DNA from: Octopus vulgaris
Lineage: Eukaryota
Assembly: GCA_951406725.2 (NCBI GenBank)
Contig: OX597824.1
Location: 64,542,001 to 64,606,000, forward strand
Direction: 5' to 3'
DNA length: 64,000 bases
In this document: positions 1 through 64,000 of the stretch, piece by piece
How positions within the stretch are numbered: the first letter of the stretch is position 1
Layout: every line of letters starts with the position of its first letter
The notes under the pieces: generated by a model
What the model was told of the DNA's origin: nothing
The model's database searches: none
The model's input: the letters and a program-made list of their open reading frames with translations, nothing else
Position numbers and translations under genes: made by a program

Positions 1-179
1 ATTACAAAAGCAGCCTAGCGTTCAAAGTAGAAACCATTCTGTTGCATTGTTTGAAGCCACCTTTCTGCCAGTTCTTTGATCCCAATGTTATATCAGTTTT
101 TGTCCTGCAAGGTAAAGAACTCCTTCACTAAACCTTCCACCCCTTCTTGGTTGATGAAGCTGCATGAGCACAGGAAGTG

Positions 180-790
180 AGTGATGGATTGGAACAAGTA
201 ATAATCTAAGGAAGATATTTTTCTGCAGTCCTACTATGCATAAGCAGTGGTTCAACAAGAGCCAGCTTTCAGAACCTGTCATCAAACATGGGCATTTCAA
301 ACACAAGGTGATGCTCTGTGTCTGGTGGAATTATGAGTGTATAATTCACTACAAGTTTATGGTGAAACCATCGATGCCAGCCTGTACTCTGAACAACTGG
401 AGTGGATGTATGCCATTGTACACCTAAAATATCTGGCATTGGTTAACAGAATGTGAACAAAACAATGCAAGACCTCATACCACTCAAATAACCCGGAATA
501 AACTCCAGGAACTTGTGGAAATTGAACTGATGTCACACCCAGCATATAGTCCAGACCTAGCTCCCTCAGATTATTACTTGTTCCAATCTATGGCTCACTT
601 CCTATGCTCACAACACTTCATCAACCAAGAAGAGGTGGGAGCTTCATTGAAGGAGTTCTTCACCTCGAAGAGCAAGGAATGATATCAGCATGGTATTAAA
701 GAACTGGTAGAAATTTGGCTTCAGACAGTGTAAGACAATGGACTCTACTTTGAATGCTTGGCTGCTTTTGTTGTAACTTGACAAATAAAC
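180..790 (+). mobile_element. Degenerate mariner transposase fragment
   Basis: KVMLCVWWN..IIHY and HPAYSPDLAPSDYYLF (536-590) motifs, with frameshifts. Confidence 0.85.
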
Positions 791-1383
791 CAAATATGTT
801 ATCAAAATATTGCAAAATATATACATGTTTGTGTGTGTGTATGTTGGTGTCACCATGTCTTGATATTGCATGATTTTTTGTAAATGAATGTAATTGTTAT
901 ACAAGCTGTGTCACTCATTCCCAATGTCCTATAAAAATATGTCTAGGCATGGGCTGTGCGACAAGAAGGACATCTGGTGAAAGTAAGTCTTCTTCAATAA
1001 ACTTCACCCAACCCTTGCAAGCATGGAAAAGTGGACATTAAAATGACGATGATGATGACAACAATGGCGACCATGACCATTACCACAACGACAATGGTGG
1101 TGGTGGTGGTGGTGAAAAAGAAAATGATACACACTCACCCAAGATGCTGACTTGACCACTAGACCATGTGTTTGCAAAACAATTTAGTTGATCACATGCC
1201 TATGCTAGCACCTACATGTACTTCATTACCATCATAAACTACCAACACCCCCTGTCATTATCATCATCATTGTCTTCATCAGTTGGCATAAGAAAAGAGA
1301 ATTATTATTTTTCTTTTTAAATTAGATAATTCAGAGAAGCCATCCACACTATATATATCTACATAATTTTTACCTTTACTTAG

Positions 1384-1435
1384 TATTTTGTTTCATCATT
1401 ACTTCATCAAGTTCAAAGAAGATTGTGCTGATGAG
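1384..1435 (+). CDS. Penultimate exon of an unidentified plus-strand gene
   Basis: ttacttag|(x)ILFHHYFIKFKEDCADE|gtaag; its phase 0 donor joins in frame to the 6780 acceptor. Confidence 0.6.
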
Positions 1436-2057
1436 GTAAGAATAAGGATAAAATATGTTTGGAGTTATCTCTGGAACTTATTGTAAAAAAAGATTAATAC
1501 AGTAGTGTTCATTGATATTATTTATATTTTGTCATTTTTTTCAGTATTTTCTGTATTAGATATGTTAACAGCAACTTACTTGTGTATGTATGGTTTAAGT
1601 ATTCACTTTTCCATTTTAATTTACTTTAAAGGGCAATTCAACAAGTTTTTGAATTCCACATTATGAAGCATAGAGGCAAGCTTGATGAAGTAAGTAATAT
1701 CGTCATCAGTATCATTATTTAACATCCATTTTTCCATGCTTGCTTGGATCAGGCAGAATTTCTAAGGCTGGATGCCCTTCTTGTTGCCAACCCTCACCTC
1801 TTTCCACCTGGTGACTAGACAAGTATTCATCAAAAATTAGAAACAAACAACCCTGCTTCTATGACAGTGATACTTGTTTACAACTATCACATGATGTCAA
1901 GTCAAGGAGACACACACAATATACAATAGGCTTCATATAGTTTCCATCTAATTAATTCATTCACAAACTATTGGTTGATCCAGAGCTGTAGTAGCAGCCT
2001 CTTGCCCAAGATGTGGCACAGTGGCCCTGAATCCAAAATACATACATACATAGATGT

Positions 2058-2089
<32 letters not shown>

Positions 2090-2120
2090 GTATAAAAATG
2101 TGTGTGTATATATATATATA

Positions 2121-2965
2121 CTAGCAGAATTGCCCGGCGTTGCTCGGGGCTGAATTGCTTGAAAGTACTGTTAATGATTGCACTGAATTATGATGATTAT
2201 TCAGGCAAATATTGATATAAGCTTACGGTGGGAGATAAGGACTTAACGATCAAACGTGTGCCATTGCATTGTTTTGAGGGAACCAAATTTCTGATGAGCA
2301 TTATAGGGGCACCAACTTTAAGTTTGAGAAAGTGTGGTGGTAGTCCGGGGTGCTCAAAGGAATTGAGTACCTCTATTGTATAGTTGATGACGTCCTCTGG
2401 GTCAGGAGTTGTATCGATAGACTGATATACATAGACTTCCCCAGGAATGAGTTTTAGCATTTCATCATTAATATGGTGAACAGTTTTATTCCTCGGGGCC
2501 AGTATAGCCTTTTTGCCAATCCAATCCATATTCTGATAATTAGCTTGTAGATCTGGGAACACTGCATCTCTGAGATCAGAAGGCGTCTTAACAATGGTAC
2601 AAATGGAATCGATGGCAATATTAACATTTTCATCTCCTGGTATTTTATCTTCGCCAAGTGCAAGGAGGGTGTGAGGAAATGCTGCTGATGTGATATTACG
2701 TCGCATATGAGCACGCATATTGGTGTGAAGTTTGAGAGTTACTTCCGTTTATTTTTAAAAATATGCATTAAAATGGAAAAAAATGATGGTAAATTATTTG
2801 TAAAATCATCAACTCATCGTAGACGCGCGCTAATACCCAGAAGGGCTCGATATGAATCACGACTATAAGATACCCGGTTTTGGTTAAACTGCATCGCAAA
2901 ATGTGGGAGTAGTTAGGAATCTAAATCGGAGTAGACAGACACACAACCTTTCTTTTATATATAAA
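2121..2965 (-). mobile_element. Non-autonomous Helitron carrying a Pif1-helicase fragment
   Basis: ORF 2197..2718 has KAILAPRN, LKLKVGAPIMLIRNL and CNGTRL; the 3' end is the hairpin CCCGAGCAACGCCGGG followed by CTAG|T at 2121. Confidence 0.85.
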
Positions 2966-3478
2966 CTAGCAGTATCGCCCGGCGTTGCTCGGGTCTGTAA
3001 GGGAAATAACTATATAAGCATTTTTAGAGAGTTACTTCCCTTATAGATGCCAATTCTGGCTTTCGTAGCCATTTCTGTTTTGGTGTCTCCAAGCCATGAA
3101 GTCGTTGTTCTAAAAGAACGCTGGTCTCCTTGACAACGCTTTACGACGTTGATTTCCTTACGCTCCCTTTCCCACAGCTTCACGAGGGAGAGAAGAAGTG
3201 GGAGAAGCAAACAGGTGCAGGTGTGACCATGGACGCCAACTCCGCCGCCATCGACACACAAAAAATTATGCATTAAAATGGAATAAAAAATGATGTTAAA
3301 TTATTTTTAAAATCGTAGACTCATCGTAGATGCGCGCTAATAGCCAGACAGGCTCGATATGAATCACAACTATAAGATACCCGAATTTGGTTAAACTGCA
3401 TCGCAAAATGTGGGAGTAGTTAGGAATCTAAATCGTAGGGGACAGACACTCACACAACTACAGTTTTATATATATAGA
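2966..3478 (-). mobile_element. Second tandem non-autonomous Helitron
   Basis: Same 3' hairpin + CTAG at 2966; 5' end TCTATATATATAAAA at ~3478; shares a ~200-bp block with 2760-2960 and 5010-5210. Confidence 0.75.
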
Positions 3479-3480
3479 TA

Positions 3481-4627
3481 TTTTCGTCCTAAAAAACTTT
3501 GTATGGATTGAATGGTTACCTCTATGGAAATATATACACGCACATTATACATACATGTGTGTATAGATGAATATATAAATACATTTAAATATCTATATAC
3601 ACTTTTGGGCGATCTTTGTGCTACTTAGAGATAACTTTAGATCTTATTTTCGTCCTAAAAAACTTTGTGCGGAGTGAAAGGTTACCTCTATGGAAATATA
3701 TACACACACATTATACATACATCTGTGTATAGATGAATATATAAATACATTTAAATATCTATATACACTTTTGGGCGATCTTTCTGCTACTTGTATATAC
3801 TTTAGATCTTATATTCGTCCTAAAAAACTTTGTATGGAGTGAAAGGTTACCTCTATGGAAATATATACACACACATTATACATACATCTGTGTATAGATG
3901 AATATATAAATACATTTAAATATCTATATACACTTTCGGGCGATCTTTCTGCTACTTGGATATAGGTCTTTTATTCGTCCTAAAAAACTTTGTATGGAGT
4001 GAAAGGTTACCTCTATGGAAATATATACACACACATTATACATACATCTGTGTATAGATGAATATATAAATACATTTAAATATCTATATACACTTTTTGG
4101 GCGATCTTTCTGCTACTTGGATATAGGTCTTATATTCGTCCTAAAAAACTTTGTATGGAGTGAAAGGTTACCTCTATGGAAATATATACACACACATTAT
4201 ACATACATGTATGTATAGATGAATATATAAATACATTTAAATATCTATATACACTTTTGGGCGATCTTTCTGCTACTTGGATTTAGGTCTTATATTCGTC
4301 CTAAAAAACTTTGTATGGAGTGAAAGGTTACCTCTATGGAAATATATACACACACATTATACATACATCTGTGTATAGATGAATATATAAATACATTTAA
4401 ATATCTATATACACTTTTGGGCGATCTTTCTGCTACTTGGATTTAGGTCTTATATTCGTCCTAAAAAACTTTGTATGGAGTGAAAGGTTACCTCTATGGA
4501 AATATATACACACACATTATACATACATCTGTGTATAGATGAATATATACATTTAAATATCTATATACACTTTTGGGCGATCTTTCTGCTACTTAGATAT
4601 AGGTCTTATATTCGTCCTAAAAAACTT
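3481..4627. repeat. ~160-bp minisatellite, 7 copies
   Basis: The anchor cgtcctaaaaaac recurs at 3485, 3651, 3816, 3976, 4137, 4297, 4457 and 4613; the units are near-identical. Confidence 0.95.
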
Positions 4628-4629
4628 AA

Positions 4630-5970
4630 CTGTCACACACTCACGCACATGCACACACACACACACGCACCCTCACACACACACACACACACACACTCAC
4701 ACACACGCACGTTAGCTGACAATTTTATTTATATATTTGCGTGTCTATGTGTGTAAAGAGGAAGTGGGAGGCAGAGTGAAAGAGTCACTCACTACAGAAA
4801 GTGAATTACTTTCATTTTATTCGTTGCACACTGTGTGTGTGCGTTTGCGTGTGGTGTAAACCACACTAAGAGAAGCACAGAGAGTTATAGCCAAAAAATA
4901 GCAAAAAAATGCATTAAAAATTGAAAAAAAATTAAGGTAAATTTTTTTTTTAAATCGTTGACACATCGTAGATATTTTTAGAGAGTTAACTCCCTTATAT
5001 AAAAGCGAAAAAAATGCATTAAAATGGAAAAATATGATGGTAAATTTTTTTTAAATCGTAGACTCATCGTAGACGCGCTAATACCCAGAAGGGCTCGATA
5101 TGAATCACGACTATAAGATACCCGCTTTTGGTTAAACTGCACCGCAAAATGTGGGAGTAGTTACGAATCTAAATCGTAGGAGACAGACACACAACTTCAC
5201 TCTTATATAAAGATGCTTTTTTTTTTCAGTCATAGAGTTAGATTTATGAAGGTCTTCAGTAGAAAATCCTTCGAATTCTGACTCGCTGCTTGATATAATG
5301 AAATTCGTATCCATTTTTTGTCAGAATTACAAATTTTGAAAACACAATAGGAACAAATTTCGGAAAAAAATCTCCCATAATTCACGGAATTAAAATTACA
5401 CTTCGATTTTTGTACAAAACTGTATTTGAAGTGTTTACGAAGTATAATACGTGTTTTCACGAATGTACTAAAGAGATTTACTCTGATATTCTCATTTAAA
5501 TATGAACAGGTAAATTCGGGCGGTTTGGTAACGAAAGGGTTTATATAAGTGTCGTCTGTTTATACATAAACACTGTTTCATACTTTCAGTTTAGTCTTCC
5601 TCAAATCACTCTGTCGCTCACTCACTCTTATCTGTTAGCTTGCCATACATTTTACTCATGTATCTATCAGTGTGATAGACAGAAACAAATATTACATCTA
5701 GTTTCACTTTATTCGTTGCACACTGTGTGTGTGCGTTTGCGTGTGCTGTAAACCAGACTAAGAAAAGCATTTGACATACACACCAGAATGTGAGTTTTCT
5801 GTAAATTTTGCTTAATTGGAGTTTAAATTTTAAAAACTGGACCTGGCATGACCCGATGCATTCTACTCTTAAAAATGCTAGGTAAATTGTAATTGAAGAA
5901 ATCCTATATTGTAGATTTCTATAACTTACAAAGGGAGGCAGATAAAATCTGCCTTTTATAATAAGATATA
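4630..5970 (-). mobile_element. Further Helitron-like non-autonomous fragments
   Basis: Repeat of the 2760-2960 block at 5010-5210; TC-TATA-type 5' ends at ~5213 and ~5965; shared block at 4815-4875 and 5705-5770. Confidence 0.5.
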
Positions 5971-6220
5971 TATATATATACACATAGAGTGTGAGGGATA
6001 TTTGAGGACCCATTTGGTAATTTGATAAAACAAGTCTAATCTAGCAAAAACCAAATATATTTTAATAAAAATTTGTGCACGTGTTCTCCATGAGCTTTGT
6101 TAATAAGATTATTCTATGAATCTGCCTTCTGTTTCATTAGATATTGATAGACAGACATAATCTTTACATCTTAACTAGATCGCTGTGACCTGTAGATATC
6201 AATTATATAAAAATCCATCA

Positions 6221-6713
6221 TTAACCCTTTAGTATTTAAACCGGCCATATCCGGCCAAAATATTTAATCTGTTTTATGTTCAAACTGACCAGATCCAGGC
6301 TCTCACACCTACCCTACAATGTTATTCTACATTAAGTAATTACACCATCAAGATCTTGAAGATATGAGATAATGCATGATTAATTCAAATCAATGTGAAT
6401 CAATAAGCATTATGTTTGATAGAATAATTTGAACACTAAAGAGTTAAATATTACTGTGGAGGTTGGATGGCTATTTCAGCATACTCATTTAACCATTTAG
6501 CATTCAAAGCAGCCATATCTCACCAAAATATTCTGTTTTATCTTCAAATCAGCCTGATCTAGCCTCTCACATGTACCCTACAATGTCATTCTAAAAATAA
6601 ACAATCATCTCATTGAAATCTTACAGCTATAAGATTAGTACATGATAAATTCAATATAATGTAAACAAATAAGCATTACAGTTGACAGAGTAGTCTGAAT
6701 GCTAAAGAGTTAA
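6221..6713. mobile_element. Two tandem TTAA-flanked (piggyBac-type) MITEs
   Basis: TTAACCCTTTAG...CTAAAGAGTTAA (6221-6447) and TTAACCATTTAGCATTC...GAATGCTAAAGAGTTAA (6489-6713), with related internal sequence. Confidence 0.65.
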
Positions 6714-6779
6714 GGTTTAAATGCCGTGTTGATAATGATGTTTTGCTAATTGTAACTCCTTGAAATATTTGTCTTTCAG

Positions 6780-7745
6780 GGGAAAATGAGGAGAATGCTA
6801 ATGAATTTTCTTCAGGATATTGGTATTAAGCCTGAAAGGGATGCTACATTTAATGGAAATACATCTACTTCAAATGAACTGAACAATTTTCCTAGCTATT
6901 CTGGTCTTAATTTATCTGAAAATCTCTCCAAAAGTATATCTTTAATGAATAAATCAGAAGAATGTCATCAGAAAAACTTGGAAAAATTGATGACATCCAT
7001 GTCAGATTTTAATGTTAGCCAAACAGAAGAAAATTTAGTGAAAGAAAATCCTCAGCCCGAAGTATCTCTTGCTAGGAAACAGAGACATCAGTCTTCGTAT
7101 TCCAAACAAAGAAATGATATAAATGTAGTGATTGCAAACCCCATGGATGAAGATACAGAAGTAAACAAGGTCACTCGTGATGAAAAACAAATAGTTAATC
7201 CAGATGGTGATAAGATGAACTTTACAAAAGATTGTGATAACAAACAGAACAATAAACCTGTACCACGACCTCGACGAAAGAACTCCTCACCAAATATATT
7301 GCAAGAATCAGCACATGTGCACATGACATCCATTGTGAAAACTTTAGATCCTGATATATATTGTGAAAAAGCAGCTGGAGATAGTATAGTTTCAAAGGAT
7401 TCATTTCAAGAAAATACAGCACCAGTAGACATTTCTTTGAAACCTGCGGATTATGTTTCAGAAATGAAGACATCAGAACCAGTTAAAACTGCAAACCATT
7501 TGACCATGTCCAATAGTTCAAACATGATGAACTTGGCTTCTGACAAATCTGATGGAAAATCACAATTAGAGCCAAATTCTGTCTATTCAGAATCTTCACC
7601 TAATCATGAACCCACAGCAAACCCCTCCCAAATTAACCAGTCTCCAGATTCACCAGTTAACAACCATTCTGATAATCAAGTTGATGAACAGAATGATTAT
7701 GATGAAGATAACTTTGATAGTGTTGACAGCGATAGTGATTTCTAA
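6780..7745 (+). CDS. Terminal exon of an unidentified gene (S/N/D-rich disordered C-terminus)
   Basis: gtctttcag|GKMRRMLMNFLQDIGIKPE...DSDSDF*; ~320 codons open in AT-rich DNA; AATAAA at ~8144. Confidence 0.8.
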   Translation, partial: GKMRRMLMNFLQDIGIKPERDATFNGNTSTSNELNNFPSYSGLNLSENLSKSISLMNKSEECHQKNLEKLMTSMSDFNVSQTEENLVKENPQPEVSLARKQRHQSSYSKQRNDINVVIANPMDEDTEVNKVTRDEKQIVNPDGDKMNFTKDCDNKQNNKPVPRPRRKNSSPNILQESAHVHMTSIVKTLDPDIYCEKAAGDSIVSKDSFQENTAPVDISLKPADYVSEMKTSEPVKTANHLTMSNSSNMMNLASDKSDGKSQLEPNSVYSESSPNHEPTANPSQINQSPDSPVNNHSDNQVDEQNDYDEDNFDSVDSDSDF

Positions 7746-8299
7746 ACTGTTTAAGATTGTGATACCTGATATACTTTTTTACTGACTCCACTCATTTAAC
7801 TGTGGTCAAGCTGGACAACTGCCTTGGAGGGTAGAGTTGATTATAACAACTTTGTATTTGTACACTGGGTATTTATTTTATTGTCATCAGAATGAGGGAA
7901 AGTAAAATTGACCTGGGTACAATTTGAACACAGAACTTAAATGGACATAATCAAATACCACAAGGTATTTTTCTCTCTAAGTGTGATAATTTTTGTTCTT
8001 TAGTGTACCACTATAGTAATATATTGTATTTTGAGTGTATCGAGAAATTCCCCAATATGTTGGGAAGGGTTGGCAATGTCAAAATTTAAAATTAACTTCT
8101 TGAATGTGATATTATCTGGAATTGTCAGTTACTGTTACCTCATAATAAATAGTGTACTTGTTATTTTCTGTTTTGTTATCCTTGCTACATGCACATACAT
8201 ACATACATGCCACACACACACAAATTCTTGATCAAGATAATATTTAAAAAATAGGTAATAATCTGTTTGTTAGAAATTCAAGCAAATATTATGTTTGTG

Positions 8300-9110
8300 T
8301 GTCATCATCATCATCATCATTTAATGTGCATTTTTCATGCCTGAATGGGTTGGACGGTTTGACAGGAGCTGCCCAGGCTCCAAGTCTATTTTGGCATTAT
8401 TTTTATGGCTGGATGTTCTTCCTAATGCCAACCACTTTACAGAGTGTACTGGGTTCTTTTACACAGCCCTGGCACAGGTGCTTTTATGTGACACATACAT
8501 GGTTGCTTTTTACATAACATCAGCATCCATGAGCCTGCATGATTAGGAACACTCTGCTAAAGAGGGGACATACATGTATGCAAGGACAACCACATATTTA
8601 CTTAGCTTAACATGTCTTCTCAAGTACAGCAAACCACCAGAAGTCTCCGTCTCCTGTCATCACCTCTGTAAGGCTCAATATCTGAAGATCTTTCTCACTA
8701 CTACATTCCACGGATCTACCCCTTCCACGTGTTCTTGCCACAATTAGAGCTCGGCACCTTTGATGCAACTGTCTTCATTTGTATTCATTACATGACCATA
8801 CCACTACAGTTTGCTCTCTTGCACATTACATCTAATGCCTCACATACCCCGTTTTTCTCTCAAATATGTACACTGACACAAGCCTTTGCATGTCCTCAGC
8901 AGTCACAATGTATGTTTCATTGCTATGTAGCATAGCTGTTCGTACACAGGCATCATACAGTCTGTCTTTCATTCTGAGGGAGAGGCTCTTCATTATTAAC
9001 TGTGGTAGTAACTCTCTGAACTTTGCCCAGCCTATTCTTATTCTAGTGATTATGCTTTCAGAACAACTTCCCCCACAATATCCCACCACTTCTGCTTATG
9101 TTATCTTTGA
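8300..9110 (-). mobile_element. RTE-clade LINE 3' fragment
   Basis: RIRIGWAKFRELLP..LSLRMKDRLYDACVRTAMLH; (GAT)n tail. Confidence 0.8.
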
Positions 9111-10671
9111 AGAAATTTGTCCAAGATGGAAGGAGACTGTGGAAGAGGAGGACCAAAGATAACATAAGCAGAATGATAACCTTAGATCAATCAAAGCCTT
9201 TTGAGTGAAGTTTATTACACAGAATCTGTTGGAAGATACCATTCCAGTTGTTGGGTTGTAGATTTAATCCATCATCCAGTTTAATACCACACCCTGGCCT
9301 TTGATTGCCTTTAATGCAATCCATTCAGTTAAAAGTATTCTTTCCATCAAACTTAGAGGACTAGAAAATGCTATGGACATTGTCCTTCCTCATCTGACCA
9401 ACCTATTAAAATAAATTGAAAACACAGAATAATCCATTCCTAAATGTTGATACTGTATCTAATATTTCTCAAGTAATCTCTCTTCTGTTGCTTGATTTCC
9501 AAATATAATTCAAAAATGCTAAGATGTTCTTTAGGTATCTAATGAGGCAATGAGTTTTTATGCTGGTGTAGACAACCTTTGAAGAAGAAAATGGAATTAA
9601 GCAGACAAGAGCACACATGAAGACAGAATGTGTTGCTGAGGAGGTCACAGATGTGTGATGAAAGATTTCCAGACAATGGAATAAGAAAGGTAATAAACAA
9701 GTGAAGAACGAATATATAGTGTGTGTTTATTTAGCAAAAAAAAAAATGGCCATCCCAAAATTCAACAATATCTGTTTCAACAAACAACTTCACATCAGGA
9801 ATCTTGCAACACAAATTCATAAACATGTATATAGATATATATGTACGACAGGCATCTTTCAGTTTCCATCTACCAAATCCACTCACAAGGCTTTGGTCAG
9901 CCCAAGACTACAGTAGAAGATATTTGCCCAAGATGCCATGCAGTGGGATTGTACCTGGGAACAATGTGGTTGGGAAGCAAACTTCTTATCACACAGGTGC
10001 TGCTGTATGGTAAGAAGATTCTTTATGTGAATTTGTATGTTGAAGCATATTTTATTGTGTCTGAGGAGAGTCATTCTCTTTTAATGCCTTATTAATTTAA
10101 CCTACTCACCAGTTTGATTTCCACTTATTTACTTATTTATTTTTACTAGAATATTTCATTGCACCTTGCAACCTTTTCAATAGTCACTGACTCTGACATG
10201 TAAATGAGTGGAAATCAGACTGCTGAGTATGTTAAAATAGTAAGGTACTAAAAGAGACACGATAATATATATATATATATATATATATATACATGAGCAA
10301 AACGCACACACCCCCTTTCCCTCCCTCCCCCCTCCGTCCAGTGCTGAGTTGTCAAACATTTAAACCAAATTTTCTCAAAACAACTTGTCCGACCATCCCA
10401 TAGGCCTCCCCTTTGAAAAATACTGATTTAACCTAAATTTGAGACACCAGCAAAAGAAGAAATAAAGATAGACTTTTTTTCTATTCCAAAGAGAAACGAT
10501 TTCCCACGGCTTTATCGATCGCATTCTCACCTGGAATCAATTTTTAAAATTTTTTCAAGATTTATACACGCCCTGATACCAGTATCTACATATCAAATGT
10601 GAGCGCAATCGGATGGAGGATGCCCGAGATCCTAGAAGACACAGACAGAACGGATGTTATCTAAGAGATAT

Positions 10672-11092
10672 TCTCTTTTACTCTCTTTTACTTATTTCAG
10701 TCATTTGACTGTGGCCATGCTGGAGCACCGCCTTTAGTTGAGCAAATCAACCCCACTACTTATTCTTTGCAAGCCTAGTACTTATTCTATTGGTCTCTTT
10801 TGCCGAACCACTAAGTTACAGGGATGTAAACACACCAGCATCGGTTGTCAAGCGATGTTGGAGGGACAAACACAGACACACAAACATACACACACACACA
10901 CATATATATATGTATATATACATATATACAATGGGCTTCTTTTAGTTTCCGTCTACGAAATCCACTCACAAGGCTTTGGTCGGCCCGAGGCTATAGTAGA
11001 AGACACTTGCTCAAGGTTCCACGCAGTGGGACTGAACCTAGAACCATGTGGTTCATAAGCAAGCAATTTACCACACAGCCACTCCTACACCT
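10672..11092 (-). mobile_element. tRNA-derived SINE family A (octopus-type). Other copies at ~22424-22827(+), 29340-29720(+), 35103-35482(-), 36715-37120(-), 49655-50015(-), 51120-51492(-), 54832-55240(+) and 60130-60580(-)
   Basis: Head AGGAGTGGCTGTGTGG (A box)...GGTTCAGTCCC (B box) and an internal (TA/TG)n; many near-identical copies in the window. Confidence 0.85.
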
Positions 11093-11502
11093 ATATGTAT
11101 ATATATATATATTGTTGGAATTTACAAAAAAAAACAACAAAAGATGAAGACAGGTGTGTAAACAACAAACAGATGTATTAGATTAATGCTCAGGAAGTGA
11201 GAAAGTCTTTTACGTTTCAAGCCGATGCCCTTCAACAGAAAGGAACACAGAAATAAACAGAGAGAGAAAATTAAAAAAAGGTTTAGTGGTTAGCAATCAA
11301 TCATAGCATCAAATCAAATCACTTATTCATATTTTAGAAAACAAACAATTTTAATTAATTTGAAAAGGACTTTATACATAATTACAAATACTTCTTAGAT
11401 GGAAAATTATATAATTAGATTATCATTTTGTGTGATTTAACAAAAATTTGAAAGGTTCTTTTTTCTTTTTTTGTTTGTTTGTTTTTGCCAAATATTTCCC
11501 TT

Positions 11503-12207
11503 TTAGAGAATTATACATATATGTTTTGATTTGCGATGTTTAGGTGTTGCTTTATTATCACAGGGATTTTCATCATTATTTGTGTTTGATGATGAGGAAT
11601 TATTTACATCTTCAGAACTTTTAACATCTTGAACAGGAATACTTTCAGTCTCTGGGATTATTCCTTCATTAAGTTCATTATTCTCATTCTCATTTTCATT
11701 TGGTAAATTTTCTGTGCTAGGCTCATTTCTTGCTTCCTCATTTAAAATATTTTCTGTGTCTTCATCATCTACAGAAATCTTGAGTGCCATGTCATCCATT
11801 GTTGTACTGGAACTCTTGTTGCCTGCCTCAGAGTTTTGGTTTGTCATTCCATTAGAAAATCTTTTTACACAGCACACACTAACTGAACTGTTACAATCCA
11901 ATCCATTATTATCATTTACTTCAGTACTGTCTTCTACTTTTCCATCAAATCCGTTCCTGCTTTCCAAGTTTTCCTCCACCAAGGTTATTTTAATTTGGGT
12001 ATCTTCTTCTTTTACTTGTACATTTTCTTCTTTTTCTTCTTCTTTCCTAATATTAGTTTCTTCTTTTTCATCTTCTTCCCCTTTCTTATTTACTTCTTTC
12101 TCATACTTATTATCTTCTTTTTCATCTTCTCTCTCTTTCTCTTCTTTCTTATTTTCTTCCTCATGAACATCATCATCACTTTTTTCTTTCTGCCATGTTA
12201 TAATACA
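11503..12207 (-). CDS. Terminal exon: E/K/N-rich disordered tail ending in polybasic + CaaX ([16 protein letters not shown])
   Basis: Lies within ORF 11503..12246; polypyrimidine tract + caag acceptor in phase 0 (an alternative in-frame ggcag acceptor lies 18 nt downstream). Confidence 0.8.
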   Translation of the reverse strand, partial: CIITWQKEKSDDDVHEEENKKEEKEREDEKEDNKYEKEVNKKGEEDEKEETNIRKEEEKEENVQVKEEDTQIKITLVEENLESRNGFDGKVEDSTEVNDNNGLDCNSSVSVCCVKRFSNGMTNQNSEAGNKSSSTTMDDMALKISVDDEDTENILNEEARNEPSTENLPNENENENNELNEGIIPETESIPVQDVKSSEDVNNSSSSNTNNDENPCDNKATPKHRKSKHICIIL

Positions 12208-13231
12208 CTTGAAAAAGAAAAAAATAAAAGAATTACAAATAACCACTCATTATTTAAAGAAAAATATTGACAAATTAATATTGATAATTAAATATATTTT
12301 AATTGTGCCAAAGTTCTGGCTGATATTAGGAATTGGTATTTTCCATGTCAAAATTGTTGTTGTTCATATTGTTCTTGTTTAGCCCCAGGTTGACTTTGAT
12401 TGAACAAACCTATAATTAAAGGTGCAGAAGAGTCAGAGGCATATGACATAGAAGAAAATTGGAAGTCCTTATGGGATAATCAACTGATGGCAACAGACAA
12501 AGTCTGTGGTTGGAGCAAAGATTCTGCCAGATCAAAGGTGATATGGTGGTGGAATAGTGAAGTCAACAGAGCCATAAAAGAAAAGCGATGGGTTTGGAAA
12601 GAATGGGAAAACTAATATTTCTGCCAATCTGACATCATAGACTGATAGCTTATATTATCAACCCCAGAAAGATGAAAGATAAAGATGACTTTGATAGGAT
12701 TTGAACTCAGAGGGTAAAGAGCCAAATTAGTACCTCAACACATTAAGGTAATTTGTCTATTGCCTTAATGACTCTGCCAACCTTATTACCTCATATACAT
12801 GTGACCACAGGGGAAAATATTAACAAGAAAGGTGAAGCTTACTTCAGGGAAGAAAGTACTGGAAAACCGTTTAGTTGAGGATTATTGAAATGCAAAAATA
12901 GGTTTAAAAATTGTTTTCATTAGTAGAAAGTTTCTTCACTTACTTCTTCTAAAGACAAAACTTGAGTCTCTTCTGGTTGTATGTTAAAAAGATTAACAAG
13001 ATTTCCCTTATTATCTGAAGATCTGAAAGAAAATAATTTAATGTAAACATGTGTGTTTTTTCTACATACATACGTACGTACACACACACACACACCACAC
13101 ACCACACACACACACACACACACTCAGTCTCTATTCACCAAATCCACCCACAAGACCCTGGTCAGCCTAAGGCTATAATAGAAGACACCTGCCCAAGGTG
13201 CCGTGCAGTAGGACTGAACCCAGAACCACAG

Positions 13232-13275
<44 letters not shown>

Positions 13276-14369
13276 TTTTACAACAAGAAATAACAACCAG
13301 ATTATCCTCGAAATGAAGAGTAATTCTTGTTGACTTAGTCCTAGCTGCACTGTATGTGAAAAATCCAATAGACTGCCATTTCTACCTCTCTACTGCTCTA
13401 ACAATAAATAAATACATAAATAAATATATAAAATAATTAATAAATCAATTAAATAAAAAGATTTATATCTTACTTTGCTGAAACTGAAGAAATAATATCT
13501 AAAGCTAATTTCTGCAAAGCCATATATTCAGGAATTTCATATGAATATTTTCCACATATTTCTGAAACAGTGACAGTAACCATACCCTTTGTATTTACAT
13601 ATTTACCCCTCTTTGTATGCCAGCAGCTGTCACTAAACACTACATTATAGGGTAAAATTTGAAAATATGAAAGGAATGTTGGTATTTTTTCAGTACAGAC
13701 AAAATGCAAAAGTCTCTGTTTCGATTTCCGTTGACGATTGAAAGCTATGTTTAGTTCCTCAAGAGATTTTGAAGATTCAAAATAATCATCACACACAAAC
13801 ATTACAATTACATCTGCTTCTTCAAGTAAAGCCAATCTGTCATGAATTGATGTGCTGAAGAGAAGGACCTGCATCTCTGAGAAAAGATCTTGAAGAATTG
13901 AAATCAAAATGGCAGCAAATTTCATATCTTGGGGTGCAAAACAAAAGAGTATTTTGCATGGTTTTTTATAAATATCATAATCCGCTTTAGCAGTTATCTT
14001 TTTTCCCTTGAGTTCGTAATTATCTTCAAGTTCAATTTGTCTGAGAAGTGATAATTGATCCAAGAGAGTAATATTTCCATTGTTCAACTGTGAAATAAAA
14101 GAAAAAGAGATAATTAAATTATAAATGTCTCGCTCTTCAATTAAAGGAAGGAAAATAATGATAATTTGCAATATCTTTATTGTTTATTCATTACTTGTTT
14201 CAGTCATTGGATTGCAACCATGCTGGGCACCAAATTGAAAGATTTAGACAAAGAAATCAACCCCAGTACTTTTTTAAAACCTGGTACTTATTCTATCAGT
14301 CACTTTTGCCAAAACATTAAGTTATGGGGACATAAACAAACCAAAATAAAGACACACATATATGTATAG

Positions 14370-14409
<40 letters not shown>

Positions 14410-16216
14410 TGAGAGAGAGATAGAGAGGGATAGAGAAATAGATACATATTTACAGACATACATGCACAAACACACACACACAGAATGGGTTCTTTCAATT
14501 TCTGTCTAGCAGATCCACTCACAAGGCTTTGGTTGATCTGGGGCTAAAGTAGAAGACATTTGCCCAAGATGCCCAATGACAGCCTTTAAGAAAGAGGGAA
14601 AAACCTCCTCATCGAAACAAAACTCTGGAAGAAAACCAAAAGTTTCAGATAGGGACCATCAGACTCTTATACAAATTGTTAGAAAGGATCACAAAAGCAC
14701 AGCTCCCAAAATTACTATAGAGCTTAATGACCACCTTCAGAACCTAGTTTCCACAAAAACTGTTTGCCAGGAGCTGCTCAAAGCTGGATTTCACAGGAGG
14801 GCTGCAATCAGAAAACTACTACTTTCGAAAACAAACTTTGCAAAATGTTTAGAGTGGAGTAAAAACCTACAGAATTGGTCCCTAGTGCAGTGGAAGAATG
14901 TTATTTTCTTGAACGAGTCATCCTTTACCTTATTTCCAACCACCGGCTGAGTATACGTGTGGAGACATCCAAAAGAAGCATTTGACCTAGACTGCCTTCT
15001 TCCAACTGTTAAGCATGAAGGAGGATCTGTGATGATCTGGGGGGGGGGGCTATAGTTTGGAAATCCACTGGCCCAATGGTTTCCTTTCGTGGCAGAATTA
15101 ATAGTCAAGATTATTTAAGCATTTTATGTGATCAAATTCATCCTATGGTTGGGGAACTGTTTTCAGAGGGAAACACAATCTTTCAGGATGATAATGCATC
15201 AATTCACACAGCTAAAGTTGTTACTGAATGGCACGAGGAACATTCTAGTGAAGTTGAACATCTTATCTGGCCACCACAGTCCCCAGATCTCACTATTATT
15301 GAACATTTATAGTACATTTTAGAAAAACAAGTAAGGAGTCGATATCCAAGAACTGAAGACTGTTTAAGCTGAAGAATGGACAAAAATTCCTTTGGAAACA
15401 ATTCAAACTTTGTATGAACCCATACCTCATAGAATTCAAGCTGTAATTACTGCCAAAGACGGTCCTACCCCATATTAAAATAAATTTGTTTAAAATTTTA
15501 AGGTGTTTCCATTATTTTGTCCAACCCCTGTATATAAAACAGGCTTTTTCTAGTTTCCCTCTACCAAATCTATTCACAAGTCTTTGGTCAGCTCAAGGCT
15601 ATAGTAGAAGACACTTGCCCAAGGTGCCAGAGAGTGGGACTGAACCCAGAACTGTGTGATTGGGAAGCAAGCTTCTTATCACACAGCCACATCTGTGCCT
15701 AAATGATGACTTTTTCACGGTTCCCAAGTGCCAAATTCCATTCACAGGGTATTGAACAACCTGAGGCTCCTCCAGCAGAAAACATTAAACCCATATGCCT
15801 TAATGAGAGATCAAATCTAGAACCACATAGTTGCAAAGCAAACTTCTTAACCACAAATGGTGTGTCTTTGTTGTCGTCATTGTTGACATCATCATCATCA
15901 TCGTTATCATCATAATCATTGTCACCATCACCACCACCATTGTTTTTTAGTTCACTTTGTCATGCTGGCACATTGGACAAGACACTTTTGAGGCAATATT
16001 TTACAGCTAAATGCCAATCCAAACACCAATTTTTTCAGTCTTCTTTCACATGTAGTGATAGTGTGCATATTCTAAAAATCTAGATTATATAAGAAGAGTA
16101 TGTGTGTGTGCATGCGTGCACAGGTGTACATGTGCATGTGTGTGTGTACATATCTATACATGTATATATATATATACATGTATATATATATATACATATA
16201 TATACATATATATATG

Positions 16217-16274
<58 letters not shown>

Positions 16275-16721
16275 CATATATATATATACATATATATGCA
16301 TGTATATATATACACATATATATACATATATATACATATATATATATGTAAGTATATATGTGTGTATTATATATATATATACTAGCACTATGTGCTAGTG
16401 CATGCATATACAGCTGCGTGCGTGCACACATACACGCGAGTACTGTCCAAATCTCCGACCAATCACATACAGCTAGCTGGCATTCAATTGGCATATCAAG
16501 TTTCAGGCATTTTGATTGGGTTTAGGATAGAAAATTCACAAAAAATTCACTTCAATTGATTTTTTAATGGCTTTGTTGGGTGACTGGGGAAATGTAAAGA
16601 TGTGCACAACCAACCTTGAACGGTTTTGAATGACCATAGAAAGTGCGAGCCCTCTAACTGAAAAAATTGTGGATTTGAATAAAGGACACGCACGCAGGCA
16701 TTTTGCCGTTTATATATATAG

Positions 16722-16774
<53 letters not shown>

Positions 16775-19700
16775 TGTAAATATATACATATATATACACA
16801 CACACATATATACATACATGTACATATATACATATATAAATATATATATTATATGTATGAAGGTATATGCAAGTGAAGTGTGTGTGTGCATGCATGTGTG
16901 TGTGGGCATGCGTGTGTGTGCATGTGTGTGTATGTGTGCTTGTGTGTGTGAGAGAGAGAGAAAGAGAGAGAGGAAGAGAGAGAGAAAGAGATATGACACA
17001 CTTACTTTGCTTTTACTCGTCATCCAACTAAATTCATGTTGCAAAGTTTGGTCTTTGTAGCATTTATTTAGAAGAGGTGATAAGCAGCTCAGAACAGGAA
17101 CCAAACAATCTCCCCGGGCATCTATCATATGTAGAGGACCAAACCACTGAGGTGTTGACGGCACATCATCAATGCAGACAGGTACCAAAACCATAGGATT
17201 TGTCTGAAATGAACAATTAAATTGATTAATTCATTAACATTCAAGTGAAATGGTCATCAGAAGCATAGTACATGTTACAAAGTCATGCTCACTTGCAAGT
17301 GATGGTTTTGGTATGTCTATATTTTTTCTGAAAAATCCTCATAAGAGATTGATATATACAACTCAAATTATAAACTGACAGTAATTAAGAGTTCAGTTAA
17401 TAATAGATCGTTAAACTCTAACGTAATTAAATTGCAGTAAATCCAAGTGGGATGACATGCAGGTATATACATAATCAGCTAAAATGATCTTTAAGAGCAA
17501 ACATATTTGGCAGAAATGGAGAAAAGCATATATTTTACATATAGTTCACACTTTAATTGTATTCAATAGCTGTTTCATAATGATAAACATCATTGAATGT
17601 ATAATTACATAATTGTCATACACAATTAATTGATTTGAGTTAAATTAAATTAATTAGTTCGTTTTTGGATTTGGTTTGCAAGATTCTTTATATGAGTTCG
17701 TGTGTTGAAGCATATTCTATTGTGTCTGGGGAGAGTCATTTTCTTTTTGTGCCTTATAATGTAACACACGCACCGGTAAAAATTCCACTTATTTCTTATT
17801 TTTATTTTCCTAAAATTTTCGTTGCATCTTGCAACCTTTCCAACAGTCTTGACTCTGTCCGTTATTTACACTGCGTTCCTTTTTGTTTGTGCGCATGTGT
17901 GCGGGTCAGTGTGTTTGTGTGTGCCTATGCATGCATGAACGTATGTATGTGTGTATGTATGTATGCATGTGTATGTATGTATATATGTGTGTGTATGCAT
18001 ATGTATATATGTATGTATGTGTGTGCATCTGTATGTATCCTATAAATTACCATTATGTAAGTATACTTTTTCAGAAACGAATTTTCAAAGTGATGTCTGT
18101 AAATCAGAGTATTTTTCTCAACTTGAACATAGCAATGACACATTTCAATGGGTGTTCTCTTCAACAGTCTTCAAGTGATATTCTTGAGCTAGGCTAAGGA
18201 TTAAGTCTGAAACTTATTTTATCAACTGGATATAAGGTCCTAACCACTAGCCTGTTGTCCTGAAGGACAATTGAGTTATTCTTTTAGTCTCAAACACTTG
18301 TATTTATATTTTAGAGTTGAGTGTGAGGATGTTGGGTGTTTGTTGTGTTTTTGTTACTGCTCTGGTTAAACCTTCTTAGACATACTACATGTGGGATGAA
18401 CCAATTATGGAGCTTGTATGTGGTCATTTGGTCAGATAGAAATAGCAATCAAATGTTCTTTGAATCTCATTCTTCTATCTAAAGAAAAAAAATGGATCTG
18501 TTGGACAATGCAAACCTAGATACGCAATGTCTGACAAAAAATATGGAATGATCATTTCTGGTATGTGTTTGATCAAAGGTAGGATCTCTGATCAAGAATC
18601 ATCTAGAGATAAATAGCACTAACACATAAGGAATTTGGAAAACTCCAAGAAGTCATATTCTTAGTGAGACCAAGTACATTATTCCAGTAATGGCAGACTT
18701 CCCAAAGATTCTGCTTTGTATTCTTTTAGTTTTTCATCTTACACATTCCCCTTTTTAGTGTAGCCAAATCTTCCTCAACAAATTTTCACTCCTAAATTTT
18801 TGGCTTACACAGAAATAGCAGGTGGAATATTTAAAAGGTGACCATAAAATAACCAGATATAAATAGAACAGTAGGATGTGACAAAGTAACACATTTTTGG
18901 TTAAATTACCTTACAAGTACATGCAGGCAATTGGGAAAATATTCAACAATTTACTGAGAGACAAACAAAACAAAACAAAAAAAAAACATCTCAACTTAGT
19001 CATCAGCACTGAGGAAGTATCAAACTTCAAAATTGCAGAACCATACATAACCTCTTTGTCTATGATGTACAAAATCTTAATGTTAACTTTAGTGCAATAA
19101 AAAGCATACTTCAAAAACAGAAAAGCTGCTGTAAGGACTTATGTGGATGTAACGATGAGTCATTATTTAACAAATTCATAACTGAAGAACTCAAAAATCT
19201 ATCTGATCCTTTCACTTAGACACTTCTGATGAAATTGTGGTAATAATTACTGATATTATTACTATAACTATACATGCTATATTTACTACTGTTATTATTA
19301 CTACAGCTGGAGGCACAATGGCCCAGTGGCTAGGGCAGTGGACTTGCAGTTGTAGGGTCACGGTTTCAATTCCCAGACCGGGCGTTGTGAGTGTTTATTG
19401 AGCAAAAATACCTGAAAGCTCCACGAGGCTCTGGCAAGGGGTGGTGGTGAACCTTGCTGTACTCTTTTGCCACAACTTTCTCTCACTCTTTCTTCTGTAG
19501 ACCTGCTCACTTAGCCAGCAGAGTGGCATCATTTGAAGGCTAAAACAATGCAAAGCGCATTGTGACCAGTGATGTGTAGCAACATCTTTTTTTTTTTTTG
19601 ATAGCCTGGTCGATCACATGATCACGTGAATATTACTACAGACAGTTGAAAACGAGGCTTAGAAGTGGTATCTAAAACATGGCTGTCTGCTGACTGGCAA

Positions 19701-22587
19701 GGTTCATGACTAAAGCTACAACTGATGGGTACTGTCCTCTTGTTCTTAGAAAAGTAAAGTCTATTTACAGCCAATCTTTCCAGCCTTCTGTATCAATGAA
19801 ATTGAGAATTGTTACACTACGACAGAAATATTTTACAGATATGTTTCAATTAATTTAAAAGATAATGAAGAATTGTAAGCATTTAATTATTAACCAATCT
19901 GTCTTTATTTTTATGCCTGGTGTTTGAAATCTAACTTTAAAAAATAAGATTCATTAAATAAAGTTTTGATAGATGGTTTTAATTTAAATATAGGTTTCAA
20001 ATTCTGGCACAAGGCTAGCAAGTTCAGAGCAGCGGTGTAAGTTGATTACACCAACTCCTGTGCTTAACTGGTACTTATTTTATCAACCCCAAAAGGACGA
20101 ACGGCAAAGTCGATATCAGCGGAATTAGAACTCAGAACATGAAATTTCACCCAGCATGTGAACAATTCTTTCAGCTTACAGCTTTGTTTTAATTTAAATA
20201 TCAACATTTTAAAATGTCAGTGTTTGTATCACCAAAACATAAGACAATTTTGTGTTAGGGTGGGTAGGTTGGTTATCAAAAGGGTTAAACAGTAGAACAA
20301 AAAAAACTTAAAAACAAAATTAAAAAAATTAATCACAAGGGTTTTCTCACTCTTTCTTCAGAGATACTCAAAGCAATGGCAATACTGAATTCTTCTTGGC
20401 ACATAAGAGATTCGAAGTATGCTGGTGCAATGAGGATGACACAGCATTTAGAACATTCCAAAGCTTTGTAGATGGATTGCTGCCAATCACTACCTGAAAT
20501 ATAATAAAGAACAAATATGTATTTATTGATTACACTAGCATGATAAATAGAGACAATTGGTTGACTTTTAAAGAACAGAGATATCTATTGATGGATTATA
20601 AATTCTGTTGAGTTTAGGAGTTGTGCTGTTCACTCATCTTCAAAAGGCTCTCATAGGGCAGAATAAGAGTAACTACAACTAGGTATTAAACCTAGATCAG
20701 CAGCTTGGTGCACTGGGAGTTCAACGACTGCCTCTGACACTACCATAGATATGTCATTGAGAGAACTGCTACATGGTCACTTGATCTACATGAAACAACA
20801 GTCAAATCTCCATCAAATCACCTTTAAACTAGAAGACATGTTGAATAATATAATCTTAGATAACACATCTGATAAAGTGTCTAATTAACAGTCATTAAAA
20901 TGCTGGATAGAATTCTCTGTAACCCAAGTTCAAATCTGTCCGAGGACAACATTGCCCTTCATCCTTTCAGAGTCATTAAACAAATCCCACTCCAAAGTTG
21001 TGGATCAGCAGATCTGTAAGAATGTTAGACTGGGATGCCTTATAGTAGTTGTTCTGGATCGTTGTCGTCATCGTCGTCGTCATCATCATCACCATCAGCA
21101 GCAGCAGCAACAGCACCACCACCACCAACAACAACAACACTGACAATGTCATTAGTAGTGTCTACTCGAGAGGGGAAGAACTTATCCAAAGTTGTTATAC
21201 ATTAATGGCACACCATCTGTTTGCACAACTCAATATAGAGAGTGAACTTATTATGAAGTCCTCTTGTAATTTTAATGTTATGTTCACATTTAGAATTGCA
21301 GACCTTCAGCTATAATATGGCCAATCCTTTAACCATATTCTTTTCCTCAGTCAACAGGAAGTGGTGGAGCTGCATTATCAACTTCTTGCCCTGCAGTTTA
21401 CTCTTATTTTTTATCAACATCAGCTCCACATTAGATAAAACTTATTAAATCATGTTTTATGCAAGTTCAAACCAGTCATATCCAACCCAAATATTCTACC
21501 TGTTTTATGTTAAAACCAGTGAGATCAAGTCTCTCACACCTACCCTGTAATGTTATTCTAAAAGTAAACAGCTACATCAGTGAAATCCTGAAACTATGAG
21601 ATATCATCATTATTATCATCATCATCATCATCATTGTCATCGTCATTTAACGTCCTCCTTCCATGCTGGCATGGGTTGTACAGTTTGACAGGAGCTGGCC
21701 AGGCAAAAGAGCCTGCACAATGCTTCTGTGTCTGCTTTGGCATGGTTTTTATGGCTGGATGCCCTTTTGAATGCCAACCACTTTACAGTGTGGACTGGGT
21801 GCTTTTTAAGTGGCACCTGCACTAGCAGGGTCACCAAGTAACTTTGCAAGAAAAGGAATTTTTGAGAGAGGAGGGGGAGTTGGAGGAGATGATCTTGTGT
21901 CAGATGATGAAAGGTTAGAGTGTGACAGAGAGACAGAAATAAATGTACATGGTTACCCAGCCAGAGAGAGAGAGAGAGAGAGAGAGGGAGAAGAAGAGAG
22001 GGAAAGAAAGAAAGTGAGAGTTAACAAAAATGAAGGCGGCAGAAATACATGATTAATTCAAAGCAAGTGAAGCCACATGGTTTAGTGGTTAGGGTATTTG
22101 GCTTACAATCGTAAGGTCATCATGAGTCCAATTCCCATTGATGCATTGTGTTCTTGAGCAAAACACTTTATTTCACATTGCTCCAGTCCACTCACCTCGC
22201 AAAAATGAGTAGTACCTGTATTTCAAAGGGCAAGCCTTGTCACACTCTGTATCACGCTGAATCTCCCTGAGAGCTACATTAAGTGTACACATGTCTGTGG
22301 AATACTCAGCCACCTGATCATTAATTTCATGAACAGGTTGTTCCATTGATCAGATCAACTGGAACCCTCATTGTCATAAACAACAGAGTAAGTGCCAATT
22401 CAAAGCAATATGAATGAATAAACAGGCATAGGAGTGGCTGTGTGGTATGTAGCTTGCTTACGAACCACATGGTTCCGGGTTCAGTCCCACTACGTGGCAC
22501 CTTGGGCAAGTGTCTTCTACTATAGCCTCGGGCCGACCAAAGCCTTGTGAGTAGATTTGGTAGACAGAAACTAAAAGAAGCCCGTCG

Positions 22588-22620
<33 letters not shown>

Positions 22621-25600
22621 ATGTTTGTGTGTCTGTGTTTGTCTCCCCAACATCGCTTGACAACCGATGCTGGTGTGTTTACGTCCTCATAACTTAGCGG
22701 TTCGGCAAAAGAGACTGATAGAATAAGTACTAGGCATACAAAGAATAAGTCCTGGGGTCGATTTGCTCAACTAAAGGCGGTGCTCCAGCATGGCCACAGT
22801 CAAATGACTGAAACAAGTAAAAGAGTATTAAATCTAATTGAGTATTCTGAATGCTAAATGGTTAATCATACCTGTCTCCAATTCCAATTTATCGTAAAAT
22901 ATCTTCAAGTCACTATTGTGTTCAGTCAAAATTTCATATACTACTTTCATTTCTTCTGTGTTTTTTGTAGGGTAAGACACAAAAATATCATATGTTGTTT
23001 TCTTAGATGTTTGTGCTTGAGCAGTTGTGGGACGCAGTAATGATGGAAGTAGCTTCTTATTGATATCCGCAGAAACACTTCGAAACTTTTCTTTAATATT
23101 TTCATTTTCATTTAATCTAAAGTAAAAAAAAAAAAAAGGTAAAAAACAGCAAGTTCCAATTGAAGAAATAGCCCAGCTATAGGAACCCCATCATATGAGG
23201 GGTAACTTTGGCAGTATACTTTTACCACCATGAGTAATATCAAGAAATATGACACATACTATAATTATAATTCTACTTTAATGAAATTTGTGGGTGCTTA
23301 TCCAAAAGGGTGAAATTAATACTAACTTTAAAAAGAAAAAATATTTATTACCCTAAAATAGAACTAAATAAAACAATTTCTCATTTGTATAATTCCTCCT
23401 GTAACTATTCTGTCATTTACTCTCTCTTTCTCTTTCCTCTTCCTCCTCCTCTTTTGTCTCTGTGATTTTCTCTCTTAATGTGTGTATATGTGCATGTGTG
23501 TGTGTAGCATTCTTCTACTAATTACCTACCACCAAGCCTAGTATGTGAACTCATCCTGTACCCCTTATGTTAACTCTTTCTGTATCACTCTTTCACTTAC
23601 TGTCCACTTTCTCTCAATGATGTAAAGTATGATTGGTAAAATCAACCACCCAACATTTATATCAGTTATTATTATACAGATATTTATGAGCTGGCAGTAT
23701 CATTAGCATCCAGGCAAAATGCTTAGTGACATTTTATCCATCTTACATTCTGAGTTCAAATTCCACTGCGATCAACTTTACCTTTCATCCTTTGGGGGTC
23801 AATAAATTAAGCACTAGTGAAACACTGGGGTTGATATAATCAACTAGTCCCTTCCCAAAAATTTCAGGCCTTTGCCTTTAGTAAAAAAGATTATTATATT
23901 GATGTTTTAAATACAGAAACACAAAAATAAAAATGTGTACAAGAAGAAACTTACCGACAATCCATATATTGTATGTTACTTATAACTGGGGGTAGATTTT
24001 CCATTGTCTCAGTATACAGGGGAACCAAAATAATATCTTCAGCTTGTCGTCTATAGCAGAGAGCCATATTGAATTCATCTTGGCAGGATTTGGAACTTAA
24101 GTAGGATGTAGTTAAAATTATAACAATGCTGTTGGTAAAGAAGAATGAAGGATTTTAGATAATTCACTTCTGTGAATGATGATTTCTTTACAAGCTAACA
24201 AAGAAACCTCTAGATGGCCACTCAACTATCTAGAAATATCAACCAAATCTCTCTCAAATCAGATTTTCCTCCTCCTTGTCATCATTTTAATGTCCACTTT
24301 TCCAAGCTTCATGGGTTAGACAGAGTTTACTGAGGCAGATTTTCTCTGGTCAAGAACCCTTGCTTTCAACAACCCTTAATCATTTCTAAGCAAGGTTGTA
24401 CTTCTCTATAGCCAAACATGTTTGCACAGAATACTGGAAATGAGATAACACTGCTTGTATGAGAGTGACACTCATTTACAATTATTATGTGATGTCAAGA
24501 GAAGGCAACACATAGACACACACACACATTCTTTTATTCTTTTACTTATTTCAGTTATTTGATTGTGGCCGTGTTGGAGCACTGCCTTAAAAGGATATTT
24601 AGGAAGGGTATCCAGCCATAGAAATCATGCCAAATCAGACTGGAATCTGGTGCAGCCCCTCAGCTTGCCATCCCTGATCAAATTGTCCAACCCATGCCAG
24701 CATGGAAAACAGATGTTAACTGATGATGATGACGATGATGATGATGATGATGATGATGACGTTGTTGTTGTTGTTGTTCACATTATTGTTGCTGTTGTTG
24801 TTTAGCCCCAAGTAAGCTCTGATTGAGCACATTTATGATCAAAGTCATTCAATCCATGACCATCCCATTCTTTTATTTGTCTAGGACTAACATTGTCTAA
24901 TGTATCCTTTATTTAAAGATGGCAGGATTTGATATGAGGGAGATTTGGCTACAATTTCTAGCAGGTAGAATGTTCTTGTAAAGGCTCTCTCAATAACTGT
25001 CCATAGTACATAGCAGAAATGGTAACACTTTGCAGTATTGAAGTTCATACAATTACATTATGAGTTGTAATGCCACATGGGTTCCTTCTATTTTCTATCT
25101 TACCAGTGTCCAATGTATTAAGTAATGATGTTTATTAAACTGACCACCAAAATTTGTGGCCTTGCTTTGTATCAGCAAAAAATAACATTATATTAAATAT
25201 TTAATACTGAGAAAAATAAGAAAAATAGAATTACCACTTGCATCCAAACATACAAGAGTATATTTTTTCAGGCCAAACATCTCCGTCAACTTTTATCCTT
25301 TTATTGAAAATACTTATGCTTGGATTATTCTTTTCCAATGAAGCTTTTAACAAATTTGCCTTCTTAGAATCTGTATTGCAGTAGGAAATATACACATCGT
25401 TCACATGATTTTTTTTGGCAATCTGTAAAAAAAATTAAAAAGTAGTCATAACAACAATCATTGTTTAAAGTAAGCCATCATGCTTGATACCTCCTAGACA
25501 AGTATTGGCTTGGCAGACTGCATTAGCTGTGGGCTTAAGATGTAAAACTGGCACTTCATCAGTTACGCTGATGAAGGCTTCTGTCGGTTGGTCTAACCAA

Positions 25601-28600
25601 TGGAACAGCCTGCTCGTGAAATTAACATGCAAGGGACTGAGCACTCCACAGACATGCATACTCTTGATGTAGTTCCCAGAGGGATTCAGTGTGACACAGA
25701 ACATGAGAAGGCTGGCCTTTGAAATACAGGAACCACTCATTTTTGCCAGCTGAGTATACTGGAGCATCATGAAATGAAGTTTATTGCTTAAGGACACAAT
25801 GACACAATGCACTGCCAGTAATCAAACTCATGACTTTACGATCATTGGCTGAATATCCCAATCACTTAGTCACACACGTTCACCGATGTGAAAGAATGGG
25901 TGGCAATTCAACCTGTATACCTTTGAGAAAAGCTCCAAACTGATGACACAGATGAGCTTTTGTCAGGGAACTAAGTAGGAGTTATTCATTAATCTGATGA
26001 TGCAAGAAGGGAGAATTCATTGTTTCAACGAAGAGTACGTAGTAGCCATTAGAGCATCATTGGTGATACACAATAGTAGGAAGGAAGGCTGTGTGCTAAA
26101 CTGAAAATGACCTCGCTAATGATAATGTTTCCATATTTACATATGTGTGGAGGCTCAATGGCCCAGTGGTTAGGGAAGCGGACTTGCAGTTGGAGGATCA
26201 CGGTTTCGATTCCCAGACCGGGCGTTGTGTGTGTTTATTGAGCGAAAACACCTAAAAGCTCCATGAGGCTCCAGTCGGGGTGGGGTGGCACCCCTGTTGT
26301 ACTCTTTCGCTCCAACTTTCTCTCACTCTTTCTTCCTGTTTCTTGAGTAACACTGCGATGGACTGGCATCTCATCCAGCTGGGGGGAACACATATGCCAC
26401 AGAAACTGGGAAACCAGGTCCATGAGCCTGGCTAGGCTTGAAAAGAGCGCATAAATAAATAAATTTACATATGCACTATGAATTGAAATGAAAAATATAC
26501 ATATTATTATGTTTGTGATAATTTAAAGTTTTCACTGAGTAATATAGAAATATTGTTTCAGTTAATTGTATGATAATTGTTCAGAATTGTGACAGGCAAA
26601 TCAAGTACAAAAACATCACATATAGAACTGAGTGACAGGGTTCTGTGTAGTGTCTGAGGTGGTTCTCACATGGAGTTTTATATCTCACTTTCTAGAACCT
26701 AACAATTTAATGCCACCACTGCTGCCAGATGATTTTCATCTACTGCTGATATGTCTCGGTGTTTTTTAATATTATACATCTATAACAGTTGTTTTCTCCA
26801 GACTAATACTACAGTTTATGAGGCTTTCAATGATGTATCTACTTTAAATATGATTCAACGGTTACTATTTTGAACCAATATTGCTTCTGCCACTAATAAC
26901 AAATAATGTAAAAATGTAAGAAAGAGCTATACTACCTTTGAAAGGGTAGATTTTTCCCAGGTTTTCTTCAGCACTTTAAACCTCTCAAGACAATTTTTAT
27001 TGGAATTGCTAATTTCATTTATATTACTAGTGTAAAGTACAATCTTGAAGCTTTTCAAAGGAAGACCAATTTTCATCCAGTTACAAGCTGACTCAACCAT
27101 TGTGTTAAGAACTGGAATATAACCAAAGCCCTACAAAATTAAGAAAAAGAAAAAAAGAGAAATAGAAATATTTTTGTTTTGTTTCCAGCAATTAAGCACC
27201 ATCTTTAGGTGAAGGTATAGCTATGCGGTGAAGAAGTTTGCTCCCAATCAAAGTTCTTTTATGACACATTCTGTGACCTCGTGTGCGTGCGTGTGTGTGT
27301 TTGTGTGTCTCTCTCTCTCTCTCTTCTGTTTTTGATTGTTTAAATTCTTCCTCTGAAGAAGGAGCTGGTTTCTAACAAAGATAGAAAGCTCCATCTTTGG
27401 AATGTAGATAACAAAAACAATGTCACATTTTAAACTTTAGAAAAGTCTTGCATAGTTTTAGTGTTCAGCTTACAGATTGTATTTGTAATGTGTGAATCAG
27501 TTGGTTGATTTCTGTTTCTGAAAACTCAAGATTATCTAGACTACTTACAAAACCAAGTGCTCCAGCTATTATTCATATAAATGTAAATTTGTAATCCGGA
27601 TATAAAATCTGGAGGTTTTGATGCAGTTGTTCATAATTATCTTCTTTTTCTCTGCTTTTCAAAGATATTAACATCAGCTGGACAGCTAACCTCTGTGACA
27701 GCACATACTTTTTCTTGTCTGTCCGAAACAACAATATCCAGCCTGTTATGTTTACATTTGACAGATGTTTTGATGGGAATATTCCACCAGTATTTCTTGT
27801 GTTGATGTTTATGTACATATTCAAATACAGGGAAATACTCTTTATTTATTCCAGGACTGTCTTTTTCCCAAATGGCATTATATATTGGTTTCTGCAACGG
27901 CATGTCACATAGGGAGGTAGTACCTTGATGACAATTTTGGGAGCTGCTAATCACATGTGTGATGTCGTCCACAGAAATATTACATAATCTACATTTACAG
28001 TTGCATCTTGGAACTCCAAGAGCTTCACTGTATCTTTTGTTGATTAGGTGTTTAGCAGTAATCTCCTGTTCTTGGATTGCAAATGCATAGCCTTCAAAGT
28101 ATGGTGTGATGTAGCAGTTGCGAGTCCAAGAGAGGCTTCATGTCAATGTCTCTATCTTATTGAAGTCTTCAAGTAACATACCTATGCATGTTTTTTTTTT
28201 TGTTTTTTTTTTGTATACTTGAGCACTTCCCCTCCAGTCTTCTTTGAAGTAAGCTAAGTAAGCTAGTCTGGCTGATTTGGGGTTGTATGGGAGCTCATCG
28301 GGGGAAGAGTACTTCCTGAAGAGTTCATTTCCAACGCGTAGGATGTTCCCTTCACTTTCCAGCACTAAATTAATGTATTTATTTTGTTGCTGTTGTTTAA
28401 CAAGTGCTGTCTGAGAGAGACTGTGTAACATTCAAAGACTATCTGCACAGAGCACAAGCCCCCTACTTCCTTTATCTCTTCTTAGGCAGAGCCTGTCAAC
28501 ATCACTATTTTTGTAGAGATTTCCAGTTGATGTTAGAATCTTGTGGGTGTTAATGTCTATGAAGTGGATTTCTTCTACAGACCAGTCAAGTATCCCAAAA

Positions 28601-29774
28601 GTTGGAATCAGCACTGGTACTGCAAATGCATTGTGGGATATTGTCTTGTTGTAAAAGGAGAGCTCAGACTGCCATATTTTTCTTAGTCTGGTGTAATATT
28701 CTTGGGTCACTATCTTTATTCACAGTACCTTGGTATGATATATTTTCATCAATGCCTAGGTACCTGTAGCAGTCTTTGTGTGAGACAAGAAAGATAGTAA
28801 GATTATTTTGTGTCTGGGAGATTATCTTTCCCTGTTCAACAATCAAATAATATTTCTTCTGGCCAAATTCCACTCCTATGTCAATTGAAAATGTTATTAA
28901 TTCCAGTTGATTTTTTGGCATTGTTAACATTTTAGCATAAATCCACAAAGAAATCATGGGTTACATTAATATCTCTTGATGTTGCAGACCCTAGCATGTA
29001 GTCATTTGTTTTTTATATCAGGAATGATAATGGGATGGATGGATGTATGTATGCATGCATGCATGTTTATGTGTTTATGTCACCTTGTCTTGACATGACT
29101 AATAAATAATTGCCACTGTCATACAAGCAGTGTCATTCATTTCCGATATTCTGTAAGAATATACGTATGTTCAAGGCAAAACATGACTTTGCTTGGAAAC
29201 AGGTAAAGGTTGGTGACAGGAAGAACATCCAGCTGTAAAATATTTGCCTAAATAAACTCCATCCAACCCATGCAAGCATGGGAAAGTGGACACTAAAATG
29301 ATGATGAAGCTAACAATATATGTGGCTGTGTGGAGATGCAGGCAAAGCTGTGTGGTAGGAAGCTTGCTTCCCAACCACAGTTAGTCTAACTGTGTGGTAC
29401 CTTGGGCAAGTGTCTTCTACTATAGCCTAGGGCTGACCAAAGCCTTGTGAGTGGATTTGGTAGACAGAAACTGAAAGAAGCCTGCTGTATGTGTGTGTGT
29501 CTTTGTGTCTGTGTTTGTTCCCCAACCATCACTTGACAACCAATGCTGGTGTATTTATGTCCCAGTAACTTAGTGGTTCAGCAAAAAAGGCCGATAGAAT
29601 AAGTACTAGGCTTACAAAAAATAAGTCCTGGGTTCGATTTTTTTCAACTAAAATCCTTTAAGGCAGCACTGCAGCATGGCCACAGTCAAATGGCTGAAGT
29701 AAGTAAAAGAATAAAAGAAAAGAATATGTAAGTGTGTGTGTGTGTTTGTGTGTGTGTATGTGTGTGTGTGTGTG

Positions 29775-29805
<31 letters not shown>

Positions 29806-30733
29806 TCTTATTTTGACATCATGTGATGACTGTAAATGTGTAGCACCATCATACAAGCAATATTATTTGTTTCCAATCTTCCATGAAAACAGGTCTTCCT
29901 TTTTATCTACCACCAACAATGAGAGTCATTAAAGCAGAACAGAGCTACTTGAAACATCTCTCATTTGTGAGCTGCATGGTTACTTTGTTAGTGCTGATAC
30001 CATGAATAAAACACCCAGTACACTCAGTAGACTGGTTACTGTTAGCAAGGACATCTAGCTATAGAAACCATTCCAAAATAGACACTTTTAGCATGGTGCT
30101 GTCTTTAGACGTATTGGATATTTTTGAACTGTCCAACTCATGTTAGCATGTTGATGATGATGATGATAGTTAATTAATCCAAGTATTCCATAGAGAATTA
30201 TGTAAGAATACAAAAACTGAATAAAAAGATACTCACTTGGTTTCCAGTACCAAGTAAAGGAGTTATTACTGTTGTGTCTTGAGAATTGAATATTGGCATA
30301 AAACCTCGAAACATATCTCCGATTTGATCATAAATACTACTGCCTAGGTTTCTGTAACATAAAACATGAAATTAATGAAGTTCAATAAAAATAGAAATAT
30401 TTAAAACAATGCCAACTATGAAGGAACTCTGAAAGGATGAAAGGTAAAGTTGACCAAGTGGCATTTGAACTCAGAATGTAGACAAAATGCGTAGCAGTGT
30501 TTTGTCCAGCATGCTAATGATTGTGCCAGCTTGCCACCTTAATAATAATAATAATAATGATGATGATTTCAAATTTTGGCACAAGGCCAGCAATTTCATG
30601 GGAGTGGGTAAGTTGATTACATTGACTTTAATACTCAACTGTTGCTTATTTTATTGAGCCCCCAAAAGGATGAGAGGCAAAGTCAACCTCAGCAGAATCT
30701 GAACTCAGAACATAGAGATGGACTAAATGCCAC

Positions 30734-30800
<67 letters not shown>

Positions 30801-32772
30801 AAGAAGAAGAAGAAGAAGAAGAAGAAGAAGAAGAAGAAGAAGAAGAAGAAGGAGGAGGAGGAGGAGGAGGAGGAGGAGGAGGAGGAGGGTTTAAAATTTT
30901 GGTATATGTTTGCACCCACCCTAGTATTCAGAATATTTGCTGTAGCCCATCTTTTATACCAAAACAAAATAATGTACATAACACTTCCAATCAGTTAAGA
31001 TCAGAAGCCATGAGGGCCAGCGCCTATCAGAAGCCATATTGTTATTATCATCATCATCATCATCATTATTATTATTATTATTGAGAAAAATCCTTGAGGC
31101 AGTGTGGTGAGAAGTTTGTCTCCCAGCCACATGGTTCCAGGTTCATTCCCACTATCTGGGACCTTGGGCAAGTGTTCCGTTACTGATTGAACTTAGCAAT
31201 TTGGTAAAAGAGACTAATAGAATAAGTATCAGGCTTTAGAAAAACATAAGTACTGAGGGAAATTCATTCGACTAAATTCAGCATTGCTGCAGTCCAATGA
31301 TTGAAACAAGTAAAAGATAAAAGATATATTATTATCATTTTTTTCTAAGTCCAGCAATTTTGAGGGGGTGGGGAGTAGAGGATACCATCAATCCAAGTAT
31401 CGTACTTGTTTTTTTATCAACTATGATGAGTGGGAGTGAAGGGCAAAGCTGACCAGGGCAGGATAGAAGAAAAGGATAAAAACTTAATACAAAAAGTAAT
31501 ATTACCTTTCAAAACATGCAAGTCTTGAAAAAGGAATATCTTCTGGTAATGGTTTGGATAACCAACAAGAAAAATATTTCCTTAAATCTAATTCTTTATC
31601 CGCAGCAAGCCTAGAAACATCAACATTTAGATTTTTGTTCAGTGCTTGGATTACAGTTTTACTCGTAGTGTTGTAATTATCTGAAATAAAAGAACATTTG
31701 GGTATAAATTATGAAAGTTGTACAGTTTAAGAGTATATAAAAAGGGGAAACTGAAGAGCAGAATGACAAACAAGTATAGGCTTAGCTGTGTGGTTAAGAA
31801 GTTTGCTTCTCAACCATATGGTTTTAGGTTCAATGCCACAACATGGCACCTCAGACAAGTGTCTTCTGCTGTAGCTATGGGGTGACCACAGCTTGAAGAT
31901 ACAGGCATGGCTGTATGGTTAAGGAAGTTTGCTATGTGACCATGTGGTTTTGGATTCAGTTCCACAGTGTGAAATTTTCTGCAAGTGTCTTCTACTATAA
32001 GCCCTGCACTGACCAAAGCCTGTAGGCCTATGGCTAAGGAAGTTTGCTTCCCAACCATGTGGTTTTGGGTTCAGTCCCACAGCATGGCACACAATGATTG
32101 ATCAATCATACAACACATAACAACTGATCAGTGACAAAAAGTAAAACAACATCTAATGATTGATAAATGATACAAAATCAATGGTTGGTCAATGATTGAT
32201 CAGTGACACAATACTCCATGAATGATCAATGATATAACACATAGTTACAGAGCAATGATACAACATACAATAGACTGATTAGAGATATACTATATAATGT
32301 CTAATGAATGATACAACACAGACTGTGACTGATCCAAAATTCAACATAAAATCACTGATCAATGACACAGACATGATGACTGATCAATGATAAAACATTT
32401 AATGATTGATCAATCATATAACAATGTAACAACACACATTGATTTATCAGTGAGACAATACACAATGATAGATCAATATTTGATTAATGATACAACATTC
32501 ACAATGAAAAAAACAGCAATACAACACACTGACTCCTGTAGCAAGGTTTTTAATGTTTTTTAACCATCTCGTTGCTTAATTTTCAGCCAATTTTAATGTG
32601 AATATTTAATGTTTAGATACTTACTAGGGAAAGCTGACACGATGAGCAAATCAACTTTGTCATTCATCTCAAGACTTGTGATGTCTCCCAGAAGAAGCTC
32701 AATTGTACAAGTACCTTGGATGGTTGAAAGGGACAAAGTTTCAATTGTCTTTAAAACCATTGTTGCAGTTTC
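11503..32772 (-). CDS. Spliced gene: macrodomain-like + 3x TIR + acidic linker + CaaX protein (~988-993 aa; 12 coding exons listed below)
   Basis: Exons 32625-32772, 31506-31680, 30237-30351, 26936-27130, 25235-25422, 23955-24128, 22872-23116, 20351-20493, 17006-17203, 13474-14087, 12944-13022 and 11503-12207. All introns are GT..AG and the phases chain (1,2,0,0,2,2,1,0,0,2,0) into one open frame of 2979 nt ending in TAA at 11503. There is an in-frame ATG at 32760. Confidence 0.88.
12944..13022 (-). CDS. Short penultimate exon
   Basis: tttcag|(K)[26 protein letters not shown]|gtaagt; phase 2 to phase 0. Confidence 0.75.
13474..14087 (-). CDS. Exon: divergent TIR domain 3
   Basis: Lies within ORF 13470..14171: [10 protein letters not shown]...[29 protein letters not shown]...[10 protein letters not shown]; tcacag acceptor and AA|gtaaga donor. 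Confidence 0.85.
14575..15532 (+). mobile_element. Tc1-like transposon remnant
   Basis: [34 protein letters not shown] and WPPQSPDL motifs, with stops; the terminus ccattattttgtccaacccctg-ta also occurs at ~48860-48882. Confidence 0.88.
16382..16722 (-). mobile_element. Short Helitron-like element between (TA)n microsatellites
   Basis: CTAG|T at 16382 and a TCTATATATATAAA 5' end at ~16722. Confidence 0.5.
17006..17203 (-). CDS. Exon: end of TIR domain 2
   Basis: tttcag|[66 protein letters not shown]|gtaagt. Confidence 0.88.
19309..19630 (+). mobile_element. tRNA-derived SINE family C (second copy at 26148-26462)
   Basis: GGAGGCACAATGGCCCAGTGGCTAGGGCAG...GGTTTCAATTCCC tRNA-like head; two homologous copies. 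Confidence 0.8.
20351..20493 (-). CDS. Exon: TIR domain 2 core
   Basis: tttcag|[48 protein letters not shown]|gtgaga. Confidence 0.9.
22072..22400 (+). mobile_element. tRNA-derived SINE family D (also ~25545-25885(-) and 49325-49595(+))
   Basis: TGGTTTAGTGGTTAGGG head and a TGTG(T/C)CTTGAGCAA.ACACTT CORE-like segment; three copies. Confidence 0.7.
22872..23116 (-). CDS. Exon: linker + start of TIR domain 2
   Basis: ctttag|[82 protein letters not shown]|gtatga; YDIFVSY is TIR box 1. Confidence 0.9.
23955..24128 (-). CDS. Exon: TIR domain 1, C-terminal half
   Basis: caacag|[58 protein letters not shown]|gtaagt; YLSSxxCxxE is the TIR alphaC motif. Confidence 0.9.
25235..25422 (-). CDS. Exon: TIR domain 1, N-terminal half
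   Basis: ttacag|[62 protein letters not shown]|gtaatt; DVYISY is TIR box 1. Confidence 0.9.
26936..27130 (-). CDS. Exon: end of macrodomain-like region
   Basis: ttgtag|[65 protein letters not shown]|gtagt; 65 codons, phase 0-0. Confidence 0.88.
27410..28990 (-). mobile_element. Degenerate R4/Dong-like non-LTR retrotransposon (RT C-terminus + restriction-like endonuclease)
   Basis: [35 protein letters not shown], a [13 protein letters not shown] zinc knuckle and [14 protein letters not shown]; many frameshifts. Confidence 0.8.
30237..30351 (-). CDS. Exon: macrodomain-like region (phosphate-binding loop)
   Basis: ttacag|[39 protein letters not shown]|gtgagt; PLLGTGNQG matches the macrodomain PxIGTGxxG motif. 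Confidence 0.9.
30734..30888. repeat. Compound microsatellite (AAT)n(AAG)n(GAG)n
   Basis: Read directly from the sequence. Confidence 0.95.
31506..31680 (-). CDS. Exon: macrodomain-like region
   Basis: tttcag|[58 protein letters not shown]|gtaat; phase 1 to phase 2. Confidence 0.9.
32090..32530. repeat. Degenerate short-period tandem repeat (caatgattgatcaatgatacaaca-like)
   Basis: Recurrent tgatcaatgat/acaacac motifs. Confidence 0.6.
32625..32772 (-). CDS. Exon: start of macrodomain-like region
   Basis: ttattcag|[49 protein letters not shown]|gtaagt; carries the macrodomain GDIT motif. Confidence 0.9.
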
Positions 32773-33489
32773 CTGAATAACGGCAAAAAAAAAAAAGAGA
32801 GAGAGATTTTAATTAATAGGGCAGTGACACAACATGTTTAGGATTTGGAGATAAATCTCTCAACATCAGCAATAGAAACAGTACCCGCTACCACCACCAT
32901 TGCTGCTGCCATCACTGCTGCCACCACCGCCACCATCACCATCATCAACATCATCATCATCATCACCACCACTGCCACCACCACCACTGCCACCTCCACC
33001 ACTACCACCTCCACCACTACCATCACCATCATCATCATCATCATTATTATTACAGTTATCATCACCACCACCTCCACCATTATCCCCACTACCATCATTA
33101 CCATCATTGCCATTGTTGTTGTTGCAATTACCATCATCACTACTGCCACTGTCACTGCCATCATCATCTTCATTGTAAACATTATCATCACCACCATCAT
33201 CATCATTAACATCGTTTTAACATCCACTTCTCCATACTTGTATGAGTCAGATGGAATTCATTGAGGCAGATTTCCTATGGTTAGATGCCTTTCCTGTTGT
33301 CAACCCTCACTTGTCACCAAGCAAGGTAATATTCCCCACCCCTGCCACCATGGCCAGACATGTTTTCACAAAAGATTAGAAACAAATGACTTGTATGACA
33401 GTGACACTTATTTACAACTATCATGTAATGTCAAGACAAGGATACACACACATACAAATCTTCACACATACACATGCAGAAACACACAC

Positions 33490-33549
<60 letters not shown>

Positions 33550-33906
33550 AGAAAACAATATATACATATATATATATATATATGCTGGTGGTCAGTACCC
33601 TCCTGCTCTTGGTCACCCGTCTCAAACGGTTGCACAGACTGCAGGTTACCAACCAGCAATGGGCACAGATGTTATACAGGCTTCTTCCAATTCTTACCAA
33701 TCTTATAATCCAGCATCGAGTCAGCCGTCAAGTTTATCACAGATTTCTTCTGCAGGACCAATTTATACATCAATCCCTAATCCAGAATATTCCTCATTAA
33801 GCATGCAGAGTATGTATGAAATATTGTTTTAGTATTTGTGTCCCCTTGGCTTGTTTTTATATTACTTTGCATGTCAATTTTAAAACTGTGGTTGACTTAT
33901 ATATAA

Positions 33907-33953
<47 letters not shown>

Positions 33954-34413
33954 AATCAAGGAACGGCCATAATAGGCCATTCACCCACTAGAAATAACAG
34001 CCAAAGCTTCAACCGCAAAATAACATTAATTCCGCAAACCAGGAGAAAATTAAAAAAACATTTACCCTGTAATTTCTTATACGATGCACCGTTTCATCTA
34101 CTGTTTAATGGTAAACTAACCTGATTAAATTAAATCAAGCCAATCTTCCATAGGCCCTTAGATTCGTCAGTAAGAAATAGCCAGATCGGAACAGATATTT
34201 TCACGAGGCACTTCTGTCCCTGCCTCGGCAATATCTGACCTAAAATTTTCAAATCATCGCACTCGCGCCAAATTTATCGGCAGCAAATAAATATAAGCCG
34301 CCGATTCCATTACGGAATTAACCAGAAAATTCATAATTAATCAATATAGGGTGGCAAAAAATTTTGTAGAATTTTTTTGCCACCAGCGGCCTAGTAGGAA
34401 AAAATTAAATAGT

Positions 34414-34448
<35 letters not shown>

Positions 34449-35484
34449 TGTGTGTGTGTGTATGTATGTGTGTGTGTATGTGTGTGTGTATGTATGTGTG
34501 TGTATGTATGTATATGTGTGTGTGTATGTATGTATGTATGTGTGTATGTATGTGTGTGTATGTAATGTATGTATGTATGTGTATATGTGTGTGTATATAT
34601 ATGTGTGTGTGTATGTATATATGTATGTATGTGTGTATATATATATATATATAGATAGTGTGTGTATATATATATATATATATTACCGCATCGACTGGCC
34701 TCCGTGCTGAGGGCACGTAACAAACACCATCCGAGCGTGGCCGTTCGCCAGCCTCGTCTGGCACCTGTGTCGGTGGCACATAAAAAACACCATCTGAGCG
34801 TGGCCGTCTGCCAGCCTCGTCTGGCACCTGTGTTGGTGGCACATAAAATCACCCACTACACTCTCGGAGTGGTTGGCGTTAGGAAGGGCATCCAGCTGTA
34901 GAAACACTGCCAGATCTGACTGGCCTGGTGCAGCCTTCGGGCTTGCCAGACCCCAGTTGAACCGTCCAACCCATGCTAGCATGGAAAGTGGACGTTAAAC
35001 GATGATGATGATGATGATGATATATATATATATATAAAAGAAAACACCACCAGAAAGTGTTGTGGTTCATGCCACCCTTCTCTATAAATGTGAAGACCAG
35101 CGTACTCTTTCACTTGTTTCAGTCATTTGACTGTGGCCATGCTGGAGCACCATATTTAGTCGAGCAAATCGACCCCAGGACTTATTCTTTGTAAGCCTAG
35201 TACTTATTCTATCAGTCTCTTTTGCCGAACCGCTAAGTTACAAGGACTAAACACACCAGCATCGGTTGTCAAGTGATGTTGGGGGGACAAACAGACACAC
35301 AAACACACACACATATATACGACAGGCTTATTTCAGTTTCCGTCTCCCAAATCCACTCACAAGGCTTTGGTCAGTCCAAGGCTATAGTAGAAGACACTTG
35401 CCCAAGGTGCCACACAGTGTGACTGAACCCAGAACCATGTGGTTGGTAAGCAAGCTACTTACCACACAGCCACTCCTGCACCTG

Positions 35485-37710
35485 TAGGTAAGAGCTTCCT
35501 TAGATTAGTTGATAAACACTTCCCTCATACAAATAGATTCAACAAAATATTTATAGACATGCCCTGAGAATATCCCTTAGCTATGCACCTAGTGCAAAGA
35601 AGATTTTAGTAGGTAGGCCCACACTTGAGACAGAGGCAGGACGCTCATGCAGAGGTAACACAACATGTCTGCTGAATAGCCACTGTAATTTGGAGACAGT
35701 TGTATACGAAGCAGAGATAACAGCCATAGCACCCAATAGGAAACCAGGCATGCAGAAGTATGTGGGTGCAACAGAAGGTCCTTTCATACATTTTTAAGAA
35801 CCAAGGACTCAATATCAATTGAAAAGATAACATTTCTGTAAACTTCCTTGATGACAACTTCAACCTTAATACTTCTATTTACCAACCCTATCATAAACCT
35901 AACACCAACATTAAATATATAAACACAAACAGTAACCATCTATGAAATATTATAGAAAACCTTAGTATTAACATAGAGGGGAGAATAAATTTTCTATCAT
36001 GTAACGAAGAAGTATTTAATAAACACAAAGACTATTACAACATAGCACTAAAGAAGGCAGGATATAAATATGAAATTAAGTACAATAAGATCTACAACAC
36101 TACTAAAAGTCATATTAAATATAATTAGATAAATATAATGTTAAGACTAGTGACTTAAATACCTATAAAGAAAGAGTATACCCTCATAACCAAATAATAA
36201 AAACTCCCTACACTAATCATAAATATAACAATTATGTTAAACAGGCCAATTATAATATAAAAATTAATCTTAAGCATGATGAACATTATAGCATAAATAA
36301 AATTCACAGTAAGAACAAAAATCATAAAAATTAATGATAGTATAAACTGCAACTGTATAATTAAAGATAAGAATAGGAATATAAAGGAAACAAAAATAAA
36401 AACATCAATAGCCAGAGTAAGACAACTAAGAATAATGATAAGAATAACACTAATAATAAAATTAATAATGATAATAAAAACACAGTCAAAAAGAAACCAA
36501 TACCATGTATGAGAAAAAATGACTTTCTGAATACAAATCAATGCTCAACCAAGGTAGACCCTGATAAAACCATATGGATAATATTTCCCTTCACTAAACA
36601 TTTAAAGACGAATTTTATAAGATCTATTAGAAAGATTATTGGTAAAAACTTTAAAAACACTAGAAACATATCAGATTCGAATTTTCAGTTTCTCCCAACC
36701 TTTTCAAGATGATATTATTCTTTTTACTCTTTTTATTTGTTTCAGTCATTTGACTGTGGCCATGCTGGAGCACTGCTTTTAGTTGAGCAAATCGACCCCA
36801 GGACTTATTCTTTGTAAGCCTAGTACTTATTCTATCAGTCTCTTTTGCCGAACTGCTAAGTTATGGGGACGTAAGCACACCAGCATCAGCTGTCAAGCGA
36901 TGTTGGGGGGACAAACACAGACACACAAACATATACACACACATACATACATATATACAACTGGCTTCTTTTCAGTTTCCATCTGCCAAATCCACTCAAG
37001 GCTATGGTCGGCCCGAGGCTATAGTAGAAGACACTTGCCCAAGGTACCACTCAGTTGGGCTGAACCCAGAACCATGTGGTTGGTAAGCAAGCTACTTACC
37101 ACACAGCCACTCCTGCGCCTATATCTTCATTTAATAATAAGAAACTAGATCAATTCCATGAAAATAAAAAAAACACAAGCTGAACCTAGAACATACAAAA
37201 ATTATTTTAAAAAAACAGAACATAATAAGTACAATTAGCAATATAAATACTCTTAATAACTACAACCCATATAATTCAACAAAGTCTAGAAATAACACCA
37301 CATTACCTACACATAAAAATTGTAATTGTAGAGACTCAAATGCTTGTAAGTTAGACAGAGATTGTAAAAGAAAAAATGTAGTATACCAAGCAACAATTAT
37401 AACAAATGATTCCTCAAAATATCATTATATTGGATGTACACAAAACTGGATCAAATCAAGAATTTCAAACCACGAATCGACCATAAGGGACCAAAGCAAA
37501 ATAAACAGTACTGGACTCTCAAAAAAAATTTAGCACCTCAAAAAACACAATATTGATTTCATAATCCAATTTGCACCTTCTTACAAAATCAACAATAAAT
37601 TCTGTAGATTATGCCTTGAAGAAAACTATAAAATAATGAATATGAGAGGGAACCTAGTAAATACGAGAGATGCAAAAGTTTTTCATGTAAACACATGGCA
37701 AAATTTTCAC
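35485..37710 (+). mobile_element. Degenerate Penelope-like element (RT C-terminus + GIY-YIG), interrupted by a SINE
   Basis: PYHKPNTNIKYINTNSNH (~35885-35940); NVVYQATI..YHYIGCT..KSRISNH (~37375-37475); CRLCLEE (~37602). Confidence 0.7.
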
Positions 37711-39087
37711 TAATCTTTTCACTAATCTAAAATAATTTAATATTATCATTTAATAGTATTATTTAATATCACACTTACTAATCTAAATAACATAACTTTT
37801 TTGATTTAACATTATCTAATAATGTTATTTAATATTATTTAATAATGATAACTGGAGGAAAAGTATGTATATATGGCCATATATGTATCTTGTGTTTATA
37901 TATATGAATATATATGTATATATATAGTTTTGCTTCTCTATATACTTATTTAAATATCTGTAAATGTGTGTATATTTATCTCAATATACCTATATATGAA
38001 TTTAATTACCTATATACTTCTGCATGTATACTAGAAAACTAGTTCTGGTACACATGTAGGTATATGTATGCATATATGTGTGTGTGTGTGTATGTATATA
38101 CATATATATGCATAATATGTCTGTATCTGTATGTATCTATGTGTATGTAACTATGCATATGTATATGTATGTGGGTGCATATATATCTATCTATATATGT
38201 ATGCACTTGCAGATCTATGTCTATATGTTTACTTTAATATCTGTTTATAAGTGTATTTATATATATCCCAACATGCCTATATATATATTAAATTATTTAT
38301 AATCTTCTGCGTGTGTACGAATATATTAGTATGGGTATACATGTATGTATATATCTATACATGTGTATGTATATGCATATATATGTATGCATGTATGTAT
38401 GTATATGTATATATACAGATATGTTTTAATTGGTATGTATCAATGTGTATGAAACTAAGCATATGTATATGTGTGCATGTGTATATGTATGAACAATGTA
38501 TATGGGTGCATATGCATATCTATATACTTTTCTACTTGCGTATATACACATATACACATGTATATATAGGTATATGATAATTTTTTTTGTGCTTATATAC
38601 TTGTATGCATCCAACCATGCACATTATTGCCTATAATATATATATGCAATTACTTTAATATAATGTATTGTACTTCCAATTGTTAAATATGCGTATTTTG
38701 TATATGCATAAATCTATGTGCATATAGTGTAGCCAGATATTTTTGCACATATGTATGGAAGTATATTTGAGTATATATAAATTATACATTAGTATCTTGT
38801 TATGCTGACCTCTATCTATCTATCATCATCATCATCATCATCATCATTTAACGTCCGTTCTCCATGCTAGCATGGGTTGGACGGTTCAACCAGGGATCTG
38901 GGAAGCCAGAAGGCTGCACCAGGCTCCAGTCTTATCTGGCAATGACTGGATATATACAAATATATACAAATATTCATTTATTATTTTATAAATTCTATAA
39001 ATTATTTTTTTATATATATTATTTTAGCAACTTGTTTTTATAATTATTTTTATAACTATTTTATTTTTATTGAATATTGGCAGAGAA

Positions 39088-40965
39088 GCTTCAGCTAGGG
39101 TTCTCACAAGCAAGGCACATAGGTATAAAATCATCTGGCAAGGTAACACAGATGGAGTAGGGGGTGTAAGCATACTCCTTGTGAAGAAATGGGTGGATAA
39201 GGTCATAAAGGTTGTCAGGGTATGCAATAGAGTGCTTAAGCTCAGGCTAGTACTGCAGAACAGTATAGCTACAATTATCTCTGCATACGCTCCACAAGCG
39301 GGCCTACCAAATGGTCAGAAAGGCCATTTTTATGATACCCTCCTACAGGCTACCTCAAAGAGGAGTGGCAATGACCTCCTTTTTGCAACTGGAGATTTTA
39401 ATGGGCCTGTTGGACGGCAGTTCGGTATCTTCACTGATCTACACAGGGGCCATGGTACTGGTTGCCGAAACGAAGAGGGAACCAGGCTACTGGAGTTCTG
39501 TGATGCATGTAACTTTTTAATCTGCAACACTAACTTCAGGAAGCCAGACAGCCACCTGATAACCTATCTATCAAGTGACTCTAGTAGCCAGATCGATTTC
39601 ATCCTCACCAGACAGCAGGACGCAGGGTTGCTCTTAAATACAAAGACCCTCCCGGGTGAAGAATGTACCCCTCAGCATAGACTAGTCATTAGTGACTTTA
39701 GAATCAAGGCCAGAAGGATGCAAAGATGCAGACCAATCCAGAAAAGAAGTATCTGGAAGCTAAAGAATCCTTCACGTGGTCAGAAATTTAGGGATATCCT
39801 CATCAAGAAATTTGTTGAGAAGGAAGAGACAGCTACAGACCTTGGACATAGAGGGTAGCTGGAAATTCCATGGGTCAGCTTACTAAGAGTGAAAGGTAGA
39901 TTGTACGATGTATGTGTGTGAACTGCCATGCTTCAGGGCAGTGAAACATGGGCCGTGACTGCCTAAGACAAGTGTAGGCTTGAAAGAAATGAAGCTAGAA
40001 TGATCCGCTGGATGTGTAATGTCAGTATGCACACACAACAGAGTGTAGGCGCCCTGAGAGAAATGTTGGACATAAGAAGCATCGGATGTGGTGTGCAAAA
40101 GAGACATCTGCGCTGGTATGGTCATGTACTATGGATGGATGAGGAGAGCTGTATGAAGAAGTGCCACTCCTAAACAATTGAAGGAACCCGTGGTAGAGAG
40201 GGAGACCCAGGAAGACATGGGATGAGGTGGTGAAGCATGACCTTTGAATGTTGAGCCTCACAGAGCCAATGACAAAAGACCGAGACCTCTGGAGATATGC
40301 TGTGACTGAGAAGACCTGGCAAATAAAGTGAGATCACAGCTGCAATCTACACCAGTGTTGCATAACTAGCCCACTCAAAAAGTACCTTTGGATCATAGGG
40401 AAACATGCCATGCTTGAGGAGACCTATTAAGTCAAGTACATCAACATCAAAATCAAATTAAACTACAATCAAATGGAAATTGTAGTTGTGGCCAATGCCA
40501 GCACTGCCTATTTGGCTCCCCATGCCGGTGGCACGTAAAAAGCACCATCCAAACATGGTTGATATCAGCCCCCTTGTCCCAATTGACCACTGTGCTGGTG
40601 GCACATAAAAAGCACCATCTAAACGTGGCTGATGCCAGTGCCGCCTTGACTGGCTCCTATGCCAGTGACATGTAAAAGCACCATCCAAACGTGGTTGATG
40701 CCAGCCCCCTCTGGCTCCTGTACAAGTGGCATATAAAAGCACCACCCAAATGTGGTTGATGCCAGACCCCTCTGGCCCCTATGCCTGTGGCACATTAAAA
40801 GCACTCACTACACTCTCAGAGTGGTTGGCTTTAGGAAGGGCATCAAGCTGTAGAAACACTGCCAGATCAGATTAGAGCTCGGTGCAACCTCAAGGCTTCC
40901 CAGACCCCAGTCAAACCATTCAACCCATGCCAGCATGGAAAATGGACTTTAAACGATGATGATGA
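39088..40965 (+). mobile_element. RTE-clade LINE, internally deleted (APE endonuclease + RT C-terminus + 3' UTR)
   Basis: ORF 39070..39858 has ISAYAPQ, GDFNG, SQIDFIL and QHRLVI; LRVKGRLYD follows; (GAT)n tail. Confidence 0.88.
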
Positions 40966-40981
40966 TATATATATATATTAC

Positions 40982-42116
40982 ATCTACTACATATCTGGAA
41001 AATCGGTGTGTTTGTTTGTGGCATTGCTAGCTAACTCCTCCTACATTGTTTTATTGATTTTGATGAAACTTGACACATGAGTAGAACTCATGTCTGGAAA
41101 CCTTGTGACATACTTAGATTGTTGAAAAAATCGATAATACGACCACTGGAAGGGACCTTTATATCTACCTCATATAACTTTTTTTTTTAACACCCAATGG
41201 TGTTAAAACACCTGTACAATATTTTTTTTAAACACTCAAGGGAAATAACCCATTTCATTGTTTATGTTCGATTACTTTGAATATTGATTTTTTTTTGTGT
41301 GTTCTATTTCTAATTTTTGCAGACAATATCACTTTTATACTTTATTTGACACATGAGTAGAACTCATGTCTGGAAACCTCATGACATACTTAGATTGTAG
41401 AAAAAAAAATCGATAATAGGACACTTCCAATAGATCTTTCTATCTACTACATATTACTAATATTTTATTTAAACAACCCAAGAGAAATAACCCATACCAC
41501 CTACAGATTTTAGTGAAGCAATCAATATTTGATTCTCACGATCAGCCGACCTAATTCTGCATTTCACTACTCACAGTTTTGAACTGCTAAACATTATTAT
41601 TGCATTTCCTTAATTTGAATCTTAAACATTAAAGACTTCATTCATACATTTCTATACATACATACTTTTTTGAATGCCCACTACTCCGATAATTCTGTAT
41701 TTTTACTGTTACACTTTTTCCATGACAGTAGATAATTTTTTTATTTCACAATGTATTTGTAGTGGCTTCATGCAGGCATAGTGTGGATTTGATCCTCGAC
41801 TGCCAAATTTCACTTAACAATTCAGTGCTTTTCTCACAGTAAAACAATAGTGTTTCTGTGAATGACAATAGTTATACATTTCCCAGGTGCCTTTGCTAAG
41901 CAGAATAATGTCTTTGCCTCTCGCTAACCTCCAACAACTACTCTCACCAACCTCCAACAATCTCTCCCTCCTCTAGCTGACAGTTTTTTGTACCTTTTTG
42001 CGATGGAAAATACCTCTTTTGTGGCAGTTATAATGAAATTGCTTTCTTATATCAGAGTAATAAGGTATTTCAATAGAACATCTTTACCCCCGGGAGTTAC
42101 TGGGTACACCAGCTAG
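40982..42116 (+). mobile_element. Non-autonomous Helitron-like element
   Basis: Starts TCTACTAC; ends with a CCCCGGGAG..CTGGG hairpin + CTAG|T. Confidence 0.55.
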
Positions 42117-42248
42117 TATATACATATATATACATACATATAAATATGTATACATATATATACATCTATACATATACACATATACATATAGATATACATA
42201 CATATATATATACATATACATCTATACATATTCATCTATATATATATA

Positions 42249-43634
42249 TCTATTTATAAAACTGAAATGCGAAAAGTTTGTTTGTTTGTTTGTTTGTCTG
42301 GTTTTGGCATTGAGAACGGGTTAAAGGCCACTAGATCCCGTCGGATTGACTCCAAAATTTACAGGGACATGTAAAATGAGGTGAGGATGCCAGTGGGCTA
42401 GAAATCCCTATCTTAAAAGGTGTCGTTGCTAGGGCCACAAACGCACTTTGAAAAGTCTACTCTCATTCTTTTATGTATCTGTCTTCCTCCATCACTCATT
42501 CTCTTTCCTCCCTTCCCATCACTTTCTATATATAACGTCGTCTAACAGGGTCTAACTCCCCTTCACTTTCTCTAAATTCCTCATCTTATAAAATGTGGTC
42601 CGAGTAGACCCGAATGAAATCGGGTTATATTAACCAAAATGTGAAAAGGGGTCTAAATGGGGCTAGAAGGGGATTAAAATTTAAAGGAGCGGGTGTTTAG
42701 GAATTCTCTGTTACATCAAGCTAAAATATTTGCGCCAGCCTTTTAATCACCAATGTGTTGCCGTCCATGATGAAGAAGTTTTGAATGCTTGCCATGATGA
42801 GTCTACTGTCGTGAGAAAGAATCACTTCAAAACTTGGTGTTTAGGAATTTTCTTTTACATCAAGTTCAAAATTTTACGCCAGCCATTAAACTGTCAATAC
42901 GTTGCTGTCTGTCGTTAAGAAATGCCAGCCATGGTGACTCTACTATCCTCAGATTCTATCCCTTCAAAATTTGGTTTCCAATATTTTATTATTTTTATTC
43001 AGCTCGCAAGTTCGTCTGTCCCTTTTAAATGTTAGTGTTTTGCTGTCTGCCTTGAAGCAGACCTTTCCGTTGTCACTGCCTGATATTTATGATTGATCTT
43101 TCAAAATATTTTATTTCTCAACTTACTCAAGATCTTTTGTTGTTTATAAATGGGAGAGAGATAGATAACGATAGAGAGTAAGAGAAAGCGAGGGAGAGTC
43201 CGAGAGAAAAGAAAAGTAAGAGAATGGGAAAGTGAGAGAGAAACAAAGAGGAAGAATCATCATCATCATCATCGTTTAACGTCCCTTTTCCGTGCTAGCA
43301 TGGGTTGGACAGTTTGACCGGGGTCTGGGAAGCCAGGAGGCTGCACCAGGCTCCAGTCTGATCTGGCAGTGTTTCTACAGGTGGATGCCCTTCCTAATGC
43401 CAACCACTCTGTAAGTGTAGTGGGTGCTTTTTTCGTGCCGCTGGCACAGGTGCCAGGGGGGCTGGCAGTGGCCACGATCGGTTTGTGCTTTTTACGTGTC
43501 ACCAGCACAGAAGCCAGTCAAGGCGGCACTGCAATCGGCCACGTTCGGATGGTGTTTTTTAAGTGCTGAAAGGAAGCAACAGAAAGTAACAACCACACTC
43601 TTACCCGCGCGTAGAGCGGGTCACCTTAAGCTAG
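42249..43634 (+). mobile_element. Non-autonomous Helitron-like element with a nested RTE-3'-type repeat (43258-43565)
   Basis: Starts TCTATTTATAAAA; ends with a CCCGC..GCGGG hairpin + CTAG|T; flanked by (TA)n. Confidence 0.65.
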
Positions 43635-43667
<33 letters not shown>

Positions 43668-44137
43668 ATATTTCGGAATGGTCATATTGCCAGTTTAGCC
43701 AATAAAAACACACGCACTATATATTTGGTGTTATTTTGCTTCAGTGATATTTATTTTTTACATTAATCTTAATCTTATTTCGGCCAGAGTTCTTTCGTCA
43801 CACTCCTGTGACCGCATCAGTGGTCCTTTGTTTTCTTCTTTCGTATTTGTGTCTCTCCTTACTAACCGTCAGCCATTTTGTATTTCTATTGTATGTCTTC
43901 ATTTGCGCATGCTTATATCTCTATGTGCGTCTATGTTTATTTAGTGTGTGGGGGGGATGCCTGTAATATTTGTATCTTCTGTTTATATACATTCATGTAA
44001 TTTGTATTTTGTTTTTGTTGTTGTTGCTTTTGTTCTAATTTTGTTCATGTGTTTACATCCACCCATTATTATCATTACATATGCTTGTATGTATGTATAA
44101 CAACAATATTAGTAATAATAATAATAAATCTAATCGA

Positions 44138-44178
<41 letters not shown>

Positions 44179-44195
44179 CACATATATATACACAC

Positions 44196-44249
<54 letters not shown>

Positions 44250-44349
44250 CATATACATACATAGATATATATACATATATATAGTTATTCATTTCTATTT
44301 GCTTATTTATCTGTGTATTTATTTATTATGTTTTCGGGATCCTCTATCG

Positions 44350-46100
44350 TCATATGTTGTGGTGTGTGTTATTGCTCCATTCTAGTTTTCTATTCAGGCT
44401 AGGTTTATTTTCTATTATATGTGTAGCTTCTGTAATTTGTCTAATTGTTGCATCTGTTCTATGTGTGGACAATAGCTTAATCTCTATGTTATTGATTGAT
44501 CCCCCGTGTTCCTGTTCGGCGTGTTGGTACAGAATCAATGAGCTTTTACCTTCCTTGAGTTGTCTCCAATGTTCATTCACCCGCTCTCCTATGCTTCTTG
44601 CCGTTTCCCCTACGTATGTTATTGTCTTGTTACTGCATCGTCCCTCTATACATCTTATACTATAGACTACATTTCTGGCTTTACAGTTTGTTTGTGGGCT
44701 AAATCTACATACAGTGCAATAGTTATCCGTACAGAGGGTTCTACTAAAAGGATAGGTTCTACCAATTATAGATTTGATAGGGTTGCCTGGCTTTTCAACA
44801 ACCTTAATTCTTAGTTTAAGTTTATCTAAAGCGGTACGCCAGTTCACCTCCAGGGGTGGTGTCAACGAACATGACACTGGTATTTATGGCTATCATACCA
44901 AGAGTTGGCCTTCCCTATTTTCTTTTTTGTCCTTTCTATAGTGTTCCATGACTTGTTCCTATAGAGTAGGCAAATCCCATTCCTATCATTACATAATATC
45001 TTATCAAATTTCTTCATGGCTCCTTTGTATACTCTGGTCCTTTCTTTATGGCTGTAACCTGAGAACTGCATGCGGTGAATGAAATACTGTATGTGTCTCT
45101 TTAATTCTGTAGGCTCGCACATGCGTGACACATTTCTCATTATTCTGATGAGGTCTGCCATCAAAATATTGAATTTGGCATTGCCTGCAATGGCTGAGTT
45201 CCGGTGGATCAGGTATTTTGAGGCCATAAGTTTTGCATAGTATGAATGAAGGATTTGGGTTTTATTTTTCACAATTTCTAGCCAGAGTTCAGTGTCTAGT
45301 ACTGGTAGTCTATGGTTGGGGTGTTTAGTGGGGTAGTCTATTGTGACCTTAATACTCTGGTGGATGGAGTTAGCTATTTGCTGGATGCTCTCCATAGTAT
45401 TAGTTTCTATTACTATATCAACATTACTCTCTTGTGGGGGTGCCTTTACCACTATGTTGATATCATCAACATAGCGAGAGTACATGTTTACAAGTATGGA
45501 TTTCTGCAGCAGGCATTCTTTAAGCCTTCTATCCCACCATACCATGAAAAGGTTGGCCACATCACCAGCGATACTAACACCGATGGCTGCCCCCTCATCC
45601 TGGGCATATATTTTATTATTAAATTTAAATGTGTGGCCTTTTAGGGTAACTCTTATACTAGCTCCTAGTGCATGTGCGATCATTTTCTTTACCTGATGGA
45701 CATTTGCGGGGCTCCGTATGGCTCTGATCCATCCGCGCCATCTTTCTATATGTGTCTTCCTAGCCATAGAAGTAACTGTAGGTGGTCTACCTCTTAAACA
45801 TCTACTGGGGCAGAAACTACTAAGATTATGTTTATCTAAGTATTCATTATTATATGTCAGTCTAAGTAGGAGGCCCAGTTCTTCTATGTTGACATTACAG
45901 AACTCCACCTGGCTCACGTTGATCATCTCCATGCACTTCTCCACTGCAAAATCTATGTCAATCGATGGGTATAGGGATACCACATCCATGCTACCTACTA
46001 TACATCCTGTCAAGTCACAAGTTTTGTTACAGTCACTGATCTTGCTTAGGAGATCTGTAAATTTAGAGTGAATACTTGATAAGTGTAAGCACCTGTATAT
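44350..46100 (-). mobile_element. Penelope-like retroelement (RT + GIY-YIG endonuclease), with one frameshift near 44870
   Basis: SMDVVSLYPSID, QDEGAAIG, YSRYVDD and LPVLDTEL in ORF 44862..46136; NVVYSIRC..YVGETARS..ER..EH in ORF 44350..44877. Confidence 0.92.
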
Positions 46101-46165
46101 GCCAGATAAAGGCACAGGTGAGAGAGTATATATCAAATATAATTAAAAACAGAACACAAAGGATA

Positions 46166-46260
46166 TTGCAGTACACGTGTTTCAAGCTTTATAAACAATC
46201 CGTTATTACATCAGTGTATTAATGATATAAAAGATGGTTTAAAGCTCTCCTCAGCTGCAA
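46166..46260 (-). ncRNA. Type I hammerhead ribozyme (Penelope-associated)
   Basis: Minus strand: UUGCAG-CUGAGGA-GAGCUUUA...UAAAGCUU-GAAA-CACGUG-UA-CUGCAA. The core is complete, with stems I and II and a minimal palindromic stem III. Confidence 0.8.
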
Positions 46261-46789
46261 ACATTGTTAGTCCAAAGACTACATCACAATATAAAAAATA
46301 TAAAAAGTACATGTAGTATTACCCATTATAATAGGTTTATCATATCCCCCTGAAAAAGTATATTTGTATAATTTCCTAACTGTATAAATGTATAAAGATT
46401 CATTGGATTTCGAAAATCTGCCTGTACTGTATCACCAATCAGCATAGAGTGAATGTTAAATAGATTGGAATGAGTTTATATTTAATTCTCTCGTAAAAGA
46501 TAGTAGGAAAAATAGAAAGAAAAAATAGAGAGAAAAAATAAAAAATAAGAAATAAAGAATAAGAGTAATGGAAGTAAATGACAATAGAAGCAAAAGACAA
46601 GAGTAATAAAAGCAAAAATAATAAAAGTAAAAATAAGGATAATAAAGTTAGATCCACATATAAATAAGAATTAGCCAAATTAGGCTAAAGTGACAAAAGA
46701 GATAAAAACAAAAGAAATAAGGACATAAAGTAGAGTAAGAGATAAAGAGATAGGATAATAAAGGGCTAAGATTTTGGCTTTGATGAGAT

Positions 46790-47025
46790 GGTGGCGGCGA
46801 GCTGGCAGAGATGTTAGCACGCCGGGCAAAATGCTTAGCGGTATTTCGTCTGCCGTTACGTTGTGAGTTCAAATTCCGCCAAGGTCGACTTTGCCTTTCA
46901 TCCTTTCGGGGTCGATAAATTAAGTACCAGTTACGCACTGGGGTCGATGTAATCGACTTAATACTTATGTCTGTCCTTGTTTGTCCTCTCTATGTTTAGC
47001 CCCTTGTGGGTAATAAAGAAATAGG
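46790..47025 (+). mobile_element. tRNA-derived SINE family B (other copies at ~23685, 50645, 55798, 56210, 60870 and 61190)
   Basis: GGCGGCGAGCTGGCAGA...GAGTTCAAATTCCGCC...CTTTGCCTTTCATCCTTTCGGGGTCGATAAA; multi-copy. Confidence 0.8.
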
Positions 47026-47194
47026 TAGTGGTCATAAATAATTTCTTATTTTGACCACTTGTTGAAATACAGATTGAGGTTGTAATTTGATATCGCTGTG
47101 ATGAATGGTCAGTTTACACTAAAATAACTTACGACTAAAAATTACTAGCTTTATAAGTTTATAGTATATGTATATGTGTGTGCATACACGCACT

Positions 47195-47237
<43 letters not shown>

Positions 47238-48883
47238 TAACATGCCTCATTAGCACAGCATTAAATACATGGATTTACACATACATCTCCACACATATCT
47301 ACAGTTACACCCTAGTAAACATATACATACACTACTATATCCACCTATCCTTAAGCATATGTACAAATATAGATATGAATACACACACATACACACACCT
47401 ATATCTTTACACAAACATATATATATATATACACACATATACATACATATATATACACACACACACATATATGCATATATACATACACACATATATGCAT
47501 ATATACATACACACATGTATACACATATATATATCTCCATGTGTAGTATTCACATACATTCACGTACTTCCATCCATGTGTATACATACATACATTACAT
47601 CTTATAAGTGTATATCTTGTTTATGAGTACATAACAGTTATAATTTAATATACTATTCTCCATAGATTGAGTTCCATATATTTAAAAGTTTTTAAAATGT
47701 TTTTTATCTGTCTATGACAAATCTAATAAGCTTATCATTAAGTAGCTATAAGTTGGAGTGATGGATTATCAGTAAAGGGAATGAATTGAAAGGAAAGAAA
47801 TAAAAGAAATAAATATACAGATAAGTGATAAAAGGGAGTAGTAGGGAGTAGCAAATTAACAATAAATGAAGTAATTGGTATAGAGGTATAAGTTTCTATA
47901 GGAATAGAGCTATGTCAGAATCATTTTTTAAAAAAGGGAGTTTTACAAGGATCATTTTAAAAAAAAAAACGTAATAGTGAAAGGGCATTAGAAGTAGTAA
48001 AATACTGACAGCTTAAACTGGTGATGTTAGAAAGATGTTGTAAGATATCAAGAATGTATCAATAATATATCAAAATCCATCAAATATATTTGGAAATGTT
48101 CAAAAGATATCTGACATGATACATAAAAAGATAAATAATAATAAATAATAATAGGTTACAAAGAGGTAAAGAGCAAAGTGAAAATGTAAAGAATAAAATA
48201 AGCTGAAATGAATATTAAGATGGAAGTTAAAGATAAAATACAAAGAAAACATTATAATAATTGTAATAATATAATAATACAATAGTAATAATATAGTGAT
48301 TGAAAAAATATATATTGATTGGAGAAATTTCAAGATTATCCAATTGTGTAAATTATACTCCTATTTTGATTGCTTAGGAAGTGTATGAATTTGAAAAAGT
48401 CTATGTTCCTATTTACCCATGATTACTAGTATAATATTACTATAAACATTACTGAAGTTATTATTGTTGGCTGGTAATGATATTCTTAATTATAGACTCA
48501 ATGACTAGATTATTTATATATGTTCTGTATAAATAAGTCTAAAGTTCTCAAATTGATTAATACGTGCCTACTATATGGGGTCAGAATTTAGTTAGGTGAA
48601 AGTAAACTGAATAAGTAAGTAGTAGGGGGTAAAACTAGGAGTTGTTAATCCAATGCCTGAATAGTGGCAGGAGGGAGCAGATGATGGAAATTCCAAAAGG
48701 GACAATATCAAGAAGGGATTAAAGTAGCATATTGTAGGATGTAGTAATTCCTACAAAACCTCTTGGTAAACAATTCAAACTTTGTATGAGTTCATACCTC
48801 AAAGAATTCAAGCTGTAATTACTGCCAAAGGCAGGCCTACCCCTATTAAAATAGGTGTTTCCATTATTTTGTCCAACCCCTGT

Positions 48884-48895
48884 GTATAAAAGTGA

Positions 48896-48933
<38 letters not shown>

Positions 48934-49320
48934 GCCTGCATAACTTCTGAAGTTCACAACTGATCTTCTCCAAACTGGTACTATACATTACTTATGTTCT
49001 AGAGATGGTTTTAGACTCTTAAAAGTTTTCACATAATGAGTAATGGACCCTCTGGGAGCAAAAAATACCCTTCCTGGGTTACGTGGAGAAGGGAGGTAAC
49101 TCTTTGCAAAGTAACTTTCAGAAATTGATTGTCTCCCTTACATCCATTGGTAAAAAAAATTATCGCAATTTCCATTGGCTGTGTGAAAGAATAATACTGG
49201 CTCCAAAAAACAGCACTGTATGTAAAATTAATGAGCAGCTGTTGCAGTACCTTTCTGGAAGTCCTCACATCTATAAGTCAGTTGATACAATCCTAGTTCC
49301 AGAAAAGGTGGTATTTTGAA
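48884..49320 (+). mobile_element. Helitron fragment with a Pif1-helicase remnant
   Basis: WLCERIILAPKNSTVCKINEQLL..L.G..IYKSVDT, homologous to the 2197..2718 ORF. Confidence 0.7.
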
Positions 49321-49596
49321 CAGTCATGAGTTCAATTCCCGGTGATGTGTTGTGTCCTTGAGCAAGACACTTTATTTCACATTACTCCAGTCCACTCAGC
49401 TGGCAAAAATGAGTAGTACTTGTATTTCAAAGGGCAGCCTTGTCACACTTTGTATCATGCTGAATCTCCCTGAGAGCTACATTAAGGGTACACATGTCTG
49501 TGAAATGCTCAGCCACTTGCATGTTAATTTCACAAGCAAGCTGTTCTGTTGATCATATCCGCTGGGACCTCATGGTCATAACTGATGGAGTGCTCT

Positions 49597-49641
<45 letters not shown>

Positions 49642-49943
49642 GGATGGATGGATGTATTCTTTTATTCTTTTACTTGTTTCAGTCATTTTGACTGTGGCCA
49701 TGTTGGAGCACTGCCTACTTTGTTTTGTGAGCCTGGTACTTATTTTATCAGTCTCTTTTGCTGAACCGCCAAGTTATAGGGATGTAATCACACCAACATC
49801 GGTTGTCAAGCGATGGGGGGGGAGACAAACATAGACACAAACACATAAGTATATAGATACATACATATATATATATATATATATGACAGACTTATTTCAG
49901 TATCCGTCTACCAAATCTACGCACAAGACTTTGGTCAGCCTGA

Positions 49944-50385
49944 GGCTATAATAGAAGACACTTGCCCAAGGTACCATGCAGTGGGACTGAACTCCAAACC
50001 ATGTGGCTGGGAAGCTGGTAAGTGGGAAGGCTGCACCAGACTCCAGTCTGATTTGGCATGGTTTTCTACAGTTGGATGCCCTTCCCTTGGATGGCTATAG
50101 TAGAAGACACTTGCCCAAGGTACCATGCAGTGGGACTGAACACCAAACTGTGTGGCTGGGAAGCTGGTAAGTGGGAAGGCTGCACCAGACTCCAGTCTGA
50201 TTTGGCATGGTTTTCTACAGTTGGATGCCCTTCCCTTGGATGGCTATATTAGAAGACACTTGCCCAAGGTACCATGCAGTGGGACTGAACTCCAAACTAT
50301 GTGGCTGTGAAGCTGGTAAGTGGGAAGGCTGCACCAGACTCCAGTCTGATTTGGCATGGTTTTCTACAGTTGGATGCCCTTCCCA
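49944..50385. repeat. Tandem triplication of a 149-bp chimeric SINE/RTE-tail unit
   Basis: The anchor ggctata occurs at 49944, 50093 and 50242. Confidence 0.9.
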
Positions 50386-52737
50386 ACACCAACCACTCTG
50401 AGAGTGTAATGGGTGCTTTTATATGCTACTGGCATGGGAGCCTTTTGTGTGACACCAGTATCTACCATGACAGCAATTTTACTGGGCTTAATGAGTCTTC
50501 TTCTCAAGCATGATATAATGCCGAAGGTCTTGCTTAGGATACTGTACAGTGGGATGAAACACAGAACCTCATGGTTGCAATACACATTTCTTAAACATAC
50601 AGCCATGCTCTGATAATTCAACAATATTATCTGAATCATGAAGGTCTCAAGCTGGCAGAAATGTTAGCCCGTTGAGCAAAATGCTTAGTAGTATTTCATC
50701 TGTCTTTACATTCTGAATTTAAATGCCACCAGGATCAACTCTGCCTTTCATCATTTTGGAGTCAATAAAATAAATATCAACACTAGGGTCAATGTAATCA
50801 ATTTACTCCTTACCCTGAAATTGCCAGCCTCGTATCAAAATTTGATTGAATCATACTTGCATCCAATTGGATAAGTGTGAAGATATTTCTCTAAAATCCT
50901 TAACTTTTAGTAGTTTAGCCCCGGGTCAGCTTTGATCAAGCAGACCAAATTCTTAATATAGTCTGTCTTAGGAAAGGCCATTCTTCATATTAAGTGAGCA
51001 GATTCTTAGATAAGATTCCAAAACACAATAGATTTATTTGAAGAATGGATAAATAGGTTAAACACATATATTAACCCTTTTGATACAACATTTCTGTTAA
51101 TTTTAATAATTCTTTTTTTCTTTAATTTCTTTTATTTGTTCCAGTCATTTGACTATGGTCATGCTGGAGCACCACCTTTAGTTGAGCAAATCGACCCCAG
51201 GACTTATTCTTTGTAAGCCTAGTACTTATTCTAGGCCAAACCACTAAGTTACGGGGGACGTAAACACACCGGCATCGGTTGTCAAGCGATGTTGTGGGGA
51301 CAAACACAGACACATATACACACACATACATATATATATACATATATACGACAGGCTTCTTTCAGTTTCCGTCTACCAAATCCACTCACAAGGCTTTGGT
51401 CAGCCTTGCCCAAGGTGCCACGCAGTGGGACTGAACCCGGAACCATGTGGTTGGTAAGCAAATTACTTACCACACAGCCACTCCTGCGCCTAACTGAAGA
51501 ATATATGAAAATAACTTTACTATTATTAAGCAGGTGTCTGAAAACATAAATTAACATGGAAGATTTTAATTTATATCACTTTAATACAGGAAGTTAGTAT
51601 CATATAACCATTGCCAGTTTCATGTAGTTTGTTATAAAAAGCTTTAAAGAAACTTACATTAAAGGCCTTTCTCTTTCTACTTTTGGTGGCTGTTGATGTT
51701 ATTCTTAAAGTTGTTGCTGTTGTTGTAGTTATTGTATAACCACAGGTAAGGTTTTCTTTCCAGACTTTATGTACTCTAAACTACACTGTATGTTCCAATG
51801 TCACTATTTTTTCTGTGATGGTAGGATTTAATTTGAGGACAATTTGGGTGTTATTTCCAGTAAAACAAACAACCACATACAGGTCTAATTTTTCTCTTGT
51901 CTTTTTGTTGTTGCTGTCTTTTTTTCTTTGTAAATAGTTATATTAAATTGAGACGGGTGAAATATTGTGATGTGATAAATTTAATTATGTAATGTAATTC
52001 ACTTGTCATTTAACTCTAAGCGAATATTCATTTAGAGAGAAAGAGAGAACTACGAAGATCAGAAACGTTCCAGCCATGACCATCCCGGACTTTTTCTTGG
52101 GCACACATTCTAACTACCTTATCAAATAACATTTTTCCTTTATGAAGAAGGTAGTGTGAGTCAAGTGATTTGGCTGCTGTTTTTAGCAAAGTTTTTGATT
52201 ATGAACAGAGTTCCTCCTTGACTCATAATTTCGTGTAACAGAGCAGAGTGTGAAATTTAGTAATGTAGTAGTTTAGCCCCGGGTCAGCTTTGATCAAGCA
52301 GACCAATGATCAAATGGCAATCTCACAATGACCATCTTGTCTTTTTTAGTATTTCAGACACAGTGTCCCAAAGACCACAATATCCAGTGTGTCTTTTCTT
52401 CTTTTTTTAAAGACCCAGCAGTATGATTTGAGGAGATTTGGCTGTTATTTCTAGCAGGTTGACTGACCATGCAGTGGCTCCCTCACCAACTTGTTGCAAA
52501 TAAAATCCTGACTAAGCAGACTTATGATCAAAAGTATACCAGCTTTGACCATCCTGTCTCTATTCCTATGTGCAGGAATCCCAGAGCCACATAACCTTAC
52601 CCAACATATCCTTTGAAGATAGCAAGGAGTGATTTAGAAGAGATTTGCTGTTATTTCTAGCAGCTTAAGTGACCGTGAAGAGGTTCCCTCAGCTCATTGC
52701 TGGCCCGTATAGAAAGTAAAGTGGTCAATAGTCTTAC

Positions 52738-52930
52738 CATAATTTAATGATGTAAGAATGCAGTGGAACACTTCCAATATTTTTAAGTTGACAAAAACAG
52801 CTTACGTCTCTGGACCATTACTTATTGCAATATTACGATTGTTCGATCTTCTGTTTTTTCAATTTGTAGAAGTGTAATCCTTTAGTCTTCTGTTTTCTCT
52901 CACACTCTCTCTTTCTCTGCACCGTGAAAA
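52738..52930 (-). other. Putative first exon (5'UTR + ATG only) of the Macro-TIR gene; upstream boundary uncertain
   Basis: The minus strand reads ...ATG|GTAAGAC at 52740-52731 in non-repetitive sequence; phase 0 fits the acceptor at 32772 (M-ETATMVLK). Confidence 0.35.
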
Positions 52931-55900
52931 GGCAGGAATGTTGCTACCATGTTGTTGTAAATAGTCTTTAGGAATGTATGTGAGTGAATGTGTGCTATGT
53001 ATGTATATACGTACGCACATGTATTATATATATATATATATGTATATATAAATGTATGTATTATATGCCTGTGTGAGAGTGTGTGAATGTAAGGTATTTT
53101 ATGAGAAGCGGGGGAAATATTAAGTTAGGAAAGCTTAAAAATACTATATTTTAGTGTTACTGAGTTTTGTTTTGCTTTAGTTATTGTTTAACCCTAGGTC
53201 AAACCCTTATAAAGCCAACCTATGAACCATGGTCATCCAGACCTTTTTTTCTATAAGTACAACAGTAAGATAGCAACAACCTGGTAGTATCTGTTCTGGC
53301 TCATTGCACACTGAGTTCAAATCCCGCCAAAGTCAACTGTATCTTTCATTATTTCTGGGTCAATAAAGAACCAGTCTAGCAACGAAGGTAATTATTCTTC
53401 TCATTTTTTCTTTTTTTTTTTTTTTTTTCCGTTTGGAAGATTTTGGCTGTATTCAAGCGAGAAGAGGGATGAGTTCCACCAGGCTTAAAATGCGCAAAAC
53501 ATGCACTACATCATAAGAGTTTCCACTGACACCATCAGAAGTTGATGGTTCGAGGGAAAGAATGGACTACAAAATAGTAGAGCTGATATTTTGGGAGACA
53601 GAGATTTGGCTGCTTTTTCTAGCAGTTTCGTAATCCTATGTTTTTCCCCCTCACCAAAGATATTGACACTTTCACGTTCGGTTGCCGACGAGTCGGAAGC
53701 AACAGGAATGGATTTGTCGCTCACATTTTAGTAGTTCTAACTGTGAATTATAGTAGTTCCAATAGTAGTTGTTGTTGTTGTGGTGGTGGTGGTGGTGATG
53801 TTGGTGTTGGTGGCAGTGATGTTAAAGCCGGTCCAACATCAGATGATGATGATAATGACGATAGTGATGATGATGATATTATTATTAGTACTATTATGAT
53901 TATAACAATAATAAAAATATTGAAATGTGCATATTATCCATATTGTTCTTCTGATTGCTAATGTAAACGTTCGCAGTGTTGTATAAACAGACTGACTTTT
54001 GGCAGAGTACATGTGTTTGTGTGTGTGAGAGAGAGAGAGAAGGAATAAGACTAGCTAGAAGAGAGGGCTGTGGTGAAAGTGGAAGAATTAGATAGTGGAG
54101 GGTAGAAATAAAAGTTTGGGTTCAGTGTGAGATAAGAGAAGAAAGGGAGAGTGACAAGATATGGGAGAGAGATGAAGCGCTGGAAAAAGAATAAGAAGAG
54201 TAAAGGAGGTGGAGGAAAAGTTGAAATACTTGGAAGGAGAGAGGAATAGAAGGGAGAGAGAGAACAAGAAAAAGGAGAGTTGGTAATACAGAGAGGGAAA
54301 GGGGGAAGAGCGAAGTGAGTAACAAGAAAGGAGGGGAAAGAGTTTGAGTGAGAGGAGAAAAAAGTGGGTGGGTAGAGGGAGAGAAAAAGAAACGCAAAAT
54401 AGAATAAGAATGAAAGGAGAACAAGCCCAAAAGCTAAAAATTGTTTTTAAAAAAACAACAATGAAAAATGAAAAAAAGTGAAAGAAAGAAAGATAGAAAG
54501 ACAGAAAGAAAGAAAGAAAAGATAATCTATTCAGTACTGAGTCATAAATATGTTCTTAATACAAGCATAAAGTTGTTTTTGAAGTCACATGGGCCGGCCT
54601 TATACACAGACATTCAATTTATAAAGGCTTCTCACAAAATAACCACCTTGCTCACAGCTACACTCTGTAACCTTTTAGTAAACTTTCTACAGACCATTCA
54701 TGTTTATTACTTGGACAAAATAGTAGTTTCGTTATCAGTAAAATACTTAATGTAGTGAATATACTAAAACCTCTAATTAGAAATATTTCATGTTGTGAGA
54801 AAGTGATGTTACTTTAAAAACTAAAATTATTTAGGCATGGCTTTGTGGTAAGAAGTTTGCTTCCCAACCACATGGTTCCAGGTTCAGTCCCACTGCTTGG
54901 CACCTTGAACAAGGGTGTTTTACTATAGGCTTAGGTTGATCAAAGCCTTGTGAGTGGATTTGGTAAACAGAAACTGAAAGTAGTTTGTCAAATATGTGTG
55001 TGTATTTACATGTATGTGTCTTTGTGTCTATGTTTGTACCCCCACCATCACTTGACAACTGATGTCAGTGTGCTTATGTCCCTGTAACTTAGCGGCTCGG
55101 CAAAAGAGACCGATAGAATAAGTACTAGGCTTACAAAGAATAAGTCCTGGGATTGATTTCTTTGACTAAAAACCCCTTTAAGGTAGTGTGCCAGCATGGT
55201 TGCAGTCAAATGACTGAAACAAATAAAAGAATAAAAGAATATATTTTTTTAAGTTTTAAGAAGGTAACACATCTCAAGACATGTTTCAGTCTTATTAAAC
55301 ATCCTCGATGAAGTATAGACTTTCTTAACAAAATAGTAGTAGTAGATCCACATTGTTCAGACCATCTTCCTTTTTTATGGCTACATTTTATAATTCAATA
55401 TCTCTACAACTCATGGACGTGCCTAAAAGAAATTTAAAAAACAGCACTGCACCCTTGACTTTCAGAAACATTTTCCATGCTCAGAATTGTTGAAGCATGG
55501 AATGCACTACACAATCAGCTGTTAGCTGCAAGGACACTGCATTGAAAATTCTATACTTTCTGAAATTCACCTACACTACTCCTGATGTGCCTATGCATAT
55601 TTTCCTCCTCATTGCCCTTTTGCTATTCACTTTTCTGTCTTTTCGTGCTTTATCCTGTGTACTCTGTATGTACTTGTAGCTTTCGTTACAGTCTTTCTTT
55701 TAGTTAACTTACATCTGCTTCCTGTCTCCTATTTTACCCTTTTCCCAACAAGCTTAAGGCACCTGAGCACAATAAGCTCTTTATTAGTGTTATTATAAAG
55801 GCAGTGAGCTGGCAGAATCATTAGCATGCCGGGCAAAGTGCTCAGCAACATTTCGTCAGTGTTAACATTCTGAGTTCAAATTCTACCAAGGTTGATTTTG

Positions 55901-57934
55901 CCCGCCCTCCTTTAAAAGTCAATAAAATAAGTACTAGTTGAGCACTGGGGTCGGTGTAATTGATTTACCCCTGCTTCCCTGAAGTTACTGGCCTTGTGTT
56001 AAAATTTGAAATTACTATTATTATTATTATTATTATTATTATATAGTGGTTGGCGTTAGGAATGGCATCCAGCTGTAGAAACATTGCCAGATAAGACTGG
56101 AGCCTGGTGCAGCCTTCTGGCTTCCCAGATCCCCAGTCGAACCGTCCAACCCATGCTAGCATGGAGAACGGACGTTAAACGATGATGATGATGATTATTA
56201 TTATTATTAAGGCAGTGAGCTGGCAGAATCGTTAGCATGTCAAGTGAATTGCTTAGCGATATTTCGTCTGCCACTATGTTCTGAGTTCAAATTCCGCCGT
56301 GATCAACTTTGCCTTTCATCCTTTCGCGGTTGATTAAATAAGTACCAGTTACGCAATGGGGTCGATATAATCGACTTAATCCATTTATCTGTCCTTGTTT
56401 GTCCTCTCTGTGTTTAGCCCCTTGTGGGTAGTAAAGAAATAGGTATTTCGTCCGTCAAATTTCACCAGGGTCAACTTTGCCTTTCACCCTTTCAGAGTCG
56501 ATTAAATAAGTACCAGTACCCTTCCCCTGAAACTGCTGGCACTGTTACCAAATTTGAAACCATCAACATCGTTCCTCAGAAAACATCTACAGATTGCTAT
56601 TGCTGCTGTTGTTGTTGTTACTGCTTCTGATGCTGTTGTTAAGACTACATTTCAGTTGGTATCTTCTATTTTTTACTTGCCATATTATGGCACCACCTTG
56701 AAGGGTTTTAGTTGAATGAATCCACCCCAGTACTTATTTTTTCCTTTTTAAGTTTGGTACTTATTCTATCAGTGTGTTTTTCACTGAACCACTAAGTTAA
56801 AGGGACGTAAACACACTAACACCAGTTGTCAAGTGGTAGTGGGAAAGAAACACACACACACACACACACACACATGGTGACCACTCTGCACATGTTTAAT
56901 TCTAATTAGACCTCTTCAGTGAAACAGTCTTAACGATGCTGTTAGACCTTAAGATGATTTATATAAAGATACTTAATGAATAATCAGTGATGGATTTGGC
57001 TACTAAAAAAAAATGATTGGAAATTATACTGCAGAGAAGTTATACTGCAGGGATAACTCCAGCATGAGAAAAACAAACAGCAGAATCAAATAAAACAGAA
57101 TGTGTCATGAGTGAGTGTCATTTTTATAACATACATGCTGGATGTAAAAAAACACCTGTCCTGATGCCACATAAAAAGCACCTGTGCTGGTGCTACATAA
57201 AAAGCACCTGTGCTGGTGCCACATAAAAAGCACTTGTGCTGGTGCTACATAAAAAGCACATGTGCTGGTGCCATGTAAAAAACACCCATACAGGTACCAT
57301 GTAGAAAAGCACCCATGCTGGTGCCATATAAAGGACATCCAGTACACTCTGTAAAGTAGTTGGCATTAGGAAGGGCAATAAGTCATAGAAACCATGCCAA
57401 AACAGATAACTGGAGCCTGAGCAGCTCTCTGGCTGACCAGCTCCAGTCAAACCATCCAACACATACCAGCAAGGAAAATGGACATCAAATGATGATGATG
57501 ATGATGATGATGCATGGCTCATGAGAGAGATTTCAATTGGTACATTGATCTGAATCCTGTGAATATTTGAGGGGCCTTTTTCTGAAAAAAAAACCCCATC
57601 ACAGAACCCTTGCATTTTGAGAAAACACCCCCACCTCTACCCTGGGCTCTGAAAGCATTCTTGGAGGTCCTGCATGACTGCTTGACAATCCCATTGATGT
57701 TATCTACATTCCAATGAAAGAGCTTTGTTTCTAGGTTAGAAACTGGCTCCTCTACCCTTGGTGAGAAATTCTAAAAATAAAGTCAAAACAAAATAGAACA
57801 AAACATAACAATAAAGCATGCATACACATAAAGATATATAATACATATACTCACACATACATATATACTCATACACACACACACAAACATACATACACAT
57901 ACATATTGTATACATACCTATATATGTATGTATG

Positions 57935-59572
57935 TATAATAATAATAATAATAATGAAATTATTGTATACAGTGCTCAGGTGCACCACAACATGTCAGAA
58001 AGTGCATATAAAGTACATGCAGTAATGTAGAAATGTCTGGAAAGCGAACAATGTATGAGTCAGATACATGCTTGTGTGTGTATGGAGGGGAGAAAATCAA
58101 GTGTAGTGTTGGCGAATCTCAGGAAGCATGGAAGTTTTGAAGGATGCAGTGCTCCGACAACTAACAACTGATGCCGGCAGTTTGTTCCATGCTTCAGCAA
58201 CTCTCAGCGTGAAAAAATGTTTCCTGAAGTCATGGGAGCTGTGCTGTTTTCTTACTTTGTAAATATGTCCACGGGTGTTAGATGGGTGGAGTTTGAAAAG
58301 GTGCTCAGAGTTATTGTTTGTACGATGGTTGATAATTTTATGGGTGTCTGCCAAGTCAGCTGCCAGACGTCGGAGTTTCAATGTGTCCATGCCCAGGGAA
58401 GTAAGGCGTTCAGGATATGGCAAATGCCTGATGGAGGGTATTCTTTTGGTTGCACGTCGCTGAACAGCTTCCAGACGATTGATATCCTGGGCAAGATAGG
58501 GGTTCCAGACCGGTGATGCAAATTCCAGGTGAGGTCTTACCATAGCTATATAAAGCCGCAGATAGATAGCCGGAGAGCGGCTCACAAAGGATTTGGTGAG
58601 TGATGCCAAGACACCCTCAGCCTTCTTGACAATTTTAGCGATGTGTTTTGTCCAACGCAAATCACTGTCGACAATAACACCCAGGTCACGTTCACATGAA
58701 GACTTTTTGAGACTAGTGTTGTGGAGGGAGTAGGTGGACGCTGGGTTTCTCCTCCCAAAATGCATGGTGGTACATTTGTCCACAGCCAGCTTGAGTTGCC
58801 AGTCCATGATCCACTGCTGCATTGTGTCCAGGTCTGCTTGCAATAGAGATCTATAGTGTACAGGATTTGACCTCTTTATTTCGAGGTACAGCTTGATGTC
58901 ATCTGCATATTTCAGCACTGTGGCATTCTTTAAGTTGGCATCTATGTCATTAACATATGCAACAAATAAAAGGGGGCCAAGAACAGATCCCTGTGGTACA
59001 CCAGATGTCATCTCATAGGGCGAAGAGTGCTGTCCTAGAACTGTGACAACCTCTTTTCGGCTGAAAATAAAGGACTTCAACCAGTTATAGAGTTCGTCTC
59101 TTACACCCAACGCAGAAAGCTTCACCATAAGTCTTTTGTGTGGCACAGAGTTAAAAGCCTTAGCAAAGTCCAGGTAAACAACATCCACCCAGGATCCGCG
59201 ATCAGTGATTTGGCTAACGTCCTCAAGAAACTCGATGAGTTGATTACAGCAGCTGGAGTTAGGAATAAATCCGAATTGTGACGGCTGGATGAGGCTGTGA
59301 GACTTCCAGAAGTTCCAGAGGGTTTCTCTGATACAGGATTCCATCAGTTTGGAGATGCAGCTAGTAAGACTGACGGGGCGATAGTTGGCAGGCGATGTGC
59401 GGTCGCCTTTTTTGAACAGAGGGATGACACTGGCAGTTTTCCACTGTTCTGGAGTAACACCATTGTCAAGACAGAATTGGAAGAATAGAGAAAGTTGGCT
59501 TAGAAGAAAGTACCCACCGCGTTTGAGAAGTAGGTATGTAACACCATCGAGACCAGGAGAGGCATAATTGCG
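57935..59572 (-). mobile_element. 5'-truncated CR1/L2-type LINE with an uninterrupted RT ORF and (ATT)n tail
   Basis: SPGLDG, NYRPVSLTS, YLDFAKAF, GVPQGSVLGPLLF, YADD and ERDLGV motifs; stop at 58097; an older degraded relative lies at ~55430-55790(+). Confidence 0.93.
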
Positions 59573-59807
59573 TTTATGTATGTATGTATGTATGTATATG
59601 TATACACACAGATATGCATACACAAACACATACATGTACATATACATACACAAATATATATATATATACATATATATATATACACACACATACATATCTA
59701 CATACAGACATACATACATGAGAGGTAGAGAAAGAGAAGGAAAGAAAGAGTGTGTGTGTGCATGCACATGCCATAAAGCAATCAAGACTGCATGAGCAAC
59801 AACCACA

Positions 59808-59841
<34 letters not shown>

Positions 59842-60359
59842 CTGCTGCTACCATATTGTTATATGAACTTTACAAGAGGGCAAGCCAGTTCAATGTCATA
59901 TATACATATATATACACATAAAATAGCACAGAGTTTTCAAAAACCAGTGGATTGTGTAATAAAATTCAGCTCCAACTGGTTACACCAACAATAGTGTAAC
60001 TGATGTTCAGGCAATCTGATGGGCTGGCTTTCTTTATTTGCATTAATTTGTGAATTGTATAACGCTGAGCATACATATCAAAGCAACCATGAGTGCATAG
60101 TTCCTGTCATGCATGAAATTAATACCACTTTCTCTTTACTCTTTTACTTGTTTCAGTCATTTGACTGTGGCCATGCTGGAGCACCGCCTTTAGTCGAGCA
60201 AATCGACCCCAGGACTTATTCTTTGTAAGCCTAGTACTTATTCTATTGGTCTCTTTTGCCGAACCGCTAAGTTACGGGGACGTAAACACACCAGCATCAG
60301 TTGTCAAGCAATGTTGGGGGGACGAACACAGACACACAAATATATACACATACACATAC

Positions 60360-60408
<49 letters not shown>

Positions 60409-61387
60409 TATATACGATGGGCTTCTTTCAGTTTCCGTCTACCAAATCCACTCACAAGGCTTTGGTCAGCCCAAGGCTATAGTAGAAGACACTTGCCCAA
60501 GGTGCCATGCAGTGGGACTGAACCCGGAACCATGTGGTTCATAAGCAAGCTACTTACCACACAGCCACTCCTACGCCTACATGAAGTTTTCAAAATGGTC
60601 ATAACCTTATCGAAGTCTCATCTGGTTAAATAAATATACTCCCCATGAAATAATTTCATCAATTTGATTTTCTGGTTTTACAGTTACATGGGCAGTCTAC
60701 ATAACACTTTGTAATTGTTTGCAATGTGGACTGGTAGCTGAGTCTGTAAGAGCTTTCTGTGGTACCCACATGATTCTCTGAATCCACATCATATACAACT
60801 CATTTATGCATAAGTGTGTGTATGTGTGTTTGTGTGCGTGCACACGAGTGTGCATTATTATTATTATTAAGGGTGGCAAGCTGGCAGAATGGACAAAATG
60901 TTTAGTGGCATTCCATCCATCTTTATGTTATGAGTTCAAATTCCACCGAAGTCAGCTTTGCCTTTCCTCCTTTAGGGTTGATAAAATAAGTACCAGCTGA
61001 GGACCAGGCTGATGTAATCAACTTACCCATTCCCCCAAACTTGCTGGCCTTGTACCAAAATTTGAAACTAGGTTCAAGTCCCGTGGCTATTACTGACAAC
61101 CTTTTCCATCACATAAGGGTAAAATACCCATTCTTTCAGCTGTTTTCACATTACTTTCTTCTTTGTATTATTATTATTATTATTAAGAGTGGAATGCTAG
61201 CAGAATTGTTAGCATGCAGAGCAAAATGCTTACATTTTGAATTCAAATTCTCCTGAGGTTGAATTTGCCTTTCATTATTTCAAGGTCGGTGAAATAGGTA
61301 CCAGTTGAGCACTGGGGTCAATTTAATCAACTAGCCCCCTCCCTAAAAATTTCAGGCCTTGTGCCTTTAGTAAAAAAGATTGTTATT

Positions 61388-61556
61388 ATTATTTAAAACA
61401 ATTTGATTCGGCCCTATGCAACACAAAGATTTGTAGGCTCATTCAAGGAACCTAGCTTGTCAGGCTCAGTTGCCTGAGCCCTAACAAGCTAAGTTCTTGT
61501 AATGAGCTTACAAAACTTTAGGTCGCATGGGGCCGAATCAAACTCTTTTAAATAAT
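61388..61556. repeat. Long imperfect palindrome (MITE-like)
   Basis: Arms TTTGATTCGGCCC...GGCTCAG and CTGAGCC...GGGCCGAATCAAA around a 4-nt loop at ~61469-61472. Confidence 0.85.
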
Positions 61557-61629
61557 GATGTAACTCCTAAAGGTATTGAGTGCCTCTTTCTTTCACTTGT
61601 CAACTCACTTATATATACATATATATATA

Positions 61630-63286
61630 TTATCATCATCATCGTTTAACATCCGCTTTCAATGCTAGCATGGGTTGGACGATTTGACTGAGGGCTGGTG
61701 AACCAGATGGCTGCACCAGGCTCCAATCTTGACCTGGCAGAGTTTCTACATCTGGATGCCCTTCCTAACGCCAACCACTCTGAGAGTGTAGTGGGTGCTT
61801 TTACGTGCCACCAGCACAGGGCCCAGTTGGGTGGTACTGTCAGCGACCTCACTCGAATGTTTTTACACATGCTACCAGCACAAGTGCCAGTAAGGCAATG
61901 TTGGCAACAATCACACTCGAATGGTGCCTTTTATGTGCCACTGGCATGGAAGCTGGTAAGCTGGTCTGTCAACGATCACACTGGTATGATGCTCTTTGCA
62001 CCCCACTAGCACGGATGCCAGTCATCGAATTTGATTTCGATTTCACTTGCCTCAACAGGTTTTCGCAAGCAGAGTTTAGTGTCCAAAGAAGGAAAAAGTA
62101 TGCATAAGTGGGCTGGTTACGCCCCTGGCATAGGCCACGAGGTTATGGTCTCATTTGGCTTGCTGGGTCTTCTCAAGCACAGCATATTTCCAAAAGTCTC
62201 GGTCACTAGTCATTTCCTTGGTGAGGCCTAAAGTTCGAAGGTTGTGCTTCACCACTTCATCCCAGGTCTTCCTGGGTCTACCTCTACCTCAGGTTCCCTC
62301 AACCGGGACTTTTTCACACAGCTATCCTTATCCATTCTTGCCACATGACCATACCAGCGCAGTCATCTCTCTTGCACACCACATCTGATGCTTCTTAGGT
62401 CCAACTTTTCTCTCAAGGTACTAACACTCTGTCAAGTATGCACACTGACATTACACATCCAGCGGAGCATACTGGCTTCATTCCTTGCAAGCTTATGCAT
62501 GTCCTCTGCAGTCACGGCCCATGCCTCACAACCATGTAGCATGGCTGTTCGTACACATGCGTCTACACACAGTCTACCTTTTACTCTGAACGAGAGGCCC
62601 TTTGTCACCAGTAGCGGTAAGAGCTCTCTGAACTTTGCCCAGGCTATTCTTATTCTAGCAGCTACACTTTCAGCGCACCCTCTCCCGCTACTGACTTGGT
62701 CACCTAGGTAATGGAAGCTATCAACTACTTCTAGTTTTCTCCCTGGAATGTGGTGGAAGTTGTTCTCTGCACATTTTCAGTGTTTATTGCTCCTGAGCAT
62801 CTGCCACATACAAAAACTATTTTCCCTGTTAGCCTTCCTTTGATATTTCTGCACCTTTTATGTGTCCATACCTTACACTGGGTACATCTAATAGAGTTTC
62901 TACCTACACCTTTTCTACAGATCGAGCAGGGCCGTCTACCTGAAGGGATTTGTGGTTTGCCTGCCTTCCTACTTATTGACTCCAAGGCCCTTCGATTCTA
63001 ATCCGTGTTTCCACACTTGAAACTTCTCCTCTATTTCTGAAAGTGACTCAGCAATTAGAGCAAGGTCGTCAGCATAGAGGAGCTCTCAGGGGCATCCTGT
63101 CTTGAATTCCTCCGTTATTGCCAGGAGGACTATGATAAATAGAAGGGGGCTAAGGACTGAACCTTGGTGGACCCCTACCTCAACCCGGAATTCTTCACTG
63201 TACTTGATGCCAACCCTCACCTTACTGACAGTGTCCCTGTACATGGCTTCCACAGCTCTCACTAACCATTCATCTATCCCTAGTTT

Positions 63287-63290
<4 letters not shown>
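61630..63290 (-). mobile_element. RTE-clade LINE 3' half (RT with PHD-like Cys insert), degenerate
   Basis: GVHQGSVLSPLLF, ELLYADD, PCSICRKGVGRNSIRCTQCKVWTHKRC and RIRIAWAKFRELLP; (GAT)n tail. Confidence 0.88.
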
Positions 63291-63335
<45 letters not shown>

Positions 63336-63419
63336 TAATAATGGTAGAAATTGATATTAATCAATTAAAACCAGTAGCCTAGCATATTAAAAATCCAAAG
63401 ATTAAAAATGTATGTATGT

Positions 63420-63518
63420 NNNNNNNNNNNNNNNNNNNNNNNNNNNNNNNNNNNNNNNNNNNNNNNNNNNNNNNNNNNNNNNNNNNNNNNNNNNNNNNNN
63501 NNNNNNNNNNNNNNNNNN
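63420..63518. other. Assembly gap (N run)
   Basis: Run of n. Confidence 1.
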
Positions 63519-63772
63519 NTGATAGTCTTAATGCAGTTTTGAAGGTAATGTTTCTTTGATTCCAGTAAAGTTATATTTGTCAAGTGCGAGTGTTGCAGCT
63601 GGCAATATTTTAGCCGGCTGATTTTTCGATTAATCCTTTTTATTTTTCTTATAAATCCTCTTCTGTTACATGGGAGCCTGTGTTTAATTTTGCTCATGGA
63701 CCGTAATGGTGTGTGGAGCGAACATATATTTTGGATAATGTCCACAAATAGCTTACAAGATGTATTGGAGTA

Positions 63773-63815
<43 letters not shown>

Positions 63816-64000
63816 GTTTTATAAATAAGTATCCGGACTGTTGCCATAGTAACAAAGCTAAAGTACGCTTGGCACAAATTGACTGTGCACTCTGCTGTGC
63901 ATGCACACTAAGATTTAACGCCCTAGCTCACTTCTACTGTTTACAGCAGTGCTGAGAAGGAACGTGTGTAGCGTGTGATCGTCGCATTGACCATGACATA

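Follow-up and report, generated by a model that had tools for sequence, protein, structure and literature searches.

What could a single animal protein do that joins a macrodomain to three TIR domains, and to which known systems is it related? The question is raised by a locus of Octopus vulgaris within a 64,000-nucleotide stretch of DNA that was analysed as a whole (the window). The original prediction read it as 12 phase-consistent exons encoding a macrodomain, TIR1, TIR2, TIR3, an acidic linker and a CaaX end, and likened the product to type II Thoeris. In a splice model built from the sequence, the coding sequence comprises 12 exons on the minus strand, from 32760 down to 11503, which are joined in phase through 11 introns, all with GT..AG borders. 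The resulting 2967 nt encode 988 amino acids with a single terminal stop, and the predicted product is identical at 988/988 residues to the annotated O. vulgaris protein CAI9730352.1, which bears out the exon structure; the domain order was likewise recovered by the gene model and by domain and fold searches. The features, in window coordinates, are:

32761..32774, minus strand: splice acceptor (AG at 32774-32773), followed by 12 nt of 5' UTR that precede the ATG, read directly from the sequence
32625..32760, minus strand: exon 1 (aa 1-45), macrodomain N-terminus with GDIT (D26) and VSAFP (S42)
31506..31680, minus strand: exon 2 (aa 46-103), mid-macrodomain with the family-specific DLR..SCWLS insert and the invariant E103
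30237..30351, minus strand: exon 3 (aa 104-142), macrodomain, with PLLGTGNQ resembling a diphosphate loop
26936..27130, minus strand: exon 4 (aa 143-207), macrodomain end
25235..25422, minus strand: exon 5 (aa 208-269), first half of TIR1
23955..24128, minus strand: exon 6 (aa 270-327), second half of TIR1, E288 in catalytic-type position
22872..23116, minus strand: exon 7 (aa 328-409), linker, then first half of TIR2
20351..20493, minus strand: exon 8 (aa 410-457), TIR2 core, E444 in catalytic-type position
17006..17203, minus strand: exon 9 (aa 458-523), TIR2 end, then linker
13474..14087, minus strand: exon 10 (aa 524-727), divergent TIR3 (565-682, E634, BB-loop region shortened), then a helix
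12944..13022, minus strand: exon 11 (aa 728-754), linker
11503..12207, minus strand: exon 12 (aa 755-988 and stop), acidic tail, predicted to be disordered, with basic patch and CaaX end
11506..11517, minus strand: CaaX box CIIL, a likely geranylgeranylation signal

Position 32772, where the original prediction ended, directly follows the splice acceptor and lies 12 nt above the ATG; as an acceptor so placed implies a non-coding exon further upstream, a 5' UTR exon probably lies upstream of 32774. The gene is present as a single copy in the O. vulgaris genome examined, and exon 10 sequence was found in 19 of 24 listed sequencing runs, none of which is recorded as RNA. LOC106867918 of O. bimaculoides shares 93% identity with the octopus protein over 766 aa and the Argonauta orthologue 59%, while the O. 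sinensis annotation begins within TIR1 and does not include the macrodomain.

In the predicted structure, residues 1-203 adopt a macro alpha/beta fold (pLDDT 97, pTM 0.93), which matched PARP9 macro 2 and Af1521 at Z 16.8 (rmsd 2.8-3.0 over about 180 residues); for the whole protein model, the best Foldseek match was macroH2A1.1 (E 1e-7). When the macrodomain sequence profile was compared with the PDB, 33/33 matching rows were, by title, macrodomain entries or macrodomain-based constructs (best E 1.4e-6), and the GDIT and diphosphate-loop stretches (GDIT at residue 25, LLGTGNQG at residue 136) aligned with Af1521 and PARP14. Judged by its modelled fold, the N-terminal region is therefore a member of the Macrodomain superfamily, as had been proposed; domains of this fold are, as a rule, binders of ADP-ribose. 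Its nearest macro folds are those of the macro-PARPs (PARP9/14/15), macroH2A and Af1521, from which it nevertheless differs in sharing only 11-14% identity and in having its own insert and invariant residues. Macro-PARPs likewise couple readers of ADP-ribose with a domain that uses NAD, but the partner is a PARP domain there, or a histone fold in macroH2A, and TIR in the octopus protein. The Pfam, NCBIfam and PADLOC copies scanned contain no model for this macrodomain family.

The adenine-binding-type residue D26 is retained in 32/32 eukaryotic and 115/120 other alignment rows, and P135 and G140 of the diphosphate loop are conserved. S42, W85 and E103 are retained in 120/120 of these other rows and, with Y48, are near-invariant across animals and bacteria. 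The invariance of E103 and S42 could equally mark a hydrolase. MacroD-type hydrolases are recognised by NAAN and a Gly-rich loop 1, which are missing from our macrodomain alignments, where VSAFP..Y stands in their place. Between phyla, the macrodomain is the best-conserved part of the protein (44-50% identity, versus 26-38% for the TIRs). This conservation, together with four near-invariant residues that perhaps exceed the needs of binding alone, would suit a macrodomain that acts as a built-in brake, either a hydrolase or a sink for the TIR product or ADP-ribose adducts, forming with the TIRs a toxin and antidote or a repair pair. Macrodomains coupled to NAD-consuming enzymes do exist (DarTG, 7omu; Mfs1, 8rsn), but the replacement of the MacroD-type motif argues against such a brake, which we consider improbable.

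A Pfam scan of the two closest full-length orthologues identified three TIR_2 stretches and TIR families only, with no match to LRR, SAM, ARM or death domains; as their diagnostic domains are lacking, the protein is not a TLR, MyD88 or SARM1, in agreement with the original prediction. The ThsB_TIR model remained below its cut-off on these TIRs (19.4 versus 21.2 bits required). E288, E444 and E634 of the octopus protein occupy the alphaC catalytic-type position of TIR1, TIR2 and TIR3, a position that we presume to be catalytic from the CxxE motif. In the alignment, this Glu is kept in 91/93 bacterial TIRs, in 25/26 animal TIR2 and 23/26 TIR3 domains, and in 5/26 TIR1 domains; the other 21 have lost it, 16 of them carrying Gln instead. 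TIR2 also retains Ser and Cys (26/26 each) and has the highest mean identity to the bacterial TIR (30.6%, versus 27.6% and 20.4% for the other two), while TIR3 is degenerate, with a shortened BB-loop region. In a TIR tree built from few columns and no outside TIRs, every TIR position groups separately. A conserved Glu is also common in TIRs with no demonstrated enzyme activity, and the proposed NAD+/ADP-ribose role is, from the catalytic-type Glu present in all three octopus TIRs, plausible only.

The animal protein might instead have no enzyme activity and act as a TIR scaffold, anchored at the membrane, that adjusts TLR/MyD88 signalling, its macrodomain recruiting it to ADP-ribosylated proteins. 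The loss of the TIR1 Glu and the degenerate TIR3 would fit this, as would the non-catalytic readers macroH2A and PARP9/14 among the top structural relatives, and ecTIR-DC proteins have been hypothesised to be adaptors or regulators (PMC6321704). However, TIR2, the TIR closest to the bacterial one, keeps its Ser, Cys and Glu, and bacteria have no TLR pathway, which suggests an ancestral role other than TLR tuning. We regard the scaffold as the least probable of the alternatives weighed here.

Asp and Glu make up 28% of the tail (residues 755-988), the last part of which is a basic patch plus CIIL, a final Leu in a CaaX box being the preference of the geranylgeranylation enzyme. A CaaX box was found in 16/28 three-TIR animal proteins, versus 1/122 non-eukaryote-labelled representatives. 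By tail length, it was present in 14/14 animal proteins with tails of at least 140 aa and in 2/14 shorter ones, a cut-off set post hoc, after inspection of the data; the short-tailed proteins lacking it include cuttlefish ORFs on transcript-sized contigs. The claimed CaaX end thus appears to be a prenylation signal conserved in long-tailed orthologues. Peak hydropathy of the octopus protein (19-residue window) is 1.61, indicating no clear TM helix. Prenylation had been proposed to take the place of TM helices, but a prenyl anchor cannot replace a pore.

The macrodomain family comprises 1,317 clusters at E<=0.001, and a survey of the architecture found the three-TIR form across several animal phyla and a one-TIR form in bacteria. 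Macro-TIR-TIR-TIR orthologues occur in placozoans, cnidarians (jellyfish), spiralians (molluscs) and ambulacrarians (sea urchins); no chordate or ecdysozoan appeared among the named matches (30 clusters looked up; best 150 of 1,317). In an unrooted tree, a branch with support 99/94 separates the animal macrodomains from the rest, and the animal sequences follow the species tree. As the trees are unrooted and the spread is patchy, it is from the spread only that we infer bacteria to have been the donor of Macro-TIR to animals. The animal gene, single-copy in the O. vulgaris genome, is well conserved, unlike many fast-evolving immune receptors, which may speak against an immune role.

An existing catalogue probably already contains the family as ecTIR-DC 8 (Gerdol et al. 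2017), a match made by length and species, not sequence: the Trichoplax H2 protein labelled ecTIR-DC 8 has 1,082 aa (PMC6321704, Fig. S1), as does the Trichoplax H2 member of the octopus family in the TIR atlas table. That figure draws TIR domains only, with no macrodomain, CaaX box or bacterial counterpart. The module had been suggested to be poorly described; the family has probably been catalogued already, its macrodomain not being annotated in that figure. The literature searched describes no Macro-TIR fusion, although Gerdol 2017 and Burroughs and Aravind 2020 may contain one.

In bacteria we found a stand-alone, one-TIR Macro-TIR gene of ~340 aa, with 36-41% identity. A full TIR directly follows the macrodomain in 93/122 non-eukaryote-labelled representatives, so that these, like all full-length animal matches, combine a nucleotide-binding-type sensor and a catalytic-type TIR in one chain. 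Of the 122, 64 are minimal proteins, no longer than 440 aa and lacking any TM-like segment (0/64 above 1.9 hydropathy, 19-residue window). By sequence comparison, the octopus gene is the animal form of this bacterial one-gene module, and with a direct Macro-TIR homologue the link to bacteria is stronger than originally guessed. The cassette is also fused to Hsp70, kinase, T6SS-sheath, NUDIX, CHAT, pYEATS, glycosyltransferase and TPR-S/patatin domains, a variety which may resemble that of mobile effector cassettes. PADLOC matches were obtained for 12/98 neighbour ORFs at 7/20 bacterial loci, several being a generic ATPase, kinase or oxidase. A coherent defence cluster was apparent at one of the 20 loci only (L005), where the neighbours are a STAND NTPase, a caspase and a metallo-beta-lactamase-fold gene. 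These counts, from 20 loci with no background set, hint weakly at defence-island enrichment. No partner gene recurred across the 20 loci, and none of the 98 neighbour ORFs encoded a cognate signal-making enzyme.

The effector of type II Thoeris is a membrane pore gated by the macrodomain. The resemblance is that ThsB (TIR) and ThsA (TM-Macro) also combine TIR and macrodomain, the latter binding His-ADPR, ADPR or IAD (10.1101/2024.01.03.573942; PMC11204291). Thoeris is nevertheless encoded by two genes, whereas the octopus protein is one chain with no TM pore, another macro family and TIR_2-type TIRs. The ThsA-type model PF20016 matched 0/8 macrodomains at E<=5, PADLOC matched 0/3 macro-only proteins, and in an atlas search the ThsA_Macro cluster did not appear before rank 23 (score 0.82; all leads under 0.9). 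The EcThsA macrodomain ranked 19th in the structure search (Z 12.6, rmsd 3.3 over 171 residues), behind PARP9/Af1521. TM helix and CaaX are both missing from the bacterial form, and in place of a separate ThsB TIR gene beside an effector gene there is a single fused gene, with no recurring partner at the 20 loci. Identity with type II Thoeris was rejected for want of a ThsA-type macrodomain, a membrane pore and a partner gene, and the specific analogy proposed is not supported.

The original prediction had envisaged a single-chain writer and reader along type II Thoeris lines, in which triggered TIRs make an ADP-ribose-derived messenger that the macrodomain reads in order to activate a partner downstream. 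The pairing known from Thoeris, here in one chain, and the EcThsA match speak for it; against it, the chain contains no pore or other effector, no partner gene is conserved at the bacterial loci, and the macrodomain lies outside PF20016, closer to PARP9/Af1521. We consider it unlikely, if the foremost of the alternatives. As the TIR is the only effector-like part of the chain, sensor-to-TIR logic fits better than TIR-to-sensor.

We favour, at a probability of roughly 45%, a TIR NADase switch located at a membrane and gated by a macrodomain with an ADP-ribose-type ligand. TIR-STING (PMC9402430) and Cat1 (PMC12162218) are reported as established nucleotide-gated TIR NADases of the same design, and TIR-STING, too, is known from invertebrates as well as bacteria (PDB 6wt6). 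Like TIR-STING, TIR-SAVED and Cat1 (CARF-TIR), the protein joins a nucleotide-binding domain to a catalytic-type TIR in one chain; it differs in that the sensor is a macrodomain instead of STING, SAVED or CARF, that bacterial Macro-TIR has no conserved adjoining cyclase or partner gene at the 20 loci, and that in animals the TIR is present three times and a CaaX box is added. In such a switch, the macrodomain would bind a ligand of the ADP-ribose type, either free or carried by a modified protein or nucleic acid, and binding would cluster the TIRs. TIR2, with its catalytic Glu kept across animals, would then cleave NAD+, with TIR1 and TIR3 contributing chiefly to assembly, and NAD+ loss or a product would trigger defence or cell death, possibly amplified by the product rebinding the macrodomain. 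Prenylation, an animal addition, would concentrate the protein on the inner membrane face.

A broader scenario, which we hold tentatively and think more doubtful than the switch itself, is that Macro-TIR represents a bacterial defence module, so far undescribed and consisting of one gene, which senses ADP-ribosylation (e.g. by phage or toxin enzymes) and cuts NAD+. Animals would have gained it before the placozoan/cnidarian/bilaterian split, tripled the TIR and added a lipid anchor, and the protein would still act as an enzyme of immunity or cell death that ADP-ribose triggers. It would form, next to SARM1, a second NADase lineage, apparently missing from model insects, worms and vertebrates. 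SARM1 was called the only enzymatic animal TIR protein before Raw (2026 abstract, PMC13455253). With few animal TIR proteins known as enzymes, the macro-TIR family is a candidate that is both ancient and widespread and contains its own ADP-ribose-type sensor; an NADase switch would make it a new enzyme-type immune protein for animals. The broader scenario, if true, would add a new sensor-TIR pairing in bacterial defence and provide a further example of bacterial immunity taken over by animals. With its 340 aa, the bacterial twin allows the family to be tested cheaply.

The NADase of SARM1 is regulated by metabolites. SARM1 is itself an animal TIR protein with bacterial affinity (PMC13142454), from which the octopus family differs in having no ARM or SAM domain; in the TIR atlas, SARM1 is placed in Clade 8 and the octopus orthologue is listed as 'Not in supported Clade'.

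The gene lies on the minus strand, where joining of splice sites gave 12 coding exons (window 32760 to 11503) separated by 11 GT-AG introns; the resulting open frame encodes 988 aa and is identical at 988/988 positions to the annotated Octopus vulgaris protein CAI9730352.1, bearing out the 12 phase-consistent exons of the original prediction. A macrodomain search of the window's genome returned four matches, each an exon of this locus, and a candidate poly(A) hexamer was seen at window 11355 (minus strand), about 150 nt downstream of the stop codon. Models from other octopuses have 861 aa without the CaaX end and 1026 aa with it (O. bimaculoides), or 680 aa with the first residue within TIR1 (O. 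sinensis). Eight of the 15 members of a cuttlefish cluster are 758-aa ORFs without breaks on contigs of 2.5-2.9 kb, which we infer to be spliced mRNA and which, so read, support a fused transcript indirectly, via relatives.

Judging from structural models, the N-terminal 203 residues fold as a macrodomain, in keeping with the macrodomain-like N-terminus initially proposed. Residues 1-203 matched no Pfam macro family (0/8 members); the best Foldseek match of the full-length model was macroH2A1.1 (E 1e-7), and a macrodomain model predicted from 85 sequences (pLDDT 97) aligned with PARP9 macro 2 and Af1521 over about 180 residues (Z 16.8, rmsd 2.8-3.0), whereas EcThsA, of type II Thoeris, ranked 19th (Z 12.6). 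A 47-sequence macrodomain profile found PARP14 (E 1.4e-6) and Af1521 (E 8e-4), with no ThsA entry in the 33 rows of that search. In the macrodomain alignment D26, S42, Y48, W85, E103 and G140 are near-invariant in animal and bacterial groups, and the NAAN and Gly-rich loop of MacroD were not found; that the domain acts as a brake or hydrolase seems to us improbable.

Pfam found three TIR_2 stretches in two full-length orthologues and no other family above cut-off, in agreement with the claim of three TIRs without other signalling domains. The catalytic Glu position was assigned from the CxxE motif. Glu occupies this putative position in 91/93 bacterial TIRs, 25/26 TIR2, 23/26 TIR3 and 5/26 TIR1 domains, with Gln in 16/26 TIR1 (four near-duplicate or broken animal rows excluded), and octopus carries it in all three TIRs (E288, E444 and E634); a non-enzymatic TIR scaffold is the least probable reading that we weighed. 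Since four of the five TIR1 rows with Glu are cephalopod or group with cephalopods, and cnidarian TIR1 rows in the TIR atlas table (PMC13142454) have Gln, this Glu may have been regained in cephalopods. In TIR3 the Cys is missing and the BB-loop region is shortened. Across phyla, the TIRs cluster by their position in the chain (SH-aLRT 93, 97, 100), so the triplication is old.

The C-terminal tail, 28% acidic and ending in a basic patch and CIIL, confirms the acidic region and CaaX end first noted; it is predicted to be disordered on the O. bimaculoides model, and no TM-like segment stands out in the octopus protein. Of the 28 animal proteins with three TIRs, 16 end in CaaX (from molluscs, a brachiopod, a nemertean, echinoderms and a hemichordate), as against 1/122 others, and so do 14/14 of the long-tailed ones; many short-tailed animal proteins without CaaX may be truncated annotations, but the cuttlefish ORFs also lack it. 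The motif suggests that the protein would be prenylated.

The Macro-TIR family is real and ancient. When 1.84 billion representatives were searched with a profile, 1,317 reached E<=0.001 and 264 reached 1e-30; the best 150 of the 1,317 were inspected. Animals represented by named members are cephalopods, bivalves, gastropods, a brachiopod, a nemertean, a flatworm, echinoderms, hemichordates and, with a fragment, a coral; one named member is a haptophyte. The haptophyte (Pavlovales) representative P0122 has a macrodomain and two TIR-like parts, and forms a long branch adjoining the animals in the macrodomain tree. In that tree of 86 rows (seven named eukaryotic rows excluded as near-duplicates, fragments or one split domain; 48/120 other rows sampled), a single branch (99/94) separates the 29 animal rows from the rest, and their order agrees with the species tree. 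A motif search of Supp. Table 1 of PMC13142454 added Nematostella, two jellyfish, Capitella, oyster, three sea-urchin paralogues and a Trichoplax member with two macrodomains and three TIRs; the family rows there carry TIR annotation only and the label 'Not in supported Clade'. The Trichoplax H2 row of this table, at 1,082 aa, is exactly as long as the protein that Fig. S1 of PMC6321704 labels ecTIR-DC 8, so this TIR family has probably been catalogued before, as ecTIR-DC 8.

Bacterial relatives, from which the animal form presumably derives, are encoded at 36-41% identity in nine GTDB genomes, assigned to six phyla from their record titles, mostly as a single Macro-TIR gene of 340-370 aa. Further examples come from 25 metagenome loci. 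Among 122 representatives labelled non-eukaryotic, a label presumed for part of the set, a full TIR directly follows the macrodomain in 93, and 64 count as minimal proteins; a downstream TIR is missing from 19, of which many are probably fragments. Fusion partners in 42 selected proteins, two of them eukaryotic, were Hsp70 (4), T6SS sheath (4), kinase (3), NUDIX (2), glycosyltransferase (2), CHAT (2), pYEATS (1) and extra TIRs. The Hsp70 ATPase domain is fused in several bacteria (locus L018:517-2688; representatives P0035, P0038, P0053). In three representatives (P0058, P0076, P0085) the VipA and VipB sheath domains of T6SS are fused to each other and to Macro-TIR, and two of the three have one more TIR; these proteins are possibly decoys or sensors for contractile sheaths. 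Neighbourhoods differ, near-identical Chloroflexi proteins lying in unlike contexts. PADLOC matched 12/98 heuristically called neighbour ORFs at 7/20 loci, several generic, and PADLOC and NCBIfam matches to the protein were limited to its TIR part, far under family level. The only clear defence-type cluster among the 20 loci, Bacteroidota L005:2-12546, encodes a STAND NTPase, a TPR-S-patatin-Macro-TIR fusion, a subtilase, a metallo-beta-lactamase-fold gene and a caspase, and is a candidate undescribed defence system. The Zoogloea gene (L003:5839-7181) is broken by a frame change within the TIR in the assembly used.

In type II Thoeris, according to 10.64898/2025.12.03.692087, PMC11204291 and 10.1101/2024.01.03.573942, TIR-made His-ADPR binds the macrodomain of a pore-forming membrane protein. 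In contrast, neither the animal nor the bacterial Macro-TIR form has a pore, and no partner gene recurs beside the bacterial one (20 loci), so the type II Thoeris-like wiring originally proposed was not supported; a writer-reader loop of that kind, though foremost among the alternatives, is unlikely. As the TIR is the sole effector-like part, the simplest wiring is one in which the sensor acts on the TIR, the arrangement of Cat1 and TIR-STING. By this analogy, the macrodomain would sense an ADP-ribose-type ligand and then gate the TIR NADase, whose own product might feed back on the macrodomain. An ADP-ribose-gated NADase is our preferred though tentative reading (probability about 0.45). The family's fold, motifs, distribution and fusions are documented here, and its ligand binding, catalysis, prenylation, immune role and bacterial origin are what we infer from them.

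The family is probably catalogued yet without description, the fusion not being described in the examined parts of PMC6321704, PMC13142454, PMC11204291, 10.1101/2024.01.03.573942 and 10.64898/2025.12.03.692087, nor in those of PMC9503650, PMC7075850, PMC8195603, PMC9334734, PMC6836662, 10.64898/2026.10.19.760177, PMC12162218, PMC9402430 and PMC13455253. What is new is the macrodomain-TIR as a sensor-TIR pairing, with a bacterial twin open to testing.

The window also holds a plus-strand frame, apparently one long exon from a convergent neighbouring gene, as well as tandem arrays and transposon remnants:

2200-2748, minus strand: Pif1-like helicase piece, transposon remnant
3479-4627: tandem array, 160-bp unit, 7.1 copies, 96%
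6756-7742, plus strand: 329-aa open frame, Ser/Asn/Asp-rich, no Pfam match
14537-15309, plus strand: broken Tc1/mariner-like transposase pieces, intron 9
27640-28960, minus strand: broken non-LTR retrotransposon pieces, intron 3
39028-39855, plus strand: endonuclease-type piece, transposon remnant
44353-46142, minus strand: Penelope-like RT and GIY-YIG piece, transposon remnant
49944-50384: tandem array, 149-bp unit, 3 copies, 97%
58100-59869, minus strand: LINE RT, transposon remnant

Follow-up and report, generated by a model that had tools for sequence, protein, structure and literature searches.

The stretch of Octopus vulgaris DNA analyzed here (contig OX597824.1, 64,000 nucleotides; hereafter, the window) carries on its minus strand a gene with 12 exons and 11 spliceosomal introns, the exons of which join into a single open frame of 988 amino acids. 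The encoded protein consists of an N-terminal domain with a predicted macro fold, three TIR domains (TIR1, TIR2, and TIR3), an acidic tail, and a CaaX motif, in this order. The macro domain is encoded by four GT-AG exons that splice in frame. Exon 1 (32625..32772), with an ATG at 32760, covers β1-β3 and contains GDIT (D26) and VSAFP, the latter at the position where NAAN is expected. Exon 2 (31506..31680) contains NNY..TVIQAL, which lacks the GGG loop, a stretch of 11 residues with W85, and RLACFE (E103); exon 3 (30237..30351) contains IGDMFR and the loop 2 sequence PLLGTGNQ, and exon 4 (26936..27130) ends the domain with W..IGLPL..FKIV. The motifs and exon coordinates given in the first-pass annotation agreed exactly with these exons. 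The four-exon gene that it proposed, however, is only the front of the gene, and all three TIR domains had been missed: past 26936, eight further exons extend to 11503 and complete the gene.

TIR1 is divided between exon 5 (25235..25422; Pfam TIR_2, E 0.015) and exon 6 (23955..24128; E 5.7e-7), which has E288 at the catalytic position. Exon 7 (22872..23116) encodes a linker and the start of TIR2 (YDIFVSY), exon 8 (20351..20493; E 2.3e-7) the TIR2 core with WQQ and the catalytic-position residue E444, and exon 9 (17006..17203) the end of TIR2. A divergent TIR3 (E634) is encoded by exon 10 (13474..14087; E 3.8e-5), followed by a linker in exon 11 (12944..13022), which has GT-AG borders and is in frame. 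Exon 12 (11503..12207) encodes the acidic low-complexity tail, basic residues, the CaaX sequence CIIL, and the stop codon. In addition to these matches on single exons, Pfam TIR_2 matched three stretches of the O. bimaculoides ortholog XP_014768475 (P0001; E 9.5e-41). This ortholog represents the same spliced sequence, with 184/202 identical residues over the macro domain and 680/725 over residues 1-725, and matches exons 5 and 11 as well.

The junction of exons 1 and 2 (31680/32625; the intron ends are CT..AC on the plus strand), which builds SAFP-NNY, was the one exon junction covered by our read-contig check, and was present in contigs from all four transcript-like runs (four studies; RNA status presumed). 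Exon 1 itself was covered in the four runs, fully in three of them. Contamination or a recent insertion was ruled out by the 11 spliceosomal introns and the occurrence of orthologs across animals.

A Predicted Macrodomain with a Conserved Noncanonical Pocket

The N-terminal domain is predicted to adopt a macro fold, on the basis of an AF2 model with a pLDDT of 97 and a pTM of 0.93. Foldseek matched this model with macroH2A1.1 (E 2e-9), and the top VIA Z score was obtained with PARP9 MD2 (17.7; rmsd 2.6, 174 aligned), tied with macroH2A1.1 (17.6), PARP14 (17.5), and Af1521 (17.1); EcThsA scored lower (12.0). The sequence is only 10-18% identical to solved macrodomains, which ruled out a standard PARP14/MacroD domain. 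Searches of Pfam, PADLOC, and NCBIfam with the domain returned no macro or family match, none of six macro-TIR family members checked had a Pfam macro match, and a PDB sequence search gave weak macro matches only (best E 0.005). The domain had been described at first pass as unlike MacroD, PARP9/14, and macroH2A; this is correct for the sequence but not for the fold, which is nearest to PARP9 MD2, macroH2A, PARP14, and Af1521.

We found that S42, W85, and E103 were invariant in all 119 aligned sequences (28 eukaryotic and 91 prokaryotic rows), and that D26 of GDI, the adenine-binding Asp, was kept in 27/28 eukaryotic and 86/91 prokaryotic rows. Judged from the alignment, this conservation indicates a pocket under selection. 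S42 and E103 presumably lie at strand ends bordering the distal-ribose site, with the strand order taken from the AF2 model. Loop 2 carries a Gln (Gln142 in the octopus protein) in 28/28 eukaryotic rows, at what we take to be the site where MacroD has an aromatic residue. The MacroD motifs, NAAN and triple-Gly (described in PMC7729036), are absent, SAFP standing in place of NAAN. Since both canonical ribose/phosphate loop motifs are lacking, ADP-ribose binding is not assured.

TIR Domains and the C-Terminus

The catalytic Glu position was assigned to helix αC, in keeping with TIR enzymology. A Glu occupied this position in 38/40 rows for TIR2 and 30/35 for TIR3, as well as in 104/104 sequences of the prokaryotic alignment (A6). 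Of the 41 rows for TIR1, 28 had Gln and six had Glu, with Glu in the cephalopods. In TIR2, the bacterial enzyme-type motifs (YDxFxSY, WQ, and Glu) were kept from placozoan to octopus. From these patterns we infer that TIR2 is the catalytic unit, and that TIR1, with Gln in most animals, is a pseudo-enzyme scaffold. A Cys at position -4, as in the C-terminal CIIL with its upstream basic residues, was found in 35/43 animal-type homologs of at least 800 amino acids, as compared with 1/158 proteins of 300-460 amino acids. Prenylation at this CaaX motif is predicted, and would likely provide a lipid anchor.

Prokaryotic Macro-TIR Relatives

Bacterial macro-TIR fusions with the same motif string exist, as the first-pass annotation had stated. 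The octopus domain is ~31-45% identical to prokaryotic macro-TIR macro domains, far closer than to solved macrodomains, and the bacterial counterpart is a protein of ~340 amino acids. Copies are sporadic (7/1,450 genomes). In most proteins with the same macro type, the domain that follows it is a TIR; in two cyanobacterial loci it is DUF4145, presumably HEPN-like, and in one protein from Ralstonia an ADP-ribosyltransferase. Such pairing of one macro type with different partners suggests a sensor logic. A model of the two-domain bacterial protein (pTM 0.72) was uninformative on the macro-TIR interface.

Defense genes accounted for 30/267 ORFs near bacterial macro-TIR genes, as compared with 5/140 control ORFs (p 0.009), and 21/48 loci had a defense neighbor as compared with 4/28 controls (p 0.011); when generic matches were dropped post hoc, the counts were 14/48 and 0/28. 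Location in defense islands, the check suggested at first pass, thus showed a modest enrichment, but most copies lie outside, 27 of the 48 loci having no PADLOC match among the nearest genes. None of the models in PADLOC or NCBIfam refers to the family. None of 57 candidates from viral contigs was a relative, none was found in the phage collection searched, and the plasmid matches (133 records) were all Ralstonia megaplasmids.

Animal Range and Origin

Among animals, the gene was found in a placozoan, cnidarians, spiralians, and ambulacrarians, and the animal copies grouped into a single clade (97/97) whose branching agrees with the species tree. The patchy metazoan distribution named at first pass as a sign of transfer is not what we observed, and a recent patchy transfer into cephalopods was rejected. 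Because a broad single clade tracks the species tree, any transfer must be ancient. For the macro domain, nesting within bacteria is not supported, since the macro tree gave no resolved bacterial sister group of the eukaryotic clade; no donor lineage is resolved in our sequence trees. Row P0254, at first labeled eukaryotic, was placed among bacteria and treated as bacterial from then on. TIR1 and TIR2 grouped with the TIR domains of bacterial macro-TIR proteins and were separated from 17 further bacterial TIRs (SH-aLRT 100), in a tree that did not include the TIRs of animal TLR, MyD88, or SARM1.

Instead of entering early animals by transfer, the gene might have been present in eukaryotes from early on, whether inherited from their last common ancestor or derived from an endosymbiont or from Asgard archaea, with retention in invertebrates and one haptophyte and loss elsewhere; we consider this rather unlikely. 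Such a history would explain why a macro-TIR-TIR protein of a Pavlovales haptophyte groups with animals (SH-aLRT 93 and 99 in two trees; a constrained tree joining them was 6.7 lnL better) and why the haptophyte TIR2 groups with animal TIR2, the TIR duplication being common to both; this shared duplication may place the origin of the family deeper than animals. The position of this copy was unstable, however, falling once inside animals, and the haptophyte was the only named non-animal eukaryote among the matches listed (best 150 of 1,271 and 120 of 321). None of the names among the same matches, of which 30 were looked up by name, belonged to a chordate, ecdysozoan, sponge, ctenophore, choanoflagellate, fungus, or plant. 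Two Asgard copies were found, and a grouping of animals with the Lokiarchaeote copy was not rejected (p-AU 0.10), but the two were placed apart from each other among bacteria, and only 1/300 sampled genomes of the Asgard phylum had a copy. Furthermore, the octopus domain is no more distant from some bacterial domains (identity up to 45%) than from that of Trichoplax (38-39%).

Discussion

The gene structure, the domain order, the homology of both domains to bacterial macro-TIR proteins, the residue conservation, and the animal range are direct observations. On this basis, we tentatively favor, with slightly less than even confidence, the hypothesis that the protein acts as a switch anchored in the membrane, with the macro domain gating a predicted TIR2 NADase, and that it goes back to a bacterial macro-TIR gene gained a single time, by the placozoan-cnidarian-bilaterian ancestor at the latest. 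In this scheme, an ADP-ribose derivative would occupy a remodeled distal-ribose site of the macro domain, and the ligand-bound domain would release or cluster TIR2, which is predicted to cleave NAD+. CaaX prenylation may tether the protein to the membrane, and the resulting loss of NAD+ or an ADPR-derived signal could lead to innate immunity or cell death. The direction of gene transfer would be from bacteria to early animals in a single event. A precedent is provided by type II Thoeris, whose macro domain binds a TIR-made ADPR conjugate according to two reports (10.1101/2024.01.03.573942; PMC11204291). We regard as doubtful a more extended form of this hypothesis, namely, that the protein is a one-chain immune enzyme of bacterial derivation in which a new macro class senses an ADP-ribose-derived messenger and activates the membrane TIR NADase, that the TIR1 Glu was lost early and regained in cephalopods, that the bacterial gene is a one-gene anti-phage system, and that the macro domain also serves as the sensor module for HEPN-like and ADP-ribosyltransferase effectors.

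Two other explanations concern the function of the protein. The macro domain might be a noncanonical glycohydrolase that serves as a built-in off-switch, either degrading or trimming the product of the TIR itself, or removing ADP-ribose from targets. The loss of NAAN, put forward at first pass as a sign of a sensor, is no proof against this, because PARG (QEE), TARG1 (a Lys/Glu dyad), and DarG hydrolyze without the MacroD mechanism, according to PMC7050489, and E103 is invariant here together with S42, presumably at the distal-ribose border. The fusion with an ADP-ribosyltransferase also resembles writer-eraser pairs such as DarTG, and the fold score of Af1521 is tied with those of reader domains. 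We nevertheless consider a hydrolase improbable: both the triple-Gly catalytic loop and NAAN are absent, the eukaryotic proteins have the loop 2 Gln in contrast to the G[AV][FY] of hydrolases (same source), and it is hard to see what substrate an eraser fused with DUF4145 would act on. It is likewise unlikely, in our estimation, that the animal protein is a nonenzymatic, membrane-tethered TIR adaptor or scaffold in Toll-like/MyD88 signaling, with the macro domain merely docking. The Gln of most TIR1 domains, the divergence of TIR3, and a lipid anchor fitting a sorting adaptor are consistent with such a role; PMC6321704 presents ecTIR-DC proteins as hypothetical adaptors or regulators, and PMC13455253 describes SARM1 as the sole NAD-consuming animal TIR. 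An adaptor, however, does not readily account for the retention of the enzyme-type motifs of TIR2 from placozoan to octopus, or for animal macro pocket residues that are conserved to the same degree as the bacterial ones. Taken together, the macro fold and the bacterial kinship of both domains uphold part of the initial interpretation; the range is not patchy, nesting is not supported for the macro domain, and the loss of NAAN does not by itself establish a sensor.

Few animal TIR domains are known as enzymes, namely SARM1, and Raw, which acts on cADPR. The macro-TIR family, conserved from placozoans to octopus, is a candidate for such an enzyme and has a nucleotide-type pocket of its own. If the macro-gated TIR2 switch proposed above is true, ADP-ribose-derived immune signaling would extend to animals, a macrodomain class missed by Pfam would be defined, and one more immune gene would have passed anciently from bacteria to eukaryotes. 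The 340-amino-acid bacterial counterpart is open to direct phage testing, and the natural Gln/Glu switch in TIR1 provides a ready system for pseudo-enzyme reactivation.

Comparison with Known Systems

No description of the macro-TIR family was found in the literature searched, which lay mostly outside subscription journals. The family is probably ecTIR-DC 8, reportedly defined by Gerdol et al. in 2017, the match being one of size and domain layout rather than of sequence. Both are invertebrate-wide, TM-less, multi-TIR proteins; the Trichoplax H2 member has 1,082 amino acids and two TIRs, and the T. adhaerens homolog found here has 1,015 amino acids, but Fig. S1 of PMC6321704 depicts no macro domain. 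Type II Thoeris (ThsB TIR and TM-macro ThsA) likewise combines a TIR with a non-MacroD macro domain that, according to the reports cited above, binds an ADPR derivative. In our family, a single polypeptide carries both macro and TIR, the macro domain is not preceded by a TM region, and the octopus fold is nearer to PARP9/macroH2A/Af1521 (Z ~17) than to EcThsA. ThsA_Macro Pfam and PADLOC searches gave no match in the family, and the Atlas feature score of 0.83 for a ThsA-type comparison is a lead only.

The reader macrodomains (PARP9 MD2, PARP14 MD2/3, and macroH2A1.1) are similar in fold (Z 15-17.7) and in the GD(I) adenine Asp, and PAIGTGN of PARP14 aligns with PLLGTGNQG in loop 2 of the macro-TIR family. 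They differ in having only 10-17% identity, and in that SAFP and SLIGAL replace NAAN and GGG in the macro-TIR family, which has the invariant W85 and E103 and no PARP or histone domain. Bacterial fusions of a canonical Macro (PF01661) with a TIR (Atlas clusters of 57-1,234 members) embody the same two-domain idea, but their macro domain is recognizable by Pfam, in contrast to the six octopus-type members checked. SARM1, a ligand-gated NADase, Raw, and Dictyostelium TirBCD, of which TirC is an NADase derived by horizontal transfer, are bacteria-derived TIR enzymes of eukaryotes that resemble the octopus protein in having bacterial relatives and a Glu at the catalytic position. Unlike SARM1, the octopus protein would have a macro domain rather than ARM-SAM as its regulator, and it carries a CaaX motif and three TIRs in tandem whose active sites differ.

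Gene Structure and Protein Architecture

All of the motifs quoted in the first-pass annotation were found in four minus-strand exons with GT-AG borders (exon 1, 32772-32625; exon 2, 31680-31506; exon 3, 30351-30237; exon 4, 27130-26936). The junction creating SAFP-NNY was present in contigs of all four runs examined, from four studies and classed as RNA by guess; the transcript-type evidence covers this junction only. C>T differences on the plus strand at window positions 31580 and 31601, in exon 2, were seen in two of the four runs and are probably alleles. Exon 2 as the query retrieved the Octopus bimaculoides ortholog XP_014768475, whose sequence agrees with the spliced octopus exons; 184 of 202 residues are identical over the domain, and 680 of 725 over residues 1-725. 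The four exons stand as proposed, but the gene is longer, since eight more exons, as far as 11503, complete one 988-aa open frame, which runs from the N-terminal domain (1-202) through TIR1, TIR2 and a divergent TIR3 to an acidic tail and CIIL-stop. Matches to Pfam TIR_2 fell on individual exons and on three stretches of the ortholog, and the N-terminal domain had no Pfam match. The octopus gene encodes a macro-TIR protein in its own right, with the TIR triplicated.

A reverse transcriptase ORF followed by a GIY-YIG-like ORF (44350-46142, minus strand), with weak reverse transcriptase matches, is presumably, by appearance, a Penelope element. Three fragments had no match in the domain-model library search, and we take them, by appearance, to be a LINE reverse transcriptase within intron 3 (27573-28960, minus strand), a LINE endonuclease (39028-40300, plus strand) and a PIF1/Helitron helicase (2200-2748, minus strand).

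Fold and Pocket of the N-Terminal Domain

The AlphaFold model of ortholog residues 1-202, with 119 sequences as input, had a pLDDT of 97 and a pTM of 0.93, and macrodomains ranked top in both Foldseek and VIA-align. The best VIA-align scores were tied: PARP9 MD2 (Z 17.7, rmsd 2.6, 174 aligned), macroH2A1.1 (17.6), PARP14 (17.5) and Af1521 (17.1). The domain had been described as unlike MacroD, PARP9/14 and macroH2A, which is borne out by the 10-18% identity to solved macrodomains in the structural alignments and by the lost MacroD motifs, but not by the predicted fold, for which PARP9 MD2, macroH2A1.1 and PARP14 are among the top matches. PARP9 MD2 is termed a reader, without hydrolase activity, in 10.64898/2026.08.12.744356.

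The adenine-binding Asp of GDI is retained in 27/28 eukaryotic and 86/91 prokaryotic rows, and S42, W85 and E103 are invariant (119/119 sequences). SAFP stands in place of NAAN, no triple-Gly loop is left and loop 2 reads PLLxTGxQ. In MacroD enzymes the distal ribose is held by NAAN together with the triple Gly (PMC7729036), which rules out identity as a MacroD hydrolase. Loss of NAAN had also been read as suggesting a ligand sensor, which does not follow by itself, because PARG and TARG1 cleave through other residues (PMC7050489).

Prokaryotic Homologues and Their Neighbourhood

The bacterial macro-TIR homologues described in the first-pass annotation exist. The profile search gave 1,271 clusters at E ≤0.001; among the matches listed (150 of 1,271), non-animal proteins were mostly macro-TIR and some 340-440 aa long. 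Identity between the octopus domain and prokaryotic macro domains is about 31-45%, as compared with 38-39% for Trichoplax and 42% for Nematostella. Genome scans yielded loci from Cyanobacteria, Chloroflexota, Planctomycetota, Bacteroidota, Pseudomonadota, Acidobacteriota, Gemmatimonadota, Actinomycetota and two archaeal groups. In incomplete genome samples, seed genomes excluded, the gene occurred in 3/300 cyanobacterial-phylum, 0/300 Chloroflexota, 1/300 Asgard-phylum, 3/250 Planctomycetota and 0/300 Pseudomonadota genomes.

The macro-TIR unit is also found joined to kinase, Hsp70, CHAT, NUDIX, pYEATS, TPR-S/patatin, glycosyltransferase and type VI sheath domains; the sheath domains (VipA/VipB) precede it in three proteins (P0054, P0056, P0069), as do the others elsewhere, except CHAT, which lies beside it. 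Macro domains without a TIR are fused to DUF4145 or an ADP-ribosyltransferase. The DUF4145 fusion was seen in two cyanobacterial-phylum genomes (L011:1039-2064, L013:1486-2607), and a 55-member Atlas cluster is similar. On the Ralstonia solanacearum megaplasmid (L015:5058-7185; 133 records), this type of macro domain is encoded by two adjoining hypothetical genes, one of them with a fused ADP-ribosyltransferase domain (Pfam E 5e-6), and a haemagglutinin gene lies next to them.

Up to three ORFs per side were scanned with PADLOC at 48 loci, hand-picked from L001-L087 with near-duplicates thinned and some related to each other, as were 28 control regions taken from those genomes (five ORFs per region vs six; ten control ORFs dropped for size). 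Matches were found for 30/267 ORFs as compared with 5/140 control ORFs (p 0.009), and at 21/48 loci as compared with 4/28 regions (p 0.011). After post hoc removal of generic classes (Uma2-like, ABC, kinase, TPR and similar), 18/267 vs 0/140 ORFs and 14/48 vs 0/28 loci remained. Clear defence neighbours included BREX (L034), DISARM (L039), type I R-M (L048), a SIR2 protein (L051) and AbiU (L052). As regards defence islands, the association is real but partial: 27/48 loci had no PADLOC match within three ORFs on each side. At three Bacteroidota loci (L058, L064, L073), the macro-TIR gene is flanked by a patatin phospholipase gene and another TIR gene, and the genes may form a multi-gene system. 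No macro-TIR copy was found in the viral and phage sequences searched.

Eukaryotic Range and Origin

The metazoan distribution is broad rather than patchy. Named holders are Trichoplax; the cnidarians Nematostella, Montipora, Porites, Rhopilema and Dendronephthya; and a flatworm, an annelid, nemerteans, a brachiopod, bivalves, gastropods, cephalopods, echinoderms and hemichordates, with no chordate, ecdysozoan or sponge name among the matches listed. The 11 animals in a careful 40-row tree formed one clade (97/97) that largely followed the species tree, and a quick 105-row tree agreed on this clade. Any transfer would be no younger than the placozoan-cnidarian-bilaterian ancestor. The Trichoplax adhaerens protein P0202 has two tandem macro domains ahead of three TIRs.

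Among the matches listed, the one non-animal eukaryote named is a haptophyte (Pavlovales sp. CCMP2436, P0112), whose macro-TIR-TIR protein has a TIR duplication in common with animals. Its placement was unstable between trees, with animals plus Pavlovales favoured (constrained tree 6.7 lnL better; SH-aLRT 99 with two long rows omitted). Grouping animals with the Lokiarchaeote copy was 29 lnL worse (p-AU 0.10), so not rejected. The two Asgard copies each group with different bacteria; the copies in two Asgard-phylum genomes and a Methanocrinis (L047, L125, L019) each have different bacterial neighbours in the tree.

In a quick 57-row TIR tree, taken without TLR, MyD88 and SARM1 TIRs, TIR1 and TIR2 joined the TIRs of bacterial macro-TIR proteins and stood away from the 17 other bacterial TIRs included (SH-aLRT 100), which indicates that macro and TIR were inherited together. 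The case for a bacteria-to-eukaryote direction is that diversity is wider among prokaryotes and that there is a weakly supported nesting (SH-aLRT 80). The proposed bacterial descent is likely, but no donor can be named, since the bacterial backbone of the macro trees had no resolution and supported no bacterial sister.

TIR Active Sites and Possible Mechanism

At the alphaC position, which we take to be catalytic from TIR enzymology, Glu was found in 104/104 prokaryotic, 38/40 TIR2 and 30/35 TIR3 rows; TIR1 has Gln in 28/41 rows and Glu in 6 eukaryotic rows. The octopus protein has Glu in all three TIRs (E288, E444, E634). The TIR1 Glu (E288 codon, window 24076) is shared by all 5 cephalopod-clade rows and Tubulanus, and is probably a reversion. 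Of the bacterial motifs, TIR1 retains the C-terminal QYxDCR and TIR2 retains YDxFxSY and WQ, which suggests that labour was split between the duplicates. A Cys four residues from the C-terminus was found in 38/59 animal-type proteins (35/43 of those of at least 800 aa) and in 1/158 proteins of 300-460 aa; the gene model of the O. bimaculoides ortholog is without it.

In our leading reading, held at slightly less than even odds, the protein would be prenylated and placed at the membrane, where the macro domain may bind an ADP-ribose derivative and, when ligand-bound, would release or cluster TIR2, which would cleave NAD+, with TIR1 as a putative scaffold. Type II Thoeris, in which the macro domain reads a TIR-made ADPR conjugate, offers a precedent (10.1101/2024.01.03.573942 and PMC11204291). 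The model of the bacterial two-domain macro-TIR had a pTM of 0.72, too low to fix the interface. That different C-terminal effectors follow this one type of macro domain favours a sensor. An enzymatic off-switch macro domain, which would be in keeping with PARG and TARG1, we regard as improbable. We give about the same low credence to the animal protein being a non-enzymatic adaptor.

Comparison with Known Families

The macro-TIR family was not found described in the literature searched, of partial coverage, including passages of PMC9503650, PMC8195603, 10.64898/2025.12.03.692087, PMC13455253 and 10.64898/2026.04.30.722052, the last of which reports uncharacterised invertebrate TIR clades. TrispH2_008457 of Trichoplax H2 (1,082 aa, two TIRs), labelled ecTIR-DC 8 in PMC6321704 (Fig. 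S1), is probably the placozoan homologue, matched by description rather than by sequence. MacroD enzymes have NAAN and a triple-Gly loop, whereas the octopus domain has SAFP and no triple Gly; the type II Thoeris EcThsA macro domain is a weaker fold match (Z 12.0) than PARP9 MD2, macroH2A1.1, PARP14 and Af1521. Taken together, this is a real and conserved macro-triple-TIR gene of octopus, so far uncharacterised, whose bacterial counterparts are unusually close, and it falls, as a variant, among the already known nucleotide-signalling modules that combine macro and TIR domains.
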